DNA from: Marsupella aquatica
Lineage: Eukaryota > Plantae > Marchantiophyta
DNA: 64,000 nt
Assembly: GCA_973895155.1 (NCBI GenBank)
Contig: OZ316893.1
Location: 16,336,645-16,400,644 of the forward strand
Direction: 5' to 3'
Shown here: one piece after another, positions 1 to 64,000 of the stretch
Layout: each line of letters starts with the position of its first letter
Numbering within the stretch: position 1 is the first letter of the stretch
Translations under genes and position numbers: made by a program
Notes under the pieces: model-generated
The model's database searches: none
What the model was told of the DNA's origin: nothing
Seen by the model: only the letters and a program-made list of their open reading frames with translations

Positions 1-209
1 AGGCTCATTGTTATGGAGCCACTTGAGAGATAGGGAGAGCTTACACTGTGGAGACTCGGTATAGCCGACGGGCTTAGAGTTCAGTAAAGCTCTCTTGTGT
101 GTTCCCGTGGACGTAGCCTCAAGGAGGTGAACCACGTATCTCTTGTGTCGACTATTGTGCGTTGGATGGTTCATGGGCTTGCCGTTGCGATCGTCGTCTA
201 TGCTCAACA
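1..209 (+). repeat. Copia 5' LTR (3' part)
   Basis: Ends ...TGCTCAACA just before the PBS; direct repeat of 6130-6338. Confidence 0.95.
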
Positions 210-211
210 AT

Positions 212-223
212 TGGTATCAGAGC
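212..223 (+). promoter_or_regulatory. Primer-binding site (tRNA-iMet type)
   Basis: TGGTATCAGAGC 2 nt after the LTR end, the canonical plant copia PBS. Confidence 0.95.
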
Positions 224-1367
224 ATGCTTGGGAGGTGACGTGTGTTCGTGACGGGATTTCATGACGGTTTTTCCAGCGTTGAGTGTTGGTGGATTTTCCA
301 GAGTTCCATCGCATGGAACTTGGAGTTTATGGGCTCAACGGATAGATCAGGGCAAGAGCTTTCTAACGGTGTGAAGAAATCGTTGAACGGAGCTCGTGGT
401 GCAGAGAGATCTAAGTTTTCGTCGTTCTGGATTTTGTGAAGAAAGTTGGCAATCGACTCGGAGGGAGAAGCGTCAAGTGTTTTGACTCAACGGAGAGATT
501 GAGGCAAGACGATTGTTTTTGAGTCCGGGATTGGCTCTTTGATGCAAAGAGGAAGGCTAAGCAAAATCAATTACCTTGTTGGACTTGGTGACGGCACCAA
601 GTGCAATTGATCAACATTCGTTGTTGACAAGGTACCATTTTTTTCTCTTTGAAAAACTGATTCGAAATTGGCTATGGCAATTGAGAGAAATCTGTCATCT
701 TTACCAATTTTTTTCTCCCTCGTTCTTTCCTCGTTTTGAGTGCTTCTTATATCGATCTTCATTGCCTCGGAGTCTAGTTTCCAAATCTGAAATCGGATCT
801 TGATTTCGTCAAAACCCGAGTGAGATATCTTGCGTTTGGTGTCGAGGGGTACATTCTGCCGTGTGTATTTTCTGCGCGCGCGACCAGATTTCGACGACGA
901 AGGGTGGTAGGGGGTTTTGGGGGTTCGAGGACACATGTCAGCCCCTCGATTGTTCTTCCAAAATTCCCACAGGGCCTGTACAAGGGTCATAGAATATTCC
1001 AAAAAACCAGAGAGCTATTTTTTTACCGTCCGACAAAGATTTCATCCGCCGAACGGTAACTTTTTTGGTTATTTTTCGGCGAGGTCGTAGCCATTGAAGT
1101 TGGCAATGCAGCGCACCAATCACATCGCAATTCCGACAACGGGTTGTACTTGGTATTTCGGTTATTCCCTGAGGTGGTCAAAACGGGGGAGTTTCCCAAG
1201 GTTTTACCCACCTCGACCGAAATTTGAATAACTTTTCCGTCAAATTTCGATTTTGATTTCGGTTTTCAGTATTGGACTCCTAGCTTTGTAGGCTACGCGG
1301 CGGTGTTGAGTTTTGAGTTTTTTGAGAAGTTGTGAAAAACAACATTTTTTGTGACTTTCTCATATGA

Positions 1368-4300
1368 GTGATTCGGAGGAGTTTTTTCGAAGACGTGGAA
1401 CTTGAAGCACGAGGATCACCGCGGAGGTTTCAGGGGCAGAGAGAGGAGCAGGAGGAAGAGCACGTGACACCGATACCATCACCGGTGCGGCGTGTGGTGG
1501 AGGAAGCAGTACTACTACCGGAGCTCACGGTAAAGAAGAAGATGGGGACTTTCAAGCTTGGGGGACCCAAGTATGAAGTGACAAAGTATGATGGGCGCTC
1601 TGACTACTTGCTATGGGAGAAGCAAGTGAAGGGAGTGCTTTATGCGTCAGGGATGGGCCAACTGCTGAGCCCTCGTGAAGACGATGTTGATGAGAAACAA
1701 TGGGACCGCATGCAGGAGCAGGGAGTGTGGTGTGTTACACTCTATCTCATGCCTCCCATCATCAAGCAGTTAGGTGCACATAAGGATTGCATGTCCTTGT
1801 TTGCGGAATTGCAGAGCAAGTATCACCGCAAGGAGTTGTCGAACCGGCTCTACACTTCCTACAAACTGATGAGTTTCAGGATGAAGGAATCTGGTACGAA
1901 GTTGCAAGACCATGTGGATGCTTTCAACGACATGGTCGTTGACTTGGAAAACCTTGGGGAGACTTTGAATGATGAGACGAAGGCTCTGCAGCTTCTTAGT
2001 TCATTGCCTCCATCTTACCAGTCTCTATCACGAGTGTTGTTGCATCGTGATAGGGATACCATTTCATACAATGACGTGGTAAGTTCTCTGCTTAGTGATG
2101 ATCTTCAGCAGAAGATGCACATCACGTCACAGCCTTCATCATCTGGTGCTGCCCTCAATGTTAACCGTGGGAGGAGTATGCAGCGACCAACTGGGGACCG
2201 TAGAACCCAGTTTAGATCTAAATCCAGATCTAAGTCCAAGGGTAAATCCCCTCAGAGGAGGCAGGTGACATGTTGGAAGTGCAACCAAGTTGGACACTTC
2301 AAGCGAGACTGTAAGGGAAAGGCAGCGGAAACTTCATCGGCAAATGTGGCTAGGGCTGATGGAGAAGCTGATTTACTCAATGATGAGTATGTTTTATGAA
2401 GCCGGGGGTATGCCCTGTGCACGTCATCTAGGAGAGCAGATGATGTGTGGATTCTTGATTGTGCTTGCTCTTTTCATATTTGTTACATTCGTGAGTTTTT
2501 CAGTTCTTACTCTGTTTCAAACGGTTCAGTTCTGATGGGAAATGATCACTCCTGTCAAATTGAGGGAATTGGGTCTGTGAAGATTCAAATGTTTGATGGC
2601 GCTGTGCGCATAGTGTCCGGAGTCAGGTATGTACCTGGCATGCGTAAGAATCTGATTTCACTCGGTGTGTTGGATTCAAATGGTCATCAATGGAGCGTTA
2701 TTGATGGTGAACTTCAAGTCAGGTCGGGAGAGACAGTGATTTTGAAGGGGAGTAGATAAAAGAATTTGTATGTGTTACAGGGCAATACTGTATGTGGAGA
2801 GGCCAATGTAACCAAGTCTCACGAGGAGATGACTCAACTGTGGCATTCACGGCTAGGCCACATGAGTGAGAAGGGTTTGGCTATCTTACGGAAGAATGAA
2901 CTCATTTCTGATTTGCAATCTTGTAAATTAGAGTTTTGTGAGCATTGCATTCTTGGAAAGCAGCATCGTCGTGCTTTTGGTGTTGGAACTCATCGTTCCA
3001 AAGCGGTTCTTGAGTACATACATAGTGACGTGTGGGGTCCATCCCCGACTCCCTCACACTCTGGAAAGTTGTACTATGTATCATTTATTGATGATTACTC
3101 AAGATTTGTGTGGATTTATTTCATGACGCATAAGTCTGATGTCTTGTCCATTTTTAAGAAGTGGAAGGCCCAGGTGGAGAATCAGACTGGAAACACGATC
3201 AAGTGTTTGGATACAAGGGTGAAGAGTCTGAGGTCAGACAACGGCGGGGAGTACACTTCAATGGAATTTGAAGAGTACTGTTCAGAACAGGGGATAACTC
3301 GCCATCTCACCACAGTTTATACTCCGCAGCAGAATGGTGTCGCTGAGAGGCTCAATCGGACACTGTTGGAGCGGTCACGGAGTATGTTGAGCCAATCAGG
3401 TTTACCACAAGAATTTTGGGCAGAAGCTGTCAATACCGCAGCTTATTTGGTAAATCTTTCTCCTTCTAGTGCTATCAATTTCAAAACGCCGTTTGAGATG
3501 CGCTATAAGCGGCAAGCAGACTATCATGGCTTGGTAATTTTTGGAAGTGATGCATATGCTCTCACACCAAAGCAGAATAGGACCAAGTTGGATCCTACCT
3601 CCAGGAAATGTGTTTTTCTTGGGTACCAGAGTGGTGTGAAAGCCTATAGGCTATGGGATCCTATTGCCTGTAAGCTCGTTGTCAGTAGGGATGTTTCCTT
3701 CAATGAATCCAGATTATTGAAGGAGGGGGAGAATACTCAGGTCTCCCGTACTGACAAAGGAAAATCTCCTATCCCGGATCTCGTTGAGGGGGAGATTGGT
3801 TATGAGATGCATGACCGGAGAGAAGGAGTTGCTCCAATTATGGAGCTGGTTCCTATGCCAGAGGAACCAGAGGAGTTTGTTGATGCTGGTGAGCAACAAG
3901 TGGATGCTGTTGAGCTTCAAATTGTACCAGCACACGCAGATCAACCGGAGTCATCGACTAGAAGAACATCTGGTCGCACTGTACACGCTCCATCAAGGTA
4001 TGGACAGTGGGTTGATTCATCTCAACTACAAGAGGATGATTTTACAGTTGATGATGAGGGTGATGCGTTAATTTTGGAAGAAGGAGAACCTTCTTCATTT
4101 CATGAGGCAAGTGCTTCAAAAGAGAAGCAGAAGTGGACTGCAGCAATGCAAACGGAGATGCAGTCACTAAAGGACAACAAAACTTGGGAGCTTGTTAAGC
4201 TGCCTAAGGGTCAGCAAGTGGTGGACAGCAAGTGGATTTACAAGCTGAAGGATAATTCCATAGGAGGTGGATCGAAGGTCTACAAGGCTAGATTGGTAGC

Positions 4301-5672
4301 AAAGGGATTCACACAAGAGAAAGGTGTGGATTACAATGAGGTCTTCTCACCAGTTGCTAAGTACTCTACAATACGACTATTGTGTGTACTTGTTGTAATG
4401 TTTGGTCTGCTCCTAGATCAGATGGATGTTGTCACAGCTTTCCTCTATGGCACATTGGAAGAGGTGATCTTCATGAGACAACCGCTAGGTTTTGTGAAGA
4501 GAGGACAGGAGGAATTGGTTTGCAGATTGCTGAAATCCTTGTATGGGTTGAAGCAGTCACCAAGACAGTGGAACAAGCGGTTTGACGATTGGATTCGGTC
4601 ACAAGGTTTTCACAGAAGTGTATTTGACCCTTGTGTGTATTTGAAACCGGTGAAGAATGTTGTCTTTGGGTTCATTGTTTTAGTACTTTATGTGGATGAC
4701 ATGCTAATTGCAGCCAAGGATAGGTCTGAGATTGTTAAGCTCAAGGCACTGCTTAGTGCAGAGTTTAAGATGAAGGACTTAGGGCCAGCTAAGAGGATTT
4801 TGGGTATGGAGATCACTAGGGACTTGGAGGCTGGCAAGCTATGGTTGACGCAGAGCAGTTATGCGAGGAAGGTAATTGCAAGGTTCAACATGGAGAATAG
4901 CAAGCCAGTAAGTACCCCGTTGGCTCCACACTTCAAGTTATCATCAGCGTTCTGTCCTACGGATGACACAGAGAAGGGGTTGATGTCAAAGGTTCCATAT
5001 GACAAGGCAGTGGGGAGTCTCATGTATTTGATGACTTGCACTAGACCTGATCTTGCCATGGCTATGGGCAAGGTGAGCAGGTACATGTCGAATCCAGGGA
5101 AGGTACACTGGGAAGCAGTGAAGTGGATTATCAGGTACTTGAAGGGTACCGTGGATCATGGTCTTTTATTTGATGCGAATGCAAAGAATGCTAGATCATT
5201 GATTGGCTATGTAGATTCTGACTATGGACAAGATTTGGACCGAAGGAGATCAACAACAGGATACGTGTTCACACTTGGCGGTGGATGCATAAGTTGGAGG
5301 TCTACTTTGCAGAAGTGTATTGCTCAGTCTACTACAGAAGCGGAGTATGTTGCAGCTGCGGAAGCAGCAAAGGAAGCGATTTGGTTGGATAGACTTATCA
5401 CTGAAATGGGATTGCCACAGGGGAATGTGAAGCTCCATTGTGATAGTCAAAGTGCGCTCCACCTTGCTGTGAACCAGGTGATGGACAGTAGAGTGAAGCA
5501 CATTGACGTCAGGTACCATTTTATCAGGCAGGCTGTGTCTGATAATTTGTTTGAGCTAGTCAAGATTGATGGTAAACTCAACCCGGCTGACGCATTTACC
5601 AAAGTGATTCCTTTGGAGAGTTTCTCTAGACACCGTGACGTATTGCAGGTTTTGCAATTGCATCACAAGTAG
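1368..5672 (+). pseudogene. Copia gag-pol polyprotein, single frame with two in-frame stops (TGA 2397-2399, TAA 2757-2759)
   Basis: ORFs 1368-2399, 2445-2759 and 2766-5672 share one frame. Motifs: gag CCHC (CWKCNQVGHFKRDC), protease (WILDCACSFH), pre-integrase (LWHSRLGH), integrase (SDNGGEY, QQNGVAER), RT (YVDDML), RNase H (DSD...TEAEY...DSQSA). Confidence 0.95.
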
Positions 5673-5852
5673 AGTTTTCTTAAACATTCATTGTAATTAC
5701 TGATATATGCTCTTCCTCATTCCTATGTATTAGGCTACGGCTTAGTTCTGGTTTGCTCTAGTTAGAGAGGGAAACCGGTTTGGTTTCTGTCCAGAACTTC
5801 CCGCTGAGGGATCATATACATTGGCAGTATTACTCTCCCCTAGACCAGAGTC

Positions 5853-5862
5853 AAGGGGAAGA
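5853..5862 (+). promoter_or_regulatory. Polypurine tract
   Basis: AAGGGGAAGA just upstream of the TG that starts the 3' LTR. Confidence 0.85.
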
Positions 5863-5863
5863 T

Positions 5864-6338
5864 TGTTGGGTATTTACTCTTACGTCTAGGTTAGGTATGA
5901 TGTGGTTGGTACAACAACGTGGGTTGGTACAACTACGTGGTTAGGTACAACTATGTGATTAGGTACAACTATGTGGTTAGGTACAACTACGTGATTAGGT
6001 ACAACTATGTGGTTAGGTACAACTACGTGATTAGGTACAACTATGTGGTTAGGTACAACTATGTGGTTAGGTACAACTAAGTTGCACACTATATCATAAG
6101 AGGCATGTGTGCTTGGAGAGGTAGAACCAAGGCTCATTGTTATGGAGCCACTTGAGAGATAGGGAGAGCTTACACTGTGGAGACTCGGTATAGCCGACGG
6201 GCTTAGAGTTCAGTAAAGCTCTCTTGTGTGTTCCCATGGACGTAGCCTCAAGGAGGTGAACCACGTATCTCTTGTGTCGACTATTGTGCGTTGGATGGTT
6301 CATGGGCTTGCCGTTGCGATCGTCATCTATGCTCAACA
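5864..6338 (+). repeat. Copia 3' LTR (475 bp)
   Basis: TGTTG...CAACA termini; its last 209 bp match the 5' LTR. Confidence 0.95.
5901..6079 (+). repeat. 18-bp tandem repeat (~10 copies) in the copia LTR
   Basis: Unit GTG(G/A)TTAGGTACAACTA(T/C) repeated head to tail. Confidence 0.95.
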
Positions 6339-9300
6339 GCAAAGTATATAGGATGGTCCCTTCCTTTCTCATCCAACTGACTTAGTACTGAGCCGATACA
6401 AAAGCCTGAGACATCTACAAAGACATGAAAATCCTTGTTCCAATCTGGTGCTATCATGACTAGGGCCTTCACTAACATTTGCTTTAATCCCACCACTGCT
6501 GTTACTCACTCTGGTGTGGGTTTGAAGTCTACGCCTGCCTTGAGCATGTTGGTTAATGGTAAAGCTAGCTTGGCAAAATCCTTGATGAACCGGCGATAAT
6601 AGCCAATGCACCCCAAGAAGGATCTTACATCCTTTATGCTCTTAGGTTGCATAATATCTAGCCACACTGCTAGCTTACCCTTGTCAATCTCAATGCCCTT
6701 CTTAGATACTTTGTGACCTAGTAGTACACCTTCTATAACTCCAAAGAAACATTTATCTAGGTGTAACTTGAGACCTACCTCTCTGCATCTCATGAAGGTC
6801 TTCCTGAGGTATTTAGCATGTTTTGATGCCTTCCCAAACATTGCAAAGTCATCAAAGAAGATTTCCATGAACTTTCTCAAGTACTCGTGAAAAATGTTCA
6901 CCATCAATCTTTGGAACATAGCTGGTGCGTTACAGAGTCCAAACGGCATACGATTGAAGACATAGATCCCCCATTCCTTGATGAAGGCTGTCTTGATTTG
7001 GTCCTCCTGCCTAATCTTGATTTGGTTATAACCAGAGTATCCATCCATGAATGAGTATAGTTCATGACTGGCTACCATGTCTAGTACCTATCAGTAAAGG
7101 GTAAAGGAAAATGATCTTTCAACGTAGCCTCATTTAACTTCCTGTAATCCTGACAAACCCGGATCTTGGGTTTATCATCGGGTCCAGCTTTCTTGGGAAC
7201 TATCACAATTGGAGACACCCAATCTGAGTGTAGGACTGGAGTGATGAATCCGGCTTCCACTAGCTTGTCAATTTCAGCTTTGACCATCAGGGAATACTTA
7301 GGGTTCATCCTTTGAATTGGTTGTTGAAACAATTTGGCCCCTAACATTAGATCAATTCGGTGTTCTCCTAATTTTGGGTCTACTCCCTTCAGGTCTTGGT
7401 GGCTCTATGCAAACACATCCTGAAATTCAATTAGTAATTCACTGATCTCCTTCTCAAGCTCAGGGGCTAGGTCCTGACCTAAGTTCAGTTCCCTTCCTTC
7501 TCCTAAGTCAAGCTTCTGGTATTGCCATGCTTGGATCATATTAATCTGCTTCTTCAAATTCAGGTCCAGCTCGGCTTCCAGCCTCTCCAGTCTCATCCCT
7601 CCATAGGCTGGAATCTTGGCTGTACTAGCCGAGTCGGTTGACTTGATTTCTCCCTTGTTATCCACAGACTATTCCTTTGCCGGTCTATTCGGTTTGAATT
7701 GGTGATGGGCTTCCCTTCCTGACTTGGCTCTGGCTTGGTTTTGTGCATCTCATCTATTCTTGCTTCCTGAGGGTCTGGCCGTTGTGCTCTTCCGGCTTCT
7801 AGTAGGGCCTCAATTTGTTTTGCCCTCGTGACCGGCTTGTAAGCCGATCCCTTGGTATTTAATTTGTTGCCGATGATAAACGATGTTGTGGATCCTGCCG
7901 GCTCTGCCTCAACGCCTGAGGAAAATCCACTGTCTCTAGTGCAGCTCCCCACTTAGCCGTTTCATCCCACTGGTCCACCTCTTGTACTTCCTTTGGAATT
8001 GAAGCTAAAAAGGTGGACTCTATGGCAAAGCAGTCCTCAATTTCTTCTTCACATTCCTCCAAGTCACTCTCCATAGGTTCTTGCCATAGTCCACTGGGGG
8101 ATACTTTTGGTCCAAAGACACTTTCTACGATTAGGTCAGTGAGGCATTCTAGCCAACGTACCTCATCGACTGACTCCAGTCCACTGTCGTACCCGTCTAC
8201 CTCCCTGATGCTTCTCCTATGGTCATCCTTGGTGTCCTAGGATACCGTGGTAGAGGGGGTCCCAAAAGTGAACTCCTTCTTTCCCCAATCCTCTATTACC
8301 TTGGCTAGGTACAGCCATGGCCTGCCAATCAATAGTCGGAACAACGTAGGGTTTACCGGCTTCATTACTACATAGTTAATGCTAAAGAAGATACCTCCTA
8401 TCTAAGTCTTGATGTCGGTTAACACTCCCGTGGGAATGACCTGATACCCATTGGCCATGTTCAACACTCTTCCAGTCATCTCCGGCGTTAGATCCCACCC
8501 TTTTGCTGTTGAATCAATCATAATACATACCCCTGATCCTCCATCGATGGGTACCCGTAGTGATATTTCTCCTTGAATCATTAATGGTAATGCTGGGGCT
8601 CCTTGATCTTCTTCTATCATTAGCACGTCAGATCTGGTTGCTACCTTGGGTAATCTTGGCTTGCCAAGAATCGCCTTCCTTAACTGTTTCTGAAAGTACG
8701 GGCTATTTTTCAACAGTTGACCTACTATTGCCGAGACTCTAGATTCTAGTACATCTTTAGCCAGGTCATAGGGGACTATCGGCTTCTCTTCTGGCGGTGT
8801 CTCCATCTTAGTTTTGGCTTGTTTCACGTTAGTTTCCACAGGCGTTGGATTTTCAGAAGCAAACAATGCTTTTGATCGTTTCACGTCCTTGGCTATGGCT
8901 TCAGTATTCTCCAAGGTTTCTAATTCTCGAAGTTGTTCCTTAACACTAGCCGTAATAGAGGGGTAGAACAACTTAGGGTGGTCTCGATTGAAGTCGTTGT
9001 TCTATGAAGGATTGGGGTCACTGGTGAGCTCATGGCTTACCTGTGTTGCCGGCGCCTTTCCTTCCGTTGATGTTGACGAAGAGTCAATTCTTTCTTCCTT
9101 AACCTTCCCTTTATTTTTGGCCAGCCCATCCCACCTTTCCTTCCTTCTGGTGGATCGAGTAGAGACCCAATAGCAATCATGATCCAAATCCTCTTATGAG
9201 AATGTTGATAGGGCCTCGGCCTCATCATCAGATGGTCCAAACTCTGCCTCAGCATCCGTTTGCCATCCGAGTTTGATGTGGTTGATTTGAACTCCTCCTG

Positions 9301-10839
9301 GGGTAGTACCTGGCGGCAAGACCTTGACCGGCAAGAGCTTATGATTTGCGGCCAGTCCTGCCAACCAAGTAGGACATTGTCCTAGCATGTGACCCTCCTG
9401 TTGGCATCCCATACATAGTTGAGCTGGTTGTCCATCACCTTGTTTCCGTGCATTCGAGCATTCTCTAGCAAAATGGCCAGGTTGATCGCAATTATAGCAT
9501 GCCGCAAATCTCTGCACATTCGGCCTAGGAGGTACTGACGGATTCTGAATAATCCGAGGATACATCTCTCCCGGATTGTTCCTTAATCTTGACCACAGAG
9601 ATGCAGGTCGGTTGGATAGGTCTCGTGCTCCAGTCTCACTAATGCCCAAAACACTATCAGCGACATCCCCTAGAAAGTACTCTACTTCTCCTTGACATGG
9701 TCTAACCTCAGCTACATGCCGAACATGACTAGTATTAAGTTTAGGACATGCATCTTTATGGTGTCCGGTTTTATAGCATAAGGCACACCATACAGAGCTA
9801 TCCTCTACTATTACTTTCTTCTTCGGCTTTACCTCTGCTATTATAGCTTTAAGTTGCTCGGTAAGAGCTACGATGTTATCTTGAGTTTTAGCCTCTAGCT
9901 TGACTTTCAACTTCCCCCTCCTTCTGCCCTTCTTTTTCCTAGATTCTTCTTCTTCAGAACTAGAATGACTCACTCTTGCTACTTCCACTATCCGAGCTTG
10001 AGTTATCACTTCTTGACTTCTTAGAATGTTTCTTTTTCTTATCTTTTTTCTTATGGGTTGATCCTTCCTCCAATGAGGAACTCTCAGACTTGAGCTGTTT
10101 CTTCCGGCTTGTGATATCTACATTAATGTACAATTGAATATCTATAATTGCCTCGGCTAAAGTCTCTGGGTTCTCCTTCCTAATTGCAAAACTCATCTTC
10201 TGTGGCAAAGCATTCACCAACCATTGAAGTTGCATACCTTCAAATGCATTGGTCTTTGTACGTCTTACCAACTTTTGGAAGCGTTGCAAGAACTTCCTGA
10301 AGGATTTGTTCTCCTTGAACCGAAGTTGTCCCAACTTCAGCACTGCTAGCTCTGAGGTTCCAATGGGTCAAAACTCCTTAAAATAGTGATTTGAAGGTAT
10401 GCCACATGGCTTGATCTTCCACATCCAATGCTCTGTACCAAGGCCTAGCCTCACCCTTGAACAGGCCGGGAAGAATTTGCATCTTGATGGCTGATTCTCC
10501 ATTTGCTGCAGCGGTTCCCTCGAAGTCATCCAACCATTCATCCGGATCCTCATCTCCTCTTCCATGAAATGCCTTATAATGAATGCACGACCGTTGGCTT
10601 AGTCTGGTTCCTGGCCTCTCGTCTGGTTATGCCTCTGGTTCCCCCATGTCGGTTGGGGACTTACTTCTCCTTACCAACTCTTCTTCTGATGGTTCTTCTT
10701 TGACGCCACTTTCAATTATGGAGCTACTAGCTCTTTCTTCCCCTCTCAGTCGCTGTGTATCATGCCACCCGACAAGCTGCTGCAGACGAGCTCTCTCCCG
10801 TTGAATCGCTCTTTCCTCCCTCGGCGTAGGTTTAGTCAT
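6339..10839 (-). pseudogene. Degenerate gypsy gag-pol (gag, zinc knuckles, aspartic protease, RT), many stops and frameshifts
   Basis: CCHC knuckles CALCYKTGHHKDAC, CYNCDQPGHFAREC and CMGCQQEGHMLGQC. Protease PIDGGSGV. RT motifs WVSPIVIVPKK, CQDYRKLN, MDGYSGYNQI, MPFGLCNAP, FFDDF, SFLGCIGYYRRFIKDF. Confidence 0.93.
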
Positions 10840-10888
10840 TACCTACGCTTCCTTCCTAACTTCATATCCCACGGCTTAAGAAATGCCA

Positions 10889-10904
10889 CCTCCATCTAGC
10901 GCCA
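10889..10904 (-). promoter_or_regulatory. Gypsy primer-binding site
   Basis: Minus-strand TGGCGCTAGATGGAGG 4 nt after the LTR end CACA; resembles Tat-type PBS. Confidence 0.8.
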
Positions 10905-11825
10905 AAAATGTGGTGCGTCCCATGGCTCCCTAACCCAAGAAACCCCCCTGCACAAGCCGATTCCTGCAGGTTTTGCTCTTGGCGAGGCCGGTTTTGCGGC
11001 TTAGCGACATGGGACGCTGCTAACTCTCTTCTACTAACATTTTATACACATATACTGGACAGATCCTTCATCGGGTCATGAGATATGTAGCCGGCCTATT
11101 CTATGCCTTCCCTTGTCTTCCTCTCCTTCTCTTCATTAGGTATGTTTGGATTCCGCCGCTAGAATGATCCCCAACTAGCTTGGGTTAGCCGCTAAGACCT
11201 CTCTCAGCTCGACACATCCAACTCTTACTACCTTGCTTACTTCGTTCTCTCTTGGTTGATGTGGGCAATCTTCAAACAAGTTAATGCAACACACAAATAG
11301 CAAAATGACTCCTTCTGACTGAGTTATACCATGCACTTGCCATACAAACAGTACTTCTCATACACAAGATCTACGAACTAAGCCGTGAGGCCAACTCTAT
11401 TCAGCTCTTAGGCATGAGAAAACATGAATATACACAAGGGGCACTGTATAACTAACCAAGAGATTCTTTTACTACTTGATCCCAGTCCTGCTGGTGCACT
11501 AAAAACTTGCTAAAGAAGAAGGCCCTCAACTCACCACTGCCTAGGTACTTATCCTGGCAGTGGATCCACCTAATTCCTTGCAGCGTAAGCCTAATCTATC
11601 CTAACTGTAATCTACCTATGTACAGCGAGGCAGGAGCACAAGTGTTGCTCTTACCAATGGATCCGCAATCCCACTAATCTAAGTGTTAGGGCCGCCTCTT
11701 GGTCCTGATCCTAATTCTAAACTTGGAGATCTGAGCCCGCCCTGCCCACTCACGCCTCCTTCCTCCACGTCCGCCCTCCTTAAAAGGAGCGGCCCTCCAT
11801 AAAAGTTGCGGCCCTCCACCACCAT

Positions 11826-14800
11826 TGTGACGCCGCCAGCACGGCGGTTAATGATTGATTTGGCCTAGTCGTGCTTAGCGTGCCCCTTTTGGGGCACCGT
11901 AGGCCGTAGTTATTAGCATAACGACACTAAGTAGGTAGTACTTATGACTAGGGAATCATTAGTTAATAAGGGGCATTTATGTTTGGGATGGCAGCGGAGC
12001 ACCATTCGTACTCCCGGGTTACAAGCGTGTAAGGGGACAAGCGTGTAGAACAAATTCTTGGAGGCGGCTGCTGACACGCTCTAAATCGGACCCGTGAGTG
12101 GCCAGTACATTGTGAGCGTGAAAAGCTCGGCCTATTGGAAGGGAGGAGGGACCGGTCGGACAATGAGCCCTCTGAGTATAAAAGGAGGGCCATTCTCTTG
12201 CATTACACTCACACTCCATGCGCCAGCTTGACCTCAGCCACTTCGTCCCTCCTTAGTCGCCCACCGTCACTTCTGGATGTCTATCATGATATTGTCAAGT
12301 TTGACCCTTCAATTTTGGCTGCAATTCCTATCCGTAGGAAGTCATTTAGCCAAGTCCTTAGCCAAAGTCAACCCGCGCCGATACGGGACCGAACAAGCTT
12401 ACGAGAGAGCCATTTGTTTAGCCGGCCGAAATCACTATAACGGCGACTTTGCCCTCCCTTTTCAGAGTGAGCTTTGCCGAGTTGACGAAATCAGCAAATA
12501 CTTCTTTGTCGACGAGAAGTACATTGGATTTTGGGAAGCACTTCTTTGGCTTCCGAACAAGGTTTACCATCTCCCGGGCACAATAGACTTGCAGCCACAC
12601 CATTACGACCATATCCCCGCTCGGGTTCAAGCCTCCATCGACTGTCAGTTTGGCCCTGCTCAAACAAGTGAGACTCCTATCCTAACATCACTCGACTTCC
12701 CCAGGGACTACCTGAATCTCATGGCGCCTCCACCAGCCGCAACTGGCACCAACCCATCCGTGACCGCACCAACACTACCTCGGCCTCAGCCAAGTCAATC
12801 TCCACCACCGGTAGCACCACCTTTCCGAGTGCGATCCGTGGTAAATGCGGTGAATATTAGCTCCAAAGATGAGGAAGCTCACCCTCCTCTGAATCGACGG
12901 CCGCGGGGTACGACTCAACAGGCGCCAAGCAACCCGGTGCCACTCCAGCACGCCCGAGGGGATAACACGATGACTCTAGCGGCCCCAACACCAATACTCA
13001 TGGCAGTAGCACTACCGCCGCCCGACTGGGAGGATGGGGAGATATCCCCCTCTTCTAGTCACCCCGGGAATCAGTCTCGGGGTAGAAAGAGAAAGGAACC
13101 CGCAGCTATATCCGTGTTGCCTTTAGCCACGGTTGAAGTGGCCAAGCTGACCATGCATCGCATGGGGGAGAACATTCACAAGAACATCCTCCACCCCAAG
13201 CATGCATGCTACCTGAAGACCCAAGGGTTTGAGCACCTCGCCCCTCTCTCCCTTGGAATGGAAGCAGGTACTACGGGCAGGATATGACGGAGTTCATTCC
13301 AAACTTTGACAAGGCCCGCCAACAAACCCGGGCGCACGGGAGAGTGATGTGTCTCAATGAGGCACGTTTGAAGATGATTTTTGGCCTACCCGAGGGGATA
13401 AATCGGGTAGAGTCTTGGCCTCTTGGGGGCAAGGGAGCTAAATACAAGTCCTCCAGCTTCCCGGCCGAGGGAGCAGTGGACAATGGATTCTTGATGAGGA
13501 CGTGCCTCATCCCGGAGGTAGCAGAACCCCTAGAGTTCCAGCGGTATGCCCTCCACATGATGGAACCACGGGGCGAAATATGTGTCGCCCAGGTCATACA
13601 AGTAGAGAACTTTCGGCCTAGGAAGTGGACGTCCTTCTTTGTTAAGAAGTTCCATGAGGACATGGAGTGGAGAAGGAAAACCTTATACCTTGGCGGAAAG
13701 GCGTACTTCGCGAGCCACATCGAGATCATCATCAAGTGGTATGCCCATTTTGACCGCCTTCCCCGTAGCAACAAGACAAAATTGACTCCTTCAAAGTGAG
13801 TGTTCCTAGCTCAGGAGAGGCGACCGCAGCCCGAGGCCCAAAACCTGGCTGTCGCAAAACCTGCTTCCCCGATCCCGCCACCAGCCGCTACCGCCCTGCC
13901 AAGCGTACCCATGGACGCAGTTATCGCGACCTTGGAAGCAATCAACCAGGTCAACGCAATCAAAGCCGGGCAGACTGAGGCGAGACTCGAACCGATACTA
14001 CGGTGGCCGAGGAAATCCCTTCACCTCCCACAACTGTGTAGGAGGACCACCCAGCCCCAGTGGAACCAGCCCCTTTGACTGACTTACCTCAAGGGCTGGA
14101 TGTTTCCACTCCTACTCCCTCGCGGGCTGGGGTCTGCCCGTGCCCGAATCCACATGGGCATAGTCTGGATCACCCAAAACTCTTTGCACCGGGCACGTTT
14201 CTGAACGGCTTGTTGGGAGATTTCTCTCAACAAATCGCACGGGATACCGGGGAATACATGGCACGAAAGGTGGCCTACTTCTTCAACCAGGAGTTGGTTG
14301 CAGCTGTAAAGGCACGACATGCGCAAGCTGAGATGGCGCGGAGAATAGAGCGGTACCGGGTTGAATCTGTCTACCTGAAGGACGAAGTGGCAGCCCTGGA
14401 GACTGAACTCCAGCAACTGCAACCTCAGGTAACGGCCACGGAGGATTAGGTTTCCGAGGCCAGGGCCCGGGCAGCCTTAGTAGAGCAGGCCGGGCTTGGA
14501 AAGGACTCCGAGATCGCACGGCTCCGGACCAAGATTGACGGTTTGAAGGGACAAGCCGTCATTTGGCAAAAAGATCTGGAGGAAGCTAACTCTCGGTCTC
14601 AGCGGGACACAACCAAGATTGACACCCTGAAGACAGAGGTGGCGCGGCTTCAAGGAGAAGCCACGAAGCAGGCCCAGTTGATGGACAAGCTGACGAGCGA
14701 CGTCCAGCAACTGGAGGAGGCCGCAAAAGAGACGGATGCAGCGAAGCGTGAGAACAAATCTCTATTGTCCAATTACTCAAGTAGGATGCCAACAGGCTTA

Positions 14801-15748
14801 GGAGGCAGCAGGATAGTCGCTCCCACTTGGGCGGCTCTGGCAAGCGTGCCAAGCATTAGCGGCAAAGTAGGATTAAAATAGAGTTAGGAGTAGCTAAATC
14901 GGGCTATAGGGACAAGTGCCTGCCTAGTTAAAGCGGTGCTGCCATACTGTCCAGCCTGCATAGATAAGAATCTTCTAATAAGACAAGCCGTTTTCCGGCC
15001 TGACAGCCAGCTTAGTTAGGATCTTAGTTAGTGAATATTCGGGCTCGAGGCCACTTCGGTCCTTGGCCCTTAGTATTTAGTGCACCCCTTGGTAGAGGCA
15101 AGGGGTTTTTAGTCACAGAGTTGGACATCCGCGGTATGTGCGGGGAGTCCCGACCTCTTTGAGTGAAAGAGTACCAAGGGGAGGGGGTAGGACTAAGATC
15201 GTTGGGTGAGTGCGGAGCCGGGCTCCGTTGTAGTGTACACCCTCGGCCTTGGACCAATTCATTCAAGAGCTTTTGGGTCAACTAAGTGTACGTGTATGTC
15301 CCCTTTGTAGTAAAATCCTTTCCCATTATTTCCTTCGTGTAAATCAAGATTGTATGCTTGTGCGTGTGCATGTGTGAATCTTGTGTATGGGTGCCAACAC
15401 TTGGCCAAACACACTACCTGAGCCGTGCACGGGGTACAACTTGCGGGTAAGTGGTTGCGAGCACAGGTTGAGTAACCGTATCATCGAATCCGAATCAAAG
15501 ACAGACAACACGAAGGCTTAGAAGCCCGTAAGCCGAGGTTGATCCCGCTATCAACTAAGGTACGTTCCGGCGGCGGAACACAAACCATACCTAGGAGGTG
15601 TCCGTAAATAACAGTAGACGCACTTAGCGCTAGTTTACGTGAGTTAGGTGCATTCCGTGCTTCCCTCCCTGCCCGAACCCTCATATTTATGAAGGATGTG
15701 CCTGTCTAAGCCAAAGCCCGGGTTAAGGCCTAGGCTGACGACGTGACA
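11826..15748 (+). mobile_element. Family B solo LTR (3923 bp) with internal coding remnants
   Basis: Starts TGTGACGCC, ends GACGTGACA. Flanks ACCAT (11821-11825) and ACCGT (15749-15753) form a 5-bp TSD with 1 transition. Homologous end to end to 55723-59633 in inverted orientation. Confidence 0.85.
12277..14881 (+). pseudogene. LTR-internal accessory ORF (Pro-rich region, plant-mobile-domain-like segment, C-terminal coiled coil), frameshifted
   Basis: ORFs 12277-13287, 13284-13799, 14060-14449 and 14543-14881. Peptides are conserved with the 59219-56600 copy (KNILHPKHA-YLKT-GFEHLA, IFGLPEG, NGFLMRTCLIPE). Confidence 0.7.
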
Positions 15749-15941
15749 ACCGTCATGGTAGCGGTGGCTGATCCTCAATGGACGCCCCCAACGCTTCCTC
15801 CGAAGCCATTGCCGTAGGTCCGTCCTCTGACAGATTACCTGCCCCGGACCCAATCAACTCTCCCGCAGCCTGACCGGGTCCACCCTCGGCTTTGGCCTCA
15901 GCATCGGCCACAGCCTCCGATACGGCTATGGCTTCCCCGAC

Positions 15942-18900
15942 CTATTCTAGTGGTGGATCCGGTACACTGGCTTCATCACTGATTGTCCCGGCTTCGGCCT
16001 TGCCATCCCCGCCTTCTAGGACAGTTGGATCCTCTACCGTGACCCTGCCTGAGGTTGGTGCTGGGTACTCCTCCTTGGTCATGACGCCACTTACCTCCGG
16101 CACCGGTGCAAGTGTTGCGGCTTGTCCTTCGGCCAGTACTACCCCTAGCAACTTGGTTGCCACAATTGGAGTTTGAACTGATGAAGCCAAGCACTTAAAT
16201 ACTGCGGCTTGTTTCTTCAGCCGCTCCGTTTGGTTGTTGGCCCACCGCTATAAGTTCTCCATCTTCCTCGTGCTTTCCTCCAACTCCTCTTGCGTTTCAT
16301 CCAGGTCCTTGCGCGCCTCCTCTAACTCCTTCTGGGCTTCCTCCAATTCCTTCCGCGCCTCCTTTCGTAAGGTAGCCCTCTCCTCCTGGGTCCTCTCAAC
16401 TCCTTGTTGAGCTCCGTTACGACCTCAGACTCCATTTTGTTCATCTTGGCATAAGTTTGATCGAGCTGGTCATCTTTCTCACACAGGTTGGCCTTGAAGC
16501 TGGCCGTTAGGGATGCAAGCTCCTCTTGCAGCACAATAATCCCTTGATTCCCTAACTCGGCCTCCTTCTGATCAAGGGTTCCGCGGAGATCCTTGAGCTC
16601 CCCCTTCAACGCCCTCTCCTTCCTCTGGGTCTCCGCCATGGCCCAATTGTTGGTTGCTATGTGGGCCTCCTCTACGTCCCTCAACTCTCGCTTTCTCCCT
16701 TTCCTTGACCGCATCGGCCAACTCCCCTTGAGTCCGAGTCAGTTTATCCTTGATAATTTGATTATCAGACTGAGCGGTATCCAGTTGCCCCTGCATGATG
16801 TTTAGCTCATGCCACTTAATCCGCAGCTCATCTTGGGCTTTCTTGGCCGCCTTCAGGTCTTCAGCCTCGGCTTCCTTCTCCCTAAGCCGTCGGATGACCT
16901 TATCCTTCTTTCTTCTCTCCAAAGCCACCGCTTCTTCCAATCGGGTTTTTCCAACATCTCCCTGTGGAAAAAGGGTCCCTCCTCCAACTCCTCCCCAAAG
17001 ATGTTGAGCGCAAGTTCCCCACACATCTCCCCGTAGTCCATGGCTCTTTCTTGTGCATAGGTGGAGTGAGTAGTAGTCATTGGCATCAACCACCGCGGCC
17101 TTTGTTCCCAAGCCGCCTTTCGGATTTCTTCTATCATGGCTGGAGGGCTGCTTTGTCTTTCTGCAAGCCGCCGGATGTCCTCTGGCCATTCTCCCCCGGG
17201 TAAATCCTTCTCTTTGGCCAGGGCTGTCTCCTCCTCTTCCCTGAGCCGCTCCTCAAACTCATGTGCCATTTGTTTTATCCCGTCGAATCTCGGGGGAGCG
17301 ACATCTGGTGGGGGAGACTCGGGGTTGTTCTGCTAGGTGGGGTCCCCTCAAACTACTCTAGGAAGTGTGGGGATGAAACGGCCATAGGTCCTTACTCTTG
17401 GGACATGATGGTCTGACCTATAGCCAGAGTTGTCATTGTCGTAGTCCTCCACCACCTCCTCCTCAGCTTGGACTACCGGCTCCCCCCGCTGCTCTCCTGG
17501 TCCTGTTGCAAACACGGCCTCCTACCAAACATAGCTCACGAGTCCGGGTTCCTCCTCCGGCTTCCAGTCTATCCTCTCCCTCTGGTTACCGCGACCAGGA
17601 GCTTTAGGCTGCTTTCCCTCGGCTTCTGGACTCAAGGCTCATACATACATTCGAACCCCCGACTCGTGTTCTGGCCTCCTTCTTTCCTTGGCTCTAGTAA
17701 AGGGGTTTTTCCTCATGAGTTGGCTTAGGCCAACTTCTAGGGCAGTGTCCTATACCAGTGCCATTGCCGTTGCCATCCTCTTTTCCTTCTCTAGCAATTT
17801 TAGAAGATTCTGCATGCCTGGTTGCTGCATCGGCAAGTCTTTCGTCCTTGGCCTAAACACTTGCTCGATCGTAGGACTGCCGGGCTGGTTGGGTTTCTCT
17901 GCTGCCGGCCTCTGTTCCGGAACCTCCTTTGGTGCCCTTGCCTGCAGGGTAAGTACCGGGGCAAAGATCTGACTTCGGGCATACCGGCACAACAATGGCA
18001 TGTGATAGCCAAGCCGGGATACGCTTCCCTTGCCAATCACCTGCTGTTCCTCCTTCAAGATCTTCTTCAGTTGGGTGAGGAGGTACCCATTATAGTCTTG
18101 GCTTGGGTCTGGTCTCTCCGCCAGGTAGACTTGTGCCTTGCCGATCTCTGGCCTCGGCAAGTTACAATGCATGGTTACCCACAAGAAATCGATCATCTCT
18201 CCAATGTGTGGGTTGGTGCAGGTGTTTCGGAAGAAGCCGTTCTTTGTTGATGGCCCTGGGAACGACCAGAACTCCTTGTCTGGCAAGGTCTTCCTAGTGT
18301 CTACTTTGGTCTTATTTCCTATCGGCAAGCCAAACACTTTGGCAATCACCTAGGGAGTGAGATAGAACTCCTTCCCATAGATCCTTGTGGAATTGGTCTC
18401 GGGCTCCCATGATCCCACAAATTCTAATAAGTCAGAATCTGGCACCTTCGGCTTTAGCCATGGTAATTTCACGAAGGCTTCCAAGCTGGATCCGACCATG
18501 AAGCCCTGGTACTTCCGAGTCTGCATAGCCGTAAAGCATGCATCCTCTCATGCAAAGTGTAATTGCACTTCCTTGGGGAGGGTCGCCGCCCAGCCTTTCC
18601 AGGTGTCATCCCTTGTTGGAATGACATTGATGGGGTCAACCTCCTCTTCTTCGGCTTCTCCCTGCCTCCTACTTCCTTGCTTGGCTGGCTTCCTTGGTGC
18701 CGCCGACCTTGTTCTCTTCGCAAGGGTGGCCTCGATCTTCATTGTTGTTCCCTTTCCTCTTCATAGCGGCTGCCGTGGATGTTTCTCCAAGCATGGTTGC
18801 CTTTGTCCACACCTCCATGCTACCCTTCAACTCCCAATGTATGTCATTGCAGCGGTTGATGGCTTCCCGGATGCCGATGATTCTGTTCTTGCAAAATAGA

Positions 18901-19061
18901 AGGTCGTCGAGCTGATTGACCGTAGGAGTTCACAAGAATTTGGCCTTGATAAGCTCTCTTCCTATGAAGGCAAACTTTTGCAGCTCCCATAATCGAGCGA
19001 GCTCCTGCCGTTCTCAAGCTGCCCTTTCTGATTCTTCATCCTTGTAGGTCCCAATGTACTC
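15942..19061 (-). pseudogene. Family A LTR-internal accessory ORF, central and C-terminal part (N-terminus at 36027-36338 beyond the CACTA)
   Basis: Fragments 18548-18742, 17750-18349, 16853-17269, 16572-17189, 16322-16714 and 15942-16190. The 17750-19061 part is near-identical in protein to 62186-63544. Contains an IAxVFGLP motif and a coiled coil. Confidence 0.7.
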
Positions 19062-19084
19062 AGTCACTACAACACTACCTACAC

Positions 19085-19340
19085 CTTTAGCGAACTTGAA
19101 AGCATCGCAAACAACAAAGGAAATCAAAAAACAAAACTCACCTTTGCAAAGTATCGCGCATCGCAATAGAATCGCAAACTACGAAGCCCAAAGGTTTGCA
19201 CCCGGTCTTTCGCAAGACCTTCGCAAGACCTTCGCAACTTGCAACACAAATAGAATCGCAAAGGACTCACATTTAAGCGACTCCTTGGGCGTCGCGATAG
19301 GCTTGCGATAATAATCGACCAGTTCAATATTTGCGATTCC
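19085..19340. repeat. CACTA left subterminal short repeats (TCGCAA/TTGCGA)
   Basis: Dense ATCGCAA/TTCGCAA/TTGCGA motifs in both orientations; similar cluster at ~35530-35950. Confidence 0.7.
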
Positions 19341-20028
19341 CTCGGGGGTTTCACTTCCACAAAAATGGCACATCACGTGCGACGAAGTATAGGGTTGATT
19401 TATTGGTTTGAAGGGAAGACTTAAGAATTTTTGTAGAAGAACAATAGGGTCCTTTAAATTCAATTTTGAGACTTATAAGAACATTAGGGTCTTTTTAACC
19501 AAAATAACTTTATAGGGGTTGAAAAATTAAAAAAAAATCTTATATTTTAGGGGGTCTGAGGCCTAAAAACGTCGCAGGGGATGGGGAGACATCCATATAG
19601 TGAGACCCCTGAGGCAATTCCACAAGTTTGGTAATATGTTTGTGATATTCAATAAATGGTAGTTATGCCATGAAATTTGCTTTGCATTTGTGTGAACTTA
19701 TGTGGTTCGCATAATGTTTGCGATACCTTCAGTATGGTAAATATGCGATTTGGGTTGATCGCATAGGTTTCGCAAGCTGTCTTGAGGCTAGGGTTTAGAT
19801 TTAGAGTTTTGAATTATGGTTGGGGTCTTGTTGCCCAACACGGAGAATGAGGTCTGAATCAAAATTGCTTTATAGAAAATTGATAGGTACACAAAAATTA
19901 GGGTTTCCTAAACCCTAAACCCTAGATGGGTGTCATATGACAAGCTAGGTCCCTATAAGACTACCCATATCAAAACTATATACTACACTAAGTAAATGGG
20001 CATCCCATGGGCACTACACCACCAAGCT

Positions 20029-21994
20029 CTAGAATGGGGTCCTCCTACTCCTTGTCGCCGGCCTCTTCCCCTTGTCCCTCTTGCGACGATCCGGACGTGG
20101 CATAGGAGGTGGTGCTGGCTGCTCCTCCACATCTAGTTCCTCCTCCTCCTCCTCCTCCTCATCCTCTTCCTCCCCCTCCTGCTGGGAAACTCCTCCTACT
20201 GGTCCAGATCCACTACTCCCTCCTACCTTGGGCCCCTTTGTCGTGGTCCCCTCATTGTTCTCATTGGTGCTGCTGGTATCACTGGCATCCTCATCATCCT
20301 GTTTGCACAGCACAACGCCAAATTGGTTTAGGTTTACAGAATGAAAATATAAGTGGATTGGGTGGGAAAAACTGAAGGGGATACATGCACTTACAGTCGC
20401 CAACTCTGCGTCAACCAAGTCAAAGAGATGTTTGGCTCCATGCGCAGCTCCTATCTCCATCTCTTTTGCTGTTATCTTCCTGCGGTACCTCTTATACTAC
20501 CACAACCAAACATTCCAAAACCAAAATAGATTGGGGTTAATATGCCATAAACCCAAGAAAAATGCATGGAGGTGCTAATAGGGTGCTCCCTAACACAAAA
20601 TTGGGCTCAATAACCCTTAGCGGTATTTTTTAAACATAATACACACTTGCGAAACTCCCCGCTTCGCAAATTCAAATAAATTGGCTGTTTGCGAAGTAGT
20701 TTGCGAAGCGGGTTAGTTCGCAATAGCTTCGCATCTATAACTTTAAAAAATGCCATAATAGACTTTGCGAAACATTTGCAAAGCAACCCGCATCGCAAAA
20801 GCTTCGCAAACTCTATTTTTAAAAAATTCCGAGAAATCTCTAAGGCACGCAATGCGTCAGGGTGACCTAAAGTACAAGGCAGGCCATAAGAAAGAAAGAA
20901 GAGGTATGTAGGGGGGGCATTGCAAGTTCGGATAGCAATTGAAAGCAAGGAAATAGAAGCAGGGGAGGAGAGGGCCCACTCACAAAGTGTGCTTTGAGGC
21001 CGGGAAGTCCACCTTGGCCCATCTTGTGCGTGGTCTTGGGCCGTTTGCTGACTCGCTCAACTGCAAGGATGAATTTTTGGGGTGGTGCCCCCACTTCATC
21101 CACAATGTGCTGCATGTGAGACACCTTCTCAGCCATTGCCTTGAGCTCTCGGTCGGACTTCCCGGCCTTCTGTGCCTTGGCTTCCATCTCCTTCCATAAG
21201 AGAAGGTTTCTGGCAACTCTCATCTGCACCTCCACTTTATAAAAGGCATTCCACACGTCCTCAGTGAATTGCAGTGGCCTCCTCACGTTTCTGTACTCCT
21301 CCAAGTTTGCCAGGTAGGCCCTTAACTTCTTCCTATCATGGTACCATGCTTGAGACATTGAATTGGAAATTCTATTTGCAAGCCATTGTTCATCAATCTC
21401 AGCTCCATTTCGAAATGAATCTTTGATTTGACTCATTACTTTCCTCTGGTCTGCCTTGCTGAGTTTCCCCCACTCAACTCCTCGTGCAAAATTGGAGCGC
21501 ACCATAAGCCTGATAGTGCTCTTTGCCCCGGTGTAGGCCAGTTCAGTAGGAATGCCTTCAATCAAGGCAATCATAGGCAGCTTCTTCCTCTCTTCCTCCT
21601 TCTTTCGCTGCTCCTCCCGCTGTGCTCTTATCTCATCTCGTTCCTCTCTCCTCCTCTTCTTTTCTAGGGCTGCAGGTGAGACCACTCCTGCCTTGGCCCT
21701 CTCCTCCTTATGCTTCTTCTCTCTTGCCTTTTGTTGAGCTGCACTCCTTTGCTCCTCCTCCCTTGCAATGTTCCCTGCAACTACTCCCGTTTGCAAGGCT
21801 TGCCCTAGGATTGCACTCAAAGAAGCAATCCCTGCTGGTGCAGTCAAATCTAAGCGGCTCAACTATGCTGCATTGAGGTGCTCAGCCATCAAATCGGTCC
21901 ATCGATTCCTCTCCTGCTCCCCATTGCCTTCATTCCCATTGCCACTGTCACTCACCCTTGCCCCATCACCTCCATTTGCTCCACTGGAATCCAT
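20029..21994 (-). pseudogene. CACTA second gene, TnpA/Ptta-like, 3 exons (21994-20984, 20496-20395, 20298-20029), one premature TAG at 21863-21865
   Basis: GT-AG introns join the exons in frame (~460 codons). EWGKLSKADQRKVMSQIKDSF...WLANRISNSMSQAWYHDRKKLR and HKMGQGG resemble En/Spm TnpA-family proteins. Acidic tail with a basic end. Confidence 0.65.
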
Positions 21995-22391
21995 AGCTAA
22001 GCCACCCCCGAGCACGCGCAAGCTCCCTTCTCCCTCCCTACGCTTGAAATTTGTCAAATGCCGTTGAGTACGCTGCGGCCGAGTGCTAAAGTACAAGCGG
22101 GAAAGACTTGCAAAGCAACCCATTTCGCAATTTGCGATCCTTCTTGTTTCGCATGTAGTTTCTCAATTTTGCGAAACCATTGCAACGTTCAAGGTTTCGC
22201 AACACCTTCGCTCTCTCGCAGAAATGCTCTCGGGCTCTGTTTTTCTGAAGGTCGTGCAAAAGCATACGCTTCGCAAAACTCAATTCTAATTTGTGATGGT
22301 ATTTGCAAAGGAAGTGGCTTCGCAAGACATTGGCAACTCGTCTTGGGGGGGATGTTGGTTTCATTTGAAAGGGTTTTTTTCAAAGGTAAAG

Positions 22392-22473
22392 TGGACCCCT
22401 CTATACTCATATTTGGAATGCTTTTTGGCCATGGACCCCTCTATACTCATATTTGGAATGCTTTTTGGCCATG
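22392..22473 (+). repeat. Perfect 40-bp tandem duplication in the CACTA divergent promoter region
   Basis: TGGACCCCTCTATACTCATATTTGGAATGCTTTTTGGCCA occurs twice in tandem. Confidence 0.9.
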
Positions 22474-23222
22474 TTTTGGGTGTTAGATAATACTTGAAGG
22501 CGGGTTTGAAGGGCTAGGCAGATTTCAGGTTAATGGGTTATGTATGGTGTTGGTTTAGGCTAAGGTTTGGGTTTACATTAGTTTAGAAGAAATAATAAAG
22601 GTGTGGGATTTGGTTTACAAGAAATAAGTAAGGTTTGGGTTTAGGGTTTTAGGGTTTGGGGTTTTTAAATAGAAAGGTCTCTAGGGTTGAAGAAAGGTTT
22701 GGTTTTATGTGTAAGTCAGATTTAGGTTTAATAGGTAGGATGCGGTTTGGGGTTGAAGGTTTGGATAAGACAAAGCAAGGTTTCATGAGATTTATATTGC
22801 AGCCTTTTGGGTTTAAGAGAGGTTCATTGGGTTTATGAATCAAAAAGGGATTGGCATGGGTTTTGCTAACAAAGGAGGGGAATATATGATAGCTTGCAGG
22901 GTGCGGCACTTTTTGATGATTTGATACTAATGCATATGCATTGTGAGAGCCCAGGCATATGAAAGGTAAACAATTTTTTTTAAATTTTAAATTTTAAATT
23001 TTTTGGAAATTAAAATGAAACCCGCGAAAACCCATGGGAAGGGGGGCCCAACAGGGCAACATAAGCGTGGGCAGCATAGTGTGACCCAGGTGAGGCCATA
23101 ATGAGCACCTAAGTGCAAAGGCACAAAGAAGTGTTCCTAGCCAACTAAAGTAGAATGCATAAACAAGTATTGCTTCAACTAAAAAGCCATGCGTCTGGAC
23201 GAGTAACCCACCTAAGACATTC

Positions 23223-26200
23223 CTAACGGACTAATTCTTTGACTCGCAGTAATCTAGTATGTTTTCTACTGGGACCCGAGGCTTCACAGAGGCCATGCAA
23301 GGAGTCTAACATATCTGAAAGGAGTAGATTCAGATTAAACCTTCTACTGTTGACACGATTAAAAAGCTGTTCATTCCGTGCCAGCCAGAGAGTCCACAGC
23401 ACGTGGTAAACCACAAAGACCCGAATGGTTCTCTCAATTTTGGTGCATCCAGTGACTTCCAAGACAGAGAATAAATTCAAATGTCTCCAAGAAGTGGCTC
23501 CCGGAAAAATCCACCCAGCTAGCTGCCAGCACCTCTTAGCGAAGGGACATGTGAAGAAAAGATGAGGAATTGTTTCAAGAACATTGGTGCACAGTAGGCA
23601 GCTTCCATCTCCTTTACCAATCTTTCTAGCTCGTGTTCCAGTGAATAACCCTTGAGCAGCTAATCTCCAAAGGAATAAGCGGCCTTTTAACGGTAAATCA
23701 GATGACCACAGAGCATTCCAGAAATTGTTCCATTCGAGGTCAGAAAAAGAAATGCTCCAAATCCCGTTGAGCCTGAGAGAATCAGAGCCTTTGGGTCGAA
23801 TCAGCTGATACATACGTGCATTGGACAGGGTGAAGCTCTTCAACCATTCACGTTTGTCAGACCAACACCATTGGGCGGCACGAGCTTGGAGATCTCCAAA
23901 GCAATCCACAGTACCTTTGATTTTGTCCACGAATGCTAAACAAAGCTCTCTCGTTGCAACGTCAGCACCACGTATTCTTGCAATTTTAGTAGAAAAGGTT
24001 CGAACAACTGAGTCATGAGAACCATTTAAATCCGACATCGTCCTTACTCCAATCCTCCCGCACATCTTGATAATGGAGCAAATCATGTCATCCTGTAGGT
24101 GCTGAAAACCTTCCAGGCATCTCACAACATCCTCCACGCTCCACCAGCATGCCACGCCAGAAACGCCCGGTGAGAGTATAAGGTGCAGCCGAAGAGACTC
24201 CCAAGCCTTCCACAAACTACCCGTGTAAAAGAGAGCCAAAAGAACGAGGGTAACAGAGCAATAGTCGATCAGAGAGAGAGTATCTATTTCTCCTGATGCA
24301 CTTAGCATTCCTCCATTTTGCCAATCTCAAATTTTCCCCAAAAAGCCTAGCCCATTCAGAGACTTGCGAATCCAGAGCACGGGTGAACCATTGACAGAGT
24401 AAAGCATCAGAGTGACTGCGAAAGTCCTTAAACCCAAGGCCACCGTCCACCTTAGGCCGTGCCATCGTCTTCCACGCTACCAGGGGAATTTTCCGTCCAC
24501 CATTCTCATTATATCCCCAAAGGAAGTCACGGCAGAGAGCCACCAAAGTCTTAGCCAAAGAGTTGGAGCTTCTAAGGAACATCATATGATAGATAGGAAT
24601 AGCTTGCAATACATGCTTAACAAGAATAGTGTGTCCCGTGAAAGAAAGAAAACCGGTGGCCCAAGCAGAAAGTTGAGAACTAATCTTGTCAAGATAGAAG
24701 GTGTGGAGTTGCGAGGAAGAAAGGTCCCATCCCATAGGCGCACCAAGGTATCTCTAAATTTCCCCTTTCCCGCTGATCTTGCAACCAGTGTTAACCAGCC
24801 ATTCCGGAATCTCCTCCAACGCAAGTGGAATGATAGTAGACTTACGTAAGTTGAGCCGAGCACCAGATGCAAGTTCATAACAAGCAATTGCTTCCGTGAC
24901 CTTATTGAAATCTTCTTCAGATGCAGGAATGAACAATCCAAGATCATCTGCAAATAATCTATAACAGATCATGAGGGCCTCAGAGATTTGAATACCTCTA
25001 AGTCGTCCATGCAAAATCTCCTGATCCAGATAGTCCATGAAAGGTTGAGTAGCAATCGCAAATAAAAAAGGAGATAACGGGCAACCTTGACGGACACCAC
25101 GGAGCAACTGGATTTCCTTCGAGAACATGCCATTCAAATGAACCCTGGAGCCCGCGCCAGTGAGTAAGGATCTCACTAAACTAATGTAGTGACTACCGAG
25201 TCCAAGCAAATGCATAGCTTCCCAGATGTAGGAGTGGCAGACTCTGTCGAAGGCCTTCTCAAAGTCCAACATAAGAAAAAGAGAGCTTTTCTTGTTAACT
25301 CGTATCCAGTTGACAGTCAGCCAGGCAACCGAGATGTTTTCTAAAATGTGCCTGCCCGGAATGAATCCGGTTTGCTGAGGACCAATAAGCTTGTGTAGAA
25401 GTGGTTTAAGGCGTAAAGCCAAGATCTTAGCCACAACCTTGTAGATGGTATTGAGCATAGTAAGAGGGCGCCAGTCCTTCAAACATCTTTTATCGGGTTT
25501 CTTCGGGATCAATTTGATCACACCTTCCTTCATGTTAGCCAAAAATTTTCCTGTTCTCCAGAAATCCAGAATCATCTCATAAATGTCTTCTTTCATAAAG
25601 TGCCAACAGGATCTGTACACTTCGGCAGTGATACCATCAGGTCCCGGTGCTTTGTTAGTCGGAAGTAACCAAAGAGTAGAACGAATCTCCTCCATCGATG
25701 GGGGGGATTCCAGTTGCCTAATTTCAGCTGCCGTAAGCGACTTACCAGTGTTAGCAAAGAGTTTGCGTCTAGCTTCTCTGACTTCAAACAAAGTACTAAA
25801 AGCCAAATCCTCCGGCGCCTCGTAAAGAGCACAGTATTGTTTTTCTACTTCTTTCAGAATACTATCCTCTTGAGTTAGTATGTCGCCATTATCAAGAAGT
25901 AGCATAGACATGTTTTCTCTGAGTCTTTTAGCCTTGACCGTAGCAAAGTAGAACTTAGATGGTTCGTCTCCCTGCCCCAGCCATTTGATCCGTGAGAGTC
26001 TCCTGCCCATTTGTACCTCTTCATGTTCAGCTATTCTTACCTGATTGTCCACAGTAGCAAAAACAGCGATGTCTGATTCAGATAGTGAACTAATAAGGGC
26101 TATCTTAAGTGTTCGCAGACGATTCCTCAAGAGAGAGATTTCCACCTCTCGGGCAAGTGGTGCAGATTGTAATTCCTTGTATTTTTCCCGCAGCCTTAAA

Positions 26201-27093
26201 CTAGCCAGATAAAAACGAAGGTGAGGATCCACCACCCGATCTTCTTGCACCTCCCATGCACCGCAAAGTTTTTCCAAACAGCCTTCAACTCTGAGCAGCC
26301 CCACATTGGCCTTGAAATAGGAGGATTTGTGTGAGGTCGTTCCCGACTCCACATTAGAAAGACGAAAGTGAAGAACGATAGGATCGTGATCCGAAAGTGC
26401 AGATCCTCCTTTGTGACAAAGTTCTACAACCGAATCTGTCCACCAGCTTTTTCCACTAAGGTAAAATCGGTCAAGTCTAGACTGCACCATAGACCCATTA
26501 ATTTTCCGTCACCAAGTGAAGTTTGCACCACGAAAGCTCCAAGTAACACCAATAGCATCCTCCAAATCAAGTCTCATTTTAAAAAATCTCCAGAATTCTG
26601 CCTCCCTTCCTTTGATCAGTGGCGATGAACCAGACGAATCATTTTCGCTTTCAGTCCTATTGAAATCCCCACAGATAATCCAGTTGTCGTGAGGAAGGGA
26701 TATTTTGAGTTCATGCCACAGTAGAGCACGGTCTCGAGGGAGATTAGGTGCATACACACTTACTAGACCGAAGTTTCCCAAAGGGTGAGAAACACGCACC
26801 CACACAGCGCGGCCTTTGTCTACTACTCCAGATTGAGTGATAGAAAGAGAGGGGTGAATAAGTAACAAAGTACCCCCGCGTCCGTCATCTGGTTCAGTAG
26901 ATAAATATTGATAGGAAGGTAGAATCAACCGAAGCGCTAGACCTAGTCTAAAAATATCAGCTTTAACCTCTTGTAAAGCTAAGGTAGTCAATGTGGTCTT
27001 GAGCGAAATAATCCAATTTTTCACCACATGTTTCCTGTTCGATTCGCACAGACCACAGACATTCCATGAAGCTATATACAATTCATTATCCAT
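23223..27093 (-). pseudogene. LINE ORF2 (APE endonuclease, RT, zf-RVT), 2 stops and 1 frameshift
   Basis: Endonuclease: SWNVCGL, LQEVK, VYAP, GDFN, SRLDRFY, SDHDP. RT: KAPGPDG, LDFEKAFD, GVRQGCPLSP, FADD. C-terminal CLLC...ETIPHLFFTC. Confidence 0.95.
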
Positions 27094-27228
27094 TTTAGTT
27101 TTCAAAATGTTCTTCCAACTCTCATAAGAATCAGGAAACGAGAGAGGCCATCCCAACAGAAAATGCAGATCAGCAGATCAGCAGATCAGCAGATCCTGAG
27201 GAAAGCCCAAAACAGATTCTTGAAGCAC

Positions 27229-29559
27229 TTATTTGGCACGGCGCCCTGGGGAAGTCAGGACGACCGAATTGGAGTTAGCAGCCGAGCGCGTCCGAATTAA
27301 AGAGTCCGGAGCAAGAGGTTCCCGAGCAGGGTAATGGAGAGAGTGTCCCTTCTTGTTGTCACCCTTTTTGTCCTTCTTCTTCTGGTCGGTAGGTGGAGTT
27401 CGAAGTTCTAGTTTTCTTGCTCGCTCCTTCTTTAACTGGCTCTTAGAAATATATTCCTCATATTCTAACATCTCTATATCAGATCCACCCCGCAGAGAAG
27501 CCTCCTCGACATCAGTGGCAGGTTGAATATCCATGTAATTTGTGTTTGAAGTTGGCTCCACTGCAAGAGAGGAAGGGCTTGGTACAGCAACTAGGGAGTC
27601 CTGCTTGTCAATTTCAGCTGCTCCATGCTTCCTCAAAGCCTGCGAATCAGATATTCTCTCTATAGCAGGCCAATCCACTGCGCCAGGGATAACATCCTGT
27701 GAACTATGATCTTCAAAGAGAGCATTGTCTCTGAGAAGCGGAGGACGATTTTCAGTGGAACGATCAGCCAGGGGAGTCGGAAGGATGGTGGTAGAAGGAG
27801 AAGATTCTTCAATCCCCACCGGGGTGCCAATACTGGGAGAACGCACTTTATCAATCAAAACAGCAGCCGGGGACGAAGTCTGATTTTGATTCAAAGGTGA
27901 CCTGGGGCTAATAACACTACCCCCTCTAGAAAGGGCAATGATATTACCAATGTTAAGGGTATTTCTCTCAACCGTAGGATCAAGAGGATCGACCCTTGGA
28001 GGGCTAGCAGCCGAAGATCCCCTAGCCGCGCCAGCACCAGCTGTCGCAAGGACCTCTTCCGGTGCCCGAGGAGAGGGACCCAAAGGGACCCCCCCAGACT
28101 CAACGTGAATAGAGTCAGAGGACCGAGGAACCACCCTGTCAAAAGCATACGTTTCATCCGCCTCATTGTATGTCCTATCTGGTTCAGGTTCGTCGTTTTT
28201 AATCTCCTCTGTTTCAAAGGCTTTGCACTGTCTGGCTAAATGGCCCCGTTCATTACATCTAAAATAGTGGTAGGGAATGTTCTTGAACGTGATTGGCTGC
28301 CAGATAGTGATATCATCGGTGATCTCGATTCCAACACTTTGAGGGATCTCGCGACACGAATCCCAAAGTATACATGCACGATCATGAGGAAAAGAGCTTT
28401 GAACGTCTCCCTGGATATAATAAAGGAGTTTCCCAAGGGATTCCGCGATTCTTTTTCGACAACCTTCAAGAACCAGAGCACGGAAAGGGATCTCAATCCA
28501 GACAGGTAATTTGGTGTAAGTTTCACTTCCCACATCAAAAGAAGGCTCCCACGAGAAAGTGTGGACAAATTTCCGATCCATGAAAAATGGGGCCAGCTCT
28601 AAAGCTGCATCTCTGTGTTCCGGGTGAACAAACGAAATCATGTAAAAATTCTTGCCCACAAATTTAATCTGCGAAACTGGCCAACCCATGTCGCTGATGA
28701 AGATGCCTTCAACCCAATCACGAAAGACTGGAAGCAGAGGAGTGCGGTCAGTGAAGTAGCACATCATGGTGCAATTGTAGAGCTCCAAAACTGAAAGGGC
28801 CGCCTCATCGAATGACCACTTGAAAGTAGTGTGGAGCTTATTCGGCCAATCTTCCCTGGAATTGTTCGAGATTGTCTTCAGAATATCCAAACATGCTTCT
28901 GAATTTTCACCAAAAAAGTCGTCATGTTCATGGATGGGAGCAAACGTGTTCCAGTGAGCCTGTTGATGGCTGGAAGTAGGTTCAGCATTGTTTTCCAATC
29001 CCCTGTAATTCCTCGATATTCCAAGATCAGGATCTCTACGTTCACCCCAGCGCTCACGTGAAGATTCAGGCTGCACAGGGTCGTTCCGGCGATCTCCAGA
29101 GACAGGGTGAGGTCCCAAGTGAGGAGCAGCATCCGCACCCGGCGGGAAAGCAAGAGGTCTCTCCTCAACGATAGCAGCTTCTTGAAAATCTGCATCCATT
29201 TGATCAGCCCACGAAGGACCATTTCTAGGAATGAATCAAGAAATCCTTGGAGGTTGTTCAGCTGGTGGTCTTCGGTCATGCTTTGCCGAGTTGTCAAAAA
29301 GGTCGTAGGGTGCATTCTTCGGTCCTCCGTGCGCATCCTGCATAGAGAATGTGTTGGGCACATTTCCTCCTATACCCCTCCTGATTTCATCTCCATCACG
29401 TGTATTACCCCCCTCAGACAAGGGTGAGCCATCATTCCTCCAAGAAGTGCCATACTGATTCCTGCCAAATCCTCTTCCAGACAAAGCAGCACCGAGTCTA
29501 CCAGGCCCTCGACCGGCATATGCACGAGTATCCATTCTAGTGCGCCAATTGTAATCCAT
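27229..29559 (-). pseudogene. LINE ORF1 (DUF4283/RRM-like plus zinc knuckle), one in-frame stop at 29236-29238
   Basis: ORFs 29236-29559 and 27229-29199 share a frame. LPVWIEIP and YFRCNERGHLARQC motifs; lies upstream of ORF2. Confidence 0.85.
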
Positions 29560-30243
29560 AGTTCAATGTTGCTTCAGAATAGGGAGCGCAAAGGATCCAA
29601 GGACCGTAACGAATGTCTGTGTTGAGACTACCAAGACCAGAGACTCCGCTACAACATTGTCCTACCTCAAATGCTCAGAAGTTAGTCTAAATGCAATCTA
29701 TCATAGCGCAAAAGGTGTCAAGAAAAAGCTCTGACGCTCCTGGATCCAATGAGACGACGACGTATTTACCAAAAATCTTAAACTTGTGTAAACCCGGAAC
29801 GCAAATGCGAGATGCTCAAGCTCTCACCGCTCTCACCGCTCTTCTCCGCTCCTTCAGCTCAACTTCTTTTGAAAGGTAAACATTGCATGACTGGCTCAAG
29901 TGTTCCTTTCATGTACTTAACACTTTTGGTTGCCACTATGTATAAAGGGGACATGTATATAGGGTTTTTTGTTCTTGTCTGGTCCAGATTATTGTGCTTA
30001 CATATACATGGAATGCTTGCAGCTTTTCCCTCATATTTTCAGATTGGGTTCATTAATTATCTTAGAGCCACAAGACCTATTGGCATTGCTAAGCCCGGGT
30101 CTCATAAAGGTACCTTTTTTATTGCTATGGTCATTTTGGTTTGGGTTTATTGTCATCATTATTTGGGAACTTTGATTTATATCATTTTGTGGTATGTTTT
30201 GGTCATAACATGCCCATTTTAATTATATCTTGTTACAGGGGAT

Positions 30244-31396
30244 ATGTCTTCATCTTCTAAAATCTCCACCATAGACTCGTCCTCCTCTGATGAAGATACA
30301 CCACCTCCACCTCAACATCACACGACCGCACCTCCTCCTCGTGGTCCACCCCGTCAACTTTGTGAATGTTCCAGATGTGTGGGTCAGGTTTCCCAAAAAT
30401 CTTACATATGTGCCCAACATATTGAGAGATATGGGCGTTGTGGACGACATACGGCAGGGGCTTCTTCATCTCATATGGTAAGTGTTATGCCTTAGTTTTC
30501 CTACCCTATTCCCATTACTCAATGGTTGAAGGTTTTTAATTTCACACCTACTTTTGTTTGTTTTGGTTTCGGTGGAATAGGTATCCAATAGGCCTAGACC
30601 TTCGGCACAAGCACCCTATGTCCCATCACAAGGTGTTCTAGATGCTATAGGCAATGCATTCTCACAAGCCTTGGGTCTAGCGGCAAGGCCCACCAGTCCT
30701 AGGGAAGTTGGGGTTGAGGCTATTGTCCCAAGAGGGAGAAAGCATTCCAAGAGGCGGGCCCGAGGGGATACTGATTTGTACAAGGCAGTGGTTATGGGTA
30801 GGTGGGGTGATTGTGAGTTCACTGGCAGATGTGTCCCTATCATCAAGGACTGGGATCCTAAGACTCTTGGTTTGCCACAACAGCTTTCCTATGGTGAGGA
30901 GGTAGAGGTTTGGGGTAGACGTTGGGTTATCAAACCTTCCACACTTGGGGATAGACATGGCTATGGAGTTTTTGCCTGTGAGGACATCATTGTGGACGCC
31001 GAGAGTGGTAGAGGTGGACGCGGCCGAGAGGGGCCTACTTTGTTTCCTTATGGTGGACCCATCTACAAGAGAAGACATTGGAACATGATCCTTGCACAAC
31101 ACCCTGAGTGGAAGACTTATGCATTGGACATTGATACTTTTGATGGAAACACTAGAAGGTATAGTGAGCAGCGTGTCATAGATGGGGACCCCATACGGAC
31201 TGGGAATATTGTTGGTTTCATAAACAGTACCGTGGGGACTCGCCCTAAGCGTAGGCAAAATTGTGAGTGGGTTTTCATTGAGGGTCCTCCGCCAGCACCT
31301 TATGGCCAGACATATCATCATGACCATTGCCTAGTTATAGCGACGAGGACCATTAACTCAGGGGATGAGTTATTTACTCACTATGAGTGGGATTAG
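30244..31396 (+). CDS. SET-domain protein carried by the CACTA (exon 30244-30477 plus exon 30581-31396, ~349 aa)
   Basis: Phase-0 intron GTAAGT...AATAG joins the exons with no stop. SET motifs: IKPSTL..HGYGVFACEDI, FPYGG, IDG...GNIVGFINS...QNC, IATRTINSGDELFTHY. Exon 1 has CECSRC...HIERYG, like the CACTA transposase-associated domain. Confidence 0.8.
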
Positions 31397-34300
31397 GGTT
31401 AAGTTAAGGGTCATAGGTGGTATGTTGCATATAAAATGACACTACATATGGCCTTTGGCCATGTTTTGTATTTGCACCACAACCAATATTATTTCATTTT
31501 TGCACACCCCTAGCCCATTTTTGTGTGTGTTCTCTTTGCAATATAACTTTCAATTGTTTGCTTTGTTTTTAGAATGTGCGACCCTCTCCAAATATGTTAC
31601 CACGGAGATTGAGAGCAACATATCAAGAAATGGGTATGCCAGAAGAAGGACATGGATCAGAGTCACACTCCTCATCAAGTGCTAGTGGAAGCAGTAACCC
31701 TGATGAAGAGGTACCTCGGACGGATGAACAAGTAACTGATGACCAGGATAGAGCCATGGATGACTTTATGGTTGATTGGTTTGGTGCCGACAACCCTGGT
31801 GATGACCTTCCCAATGAAGGGCAGGTGCCCCCCAAGGATCCATGCCCAAGACATACCCCTGAGGGACAACGCCAATGGGAAGAAGCAGAGGAACATGCCC
31901 GAACACCTATCTATGAGGGTGCTCGTTTGAGTCATCTTTTAGCCATCTTGGGGTTGATGAACCTACAGGCCAAACACAAGGCAAGCAATGCCTTGTTATC
32001 TGATATGTTTGCACTTTGCCATGACCTTATGTTACCCACTGAGAATGTGTTGCCAGCAACTTGGAAGGAGGCAAAGAGTGTTCTCTCATCTATTGGCATG
32101 GAATATCATATTGTTCATGCATGTGTGAATGATTGCATGTTATTTCATGGGGCCAATGCAAACATGACACAATGTACAACATGTGATGAGCCTCGCTATG
32201 ACCCCAACATGCTAACAAAGAAGGTGCCAAGGAAGGCTGTTTGTTGGTTTCCCATCATTCCTTGGTTGTTGCACATGTATCGGTGTTCTGACTTGGCAGA
32301 GTTGATGGTATGGCATAAGACTCATCGATCAGAGTTTGGTGTCATGCGGTTGCCAGTTGACTCCCCTGCTCACAAACATATTGAGGCAACATGGCCAGAC
32401 TTTGCACATGATCCTCGCCATGTGAGGCTAGGATTGGCATCTGATGGAGTTAGCCCTCATTCACTTGGAGGAAAGGGGCAACCTACATCAGTTTGGCCTG
32501 TGGTTGTCATGAATTATAACCTCCCATCATGGCTATCCATGAAGAAGGGGTTCCTTTTATTGTCTTTGATTATCCCAGGTCCAAAAAAGGTGAAGAACTT
32601 TGACACTTACTTGGCACTATTGGTTGGAGAACTTCAAAAATTATGGGATGGAGTGTGGGCATATGATGGCAGGAAAATTATAGGAGGTTTTCCACGTGTC
32701 TTTCAATTGAGAGGGATCATTTGTTGGACAATGCATGACTATCCTGGTAAGATGACTTCCATGCCATTTGCAACCCTTTGATAATGTGTAGTTCCTATTG
32801 TTGTTTCTCATGTGACAACCCTAACATAAAGTTTGCATGGTTTGATTTCTTCTGTGTAAGCAGGGTTTGGTTTTGTCTCTGGATTGCAAACTCAGGGGTA
32901 CAAAGCTTGCTCTACTTGTGGCCCAAGCTTAGAGGACATGGCCACATATTGTTCATGGATTAGAAAGATTGTTTATATTGGGCATACAAAGTTTCTTCCC
33001 ATGGGGCATGAGATGAGGTTTGACCCACTTCTATTCTGCTCCTTTGACATGCCATTTGGTGATGAGCGTGAAATTCCTGATGCAACAAGTTTTGCACATT
33101 GGAAGTCACTAGCTGATAGGGTGGCAGACCCAAATGATTCCTTCACCTTGATAGGACAGGTTTGACCAGGTGGAGTATACTAGCCACTTTGCCCTATTGG
33201 TCTGAGTTGAAGATCCGCCATCTCTTAGACCCCATGCACATAGAGGGAAATGTGGGGAAGGCTTTGATAAAGCATTTTTATGGGAAGAAGGACACTAATT
33301 TTAGAGAGGCATGCAAGGAGATGGAAATGCATCCAGATGTTTGGGTGACAACTGATCCTATCACAGGTGTGGAGAATCGTCCTTCTGCTCCTTGGGTGTT
33401 GAGTGTTGGTCAAAGACGTGAATTTCGGAACCGTATAGGAGAGATGCGGTTTCCTACAGGCTATGGTGCCAACCTTCGGAAAGCTTTTGGGATGGAGGAC
33501 AATCACAAGTGGCCACGATATCTGAAGACACATGACTATCATTGCCTATTGCAGCATATATTGCCACTGACAATTATAGGTATAGGGAGTGAAGAAGTGC
33601 AAGATGCCATTTGATCATTGGGTCATTTGTTGAGATGGATATGCTCAAAGGAGATATATGTAGAAGAGATCCCTGGGATGGAGGTATTGGCAGCTGAGGT
33701 GGTATGCAAGTTGGAGAAAGCCCTTCCTCCTTCCTTCTTTGATTGTCAGGTTCATTTACTTGTGCATCTTGTGCGGGAGGTTGCCATTGCTGGTCCAGTG
33801 CATTGTAGATGGATGTATTGGCTTGAGCGTTATATGGCGGTGTTGAAGGCTTATGTACGTAACCGTGCACGGGTGGAGGGAAGCATAGCTACAGGATACT
33901 TGGCAGCAGAGAGTATGTTTTATTGTAGTAACATCTTGGCCACCATTGATCCTACTTGTCCACATACTTGGATGGAGGAAAGAGAAGAGGAGGAGGACCG
34001 TTTAACAGGTGCCACAAAAACACGCATGTTGACATCAACAGAGTGGTCACAATTGACAACATTTATGTTGAGTAATAGTAATATCATGGAGAAATGGAGA
34101 GAGTTTTATGAGAATGCCAAGAGAACAAGTCAAAGAGCAAGAATTTTTCCTAAGATGCATGAGTATATGAAGCAAAAGTTGCTTGAGTTGGATGACATGG
34201 TGACACAAGGAGGAGATGTGTCCCACTTTCCTACCATCACAGATGACGTTCGAACCATTGTTTATGGCCCTTTGAGAGTGGTGACATCCAAGACGGCTAT

Positions 34301-35059
34301 GTGGACACAAGGGAGACACTTCAGGTCCACTAGTACCTAACCTTTCTTCCTCTATTAATTCATGTAGACCTTATTTTGATTAGTTATTTCTATTGTTTAA
34401 AAACTTTCTATTATAATTAATGACATCCATAACTGTAATGTTGGCTTCTATATTTATGCCATAGGCCATGTGGGTTTTGGCTATTTAGGGATGGGTGTCA
34501 TATTTTGATGATTATTACATTAATGGTATCTTTTGTGTAATAAAAATTTGTGGGTTTTGTTAATTTCAGGGTTTCTTCCCTTGATGAGAAGAGGGGTCGT
34601 ACTTTTGATTGTGGAGTTCAAGGGGAATTTTCTCAAAACTCCAGAAGCAGGCGCCATGACAGGAACATTGTTAGAGATGTTGTGCCACACTATGGGAAGA
34701 TAGAGGAGATCTTGGTGGTATCATATGACAACCATTCAAAGTTTGAGGAATATGTTTTCAAGTGCAAGTGGTTCAAAGTGAACCTTGTTGGTCAAAATTG
34801 CACTGTACTTCAAGATGAGAGTGGGTTTACACGGTTGAAGACAAGTGCCACTAGTGTTCAAGCATCTCATTGGCAAACATCAGAACCATTTGCTTTCCCA
34901 TCACACTTGGAGCAATGTTTCTACATTCCATACCCCTTAGACACCGAGTGGTCAATTGTCATCACCTATGTGCCACGTTCTCGTTCCATTGTTTCTGAGA
35001 AGCCAGATGTTATTGTATCAGACCTAGATGACCTTGAGGCCGATGAGGACCAAGTGTGA
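30244..35059 (+). pseudogene. CACTA TnpD-type transposase (exons 30244-30477, 31573-32746, 32864-34324, 34570-35059); frameshift ~33160, stop 33612-33614
   Basis: VHACVNDCMLF, RLGLASDG, SVWPVVVMNYNLP, PGPK, HDYPG|FGFVSG...GYKACSTC, DPMHIEGNV, LKTHDYH, PPSFFD..VHL, WMYWLERYM, EGSI and FKCKWF match Transposase_21, DUF4218 and DUF4216 motifs. GT-AG introns keep frame. Confidence 0.93.
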
Positions 35060-35529
35060 GGGACATATTTATATGCACTTGGGTCCAGCCTAGACATTTG
35101 TTCATGTTATATTTTATTTGTTCATGTTTGGTGATATAAAAAAAAGTATTGTCTATATTTATATTTGCCATTCATTTTTGAAGAGTCATACTCATGACAT
35201 ATGTATTGTATTGTTTTATTGTGATCACTTGTGAATTTTACATGCAACTTTCTATCTAACCTCTGTTGCTCAATATAACTTTATTTCCTACTTATTCCAT
35301 AATCTTCATTGTCACCCTCATGTTTCCCTCCTCCGTGGTACGTCTGTCCCTCCTCCTCCCTTCCTCTTTCTCCTCCCTCCTTCCTCTTCCATTGTACTCC
35401 CTCCCTTTTCCATCCTTCATTGTACCTCCCTCCATCCTCCCTTCCTCTTCCTTCCTGCCCCATCCATATATTGGACCATCCACCCTCTTCATTGTCTCAC
35501 CTCACAAAAATCTTAATTTTTAGTTTGCA

Positions 35530-35950
35530 AACAATTTGCGAAGCTCACAAAATCTCACCGGACTCGCAATTTCTACAAAGCTTTTCGTTTCTCAATATTT
35601 CCATACAATACTCTTTGCAACCTTGTGATGCAAATTCAATCACAAATTTCATATTCTCACCGTTTCGCAAATCTTCCATCCTCTAACATTCTTAAACTTG
35701 TCAAACAAATACTATCGCAAAACAATTTCAATCCAACCTTCTTCGCAAATCTTTACATCAGTTAGTTTTGGAGTCGGCGAGCGATTTCGGCATCTTCAGA
35801 AGGCGCCTTTCCATTCGGCGCATTTCGGTAAAACTTGCAAAATCATTTACTAGCTTCGCAATGTATTAGCGATATAATGCGCTTCAAGTATTATCTTTGC
35901 GATAGGGATAGAATCGCATATTGCGATGCGGGTTGATTTGCAAATTATGC
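35530..35950. repeat. CACTA right subterminal short repeats (TCGCAA/TTGCGA)
   Basis: Many TTCGCAA/ATCGCA/TTGCGA motifs just inside the right TIR. Confidence 0.65.
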
Positions 35951-36449
35951 CAAGCACTGCCCATCGGAAATACAAGAGCGTCGACAAAAATACCTTCACA
36001 AAAGTGTCAAATATGTTGTAGTGAGTTTCCCGTTCGAATAGGCATCCCCAAAAATGAGTAGCTTGATTGACGTTGCTCATACCCTCCTTGAGTTGATAGT
36101 CGGTATCTGTTTCCGCCCAGAGTGCTTGCCTAAGCAGCTAATAGTAGTTGGCTTCTCGTACTCGTCTGCTTAGTTTGTGCTTCCAAATGAGCCGTCGTTC
36201 CTTGCGATCGGTCCTTACCCCCTGGTCTTCCTTCCCGTTGGTTACCCATAGCCGCCGGCACTTAGCGCGCCCTAACCCTACTTGTGTTCCCTGCTGTGGC
36301 GTCCTTACTTTCGGCCTCGGCTCGGGTTCCATAGTCACCCTTGATTGTTTATAATTTCCATTTTTTACTATACTAATGTGTTTTTAAGGTACACTCCTGG
36401 TTTTACCATTTTAACTGGCCTAGTGACTCCTGGCTAGGCATCACAACTA

Positions 36450-36800
36450 CATTCTCACCTGATTTTTGTGCCCAGGGGAGGATCCGAGTAGATGGAGTGT
36501 AGGATATACTTTGCGCTGCTTGAAAGGATGTCAAGCTTGGTCCAATGAAGACTTTAGGATAGTAGTTGAGATATGTGGCAGGTTAGGCATTAAGTGCATT
36601 AAGAACCTATGGAGCAACGTATTGGGTGAATGGAGAGATGTAATTGAACGGTGGGACCATATCAGAGCATTCTCTCTAATTCAGATGGACAAGTGCAGGG
36701 AATTTACAGAGATACTAAACCCTAAACCCTAAAATGTTTATTCTTTACCAGATGTTGTGGTAGCTATGGAGTGGAAGAAATGAGCATATGTTTTAGGTAG
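36450..36800 (+). pseudogene. Degenerate LINE ORF2 C-terminal fragment
   Basis: PGEDPSRWSVGYTLRCLKG...IVVEICGRLGIKCIKNLW resembles the nested LINE's PGVSGVACWWSVEDVVRCLEG...IIKMCGRIGVRTMSDL. Confidence 0.55.
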
Positions 36801-37599
36801 ATGGTATTCGTAGATTTGAATTTAGATTTTTGCTTTCAGAGGCTGCAGACCATGTCTTTGCTGTGGGTCCGGGCCTGCTACAATAGACGATACACTGGAT
36901 TACTTAGAGCACGTGAAATGATGAACCATGAAAGAGTGAGGTGGCTTAGCTGGCGAGATGGATGGGTGACATCGGTCCCTCGATTCTGATATTTGGCTCG
37001 TTGTCATTTTGGGTGTCCTTTCTCTGGCCCTAATTGATTGTGTTTGCCCCTTGATCGATGGGGGGGCGGTGTGTGGGTTGATGTTACTTTGTCTACTTGG
37101 CTGGTGCTGCTGGCTTTCTCGTACCACAGGGTTTTCATGAATATTCCAAGGAAAGTTGGAGCCACAAAAAACCCCGTGGCAGGGGGACCCAAGCAGCAAC
37201 AACACTCTACAGGGAGAGCAGCCAGTGCAAGCAACAACAGTAGCTTAGAATCTGTCATCTAAGGCCAACCCCAAGCAGAGTAACCGACCAAGCCAAACAA
37301 TGCCCAATATGGCATAGCCAATAGCAAGAGATCTGTGTGACAGTGCATTGCAACCCTACTATCCATCAAAGGCATCAGCCAGATGTGATCCACACTTGGC
37401 GGCTAGTCAACCATGCTATTCTCTTCTGATTAATGAGCTCTTTAACTCGCAGCAGTCTAGTACGACGCCTGCTCGGGGGCAGGCTCACCCCAACAACTGT
37501 CACATGGTCAGCAGCCTCCAATACTATAAACCTGAGATCAAATTTTTCTACAGCCATTTGCCTGAAACTCATGTGTATTCCGTCCTGTGACCACACACA

Positions 37600-37975
37600 G
37601 TGACCAGTGGATCTGAAAGAAAATGAAGAGATGTGCAACTTTGTTGCGTTCTCTCCCAACTGTCAGATCAAGCATGTCTAGTAGTTTGTTCAAGTAATCA
37701 GGAAAGGTGCCTTGGAAACAATTAGCACTTAATGTCCAACAGTTGCAAGCATGCACACACTGCGTAAAGAGACTAGGGATGGTTTATGTTACACCACTGC
37801 ACAACTTGCAGAATCCATCCCCTTTGCCAATGCAGACCGCTCTGATTCCCGTAAACAGACCCAAGGCCAGTACTCTTGTCTCCCAATAGTCGAGACAATG
37901 GATGAACAATCTGGAGACACAAAATGACTGTGTAGCCCAGGAGGGAGAGTAGAGTAAAAGACTTGACATAAACCA
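37600..37975 (-). pseudogene. Possible relic of an LRR receptor-like gene N-terminus
   Basis: Across frameshifts: hydrophobic LLSLLGYTVILCLQIV, cap-like GDGFCKLCSGVT, and plant-LRR-like LSANCFQGTFPDYLNKLLDMLDL. Confidence 0.35.
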
Positions 37976-40014
37976 GAGGAATTGTACGGTGCGAGGAAAC
38001 AGGAAATTTTGCTAGCGAGGCAACATTGTTAGCAAAGCATTTTGGCTGATGAATTTCTCTCACATTCCACGAAAACAATGCCCAAACAGTCTCAGTTTTC
38101 CACCTCTTACAATAATGAAAAGAATATGACAATGAAAAATCGTGCATGATTGTCATAAGTATTCCATACTTGAGCCACACACGTTTTAATCATCTAAAAA
38201 AGATCACCAAAACTAGAAACTTCCATCATAATATGGAACCTCTTTACATGATTGAAAGTGTGGATCGCCAACAACTTCAACAAAAAAAATGGTAAGAGTC
38301 GACTTTGACCAGTACATCCAGTCCTACTTGCTCCTACTTGTTCAGTCATAAACTGTGGTAAGTGGAATAATACAAATGTATATACTTTTATCCTTAAATA
38401 TCAAGATTTGGTCCCATAAAGAATAAACAAAGCGATTTACCAAGGTTTTGTGATGTTTGAAATCTTCAAGCGATTTCGTTGTTGTTTTTCCCTATATAAT
38501 CCTGAAACGATTAGTATGTCACAAATGCTGAAATGAAATTCCTTAGGTTCGGCTTCTTCTCGATAGATTTAAAGGTTTTCTCTTCCCTCTAACTTCCTTA
38601 TACACTTAGTAGTGATCGGTTTTGCGTCATGAAGGTTGGTACAATTCCCATTTCAACTAGATTTCAAAGGCACACCTTAGTTATCCATTCAAATTTATTT
38701 CCTACAACTAATTCAAACATCAAAACTTGAATACTTAAGTTTGATCCATGAAATGTTTGAAATTCAATTGATGTGAGTGGTACAAGTCTTCTCCATTAAA
38801 TTCTTTCTCCTAAGCCCAATTTGGCATGAGAAAAAGACCCACACTTGGTCAAAAATCAATGTTGAAGAAAAGACAATGAATCATGATCTTGGGAGTCCAC
38901 TTGTAAGGCTCCCTCAAAAGGTTTAAGATGCCAAAAGGTTTAGAAGCCTAAAAACCTTTTCTCATCTAAACTTAGGGTACTAAAAGGTAAAATAAGTCTA
39001 AGACTCTCTAAATCTAATTCCTAAAGGTACACTAAACTATGTCCCTCTATATCCTACTCTATCTAACTCATGGAAAGGCTCAAGAGGTGAGAAAAGAGAT
39101 AGAAAACAATTTAAGTAACATATGCCAAAAAACCTTGGAGAATCGGTTTGGGTTATTCTGAAGTTGGTTGTTTGGGACCAAACTGAAATTCTCCTTATAG
39201 CCCTTGATAAGATCTTTCCAACGCACCAAAAATATTCTCAAACCGATATCGGACCGATCCGCAATCGTCCGTCAAAGTTGCTGCCAAAAGTCTAAATCGA
39301 TTTTCCAACTTCCAAAGCGATTCTTCAGCCGGTCTTTTTGCAAAGCGATTCTTCTGCTTCCTCCGGAAGCAATTTCTTTCGGATTTCTTTGAAAGCGATT
39401 GTTTGTCTGAAGTGATTCTTCCTTCCAAACTCAAACTTCTTAGCTTTCTTCCATAACATTCCTTTGAGGCTTAAAATGGATTAAGGGGTGATGGATAAAC
39501 CTAAATAAGCTTCAAGTAAGGTTAAAGTGTTTTAAAATGGATCACTTTCACTCCGTAGTTCCTTTTTACCTTTCCACATAAACTTCATCCTCTGATTCAT
39601 CAGATATGTCACTACTACTAGGATCGCTACTGGTGTCCCTCTCCGTGGACTCGGCAGACTCATCTAAATACTGACGGACTATCCCCGCCTCATTGTCGAT
39701 AAACCTTGAACAATCCAGATATCTTTGAGCACCTCTCATGGACCGAAGTCCTTTCGCCTCCCAAGTCAAGACCACAGGATCTTCATCAACTTGCCTCGCC
39801 GATGTCTCAGCATAGCATGGAAGAGTAAAAGGCTTCTCAGGAGTAACCACAATGGACTCCTGGACTTCCCTCCGAAGACGAAATCTCTCCTCAGAAAACC
39901 AATCCACCCTCCTATCACTGAAGCAACCACCGACATCAGTTGACGAAGAGCAACAAAATGAAGAAAACAAAAGAAACCAAATAGGGAGTCCGACATCAAA
40001 AGAGGCCAAGTACT

Positions 40015-43000
40015 TTACTCCAGGTCGAATTTGTCTTTCTCGCTTGAAGGCCCAGCCTGTTCATCTCCTGGAATCGTGAACTCATCATCCGACCCAACGT
40101 CTTGATTAACCTTGGCTGCCTGATCCCTAATCTGCTTTGCCTTGCTCGAATGCCTCGCAAGAACACTGTTTAAAGTTTTTTGAGCACAGGAATGGAGAAT
40201 GTCCGTGTCCTCAACACCGACAACAAATCTCCCGGAGAATTCTCCGGTAGCAAACGAGCTACCATCACACACAATCCAGTCAAGGACTATGTCTTTGGGC
40301 TTCGTGAGGAATTCCATCACGGCTTGCATGAACCCAATTGAAAGCCTTTTTGATCCAGCAATAGCCGCTGCTGGACAGGGGTCAGTCTTAGGGTAACAAA
40401 CACTCAACATTGACTTATGTCTTGCATCTTCCGAAGACGTCAATGGAACATACGCTGGGTCTTTAGGAATCTTTGCATTAAATTCCACCCGACAAAAAAC
40501 ATCCAGGATGAGAGTGCACACTTGAATAAAAAACCAAAATACATTAGAAATAATGTAAACTTTGTTAGCGAGCTTGCTAGCATTAACTTAGTCGGAAAAA
40601 TAGAAAATTAACACCTAAACCAAATATGTTTGGTAGTTGAAAATTTTCATTTTGTTAGCGACATCGCTAGCATTAAAACTCTCAAGAAATTTAAGGGATA
40701 GCTACCTCGATATCCATATCTGCCCTCCATAAAGGGGTGGACAACAAAACGGTATATTGCTGCACATGTTTGAATTTGTTTTTTTGCTTGACTGCCGTAA
40801 ATATTTGCCTCATGTGATTGAAGTCTGAGCTGTGCAAGACAACAACATATCCGTCGTCTGAAAGCATTGGTCTCATCACTCCAAAAAAATAATATGGGAG
40901 TTTCTCGCTCCAAACATTGCAAGACGGAACCTGTTTGTCTGTAACGTGTGTTCTATGCCCAGTTGGAAGAGAAATGAATCCCAAATGTGCTCCAATCCCA
41001 ACATAAGGCTTTCCATTAATTACGACAGGGTTTGGGCACTCTACGCTCTTCGACATCCCAGTAATCCATCGATCTCCATCTCCCATCCAAGATGGCCTCA
41101 CTTTACTTACGCTAATTGAGTTTGCAGTATCGGTCAAATTGCTACGAGCGAGGAAATGTCGCTGCCCATCCATCTTCAAACCACACATCCGAGCAACACC
41201 TTGAGCAACTGAAACTTCCTCATCGTCCAAATCTGAAAGAATCTGGATGTTCCGCTTTCATTTCAAACGCTTTATACTTCCTAAATCCACTATGCTCTTT
41301 GTTGTGACTTCGGCATCTGGGGACTGAGGTTCTCACCATCATCTGCTCCACTCTTCAAACTCTCAGAAGCCGCTCCCTTCCTCCTCTCTATGAAGCAAAA
41401 GACATTAGTGTCTGTATATTCGACACACATCCGGACTTCAAAATAAAAAGTAACATAAAATTAACAGACTTACTTGGCTTTCCGGAAATCTGGGACCCAT
41501 CTTTGGATGTGTCCTTCAATGCTCCTTTTCTTGGCTTCCATGCTCGACTCCTATCCACTATGGCAGCTACACCAAGACAAGCCTTTTCCATTGCCTTGCA
41601 ACCACCAACTTCAGCATCAGTGGGTGCCAATTTGGACTTGGAGATGTAAGATTTTGGAAGGAATCCTCGATTGATCATGTGAAGAGTTGCTTTCTCTACA
41701 GTGTCAAATGTCACAGACCATTTGTCCGAGTCCAAATACCATGGACAATGAAGAACCTCCCACTCGCTCAATCTCCTTGGAGCTTCACTTCCCTCGCAAG
41801 GAAACATACAATATTCCCCAAACTTATCACTTGTAGGGTCCTCTTTAACTCCGGCTATCCATGGGGAGAAGCAGGCTGGGTAGGACCACTAGTAGAATTT
41901 GTCTGCTACTTCTCTGTCTACAAAAAATTGATACGTGTATCTCTTCACTCTCCTCCGAAACAATGTAATGTCTACCTTCTCTCTTGTCTTGGGTGGCCAA
42001 ATCTGCTTGAAGAAACGAGTTTTCACACGAGTTTGGATATCCTCAAAATCCTCCTCAATGTCAAGGATTAGCGAAGCTTTCGTCTTCTCTGAAGACGTAA
42101 GGATCCTTGACTCAGGGACAGTAGGCATTACCTCATAAACAATTTCAAACATGAGGGAAGATGAAATTGACTCGACTTGCTCCCACACTGCCCAACAATG
42201 AAGCCAAAGCTTAGTCTCACCATCTGAGAATTGACCTGGATGAAAGAATTTCTTCCGAAGCTCAGGACGACACTGTGCCTCCAGGAGTGTACATCGGAGC
42301 TCTGGGGATAAGGAGATCACACTAGTGAACAATCAAGCTCGATCAAGACCACAAGAAACATTTCCCCTGCCTTTGTCATCTGTTCTATGGGCCTCCTTTC
42401 TTTCATTCTCGCAGTAGTTATGCATTTCGACACATTTCTTGAAAAAGTCTCCAAACTCTGGATTTAGTAATGGACCGATCTTTGGAACTTTCACATTCCA
42501 ATCAGCAAGTTGTTCTTTCATCATGTCACGCATTGCTAAGTCCTGTGCAGCCTTGGAGAGGGGCTCGCCTTGAGCCTCCTTAAGAGCAAATTTCTTCTTC
42601 AGGTCCTCGGTCTGCGATGCAATGTTAGCAGCGGATAGAATATAAGTGTAGGCATCCAGCGTCATGTTCTTCAAATACCATGCCGCCTTCCGCACGTTGG
42701 CCATCTTCTGCTGGAAAAGTTTGTAATTCTCAACGTCGATGATATCTTTGTAAATGGATAAGTCATTGTTCAGAATCTTCTAGACGCGTTCAGCCTCCAA
42801 AACCCAGGAATTCTCTACATGACATTGAGTTAACCTGCCACAACATTCCTCATGTTAGCGAGACGCTAGCTGAAAGTGACATGGTAAAAAAGAAATTTTA
42901 GAACTATCTTATCCTGAGAAGTCCCACCTGTTCAATGCGTGCATAGCCGACTCGATCTGAACGAAAGAGTTCTTTTCACCCTTAAAGATCTTGCAGACCA

Positions 43001-43632
43001 CTCGAGGATGGTACTTAATATCATCCGGATGTTCCTCCGCCAGTTGGCTCCACGAATACAATTGGTGGTTTCCATCGAAAACACAAAACATTTTGTCCTT
43101 GAGGATCTGGAAAGAAACATGAGAATCACATTCGCGCTCAAACTCCTTGTTTTGCAACACCCAAATATCATCCCAAGTTTTGCGGATAGCATCGGTACAG
43201 ATCTGGATTTCCCCATCCTCGTTTGTCGTCTGAACGTAAAATTGAGGCGCATCCTCGATGTAACCCTGCGTTTTGAACTCGGACTTCAATGTGTCTATCG
43301 CAGTGGAATCCTTCTGCAGAGACCGGACAATCTGCATGTTCCTCATCCGGCAGAGAGGAATTCTGGGGGGGAGCCAATGCAAATCCAAACTCATTCACTC
43401 CGAACGAGTGAAGATGACGGTTTATGACAACCGTGTAATGTTCCGAAGCGCTCGGATCAAACACAGGAGCAACTACATCTACTGCTGTCACCATCTTGGG
43501 CCGCCTTGGAGTCTTCAATCCCACTGCAAGCGCTTTCTTGTTCGTTGTGGACCTAGTTTCTCTCCTTGTCGACTCCCTCGACTGAAATGATCCTCTCAAA
43601 GAAATACTCTCTGTAGACAACGATGACTCCAT
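40015..43632 (-). pseudogene. MULE accessory gene: N-terminal ParB/Sulfiredoxin-like domain and C-terminal beta-class N6A/N4C DNA-methyltransferase-like fold; spliced, several stops, one frameshift
   Basis: IPLCRM...LKSEFKTQGY...VFDGNHQLYSW (ParB/Srx DGxHR-like). AHLGFISLPTG...RPMLSDDGYVVVLH...FLTKPKDIVLDWIVCDGSSFATGEFSGRFVVGVED (N6_N4_Mtase-like). Introns at 42927-42835, ~41470-41390 and ~40705-40522. Confidence 0.7.
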
Positions 43633-44457
43633 GAAATAAAACCCTTCGGAGAAGAGTGCTCAAGCCCGGAGTCTGCAGTAGCTGCACACGTGAAAAATGT
43701 CCACACAACACCTCCTTTTGGAGAATTAGGACAGCCGTACAAACTGGTACGAACTCCCTCCGAAGCCTTATAGAGTTACGATAGTGAATACTGACAACGA
43801 TTGACTATACAATGTAAGGAATAACAGAAATCTCTTGGCAGGGACCACTAGTTGTACTTTTTGGAAAACCTGAAGAACAACCTTCACAATCGATAATCTT
43901 ATCCATACAAAATGCTCTAGGTGTCCCTTGTAATTTGTACCATTGACATTATGGTACCCGTTGACTATTCGCAACGGAATCCTAACGGTAAACTTCGTCA
44001 AAATCAGTTTGACTTTTTGGCTAGCGAGATTGCTGGCATAAACTCATTGACACAGATATCCTTAAAAAGAGGTGAAATGAATGGTTTGTTGGTCATAAAA
44101 CTATCAAAACCAAGCTAGCCAGATCGCTAGCATGGGACACGTCCCTATACGTTGAGTAAAAGACAAAATAACGGTAAAATCAACGGGAACAGACTGACAA
44201 TCTGTTTGGATTGTTGTTTCCATTGGGAAGAACCCAGTTTTAGTCCTGCAAATAGGTGTCGTATGGGTGATTCAAAACATAGTCGTTGTATTTTTGTATC
44301 CTGAGAAGAGATGATGTCGATGAATTCCAAGGTGGTTTTGGAGCGTAGAATCACGGGAGACATGGTGGTACTCCCAAGTACCCCTGGTTTGTCGGAGGTT
44401 AGGGTGACATAGTCATTCCTTGTAACTCATTTTGGAATTCCAAAAGATGACCTCGTC

Positions 44458-47400
44458 ATGAAGTTGTTTGAGTTGTATTCTCAAAATGGGCCACGGAGTC
44501 ACGAGTTGAGAGAGGACAGTAGTACTTTCGGGAAGGTCTGGACGCTGAAGGTTGGATCTTGTGTCGAGGTTTTGTCCAGTAAAGATGGTTTTCCTGATGT
44601 CATTCTGGAACCGGTGGAATTAGATCCCGTTCATCAAACTCATGTGATTGATCTTGGGACGCCTCCCAAAGACAGAGCTCCCGAGGTCATTGAAATATCT
44701 CCAGAGAGTATAAGGCAAGACACATCTTGTGGTTCGGTGAAGTCAGGAGATGGTTCTGGACCCGAAGGGTTAGCGACAAATTTGATTCAAAGGATTGGGG
44801 ATAGCATGACCACAGTGTATCGGATGAGTGCCTATGACGCTTTTCTCAATATCAGTGGAGCAAGTGAACTTGCACAATTTAGGAGAGGGAATCAATGGAA
44901 TGAATGTCAGGTTTCAACTCTGCCATCCACATACAATGGTAACGTTGTTTTTGAACTTCCTCCAGTCGAGGGGGGCGGGCGGGGAGGAGGTCTCCAAGAT
45001 ATGGATCGAGAGAAGGACGGCTATCCTTGGACGAGACTCGTGACTACATCTGCGAATTTGAAGCCAAGGTTTCATTGGGCTGTGTCGAAAGTTTGTTGCG
45101 CTGACGTTCTGGAATGCCATAATTTGGGTTGCCGGAAGTTGAAACATACTGGAGTGAAAAATGACTGCGCTTTCAGAGGGAAAGGGTTGCTGACTGACAT
45201 CTTTCGTCTTGGAGAGCAAGTGAGTGAGGGCGGACTTGTCTGTGGCTTCTGTGAAGAGAGGCCTCTCTGTATTCGAGAATGCCCGGCAAAACTGTTGTAT
45301 GTGTACCCTAAGCCAGGTTTGGAGAGTCACATTTCAATGCATATGTCCAGATTGGCTGTGCATATGGGATTCCACGATCACCCCATTTGGAAGGGAAAAT
45401 CTCATTCTACGAGAAAAACAGCGGAAGATGTTGTTTTAGGGGTCCATTGGTTGAATCCAGTCTCAACTCCCACACGTCTGAGAAACCAGTCAATTGGGAA
45501 CCTTGTCTCGCTATTGCATCCAGAATCATTGGCTCAGTTGTCGAGAGAAGAACAACAAGAAATTTGGAGTTCGATCGGAGTAGTTTCCACCGCTCCAAAG
45601 TTCCAAGCTATTCTTCGGAGTGTGAAGATGGATAATCCTAAAAAAGGAGAACTTGACTCACTTCGTGAAATGCAATCACGTAATAATTTCCCTTTCGTGC
45701 AGAGGTACCTGTTTCCTGGTCAAGGAAACAGAAATGATCAAGCGCATGTATTCAAAATGAGTACAAATGGTCCTGGATCGGGTGTGGAAATTTTGAGGAG
45801 CATGGAGGCTGGAGGAGTATTGGAAGGTTCTTGGGTCAGTTTTGACGTGATGCATCATATCACTCCTGGATGGTTGACCTTCAGCGCACACGTGTATGAC
45901 CATAATTACCGCGCTCTGTGTACAATTTTCACTTACGAGTTGAGAGCCGAAGACACAGAGTCGCTTGAAACTGCGTGGAGGTTAATGGTAGATGTCACAT
46001 CCGAGAATGGAGTCCACAATCCCATTATTGGAGGATTCATAGCAGACAATGCGGAGGCTGGCTGGATTGCTGTGCGAAGGGTATTTTTGGGGGTGTCAGA
46101 AATCCTCTGAAAGAGCATAGTGATGCTTTCCATTTCTCTCAATTCCTCAAAAGACACACTTTGGAGGGGATCAAGGAGGGGTGTCATGCGGAGCACTATA
46201 AGATGTGGGAGAAGTTAAGAATTGCTCCAACATACGTCGAAGCATATCGTATTGCCGACGACATTCAAAAATGGTGGAAAGAAGGGAATTGTCACCCTTC
46301 CAAGCTTAAATCACTACAAGGGTGGATTTCATGGTGGTTTGTGCGGTGGAGACAATGGGGTAACTTTATTTGTGTGGTAAGTAACGGTCCATTCTTTCTG
46401 ATGAGTTTAAGCTAGTGATATCGCTAGCAATAAAACTTCTTTTTGTAAATGTAATTTTGGTCACGGACTGAAACATTAGACTGCCTCAAAATAGACATAT
46501 CGCTAGTGAATACAAGTGTTAACTCTGCTCATTTTTCAGACGCAAACTGCGAAGGAGTCTGCTCTGATGCCAAACTGTGCGGGAGCTGAATCTGCTCACG
46601 CATCAATGCGTTCCTGCCAGCCGAAGAAGAAAATTGGTTTGATTGAAGCCTGTGAAGTTGACCAGAATCGAGTAGCTGGACAGATTGCAGCGTTCACTAC
46701 ATACTTGGAAGGGTGTCATCGTGGGAATGGTCCTACAATATTTGAGCTGGCCTTCAGAAATGCAGATACAATGGGGTCTATGGATGCCTATGAGAAGGCA
46801 TCCAATCTACTATTTGAATCCTTTGGAAAATATGAGTTCTATAGAACTGTGCCTTTACATGGAGATCTTAGAACAACGTCAGGAAAAAGGAAGGGTAGTG
46901 CTTCTGCTTCTATTCATGAAAACGATTCTCATCGACATGATAAGATATTGCGCACAGTGGCGTCGCTGTCTAGTTTGAAAAGAAGAAATCTTTACACATA
47001 ATTTGGTAACTTCAGCGGTGCTTCTGATATTGGTGGACCTTCAGACTTTCCTGGTGATGAAGACAATCCCACTTGCCATAGACCTCCTCTTCCTCGTGAA
47101 GTTATAAATATATCAGATGATGGTGAAGAACTAAGTCGTGGAGATGCAACACAGGACCCGAACTACATTGGAGAAATACCACAGCCTCAAAATAATTGGG
47201 ATGAAATTTGGGATGCACCCCGAAGGATCCCTTTTGTTGAAGAGGTTGATGTGACGTATGGGACCTGGCACTTGAGGCGGAGTGGAAAAGGGAGTGGACC
47301 TGTTTGCAACGGACAAGTGGACCGAAGTGTGTTTGGAAGAGATGAGTGCAGGAATCTCATCAAAGAAACTGGAATGAAGGCATTCCGGGCTGGAGTGGTT

Positions 47401-48114
47401 GGTGTTGCGATTCACGGATTGAGGTTGTCATCTCCACATTGTCAGCTTCTGTACTTCTGTCCGAATAATAGGTGCCATAAAACAGGTGGCAGAAGGACTC
47501 TTGCCCAACTTCCGGAACCACCTGAGGCATTGCAAGTCCAACGTGGGACCAGGCTGACCCCAACAGAGATTGACTTTCTTCTTCGAAATGGGATTGAAAT
47601 CAGAGGATTATCATACTATGATCCAACACCGATTGGGTCGTTCTCCTCTCCAAATTGTGTTGACCTCCGAATTGATGTGAACTCCTTCCCAGAAAGAGTT
47701 GACATTGGTATACCAAACCGTAGATTCAAGACCCGGAATGGGAAAGGCGTTCGTCAACGTTTCCAAAACACCCCGGAGCTTCTCAAACGCATTCGATCGC
47801 CGACTGACGAACATATGAGAGTCATTGGAAGTGAGAAGATATGCCTCGGAAACGGGTGGGGATGGCAATATCTTATCGTCACTCACAAGACAGATTCTAA
47901 AATTGCTCACAAGTACTGGGTCCAAGTGTGTTGCTTTCCTTCTTGCTCATGTGATGACTTCTACAAGAGACACACGAGAGGAAGACCCTACATGTCTTGT
48001 AAACACCTCCTCTGGGTGTACTTAAACAAGTTCTCACTGAATCTAGATAGAGACAATCTTGTGAAGCAGCCAATTCTGACTGTTGCTGAAGTAAGGAGTT
48101 TGATTCCGTTGTAG
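44458..48114 (+). pseudogene. MULE transposase with GCM-like Zn DNA-binding domain, DDE core and C-terminal SWIM finger; intron 46377-46539, frameshift ~46090, stop 46999-47001
   Basis: GCM-like: DGYPW...CC-DVLEC...C..C...C...GFHDHP. Core: SFDVMH, FIADNAEAGW, AFHFSQ, AESAHASM. SWIM: CSCDDF...CKHLLWV. Confidence 0.85.
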
Positions 48115-48682
48115 TGTAGTTGACTTAATCTCTATTATCCGTTGAGGTGAACGTTTCAGCGTCCATAATTTTGTCGCCTTTCCGGTTTTCAGAACAGAGG
48201 AAGGTCCTCCACCTCACTAATTATATTGTGTATGCAATGTTAGCGAGGGTCTAGTACTATTCTATACGTATCGGCATTAGTATTTATTTTGCTAGCGAGG
48301 TCGCTGGCATTAAACCCGTAAAGTAAAGTATTAGGTTTTTCGGAAACGGTTTCTTTTCGACCAAGTTCTACATAACGTAGAGTTCAACAACTCATGTATT
48401 TCAATTGGTTTTTGGATATACTGTGTGCGAGAAAACAAACCATTTTAGTCATGCATAGTTTTACTAGCGATGTCGCTAGCAAAAATAGTACTGTAAGTCC
48501 AAACATTGCAGTCGGAAATCTTCTCAAGAAGTTATTTCAAAATGAACAAAGATGTTCTCCCTTACAACTGTGTTGGACATGAAGTGTCGAAGAACATTTT
48601 TCGGATCCCAGATCCACGAAATATACTCAGTCTACAAAATGTCTATGCCCCTACAAGATGGACTACCGTTATTGTTTTCTAT

Positions 48683-49110
48683 TCAAGGGCTCGCTGCCTT
48701 GTACGCATCGGAGTCAGAGTCGGAGACTGTATCATAGTCGGAGGAAGCGAGGATGTTTTCCATGAAATAGTCATGGATCTCGCGGTCCCTCCAGTATGAC
48801 TCCTCCTCTTCTCTCTTCCGCTTCTCTGATACCCCCTTACAGATAGGCGCTTTCGAACGAGAAGACAGTTGTGTCTGGGAGACCGGCTTCGTCAATGTCT
48901 CCTTACAAGGTGCGGTCATCTTGTAGTCCTTGGAAACGACGGGAGCCTTGCTACCGGAAGGGGATGTACTCTTCGGTTCGTTGACAGTACTCTGAGTCTG
49001 CTTCAATTTGGTGGACCTTGGCGGTGAATCCAGTGGACCGTCAGTTTTGGCGTTATATCGCCGAACTTCCAGAATCCATTTACGAGCAACTCCACCCTCG
49101 TTCCGTGCCA
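48683..49110 (-). CDS. Small MULE-borne ORF (~142 aa, basic then acidic), unknown function
   Basis: ATG follows a TTTCAG acceptor. Open frame MARNEGGVARKW...KRKREEEE...DSDSD inside the MULE. Confidence 0.35.
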
Positions 49111-50535
49111 TTTCTCCCTGAAACGAAAACAAATGCGATAAGATTACTTGCAATCTTTCGAAAAGTCTACTTATGTTGAGTAACAAGAAAGCGAATGACA
49201 ACGAATACCTGAGAGAACACCAAACTGCAGGTGGACAACATATGATAGAGAACGGGGATACCTCAATCCGGATCCGAGCGGCAAATGTATGCTCCTTGTG
49301 ATCAACCAGGAGCTCAATGTAATGCTTTGACGATAGTAACAACAGTTTCCAGGATGACAGTAGCTTCGACGACAGTAGCAGAGGTCACGGAAGGGCTTCA
49401 ACACCCGAGAACACAACAAGCGAATCGCGCTTCGAGTAAGCGTCGAGCACAATGAGAGTCCAAAAGAATGGCCGAAAGGAAATGAATGGAAATGTTTCTG
49501 AAGGAGCAAGTAAGATATAGGGGATGTTGGATAGCTGGAGATCCTTCCCAACGGATTGGGATCTTGTCTGTTGGTTGTATTTAGATCTTGTCTGTTGCGC
49601 ATTTCACGCTCGGTGGCCGGATGAAGCTTTGGATGTTGTCCTTGGATGCGCTCCCAAGATTGTTTAAGTCAAAGGACATGCTTCCTTGTCCCGTATCATT
49701 ATGATTTATTCACGTCTTTAACGACCGCACGCCAAAGTTCGTGCGAGAATTATGGGTGTCACGATTGCTAGCGATTTCGCTGGCCTGATGTACGTTCCAT
49801 GATGATGGTCACTTATAGGGTCTTTAAGTGGACAGTTGTGCGACGAATACGTGATATGTAAACATGTGCCTTCCATGGTAGCTTTCGTTATAGAGTGGAA
49901 CACTCATTTTTCTGTTTTTGAAAAGGTTGTTTTTGTCCTAGCGAGTTCTAAGTTAGGCTAGCGAGGTGATAACCATGCCAGATTTTGCATATATGGACGA
50001 CAAAATGTTCCGGTGCGAGTAATTTTTTTACTGTTTCCTCGCACCTTACAATGACCCCATAAACCAAACTCTTACCATTTTGGATGGATTTTCCACCCAA
50101 CAAGCATGAGACACGTCAAGCTTGGGTTAACTTGTCTAAACCCAAGTAAACACATACTAAAACAGTGGCATTATTATAAATTCTATAGACACTCAGCAAT
50201 ATTGTAGTAAGCCACATCTTTAGTGGCAATGTAATTCAAACTCGTTACAAAACAATAAACAGTGCTATCCGAGTATCTTTTGATTTCTTAGTCCGTTCAT
50301 TCCGGTTAGTTCACGAACACGAAAACGAAATTTGCTCTGGTTGCAGGACATTCAATGATTTGATGAGGAGATAGCTGTTGTCGTGTGTTACAACATCGTG
50401 AGACACTGACACGTTCCGTAAGTTGCATAAACGAATTTCAGTCTAGCCGGAGAGAGGGACCTACACACTAACACACAAAACTTGCAAGCACACACCGAGA
50501 CAGAATTTCCTTACGAAAGTTGGAGGGGCATCGAA

Positions 50536-52937
50536 ATGATCAGCGGGCGATCGAAACAGTTCGTGAATGTGGTGGACAAGCCTCTTGGAAAAGGAAAGAC
50601 CGAGGTGGGGTTTCGGGTCAAATTGCTGCCTGTCAGTCAAAGTTTCTCTTGCTATCTGCCCCTATGGTGGAATCGAGTACCTATTTTCCCACGAGCAGAT
50701 TCCCTACTCTTAGATCGGTAGATAATTGCGTTTAAGACGGGATTGCTTCTTTGGCTTTTGAGCGGAAGGACACTTCTGAGTACCTGTGATCGTTGGTGAC
50801 TGAGCATTGACTTGGTTGGAGTGCAGGTGAGTTTGAGCGCATTTTCATTTTTGTTCTCAGAGCTGGTCCAGTATAGTCAGACTCGTGTCGATAACATTAC
50901 CGAACTAGAGCGCAGGTATTCTCTCCTTCCCGCATCCCAATCCTTCCTTCCCCATCTAACTCTTAACTACACCCTAGTTTGGCATCTGATTGTTTGCCTG
51001 TCATTCTTCCGTTTTGACTATTGTTTCGTCGACTCATATTTATCGTTTGATGCTGAAGAGCAGGCTGGAAGATGCTGGGTATGGAGTGGGTCTGAGGACT
51101 CTTGAACTCCTGTGCCATCGAGAGAAGGTCTGTTTTTGGGGGATTTTGAGTAATCGCACAAAATTTTACTTGTTACTCAGATAGCACATCTGTCTTGGGT
51201 TTATTCGGTCTTGGGAATCGCATAGCCGGATCTAGGGTTGTCTTTTGACGTTTCATGAACGAGAAGAGGGTATCCATTGAGTGCATTACTTTATAACTCC
51301 AGGGAAACAGAAGGGAAACAAGATTACTTGGAATCCTCTCATTTGTTCACAGTACCGTGTGGAAATGTCTCTTCGGAAAGGTATGCTGTTCTGGACCGTC
51401 ATAAATGTCATTTTCGATGTAAAGCTCTTATTTCTTGAATTGATCTCACTACGTGCTTGCTTAGCATTGGACAGCCAATTTGAGCTCTGTTGTATCTAGG
51501 CTGCTTGCAGGAGGAGGAATGTCTGGTGTTCCCACGTATTCATCAGAGGTTGTTGCTAGACTAATCACGTTTTTCACCGAGGGCAGACGTGAAGTAGAAT
51601 GCTTCATGTGCGGGAGTACTGATGTGGAGACGTAAATTATCCGTTCTGAAGGTTCAATATTTGGAGCGGTGTTCTAAACATACAGTAGTGTCCATTGATA
51701 GGTGGCCGACTCGCTGGAGAAAGGAACCGAGCATGAAGATGAATACATGATCAGTGAGAAAGAGCTTTTAGTGAACAGGTACTTTCATCTGCTTGAAATG
51801 AAGGTAGATGAGTTTGCTGTTCTCGTGTCTCTCAATGGAGAGAAAAATTGGATCCCACTTTTGGTGTCCTCCGGATGATCCTTTAAATCTTGAGTAGAAG
51901 GGTGCGGTGTATTGTGTCCTGCGTTGAGCACTTCTGCCAAGCTAGAGTGTAAGTAAAAGTATTTGTACATTTGAGCCCTCTTGTAAAACTGGTTTTGTGG
52001 TATCCTCTACAGGGCTCTTTTTGTGAAGAGATAGCATAATCTACATTTACTCATCAATTGGAGCCTGATGTGATTGCAAACTGCTGCGTGTTTTGTTTTT
52101 GAAACCTGCGAATTTGTTGCTTTGTTTAGCTCAAGATTATGATCCAGTCGCTTGGAGTCACTAATTGTGGAATTGTCCAACTTTAGCTTTGTTGTGGATT
52201 CCATTTCGGTTATGCTTACCAACCAGAGATTATCTTGGCCAGATTCATCTCTGTTCCTAAGGATATGGGAGCTTTCAATTGCGGAGCTTTTGTGGCTGGA
52301 GTTGTGAAGGTCAGGGGGTCCTTAACTTACTCTTATATGCTCCATTTCAGTGCTTCATTGAAATAGTCCATTTAAAGACTAGTAGCTTGCGGTCTCGTAC
52401 AGAATGTGGATCAAAATGTCTGATTTCTTTGGGCGCTGTGGCGCCCTGTGACAGCTAACCCATTTGTATAAATCGAACTCTCTTCTCTGGTCAGTCTATG
52501 GTTTATCTTTTCATTTGTTCTAGGTAAATCACAGGACTGTTAGCCACATTTCAGAGGTGTTTAAATGTTGGACAGCTCTTAATGGTTGTTATGTTCTTAC
52601 TGCAGGGTGTTCTAGACAGTGCAGGTTTTCCAGCCAGGGTCAGTGCACACTTTGTAGCTGTTGAAGGACAACAAAGACCCCGGACTACCATTCTTATCAA
52701 ATTTGGAGAAGAAGTAAGACCTTGGATATCGCAAACATGCGTCTATGTGTCGTCCAGGTCTAAGGATTTGAGTCTCTTCCAGTCTAGTAAAGAGACTTCT
52801 TGACCCCAGGTTTCTTGTTACAATTGCTCGCTTGATTTTTAAGTAGCGTCTTTATTGATGAATTAGAATCGACTAAGCTGTGCTCAAATGTGTCTGTCAC
52901 ACTGCAGGTGCTTCAACGCGAATCTCGGCTGGGTTAG
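50536..52937 (+). CDS. TRAPPC5: Trafficking protein particle complex subunit 5 (TRS31), 193 aa, 8 exons: 50536-50604, 50827-50915, 51064-51127, 51303-51380, 51702-51778, 52243-52309, 52606-52713, 52908-52937
   Basis: All introns GT-AG and in frame. [75 protein letters not shown] and GFPARVSAH are characteristic of Trs31. Confidence 0.96.
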
Positions 52938-53769
52938 CTAGAGTCTACGAGAGATGGAAATTGAAATTTCTTATCCTGCAGATTAGAACATCACTGGCAA
53001 CACAACAAACTAATTGGCGCTGGAACATTTTCAGTTCTTGCTTCCAACGACATGTCTTGCTAACCACACTTTAGAGCAAGCATTCGATGAAATATTCTGC
53101 TGTGGTAGATCAGTGTGGTACTCGCCTAAGGTTGCCAAAAGTGGTGCAATGCACGTTCTAAAGGTTGATTAGACCTTATATTTCTGTAGTAATTTGTCAA
53201 ACGGGGGTGTTTAAGAAGCTTAATTCGCAATCATGAACCCTTGGTTAAGCAATGATGAAAGCCTCGACAAGAGCAGCAAGGTAACCATGATCCATTCCAG
53301 TGTGTAGCAGCTCACCATTCGAAAGAGCCATTAATCTTATTTAAGAGGTTATGGAGATTTTGCCAGTACGGAGGTCACTATCATTTTGTACCGAGCAATG
53401 TTTGAACCATTTGTAACTCTACTGGAATTACATACGTGCTAATGAATTTCGAACTCCGCATCCCGGTACCCACAGGCATGCTGATGCACGTCGAGAATTC
53501 TCTCCTCTCCAAGTGACAACGGAAGTTCTTATTGGAACGGTTTTTTTGTTTTGTCTAAAGTTTAGGAGAGAATCTGAGAGAATCTGAGAGAAATTGGCAA
53601 ATCAAATGATGCATTGTGGAATCTATCTCTTTCCGATGGAAATGCTCATAGGACAAGTAAGATTATTACAAACTTAAGGGAGACCCAAACCTGGAGGGAA
53701 CTCTAGTCCACCCTGAATATTCAGTAAATGTAGATTTCTTTAAACCTCTAAAGCACTCAGAACCATAAT

Positions 53770-54200
53770 AGTTATTTGTAATACTGATACTCTACAGTAC
53801 TCAGCAGTACTACAATAATTCTCTCTAATATAATCAAAATAGTACCTAATTCTGTACAGTACCAATAATCTAGTACCTAATACCTAGCATTATGTAACAC
53901 TATATTTTTATAGTACTCAATACATATTCACAATAATATTCTCTGATATAATTAAGATCGTACCTAATTCTATAGAGTACTAAGAATCTAGTACCTAATA
54001 CCTAGCATTATGTAATACTATTATTTCTACATTACTCAATACTCTCTAATACCATCATTATCTAATATTATGTAGTACATAATATCACCAATACCTATTA
54101 TTATGTAATACTATGCAATACACAATACCACAAATACCCAATATTATGTAATATTGCATAGTACCAATACATTCTACAATACTAATACTTCCAAGTACCT
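53770..54200. repeat. AT-rich tandem/low-complexity repeat including a ~120-bp duplicated unit
   Basis: AATCTAGTACCTAATACCTAGCATTATGTAA at ~53867 and ~53985, plus recurrent ATTATGTAATA and AGTACC words. Confidence 0.7.
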
Positions 54201-55722
54201 AGTATTTGGGTAATATTAATACTTTCATTGTAATCCCCGGTACCTAGTATTGTGTAGTATTTACCATGGGTGATGAAGTATAGAATCCAGTGTGATTGAT
54301 ACAGTATGGGCATCAGTTGTTGATAAAATTTTGATGCATGGTTGCACCTGTTTCTCTTACCATGCAGGTGATGATCACGAGTCCCCCTTTGTAATTTCTT
54401 GGACGCAATATACAATAGGCAAGATACAAGGACAGAGCTGCTGCAGTAGCCAGAAATAGATTAGGGAACACAAGACCAAATTTGAAGAGGCTTAGATTTG
54501 TCAATATACAAAGTTACTTTAGTGAAATACTTAGTCAATACAGGACCACTTTGTCACAGTACATGACAAGCATGTTAGCAATAGAAGCTTACATTTCCTT
54601 GCCTTGAAAAATTCAAATTGAAATGCATTGAATCTTGTGTTATATCAAAATATCTTTCATTGGACACAATAGAATGAGTGTATGTTAAAGCTATTCTCTA
54701 GTCACAATCAATGGAATTAATGAGGGTGTCCAACTTCTTGTTAGTAAGTAACAAAATGATTCTTTCATTTTGCTTTTGAGAAGCTAAAGAAAAATTGTGT
54801 AATGTTAGACTGAAAGGTCAGGATAAAAACACATGAATAATATCAGAACCTTGCATTGGATGAAGTGAACAAGAATACGTAAGACAGAATGGTTGCACCT
54901 GTTTTTGGAAACCATTGCCTCAAGAACTAAGTATACAACCAGTGCCTCAAGATGGACCAACTAAGTATGTACAACTGGTGCTGAGACTGGTGCCTCAAGA
55001 GAAACTAAGTATACAACAACCTGAGGTATAATATTCTGGATCGTTGATAACACAAACCTCATTCATTGTATCTTATTCACAAAAAAAGTACAAGTGCACT
55101 CAGACAGTAAGTGTTTTGCATGCTTTGAACAGTCACTCCATTTATTTAATATGCAACTGAAGTCTTTTCCTTTGCAGGGTAAATCCTGTATTACAAGGTT
55201 ACAATATTAGTTCTTGGATTGGAAGTAAGGGTTTAGGAACCCTGAACTGTTGGGGCTTGTAGGAAAATGAGTTAAAAAAATCTGCACATATGACTACTCT
55301 GAAAATTGCTGCAACTCTGTTCCTCTACATTTCCCAACACATCAAAATCCGTGCTCCTTCTATAAGAAGCTCCTACTTCTCCGGATGACAAATTCCAACC
55401 ACAATGTTCTCCAATTGATCCAACAGGACAGATCTACTTGCTCTTGTTGATTCTCTTTCGAGGGTTGGCCGCAACCTAGATAATCTCAGACTCTGGCAAG
55501 GCCACCCAATTATGGGTAGAAATCCCAAGTACAGACAAAATCTCCACTTAAAGTTTCCCATCCTTCACATGCAAAACCACGGCGCACCCACGACATTGCA
55601 AGGCTACAGCCGGGATGTAATTGAGTTGCTCCTGTTCAGTGCAAGCTCTCAGCTCCAAATGTCCTACCCCCAACCACATGGACGCATTGTTGTCAATTTG
55701 AGCCCAAATAGGGGTTGCCTGC

Positions 55723-58700
55723 TGTCACGCCAAAAGATTCGTCCTTACACGGATTTTGGCTTAGGCGGCCATAAGCTCTGTTAGTATTGAGGTTTCGGGC
55801 AAGGAGGGATGTGCTAACTGTACTTTATTCCCGTAACTTGACGCTAACCGCGTCCAATCCTATTCTTACACGTATCACAGGTATGCTTTGTGTTCCACCG
55901 CCGGAACGTACCTTAAGTCGATAATTGGATCAAACCGGCTTAAGGACTTCTAAGCCTTTGCGCTGTCCGCCTCCGATCTGGATCCGATGATACGGGTATC
56001 TAACCCGGGCTTGCAACCACTATCAACAGCCGTCACCCCGTGCACAGCTCATATAATGCGTTCGACCAAGCATTCTCTACCCGTATACGAGATTTATGAC
56101 AACAACAGATTCCACAACATACAATCTCGGTTTACACAAAGGAAATGATGAGGGAAAGACTTTACTTCAAAATCCGTCATACACATATACACAGTTGACT
56201 TGACTTCTTTGGGAATAAACAGGTCCAACGGTAGGAAGGCATACACTACAATGGAGCCCGGCTCCGCACTTGCCCGGCGAGGTTAGTTGTACCCTTACTC
56301 CTTGGTGCTCTTTTATTCACTAAGGTCGGGATTCCCCGCACATCCTATGGATACCCAATTTTGAACCTAAAATCCCCCTACCTCTACTAGGGGGTGCACT
56401 AAATACCTAGAACGGTCACGTGCTCGAATCTAGTCTACTCTAATTTCAGCTAAATGCCAGGCCGCAAAATGGCGTGTCTTTATCCTAAGATTCTATGCTA
56501 AAAGAAAGTTGATAGCGCCGCTAACTAGTTTCGGCGTTTGTCTTCAGTGTCCAATTTCCCCGACTAAACCCATGCTATTCTAAACTTGTCGCGCCACTAA
56601 TGTCTGGCACGTTTGCCAGACCCACCCAAGTGGGACTTGGAGCGGCCGTCCCGTTGCGTCCTCAGCCATTCGGCGTCCTGCTTGAGGATCTAGACTTGGT
56701 CCAGGAGAGACTTGTTCTCTCACTTCACCACGTCCATCTCCTCCGCGGCCTCTTCCAACTGCTGGCCATCGCTCGTCAGCTACGCCACCAATTGGTCCTA
56801 TTTAGCGGCTTTCTATAGAAGCCGTGCCACTTCCGCTTTCAGGGCGTCCACCTTGGCTATATCCCTTTGGGCCGAGCGTCGGCCTCCTCTACGTCCTTCT
56901 GCCAGGTTACGGCTTGCCCTTTTAAGCTGTCAATTTGGGCCCAGAGCCGTAAGATTTTGGCATCCTTTCCGACTCTGGCTTGTACGGCCAAGGCTAACTT
57001 GGCTTTGGCGTCGGTGACCTGGGCTAGAGCGGTCGTAAGCTAAGGCCAGAGAAGTTGCAGCTTGGTATCTCGGTTGGAGGCTTCATCTAAGAGTTGGGCT
57101 ACCTCGACCCGATACCGTTCAATACATGTTGTGGCTTCAGCCTGAGCTCGCCCTGCCTTCACCGCCGCCACCAGCTCCTGGCTGAAGCAATGAGCCACCT
57201 TGCGGGCCATGAACTCCCCCATATCCCGACCAACTTGTTGGGAGAAGTTGCCCAACAACCCATTCAAATATGTGCCCGGTGCAAAGAGTTTCGGGTTCAC
57301 CGGGCTGTGCCCACTTGGGTCAGGGCAGGGATAGACCTCTACCCGAGCAGAGGCCAAAGTCGTTACGTCTAGCCTCGGGGTAGTAAGGGTAGAGGGGGAG
57401 GGGTGTCCAAAAGGGAAAAGGGGATCCACTTGTACAGGCGCGGAGGGTACCACGGTTTCCTCCGGGATCACGGCCTTGGGTTTGGGGCCAGCTTCAACCC
57501 GATTGGCTGTGACTGCATGGGCCTAGTTTTGGGCATCCAGGGTTGCAATAATTGCCGAGTCCGACAGAGAAGAAGGTGCCTCAACAACTGTTTGTGGGGC
57601 CCGGGTGGACACCACTGGCGCTGGACTGCAGCTCTCGGGTTGTGGCCGCCTCTCCTGAGTCGGGAAGACCCACCTGGGCGGGGTGAGTTTGGGCTCGTTG
57701 CATCTCGGGAGGGTATTTTGGTTGAAACGGGCGTACCACTTGATTATGATCTCGATGTGGCTTGCGAGGTACGCCTTCCCCCCAAGATACAAGGTCTTCC
57801 TTCATTGTTCCATCTCCTTGTGGAACTTCTTGACGAAGAAAGAAGCCCACTTCCTAGGCTGGTAGTTCTCAACCTGGATCACCTGGGCGGCGGATATCTC
57901 ACCCCACGGCTCCATCATGTGGATGGCATACCTATGAAACTCCAGCCGCTCTTCAATCTCCGGGATGAGGCATGTCCTCATCAGGAAGCCGTTGTCCACC
58001 AAACCCTTGGCCGGGAAGCTGGATGATTGGTACTTCGCTCCCTTGCCCCACGGGGCTCGTAATTCCACCCGGTTTTGTCCCTCGGGTAGGCCAAAGATGA
58101 GATTCAGTTGGTCCTTGGTTAGGGGCATTACCCGTCCATGCGCACGGGTTTGTTGGCGGCCCTTGTCAAAGTTCTGGATGAACTCCGTCATATCTTGCCC
58201 TAGTATTTTGCAAGTGTTCCAAGGGAGGGTGGCGAGGTGTTCAAACCCTTTGGTCTTTAGGTAAGCTGCATGCTTTGGGTGGAGGATGTTCTTGTGGACA
58301 TTCTCCCCCATGCAATGCATGGTCAACTTGGCCACTATGATGGTGGCCACGGGTAAGCCGGATATTGCAGCCGGCTCCTTCCTCTTCCTTCCCCAAGATT
58401 GGTTCCTGGGGTGGCTCATGGAGGGGGACATCTCCCCCTCTTCCCTATCTGGCGGGGGTCGTGCTACCGCCGTTAGAACTGGTGTCAGGGCCACAACCGT
58501 CACCGTGTTGTCCACCGGGGCTGCCTCTCGGGATCGGGCTTGTGAGGACAGCGATGTGTTACCCGTTCCGGGTTGGTGCATCCCTGGTGGTCTCTGGACA
58601 AGGGGTGGATGAACCTCCTTGTCCTCCAAGCTTATGTTCACCGCGTTTACCATGGATTGTACCCGAGCGGGCGGTGCAACCGGTGGTGGGGAGCGGCTTG

Positions 58701-59633
58701 AGTGAGGCCAAGGCGGCATTTGGCTGCTCCCAAGGAGGATGGGTGTCGTAGCTACTGGTGCCATAGAAGTTGAGATTGAACCGTACACCTAGGTTGTGGT
58801 ATGTCTCGGCTGGGCGAGTGCCTGGGCTTTGGCAAAAATATTGATGAAGTGATGCCGTTGCAGGTCAATGGTCCCTGGAATTTGGAAGACCTTGTCGGGG
58901 AGGTGGAGGATGGCTTCCCGAAGCCAATGTACTTATCTTCGTCGAAGAAGAGTTTGGAGATCTCTTTGTCCTTACAATACTTGCTTTCAAAGTTGAGTCC
59001 AAAGTCACAGATCCAATGGGAACCGCCTAGCAAACGGACTTGGCGTTCAAAATGCTTCTCAATGGCATACCTCTGCGGATTGATATCAGTGAGCAAAGCA
59101 GCAAGATGGCTTCCTATTGGAATTGATACCAAAACTGGACAGCTGAACTGGATAGGATAGGGCCGGTCATATGGCAAGGTGTCCTTGGTTGCTAAGGGAG
59201 ATGGAGGAGCTGTTAGCAAAGCTGGTGTGAGGAGTGAACTGATGATTCAGAGGCGGGGAAGAGCTCGCCTTTTATACCCTTGCGGGGTGTTGACCAATCG
59301 GCCCTCCTGCTTTGATAGGCCTAGTCCCTCATGCTTAAAGTGTACCGACCACTCCTCAGGTCCGAGTCAAGGCGTGTCAGAGGGCCGCCTCCCGAATCAG
59401 CTATATAGATCCAAGGTAGACGGCCATAACGCGCTCGTAATCCGGTGGTACATCTGGCGTAGCACCACCAGTCCGAGCGTGACTGCTCATTATTGACTAA
59501 ACTTGTCCTAAACATCATGACTAGCTAATTTGTGTCGTTATGCTAATAACTATGGATTCCTAAGTCTACTTTGTACGTGCTCAGCATGGGTTAAACCGTA
59601 TTACTCATTACCAGCAGTGCTGGCGGCATCACA
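55723..59633 (-). mobile_element. Family B solo LTR, second copy (3911 bp)
   Basis: Minus strand TGTGATGCCGCCAGCAC...GGCGTGACA. Flanks CCTGC (55718-55722) and CTTGC (59634-59638) form a 5-bp TSD with 1 transition. Homologous to 11826-15748. Confidence 0.85.
56600..59219 (-). pseudogene. Family B LTR-internal accessory ORF, second copy
   Basis: ORFs 58752-59219, 57802-58788, 57523-57792 and 57040-57471 are collinear and homologous to 12277-14881. Confidence 0.7.
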
Positions 59634-61127
59634 CTTGCCCAAACACCGCATCCATGGTCACAACTTCAAAATTGTATGCATTGACACCCTCCACCATGTG
59701 CCCACACACCTCACCTCCAAGCTCCTTTGATAGACCGTAATAGGCTCCATGTCATAGCTGATGTGGGCATGATTTATAAGCAAAGAGCTAGGGATGGGGG
59801 ACGTAAACTCAAAATTCAAGACATGAACCACAACGTCATAAAATGTCTGCTCTGCTTCAATGGCCCTTTCCACTTTGGTCAGGGGAGTCCCCATTTTGGT
59901 GGGTAGTTCAAACCTGCAAAACTGCAACTTGGCAATGATATTCAAATCGATCAGGACCATACCGGATATACTTTAAAACAATCACAAACAATCATTCCAA
60001 GGATTCTGATACCATACTATGCAGGGAATGATACAAACATCTGGAGCTAACGTGTCTTGCAAGAGTGCATGGTTATCATCGCCCACCGCCATGCCTTGTG
60101 CATGCCAGCTAGGATATTATGGTAGTTTAGGTTCATCATTTAGAGGCCATATATGCAAGCTATAGTAGATGTGTTCGGTGTTCCCTAAGCAAGCATTTGA
60201 GATCCTCTTAGTAGCACTTTGGACATGTTCTTGTAGCAAACCCTGGTTGTTCTTGAAGCAAGTTGTCTTTGTTAAGGAGCACTCCAGAGCCAGTATACTT
60301 AGATTGTTCATTGCACATTCACTTTGAACAGTTCTTCTTGAGTCTTAGCTTTGCAAGCACTTGGCTATGCCATGCCAGCACACTCCATGGCACCTCACAC
60401 ATTTGAGGATTGACTATGACTCTTTAGATGCTCCTAGCACATCATGGCATGGTGCTGGTTTTCATATATACTACTCACTCTACATGCTACATACGTATTA
60501 CTCAAGAAGAACCAGCGCGTTGGAGGCAGTCCGAGCTCAATTGGCATCCCTCCAAGGTAAATCAGTACAACCAGCAGGTCATGCATGCTCAACTTGTGAC
60601 TGGTGCTCCTGCAAGTAGCAGGACTACACTGCTACGGTCCTTCTACAACCTCCCTTATGATGCCATGGCTGGAGAGTACGTTTCTGGTCCCACTCCCACA
60701 TCTAATCTTACTAGTGAATTCTCATATTCATTTTGCCCCTCATACTTTGCATACCAGCAAGCTAGTGTGACCACCCGTGCAGCTACCAATCGGAGGGTAG
60801 TCCAAACTGATGGCCTTGCCTCCAGATCTAGTCCTATCACACAGTCTTTGCCAAAAGGTGCCTCAAATCTGAATTCAGTAGGGGGGCATGTACAACAACC
60901 AGGTGCATCACCAAAAGCTAATCATATGGTACAATCTCCATTTCATATTTCAGGCATGGCACGCCAATTTCTCACTACTCCATTGTTTAGTTGCCAAGAC
61001 CTATCTGAGTTGAATGCTAGAGATGTGATTACCTTGCTGGATGGCACACTGAACTCTACATCAGGTCCCTCATCACTACTGTGATGTCTATTATGGAGGA
61101 CCAACATCAGGTTTTGATTGGTCCATC

Positions 61128-62076
61128 TGTTGTAATATGGAGTTAACACTAACCCGAGTCATGGTAGTAGGGTTAGTTAGTCCTAACTAACCGAAGCTTA
61201 GGTTGTTACTAACAAACCTAACTGCATGTAATAGATCGAGTCCTTAGGGACTCTATAAGGTAATGGAAGTTGGAGGGAACCTCCAGTTGTTGGCGTATGT
61301 TCTACTCTCATCTTCTTGTCTCTGAATACGTTATCAGCACGAGCTGCCAAAGCTGAGCATAGAATTTTCTCATACACGTACTGGCGCATGAACTGACTGT
61401 CCACAAATCAAACAAGCTAGATCACAAGCCATCAATGCCATACTGCGCACTACCCAAAAGTGATTGTATCCACGACTCATCTTCGTGATTTTCTTCCGAA
61501 CTCTGTGAAGCGTCACCCAACACTTGAGATTAATTGACCCCCACCAGAGATCAACGATCATTCCTGCAGCGAGGCTTCGCATTCCATCAAATCGCCCACA
61601 TTCACTTTTACAAAGGAAGAGCGCCACAATCATCCATCCACGAAATCCACACGAAAATGCTCAAGGCAGCTAAATCCAACATTTATAGCATTATGAACAT
61701 TCGACATTGATTTCCAACAGTTCACATTCATAGACTACCCCGGATAGACACAATGACCACCGTAGAGAAACTTTTATTTGAGGCACTGTCAATCGATAGG
61801 GCCAATTACTTATCATGGTCCCTGGATATTGAAGCACATCTCAGCTCCAAATCTCTCCAAGACACGATCACCATAGACGCTGGATGCACTCTTCAAGAGA
61901 AGGCGAAGGCCCTCATCCTCATCCGTCATCACTTAGCAGCCCCATTGAAGCAATAGTACTTGAATCAATATAACCCACGCTTACTCTGGGAGGACCTATA
62001 ATCTCGCTTCGATCACATGAAAACTATATCACTCCCTGCAGCACGCCACGATTGGATCAACTTACGAGTTCAAGAC
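61128..62076 (+). mobile_element. 5' part of a Bianca-lineage Ty1/copia element (short LTR ~61128-61328, PBS, gag start 61753), interrupted at 62077
   Basis: CGTTATCAGCACG PBS at 61329-61341. Gag FEALSIDRANYLSWSLDIEAHL...KAKALILIRHHL...LWEDL-SRFDH...ARHDWINLRVQD is typical of Bianca gag and contains stops. Confidence 0.8.
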
Positions 62077-63544
62077 TGTGATGCCTAACCAGGAATCACT
62101 AGGCCGGTTAAATGGGAAAATGGAAGTATACCCTAGAAACAACTTAGTATAGTTACAAGAATGAGGAAAATATAAACAATTAAGGGTGACTATGGAACCC
62201 GGGCCCAGGCCGGAAGTAAGGACGCCGGGGGAGAGAATACGATTAGGGTTAGGGTGCACTAAGTGTCGGCGGCTAGGGGTAACCAACGGTAGGAAATACC
62301 ATAGGAGGAGAGGGGTAAGGACAGCTCGCGAGGAATGGTGGCTCATTTGCAAGCACGAACTGGGCAGACGACTACAGGAGGCCAACTACTATCAGCTGCT
62401 TAGACAAACACTCTGGGCGGGAGCAGATACCAATGAACGACTCAAGGAGGGTATGAGCAACATCAATCAAGCGACACATTTTTGGGGATGCCTGTTTGAA
62501 CGGGCAACAGAGTACATTGGGACTTACGAGGACGAAGAATCGGAGAGAGCAGCTCGAGAATGGCAGGAGCTAGCTCGACTGTGGGAGCTGCAGAAATCTG
62601 CCTTCTTAGGAGGAGAATTCATCAAGACCGAGTTCTTGTGGACTCCTACTGCCAATCAGCTTGATGACCTTTTGTTTTGCGAAAACAGGATCGTCGGCAT
62701 TCGGGAAGCCATCAACCGCTGCAACGACATACACTGGGAGTTGAAGGGTAGCACGGAGGGGTGGACAAAGGCAACCGTGCTAGGAGAAACATCCACGGCA
62801 GCCGAGATGAAGAGGAAAGGAAACAACAATGAAGAGGCCACCCCGGCAAAAAGAACGAGGTCGGTGGCACCAAGGAAGCCAGCAGAGCAGGGAAGCAGGA
62901 GGCAAGCGGAAGCCGAAGAGGAGGAGGTTGATCCCATCAATGCCATTCCAACAAAGGATGACACCTGGAAAGGCTGGGCGACGACCCTACCAGAAGAGGT
63001 GCAACTACATTTTGCACGGGAGGAGGATGCATGCTTTACGGCCATGCAGACCAAGAAGTACCAGGGCTTCATGGCCGGATCCGGCTTGGAAGCCTTCGTA
63101 AAATTACCATGACTCAAGCCGGAGGTGCCGGATTCAGACTTATTAGAATTCATGGGAGCCGAGACCAATTCCACAAGGGTGTATGGGAAGGATTTCTATC
63201 TCACTCCTCGGGTGATTGCCGAAGTGTTTGGCTTGCCGATGGGCAATAAGACCAAGGTAGAGACCAGGAAGACCTTGCCAGACAAGGAGTTCCGGTTGTT
63301 TCCAGGGCCATCAACGAAGAATGGCTTCTTTCGGAACACCTGCACCAACCCGCACATCGGAGAGATGATCGATTTCTTGCGGGTGACCATGCATTGCAAC
63401 TTGCCAAGGGCAGAGATCGGCAAGGCACAAGTCTACCTGGCAGAGAGGCCAGACCCAAGCCGGGACTACAACGGGTACCTCCTCAACCAACTAAAGAAGA
63501 TCTTGAAGGAGGAACAGCTGGTGATCGGCATGGGAAGCGTGTCC
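62077..63544 (+). mobile_element. Family A gypsy LTR copy (5' part) with internal ORF 62186-63544
   Basis: Begins TGTGATGCCTAACCAGG and matches the reverse complement of 36445 leftwards and 19064 leftwards. ORF has TGA at 63110-63112 where the other copy has TGG. Confidence 0.88.
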
Positions 63545-64000
63545 TGTGGTGCGTCCCATGGCTCTCTAAACCCCAGAAACCCCCCTTCTCAAGCCGATTC
63601 CCGCAGGTTTCGCGCTTGGCGAGGCCGTTTTCGCGGCTTAGTGGCATGGGACGCTGCTAACCTCCTTCTACTACTACTATTAACATTTTACACACATATA
63701 CTGGACAGATCCTTCATCGGGTCATGAGATACGTAGCCGGCCTAATCTAGGCCTTCCCTTGTCTTCCCCTCCTTCTTGTTAGGTATATTTGGATTCCGCC
63801 GCTGAAATGATCCCCAATAGGCTTGGTTAAGCCGCTAAGACCTCTCTCAGCTCGACACATCCAACTCTCACTCCCTTGCTTACTTTCCTTCATCTATTAG
63901 TTGATGTGGGCACTCTTCACACAAGTTAATGCGACACACAAATAGCAAAATGACTCCTTCTGACTGAGTCATACCATGCACTTGCCATACAAACAGTACA
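63545..64000 (-). mobile_element. Family A gypsy LTR 3' end, inserted in opposite orientation into the previous LTR
   Basis: TGTGGTGCGTCCCATGGCTC... is a direct repeat of 10909-~11355. It breaks the host ORF after ...GSVS, where the other copy continues RLGYHM. Confidence 0.9.

Follow-up and report, generated by a model that had tools for sequence, protein, structure and literature searches.

Introduction

Can a plant transposon splice a chromatin-modifying enzyme of its own from its transposase gene? The question is raised by a 64,000-nt stretch of the genome of the liverwort Marsupella aquatica (contig OZ316893.1, positions 16,336,645 to 16,400,644; hereafter the window), where a first-pass annotation made from the letters alone had placed a SET-domain exon inside a CACTA transposase intron and proposed that one first exon serves two in-frame products. 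En/Spm is reported to make two products by alternative splicing (PMC13547354), and Arabidopsis Spm TnpA to lower methylation at its own elements (bioRxiv 10.64898/2026.08.24.746577). The plant anti-silencing factors described as having a tested role, VANC and TnpA, are DNA-binding regulators (PMC12730594, bioRxiv 10.64898/2026.08.24.746577), whereas transposon SET enzymes are presented in their descriptions from sequence only (PMC12730594, bioRxiv 10.1101/2025.02.11.637652, PMC4067079).

Results and discussion

The window contains a complete but decayed CACTA element (Table 1). Both ends carry CACTACAACA, a 10-bp terminal inverted repeat that begins at 19065 and recurs inverted at 36014–36023, and they are bracketed by a 3-bp target-site duplication (AGT, 19062–19064 and 36024–36026); the flanks align unbroken over the insertion point with a copy of the flanking repeat, near 62500 in the same window, that lacks the insertion. 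The subterminal motif TCGCAA/TTGCGA occurs 11 times in 19–20 kb, 9 times in 20–21 kb and 8 times in 35–36 kb, and 0–2 times in most other kilobases of the window. The same CACTACAACA end and motifs were found with different flanks at loci L005, L008/L043, L031 and L042, which are four separate insertions. Inverted repeats, 3-bp duplication, subterminal motifs and a TnpD transposase with three Pfam domains, all above cut-off (Transposase_21, E 4.5e-37; DUF4218, E 6.9e-35; DUF4216, E 2.4e-8), identify the element as CACTA/EnSpm, and CACTA ends, 3-bp duplication, subterminal motifs and TnpD are likewise reported for maize En/Spm and Arabidopsis EN/SPM3 (PMC13547354, bioRxiv 10.64898/2026.08.24.746577).

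Table 1 Features of the element and its nested insertion (positions in the window)
Feature	Position	Strand	Remarks
Whole CACTA/EnSpm element with nested LINE	19065–36023	.	16,959 bp
Left terminus, with the 10-bp inverted repeat and subterminal TCGCAA/TTGCGA motifs	19065–19340	+	
Accessory ORF, probably TnpA-like, oriented away from the transposase gene	20945–21958	−	one in-frame stop near 21863
LINE retrotransposon, nested between the accessory ORF and the transposase gene	22973–29869	−	about 370 bp upstream of the exon 1 ATG
First coding exon (exon 1): Ser/acidic start and Cys/His motif, probably zinc-binding	30244–30477	+	phase-0 donor GTAAGT at 30478
Intron of 103 nt (predicted), with the SET acceptor at its 3′ end	30478–30580	+	
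SET exon, 271 codons and stop (816 nt)	30581–31396	+	between Cys/His exon and transposase exon
Conserved folded SET domain, about residue 64 to 271	30770–31393	+	preceded by variable linker
176-nt spacer, predicted to hold the SET product's 3′ UTR and the 3′ part of the transposase intron	31397–31572	+	
TnpD transposase exons, about 31573–32746, 32864–34324 and 34570–35059	31573–35059	+	limits predicted, GT/AG context
Right terminus, with subterminal motifs and the inverted repeat	35536–36023	−	

Both of the other genes are disrupted, as had been annotated: alignment to locus L012 places a frameshift near 33150 and a premature stop at 33612–33614 in TnpD, and the accessory ORF has the in-frame stop given in Table 1. 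This ORF is 55% identical to an open ORF of L035 and lies in the same place and on the same strand in 12 of 44 metagenome loci; unlike the arrangement in En/Spm, it is a separate gene on the opposite strand, head to head with the transposase. The ORF of the window has no match in Pfam, and two intact relatives reach only unrelated families below cut-off; we keep the first-pass name 'TnpA-like' as an assumption drawn from position and resemblance. The LINE between the two genes carries DUF4283, zf-CCHC, RVT_1 and zf-RVT domains (Pfam), a T-rich tail and a 13-bp duplication at 22960–22972 and 29870–29882; a candidate 5′ UTR donor at 29876 was rejected, as it falls within this duplication. With the LINE inserted just upstream and both other genes broken, the window copy is probably dead.

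Conservation of the SET exon

The SET motifs quoted by the first-pass annotation are present in the exon, and the suggested Pfam search recovers a real SET domain (PF00856, 25.6 bits against a cut-off of 22.4, E 1.7e-5). Among the 44 metagenome loci, exon 1 stands upstream of SET in 18 of the 19 that are testable for it, and TnpD stands downstream in 25 of 25. Gene models join the Cys/His motif to SET in Calypogeia fissa (P0003, P0039), Riccia sorocarpa (P0047, P0073, P0087) and Sphagnum (P0007, P0017, P0019, P0026, P0036), Riccia models P0088, P0123 and P0132 have SET sequence ahead of Transposase_21, and a single frame contains both motif and SET in P0055 (Logan) and P0174 (ENA), which are 54% identical and lie on short contigs; the gene models are predictions and mutually inconsistent, with P0017, P0019, P0026 and P0030 splicing inside the exon. 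Linked forms fall on several distant branches of a quick, midpoint-rooted SET tree of 70 of the 77 aligned rows (7 short rows were left out), which was not used to judge origin. Truncated SET pieces with long flanks and no other part of the element also occur (L024, L025, L036, L037, L039, L040).

Between families, SET residues 64–271 have a dN/dS of 0.22–0.30, similar to that of the accessory ORF (0.23–0.27, 8 comparisons) and near that of the transposase (0.10–0.21); 16 of the 17 SET comparisons involve one family, so that they represent about two independent contrasts. Comparison of L003 with that main comparison family gives 0.37–0.46 over residues 12–271, and exon 1 has values of 0.17–0.23 (18 comparisons). 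The SET exon is therefore a fixed part of this CACTA family under purifying selection.

Within a family, SET copies diverge near neutrality (dN/dS 0.86), and 12 of 18 related copies spanning the exon have a stop or frameshift inside it. The uninterrupted SET frame of the window, to which the first-pass annotation had drawn attention, is open over its 271 codons, but no more so than chance would allow: the other codons, about 1,390, hold 3 lesions, from which 0.59 are expected in 271, with P(0)=0.56, so the open frame does not count as a sign that this copy is under selection and was dropped as such. Near-neutral decay and a frame open by chance are what one would see if the segment were a captured, functionless fragment of a host gene, as in Pack-CACTA. 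That reading is largely refuted by the between-family selection signal and appears extremely improbable, since the segment stands in the same position in moss and liverwort families despite their deep divergence, keeps its splice sites and stop, resembles the transposase exons in GC and CpG depletion, and shares its within-family decay with inserted copies of the transposase and exon 1 (0.60–0.74).

Splice signals and predicted products

Relatives in mosses and liverworts keep the layout, and a second protein is therefore likely spliced from the element. Exon 1 is an open frame of 78 codons that contains C-x-C-xx-C-x13-H-x3-G and ends in ATG directly before the GTAAGT donor, in phase 0. Two T-rich AG acceptors, with their last letters at 30580 and 31572, each lead into a phase-0 open frame, so that the annotated exon, its donor and its frame with both acceptors hold. 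The donor GT is in place in all 20 loci with exon 1 (GTAAGT in 17), the in-frame SET acceptor is kept in 14 of 18 loci and absent in 4, the phase-0 TnpD acceptor AG is kept in 22 of 25 and lost in 3, and in 27 of 28 the SET frame stops at one and the same codon. The exon 1–SET intron of relatives is 111–118 nt long and poorly alignable, and in one contig of run X12 is swapped for 79 other letters; the spacer is 136–147 nt and diverged. Past the TnpD acceptor, four of the five codons of N-x-R-P-S keep their residue before the first Met, two of them through silent changes. An AG at 30237–30238 suggests an upstream, non-coding exon before exon 1. The conserved splice signals fit the annotated scheme of one first coding exon and two in-frame products, probably a 349-aa exon 1–SET protein and an exon 1–TnpD protein. 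Among the joints listed for contigs of eight sequencing runs, none was an exact 30477–30581 or 30477–31573 skip; the runs behave as DNA, and the result has no bearing on expression.

The motif of exon 1 had been called transposase-associated. Its cysteines and histidine are present, and their spacing is in keeping with the Transpos_assoc motif; the exon of the window has no Pfam match, homologue P0087 matches Transpos_assoc (PF13963) weakly (E 0.031, 14.9 bits, below the cut-off of 27.7), and a protein-cluster atlas look-up with the motif returned nothing usable.

Splicing need not be mutually exclusive. The SET exon could be the sole partner of exon 1, with TnpD translated from its own Met on a separate or read-through transcript, and codon 8 of the TnpD exon is a conserved Met that would offer a possible start without exon 1; or a single exon 1–SET–TnpD fusion could be made, as gene models P0030, P0088, P0123 and P0132, which join SET sequence to TnpD, would have it. 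Both the phase-0 acceptor and the codons upstream of that Met are conserved, however, as is the stop after the SET domain, and the fused models leave out a portion of either the SET domain or the transposase start. Within the SET exon, relatives have no donor-like site of phase 0 in common, which does not favour a three-part fusion that uses the conserved acceptor; the donor-like sites that they do share there are of phase 1 and would not be in frame with that acceptor, and an internal donor leading to a SET–TnpD fusion was dropped. A search limited to 882–2515 aa found no longer fused forms, which is weak evidence. Taken together, we regard either arrangement as very unlikely.

Fold and predicted activity of the SET product

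A phmmer search with the single SET exon returned no match among solved structures and a family profile was needed, the best match of which was Legionella LegAS4 (E 2.5e-6; next 0.002). A first fold from a shallow full-length alignment was poor (pLDDT 53.9) and was set aside; the SET model (pLDDT 91.7, pTM 0.87) has the SET fold, with a Foldseek probability of 1.00 against SET8 and others and a best structural match at Z 11.9 (rmsd 2.7, 124 aligned). Yeast Set1, PRC2, SET8 and SET7/9 tie at the top of the fold search (Z 11.3–11.9), NSD2 lies within 11.9 to 10, and LegAS4 (10.7) and plant SUVH6 (10.1) and SUVH9 (7.5) rank lower. The earlier impression of a viral or bacterial rather than a plant enzyme thus has the backing of the sequence profile but not of the fold. 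Nor is the domain minimal, as had been annotated: chlorovirus vSET is a minimal stand-alone SET of about 120 aa, whereas the bryophyte SET has about 205 conserved, confidently folded residues, with a conserved N-terminal part and insertions, in addition to exon 1. Chlorovirus vSET is absent among the named rows of the fold searches, which is no evidence against kinship, and giant-virus SET models (TM 0.40–0.51, 12–23% identity) fit no better than cellular SETs. An atlas look-up with the SET part gave its own streptophyte cluster, an unnamed cluster and then giant-virus and haptophyte SET clusters at 0.95–0.96, which are leads only; close-homologue patterns run against viral and prokaryotic genome contigs, a search blind to distant kin, gave 26 and 15 candidates, none confirmed.

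The canonical SET motifs as reported, GxG, the motif Asn, the final Asn and ELxxxY with the catalytic Tyr (PMC3980110), are all present in the family. Across rows only 24–50% identical, G127 is kept in 65 of 70, G129 in 67 of 70, N215 in 69 of 77, N227 in 76 of 76, E263 in 67 of 69 and Y268 in 62 of 66, and position 157 is Tyr or Phe in 72 of 72; Y157 and Y268 align with LegAS4 Tyr148 and Tyr233, which are reported to touch the target lysine (PMC10653858). The replacement of NH by NS, which had been taken to make activity uncertain, is real but is a family trait and not decay, with Ser in 74, Asn in 2, Arg in 1 and His in none of 77 rows at the RFINH His position. LegAS4, reported to methylate H3K14, has Phe-Ser and not His-Ser after its motif Asn in our alignment, and since this active enzyme is also without that His, its absence is no bar to activity.

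A more serious reason for doubt is the missing post-SET: the window chain stops 3 residues past the catalytic Tyr, and of the 62 aligned rows that keep this Tyr, 50 end no more than 11 residues after it. SET flanks are reported to be necessary for activity (PMC3980110), and LegAS4 to bind its peptide through post-SET segment 235–253 (PMC10653858). LegAS4/RomA (PDB 8sr6, 8swi, 5czy) resembles the bryophyte SET in the absent His, in Tyr spacing and in having no cysteine-rich pre- or post-SET, but identity is 28% over 131 aligned residues and its post-SET segment and ankyrin repeats have no counterpart; the match does not show a common substrate or origin.

An exon 1–SET protein could accordingly be made and yet be a pseudo-enzyme, which binds a histone tail or methyl-lysine and serves as a reader, adaptor or decoy against host silencing. 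With neither post-SET nor the His of the NH motif, it would resemble plant SUVH2 and SUVH9, which play such a part for the host and whose SET, also without post-SET, appears inactive in published accounts, although these are host proteins with SRA and pre-SET (PMC7617993, PMC3898904); the contacts that LegAS4 needs for its peptide, moreover, include post-SET and ankyrin ones (PMC10653858). In a pure binder one would expect losses among GxG, both Asn, Glu and both Tyr, which are kept across these divergent rows, and we consider a pseudo-enzyme unlikely. Catalytic activity of the SET product is predicted with some reserve, as the rather more probable state.

Proposed role and relation to known systems

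We propose that an old bryophyte CACTA family holds, in its transposase gene, a conserved SET exon that acts as an alternative last exon: the first coding exon would be spliced either to it or past it to the transposase, and the second protein would be a predicted SAM-dependent lysine methyltransferase, most likely acting on the element's own chromatin and so countering silencing. As a whole, this is the explanation we favour by a narrow margin of belief. That the shared Cys/His motif brings the SET product to the DNA or partners of the transposase, with a histone on the element as substrate, is plausible but falls somewhat short of probable.

The SET fold of the model indicates no single histone site, with no histone-site subfamily standing out (Z 11.9 to 10), and SET enzymes are reported to have non-histone targets as well (PMC10653858). 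An active enzyme might then have as its substrate a host silencing factor or one of the element's proteins, TnpD or the TnpA-like one, or might write a repressive mark that limits copy number. Transcripts spliced to the SET exon would in themselves be lost to the transposase. In the transposon accessory factors whose role is described as tested, VANC and TnpA, that role is anti-silencing, and we rate these other substrates and roles as less likely still than a pseudo-enzyme.

SET cargo is already known in HarbingerS, MuDR, Helentrons and red-algal Plavaka; we did not find the shared-exon form in land plants in print. Among the closest cases, Plavaka PAG2 of red algae is likewise stable PF00856 cargo of an EnSpm-superfamily transposon with a proposed part in chromatin modulation, and is described as a separate accessory gene, N6-adenine methylase plus SET, in a three-gene cassette (bioRxiv 10.1101/2025.02.11.637652). 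Unlike PAG2, the bryophyte SET is an exon inside the transposase gene, has the first coding exon in common with it and belongs to a land-plant element with canonical CACTA ends, and SET is the only domain that Pfam finds in the exon and in full-length homologues, with no N6-adenine methylase. The SET genes of HarbingerS and of oomycete MuDR families (Repbase Reports 2014, cited in PMC12730594) belong to other superfamilies and hosts, and the transposase of our element is Transposase_21, not of Harbinger type; the proto-Helentron SET is given as a stand-alone 153-aa ORF close to Clr4 (PMC4067079). As far as they go, these descriptions mention no exon shared with the transposase. A parallel in organisation is En/Spm, with two products of one gene by alternative splicing, as predicted here, and an accessory factor acting on the element's own epigenetic state, as proposed here; its second product is reported to be the DNA-binding TnpA, that of the bryophyte element a SET domain.

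Conclusion

At its most far-reaching, our reading would be that the CACTA elements of mosses and liverworts include an ancient clade that makes an active histone methyltransferase of an undescribed SET subfamily without the His and post-SET, as a splice isoform of the transposase gene steered to the element by the shared zinc-binding motif, so that a land-plant transposon would put histone marks on itself, with one splice choice setting jumping against chromatin marking; in this full form it is speculative and rather unlikely. A high-copy family in mosses and liverworts, groups with transformable models, makes histone marking by a transposon directly testable, and the shared first exon offers a concrete mechanism for both targeting and switching. 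A SET subfamily without the His and post-SET also tests what the fold needs for catalysis. Finally, many models named 'SET domain-containing protein' in Sphagnum, Riccia and Calypogeia are parts of transposons, and would thereby inflate counts of host methyltransferases.

The CACTA element and its SET exon

The complete CACTA element (see table) carries TCGCAA/TTGCGA motifs clustered close to either end, and its flanks align, across the site of insertion, with an unoccupied copy of the flanking repeat near 62500. Exon 1, its phase-0 donor, both in-frame acceptors and the SET stop lie where the first-pass annotation had placed them, and its SET-domain call is upheld by Pfam (25.6 bits against a cut-off of 22.4). 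DUF4218 and DUF4216 follow downstream of Transposase_21. One frameshift and one premature stop interrupt the transposase, and one in-frame stop the minus-strand accessory ORF. The annotation had set the intact SET frame against the broken transposase, a contrast uninformative by itself because an open 271-codon frame has a probability of 0.56 at the element's lesion rate. The accessory ORF is conserved and probably a TnpA-like gene; no Pfam family supports that naming in the window ORF or in two intact relatives. Elsewhere in the window, the Copia-type insertion is recent, given the similarity of its LTRs and its gag and pol frames, and the ORF-rich region is possibly another large, unnamed transposon.

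Positions and attributes of the CACTA element, its parts and neighbouring repeats
Feature	Position	Strand	Attributes
Complete CACTA element	19065-36023		CACTACAACA at both ends, AGT duplication
Accessory ORF	20945-21958	-	
Tandem duplication	22392-22471		exact, 40 nt; accessory ORF on one side, LINE on other
LINE	22973-29869		6.9 kb; between transposase gene and opposite-strand conserved ORF; 13-bp duplication
Exon 1	30244-30477	+	78 residues, C-x-C-xx-C-x13-H-x3-G (Cys/His motif); phase-0 GTAAGT donor at end
SET exon	30581-31396	+	opened by T-rich AG 103 nt past exon 1; 271-codon open frame, stop 31394-31396
TnpD frame	from 31573	+	second T-rich AG, 176 nt past SET exon; same phase; holds Transposase_21
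Large repeat (CACTA inserted in it)	11826-19064, 36017-36445		second, inverted copy at 55788-63544, 71-90% alike; no Pfam match among long ORFs tested
Copia-type LTR retrotransposon	1-6338		gag and 970-aa pol frame; 209-nt LTRs at 1 and 6130, 99% alike; nine 18-nt tandem units near 5890-6118
ORF-rich region	39500-48400	both	many ORF pieces up to 565 aa, none with Pfam match; 35-nt motif at 40552, 40642, 44008 and 48279
AT-rich region	53800-54170		direct repeats of 97 nt and 33 nt

Conservation and selection

Homologues of the SET exon numbered 42 by word search and 93 cluster representatives by phmmer. All those bearing an organism name came from Calypogeia, Sphagnum or Riccia, the nearest being from Calypogeia fissa (72% identity), which makes a liverwort host probable. 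A metagenome scan yielded 44 loci. Most belong to one family, with proteins matching named Sphagnum ones; L003 is distinct. Where flanks sufficed for the test, exon 1 preceded SET in 18 of 19 loci, and TnpD followed it in all 25. The exon 1 donor GT was kept in 20/20 loci, the in-frame SET acceptor in 14/18, the SET stop in 27/28 and the TnpD acceptor in 22/25, with introns varying in length and sequence between loci while the splice signals stay. Contigs from other runs connect exon 1 with SET, and SET with TnpD; in sequencing run X12 the inter-exon sequence is replaced while the exons remain alike. Four separate insertions (L005, L008/L043, L031, L042) share the CACTACAACA start. In gene models from three genera the Cys/His motif is fused to SET; in three Riccia models SET sequence (30–45% identity) precedes Transposase_21, and motif- or transposase-linked forms sit on several distant branches of a quick SET tree (70 of 77 rows). 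Layout and kept splice signals mark the SET exon as a fixed part of an old family. Truncated SET pieces occurred in nine of the 44 loci, and long flanks held no other element part beside those in L024, L025, L036, L037, L039 and L040.

Two side observations concern relatives of the element. An intron of ~150 nt in the transposase of L010, L012, L013, L031 and L032 is absent from the window's element at 33458; it was lost in one family or gained in the other. Four Calypogeia fissa proteins (P0116, P0125, P0139, P0158) are distant SET-family members with other N-termini, that of P0116 comprising repeated Cys/His units; no TnpD link was seen in these four, which are perhaps borne by another element or domesticated.

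Nei-Gojobori comparison of the window with 17 loci gave dN/dS of 0.22–0.30 for SET residues 64–271 (bootstrap upper limits 0.33–0.48 in seven computed comparisons), indicating purifying selection between families, for which the annotation had suggested a check; as 16 of the 17 loci belong to one family, these amount to about two independent contrasts. Ratios were 0.17–0.23 for exon 1, 0.10–0.21 for transposase parts and 0.23–0.27 for the accessory ORF. Inside the main metagenome family dN/dS was 0.86 and 12 of 18 copies were broken, as expected because inserted copies decay while the active lineage is under selection; that the SET segment is neutral cargo is highly improbable. The SET exon layout is real, conserved and selected. 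Across the same loci, dS was 0.61–0.89 in the SET exon (30770-31393) versus 1.2–1.3 in the next transposase exon (31900-32750), reflecting extra silent-site constraint, exchange between families, or noise.

The SET domain

Residues 64–271, modelled from a 77-row alignment, adopt a SET fold (pLDDT 91.7) whose best match is yeast Set1 (Z 11.9, rmsd 2.7, 124 aligned), followed by PRC2 (Z 11.8), SET8 (11.5), SET7/9 (11.3), LegAS4 (10.7) and SUVH6 (10.1); giant-virus SET models match no better. The domain had been described as minimal, yet alignment and predicted model show it to be larger, with insertions and, towards its N terminus, a conserved part made of a hairpin and a helix. Its supposed likeness to viral and bacterial rather than plant enzymes holds in part: the best solved match of the family profile is the Legionella enzyme LegAS4/RomA (E 2.5e-6; next E 0.002), reported to methylate H3K14, but the fold favours no subfamily. 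We class the exon product as a SET domain and assign it to no canonical histone methyltransferase subfamily.

Cofactor-site and lysine-site residues are conserved in rows as low as 24% identity, and Y157 and Y268 align with LegAS4 Tyr148, which contacts lysine, and the active-site Tyr233 (PMC10653858). At the position held by His in the textbook RFINH motif (PMC3980110), 74/77 rows have Ser and none has His, so the substitution flagged in the window's copy is genuine but not peculiar to it; LegAS4 has Phe there. Counted against activity are the tail of three residues past Y268, its shortness typical of the family, and the apparent inactivity of SUVH2/9, which lack a post-SET (PMC7617993, PMC3898904). 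We lean towards a catalytic product, and consider a pseudo-enzyme acting as reader or decoy unlikely. Since no subfamily stands out, the substrate is not readable from the fold; a histone on the element is a tentative candidate, and a non-histone or self-limiting target seems quite unlikely.

Predicted splicing and a possible role for the SET product

Alternative splicing of a CACTA transposase gene is classical (PMC13547354). Exon 1 probably gives rise to two alternatively spliced products, judging by its one donor and the two acceptors that share a phase. Splicing to the near acceptor would yield an exon 1-SET protein of 349 aa, terminated by the conserved stop; use of the far one, skipping the SET exon, would yield exon 1-TnpD, and the codons from the TnpD acceptor to the first TnpD Met are conserved. 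Donor-like sites shared within the SET exon are all in phase 1, and fusion through the conserved acceptor is therefore not favoured. One of them, GTGAGT at 31263 (Asn-Cys-Glu codons), is common to both families, and gene model P0030 seems to splice there. In P0055 and P0174, motif and SET share a single frame; their contigs, 2.1 and 1.5 kb long, may be spliced transcripts or intronless variants. A transcript structure different from the two-product one is very unlikely.

Transposons already known to carry SET cargo include HarbingerS and oomycete MuDR (Repbase Reports, as cited in PMC12730594), a proto-Helentron (PMC4067079) and red-algal Plavaka of the EnSpm superfamily (bioRxiv 2025.02.11.637652). 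Our literature search, mostly of titles and abstract openings and outside subscription journals, found no SET exon in a land-plant CACTA; SET-carrying EnSpm families of bryophytes may be entered in Repbase or in the Plavaka preprint supplements.

Both predicted products would share the Cys/His motif, which could recruit the SET domain either to DNA of the element or to the TnpA/TnpD complex. An active, self-targeted histone methyltransferase is, taken as a whole, a somewhat doubtful reading of the sequence; the most likely role for the SET product would be to keep the element's chromatin permissive, by analogy with the plant transposon anti-silencing factors VANC and TnpA.
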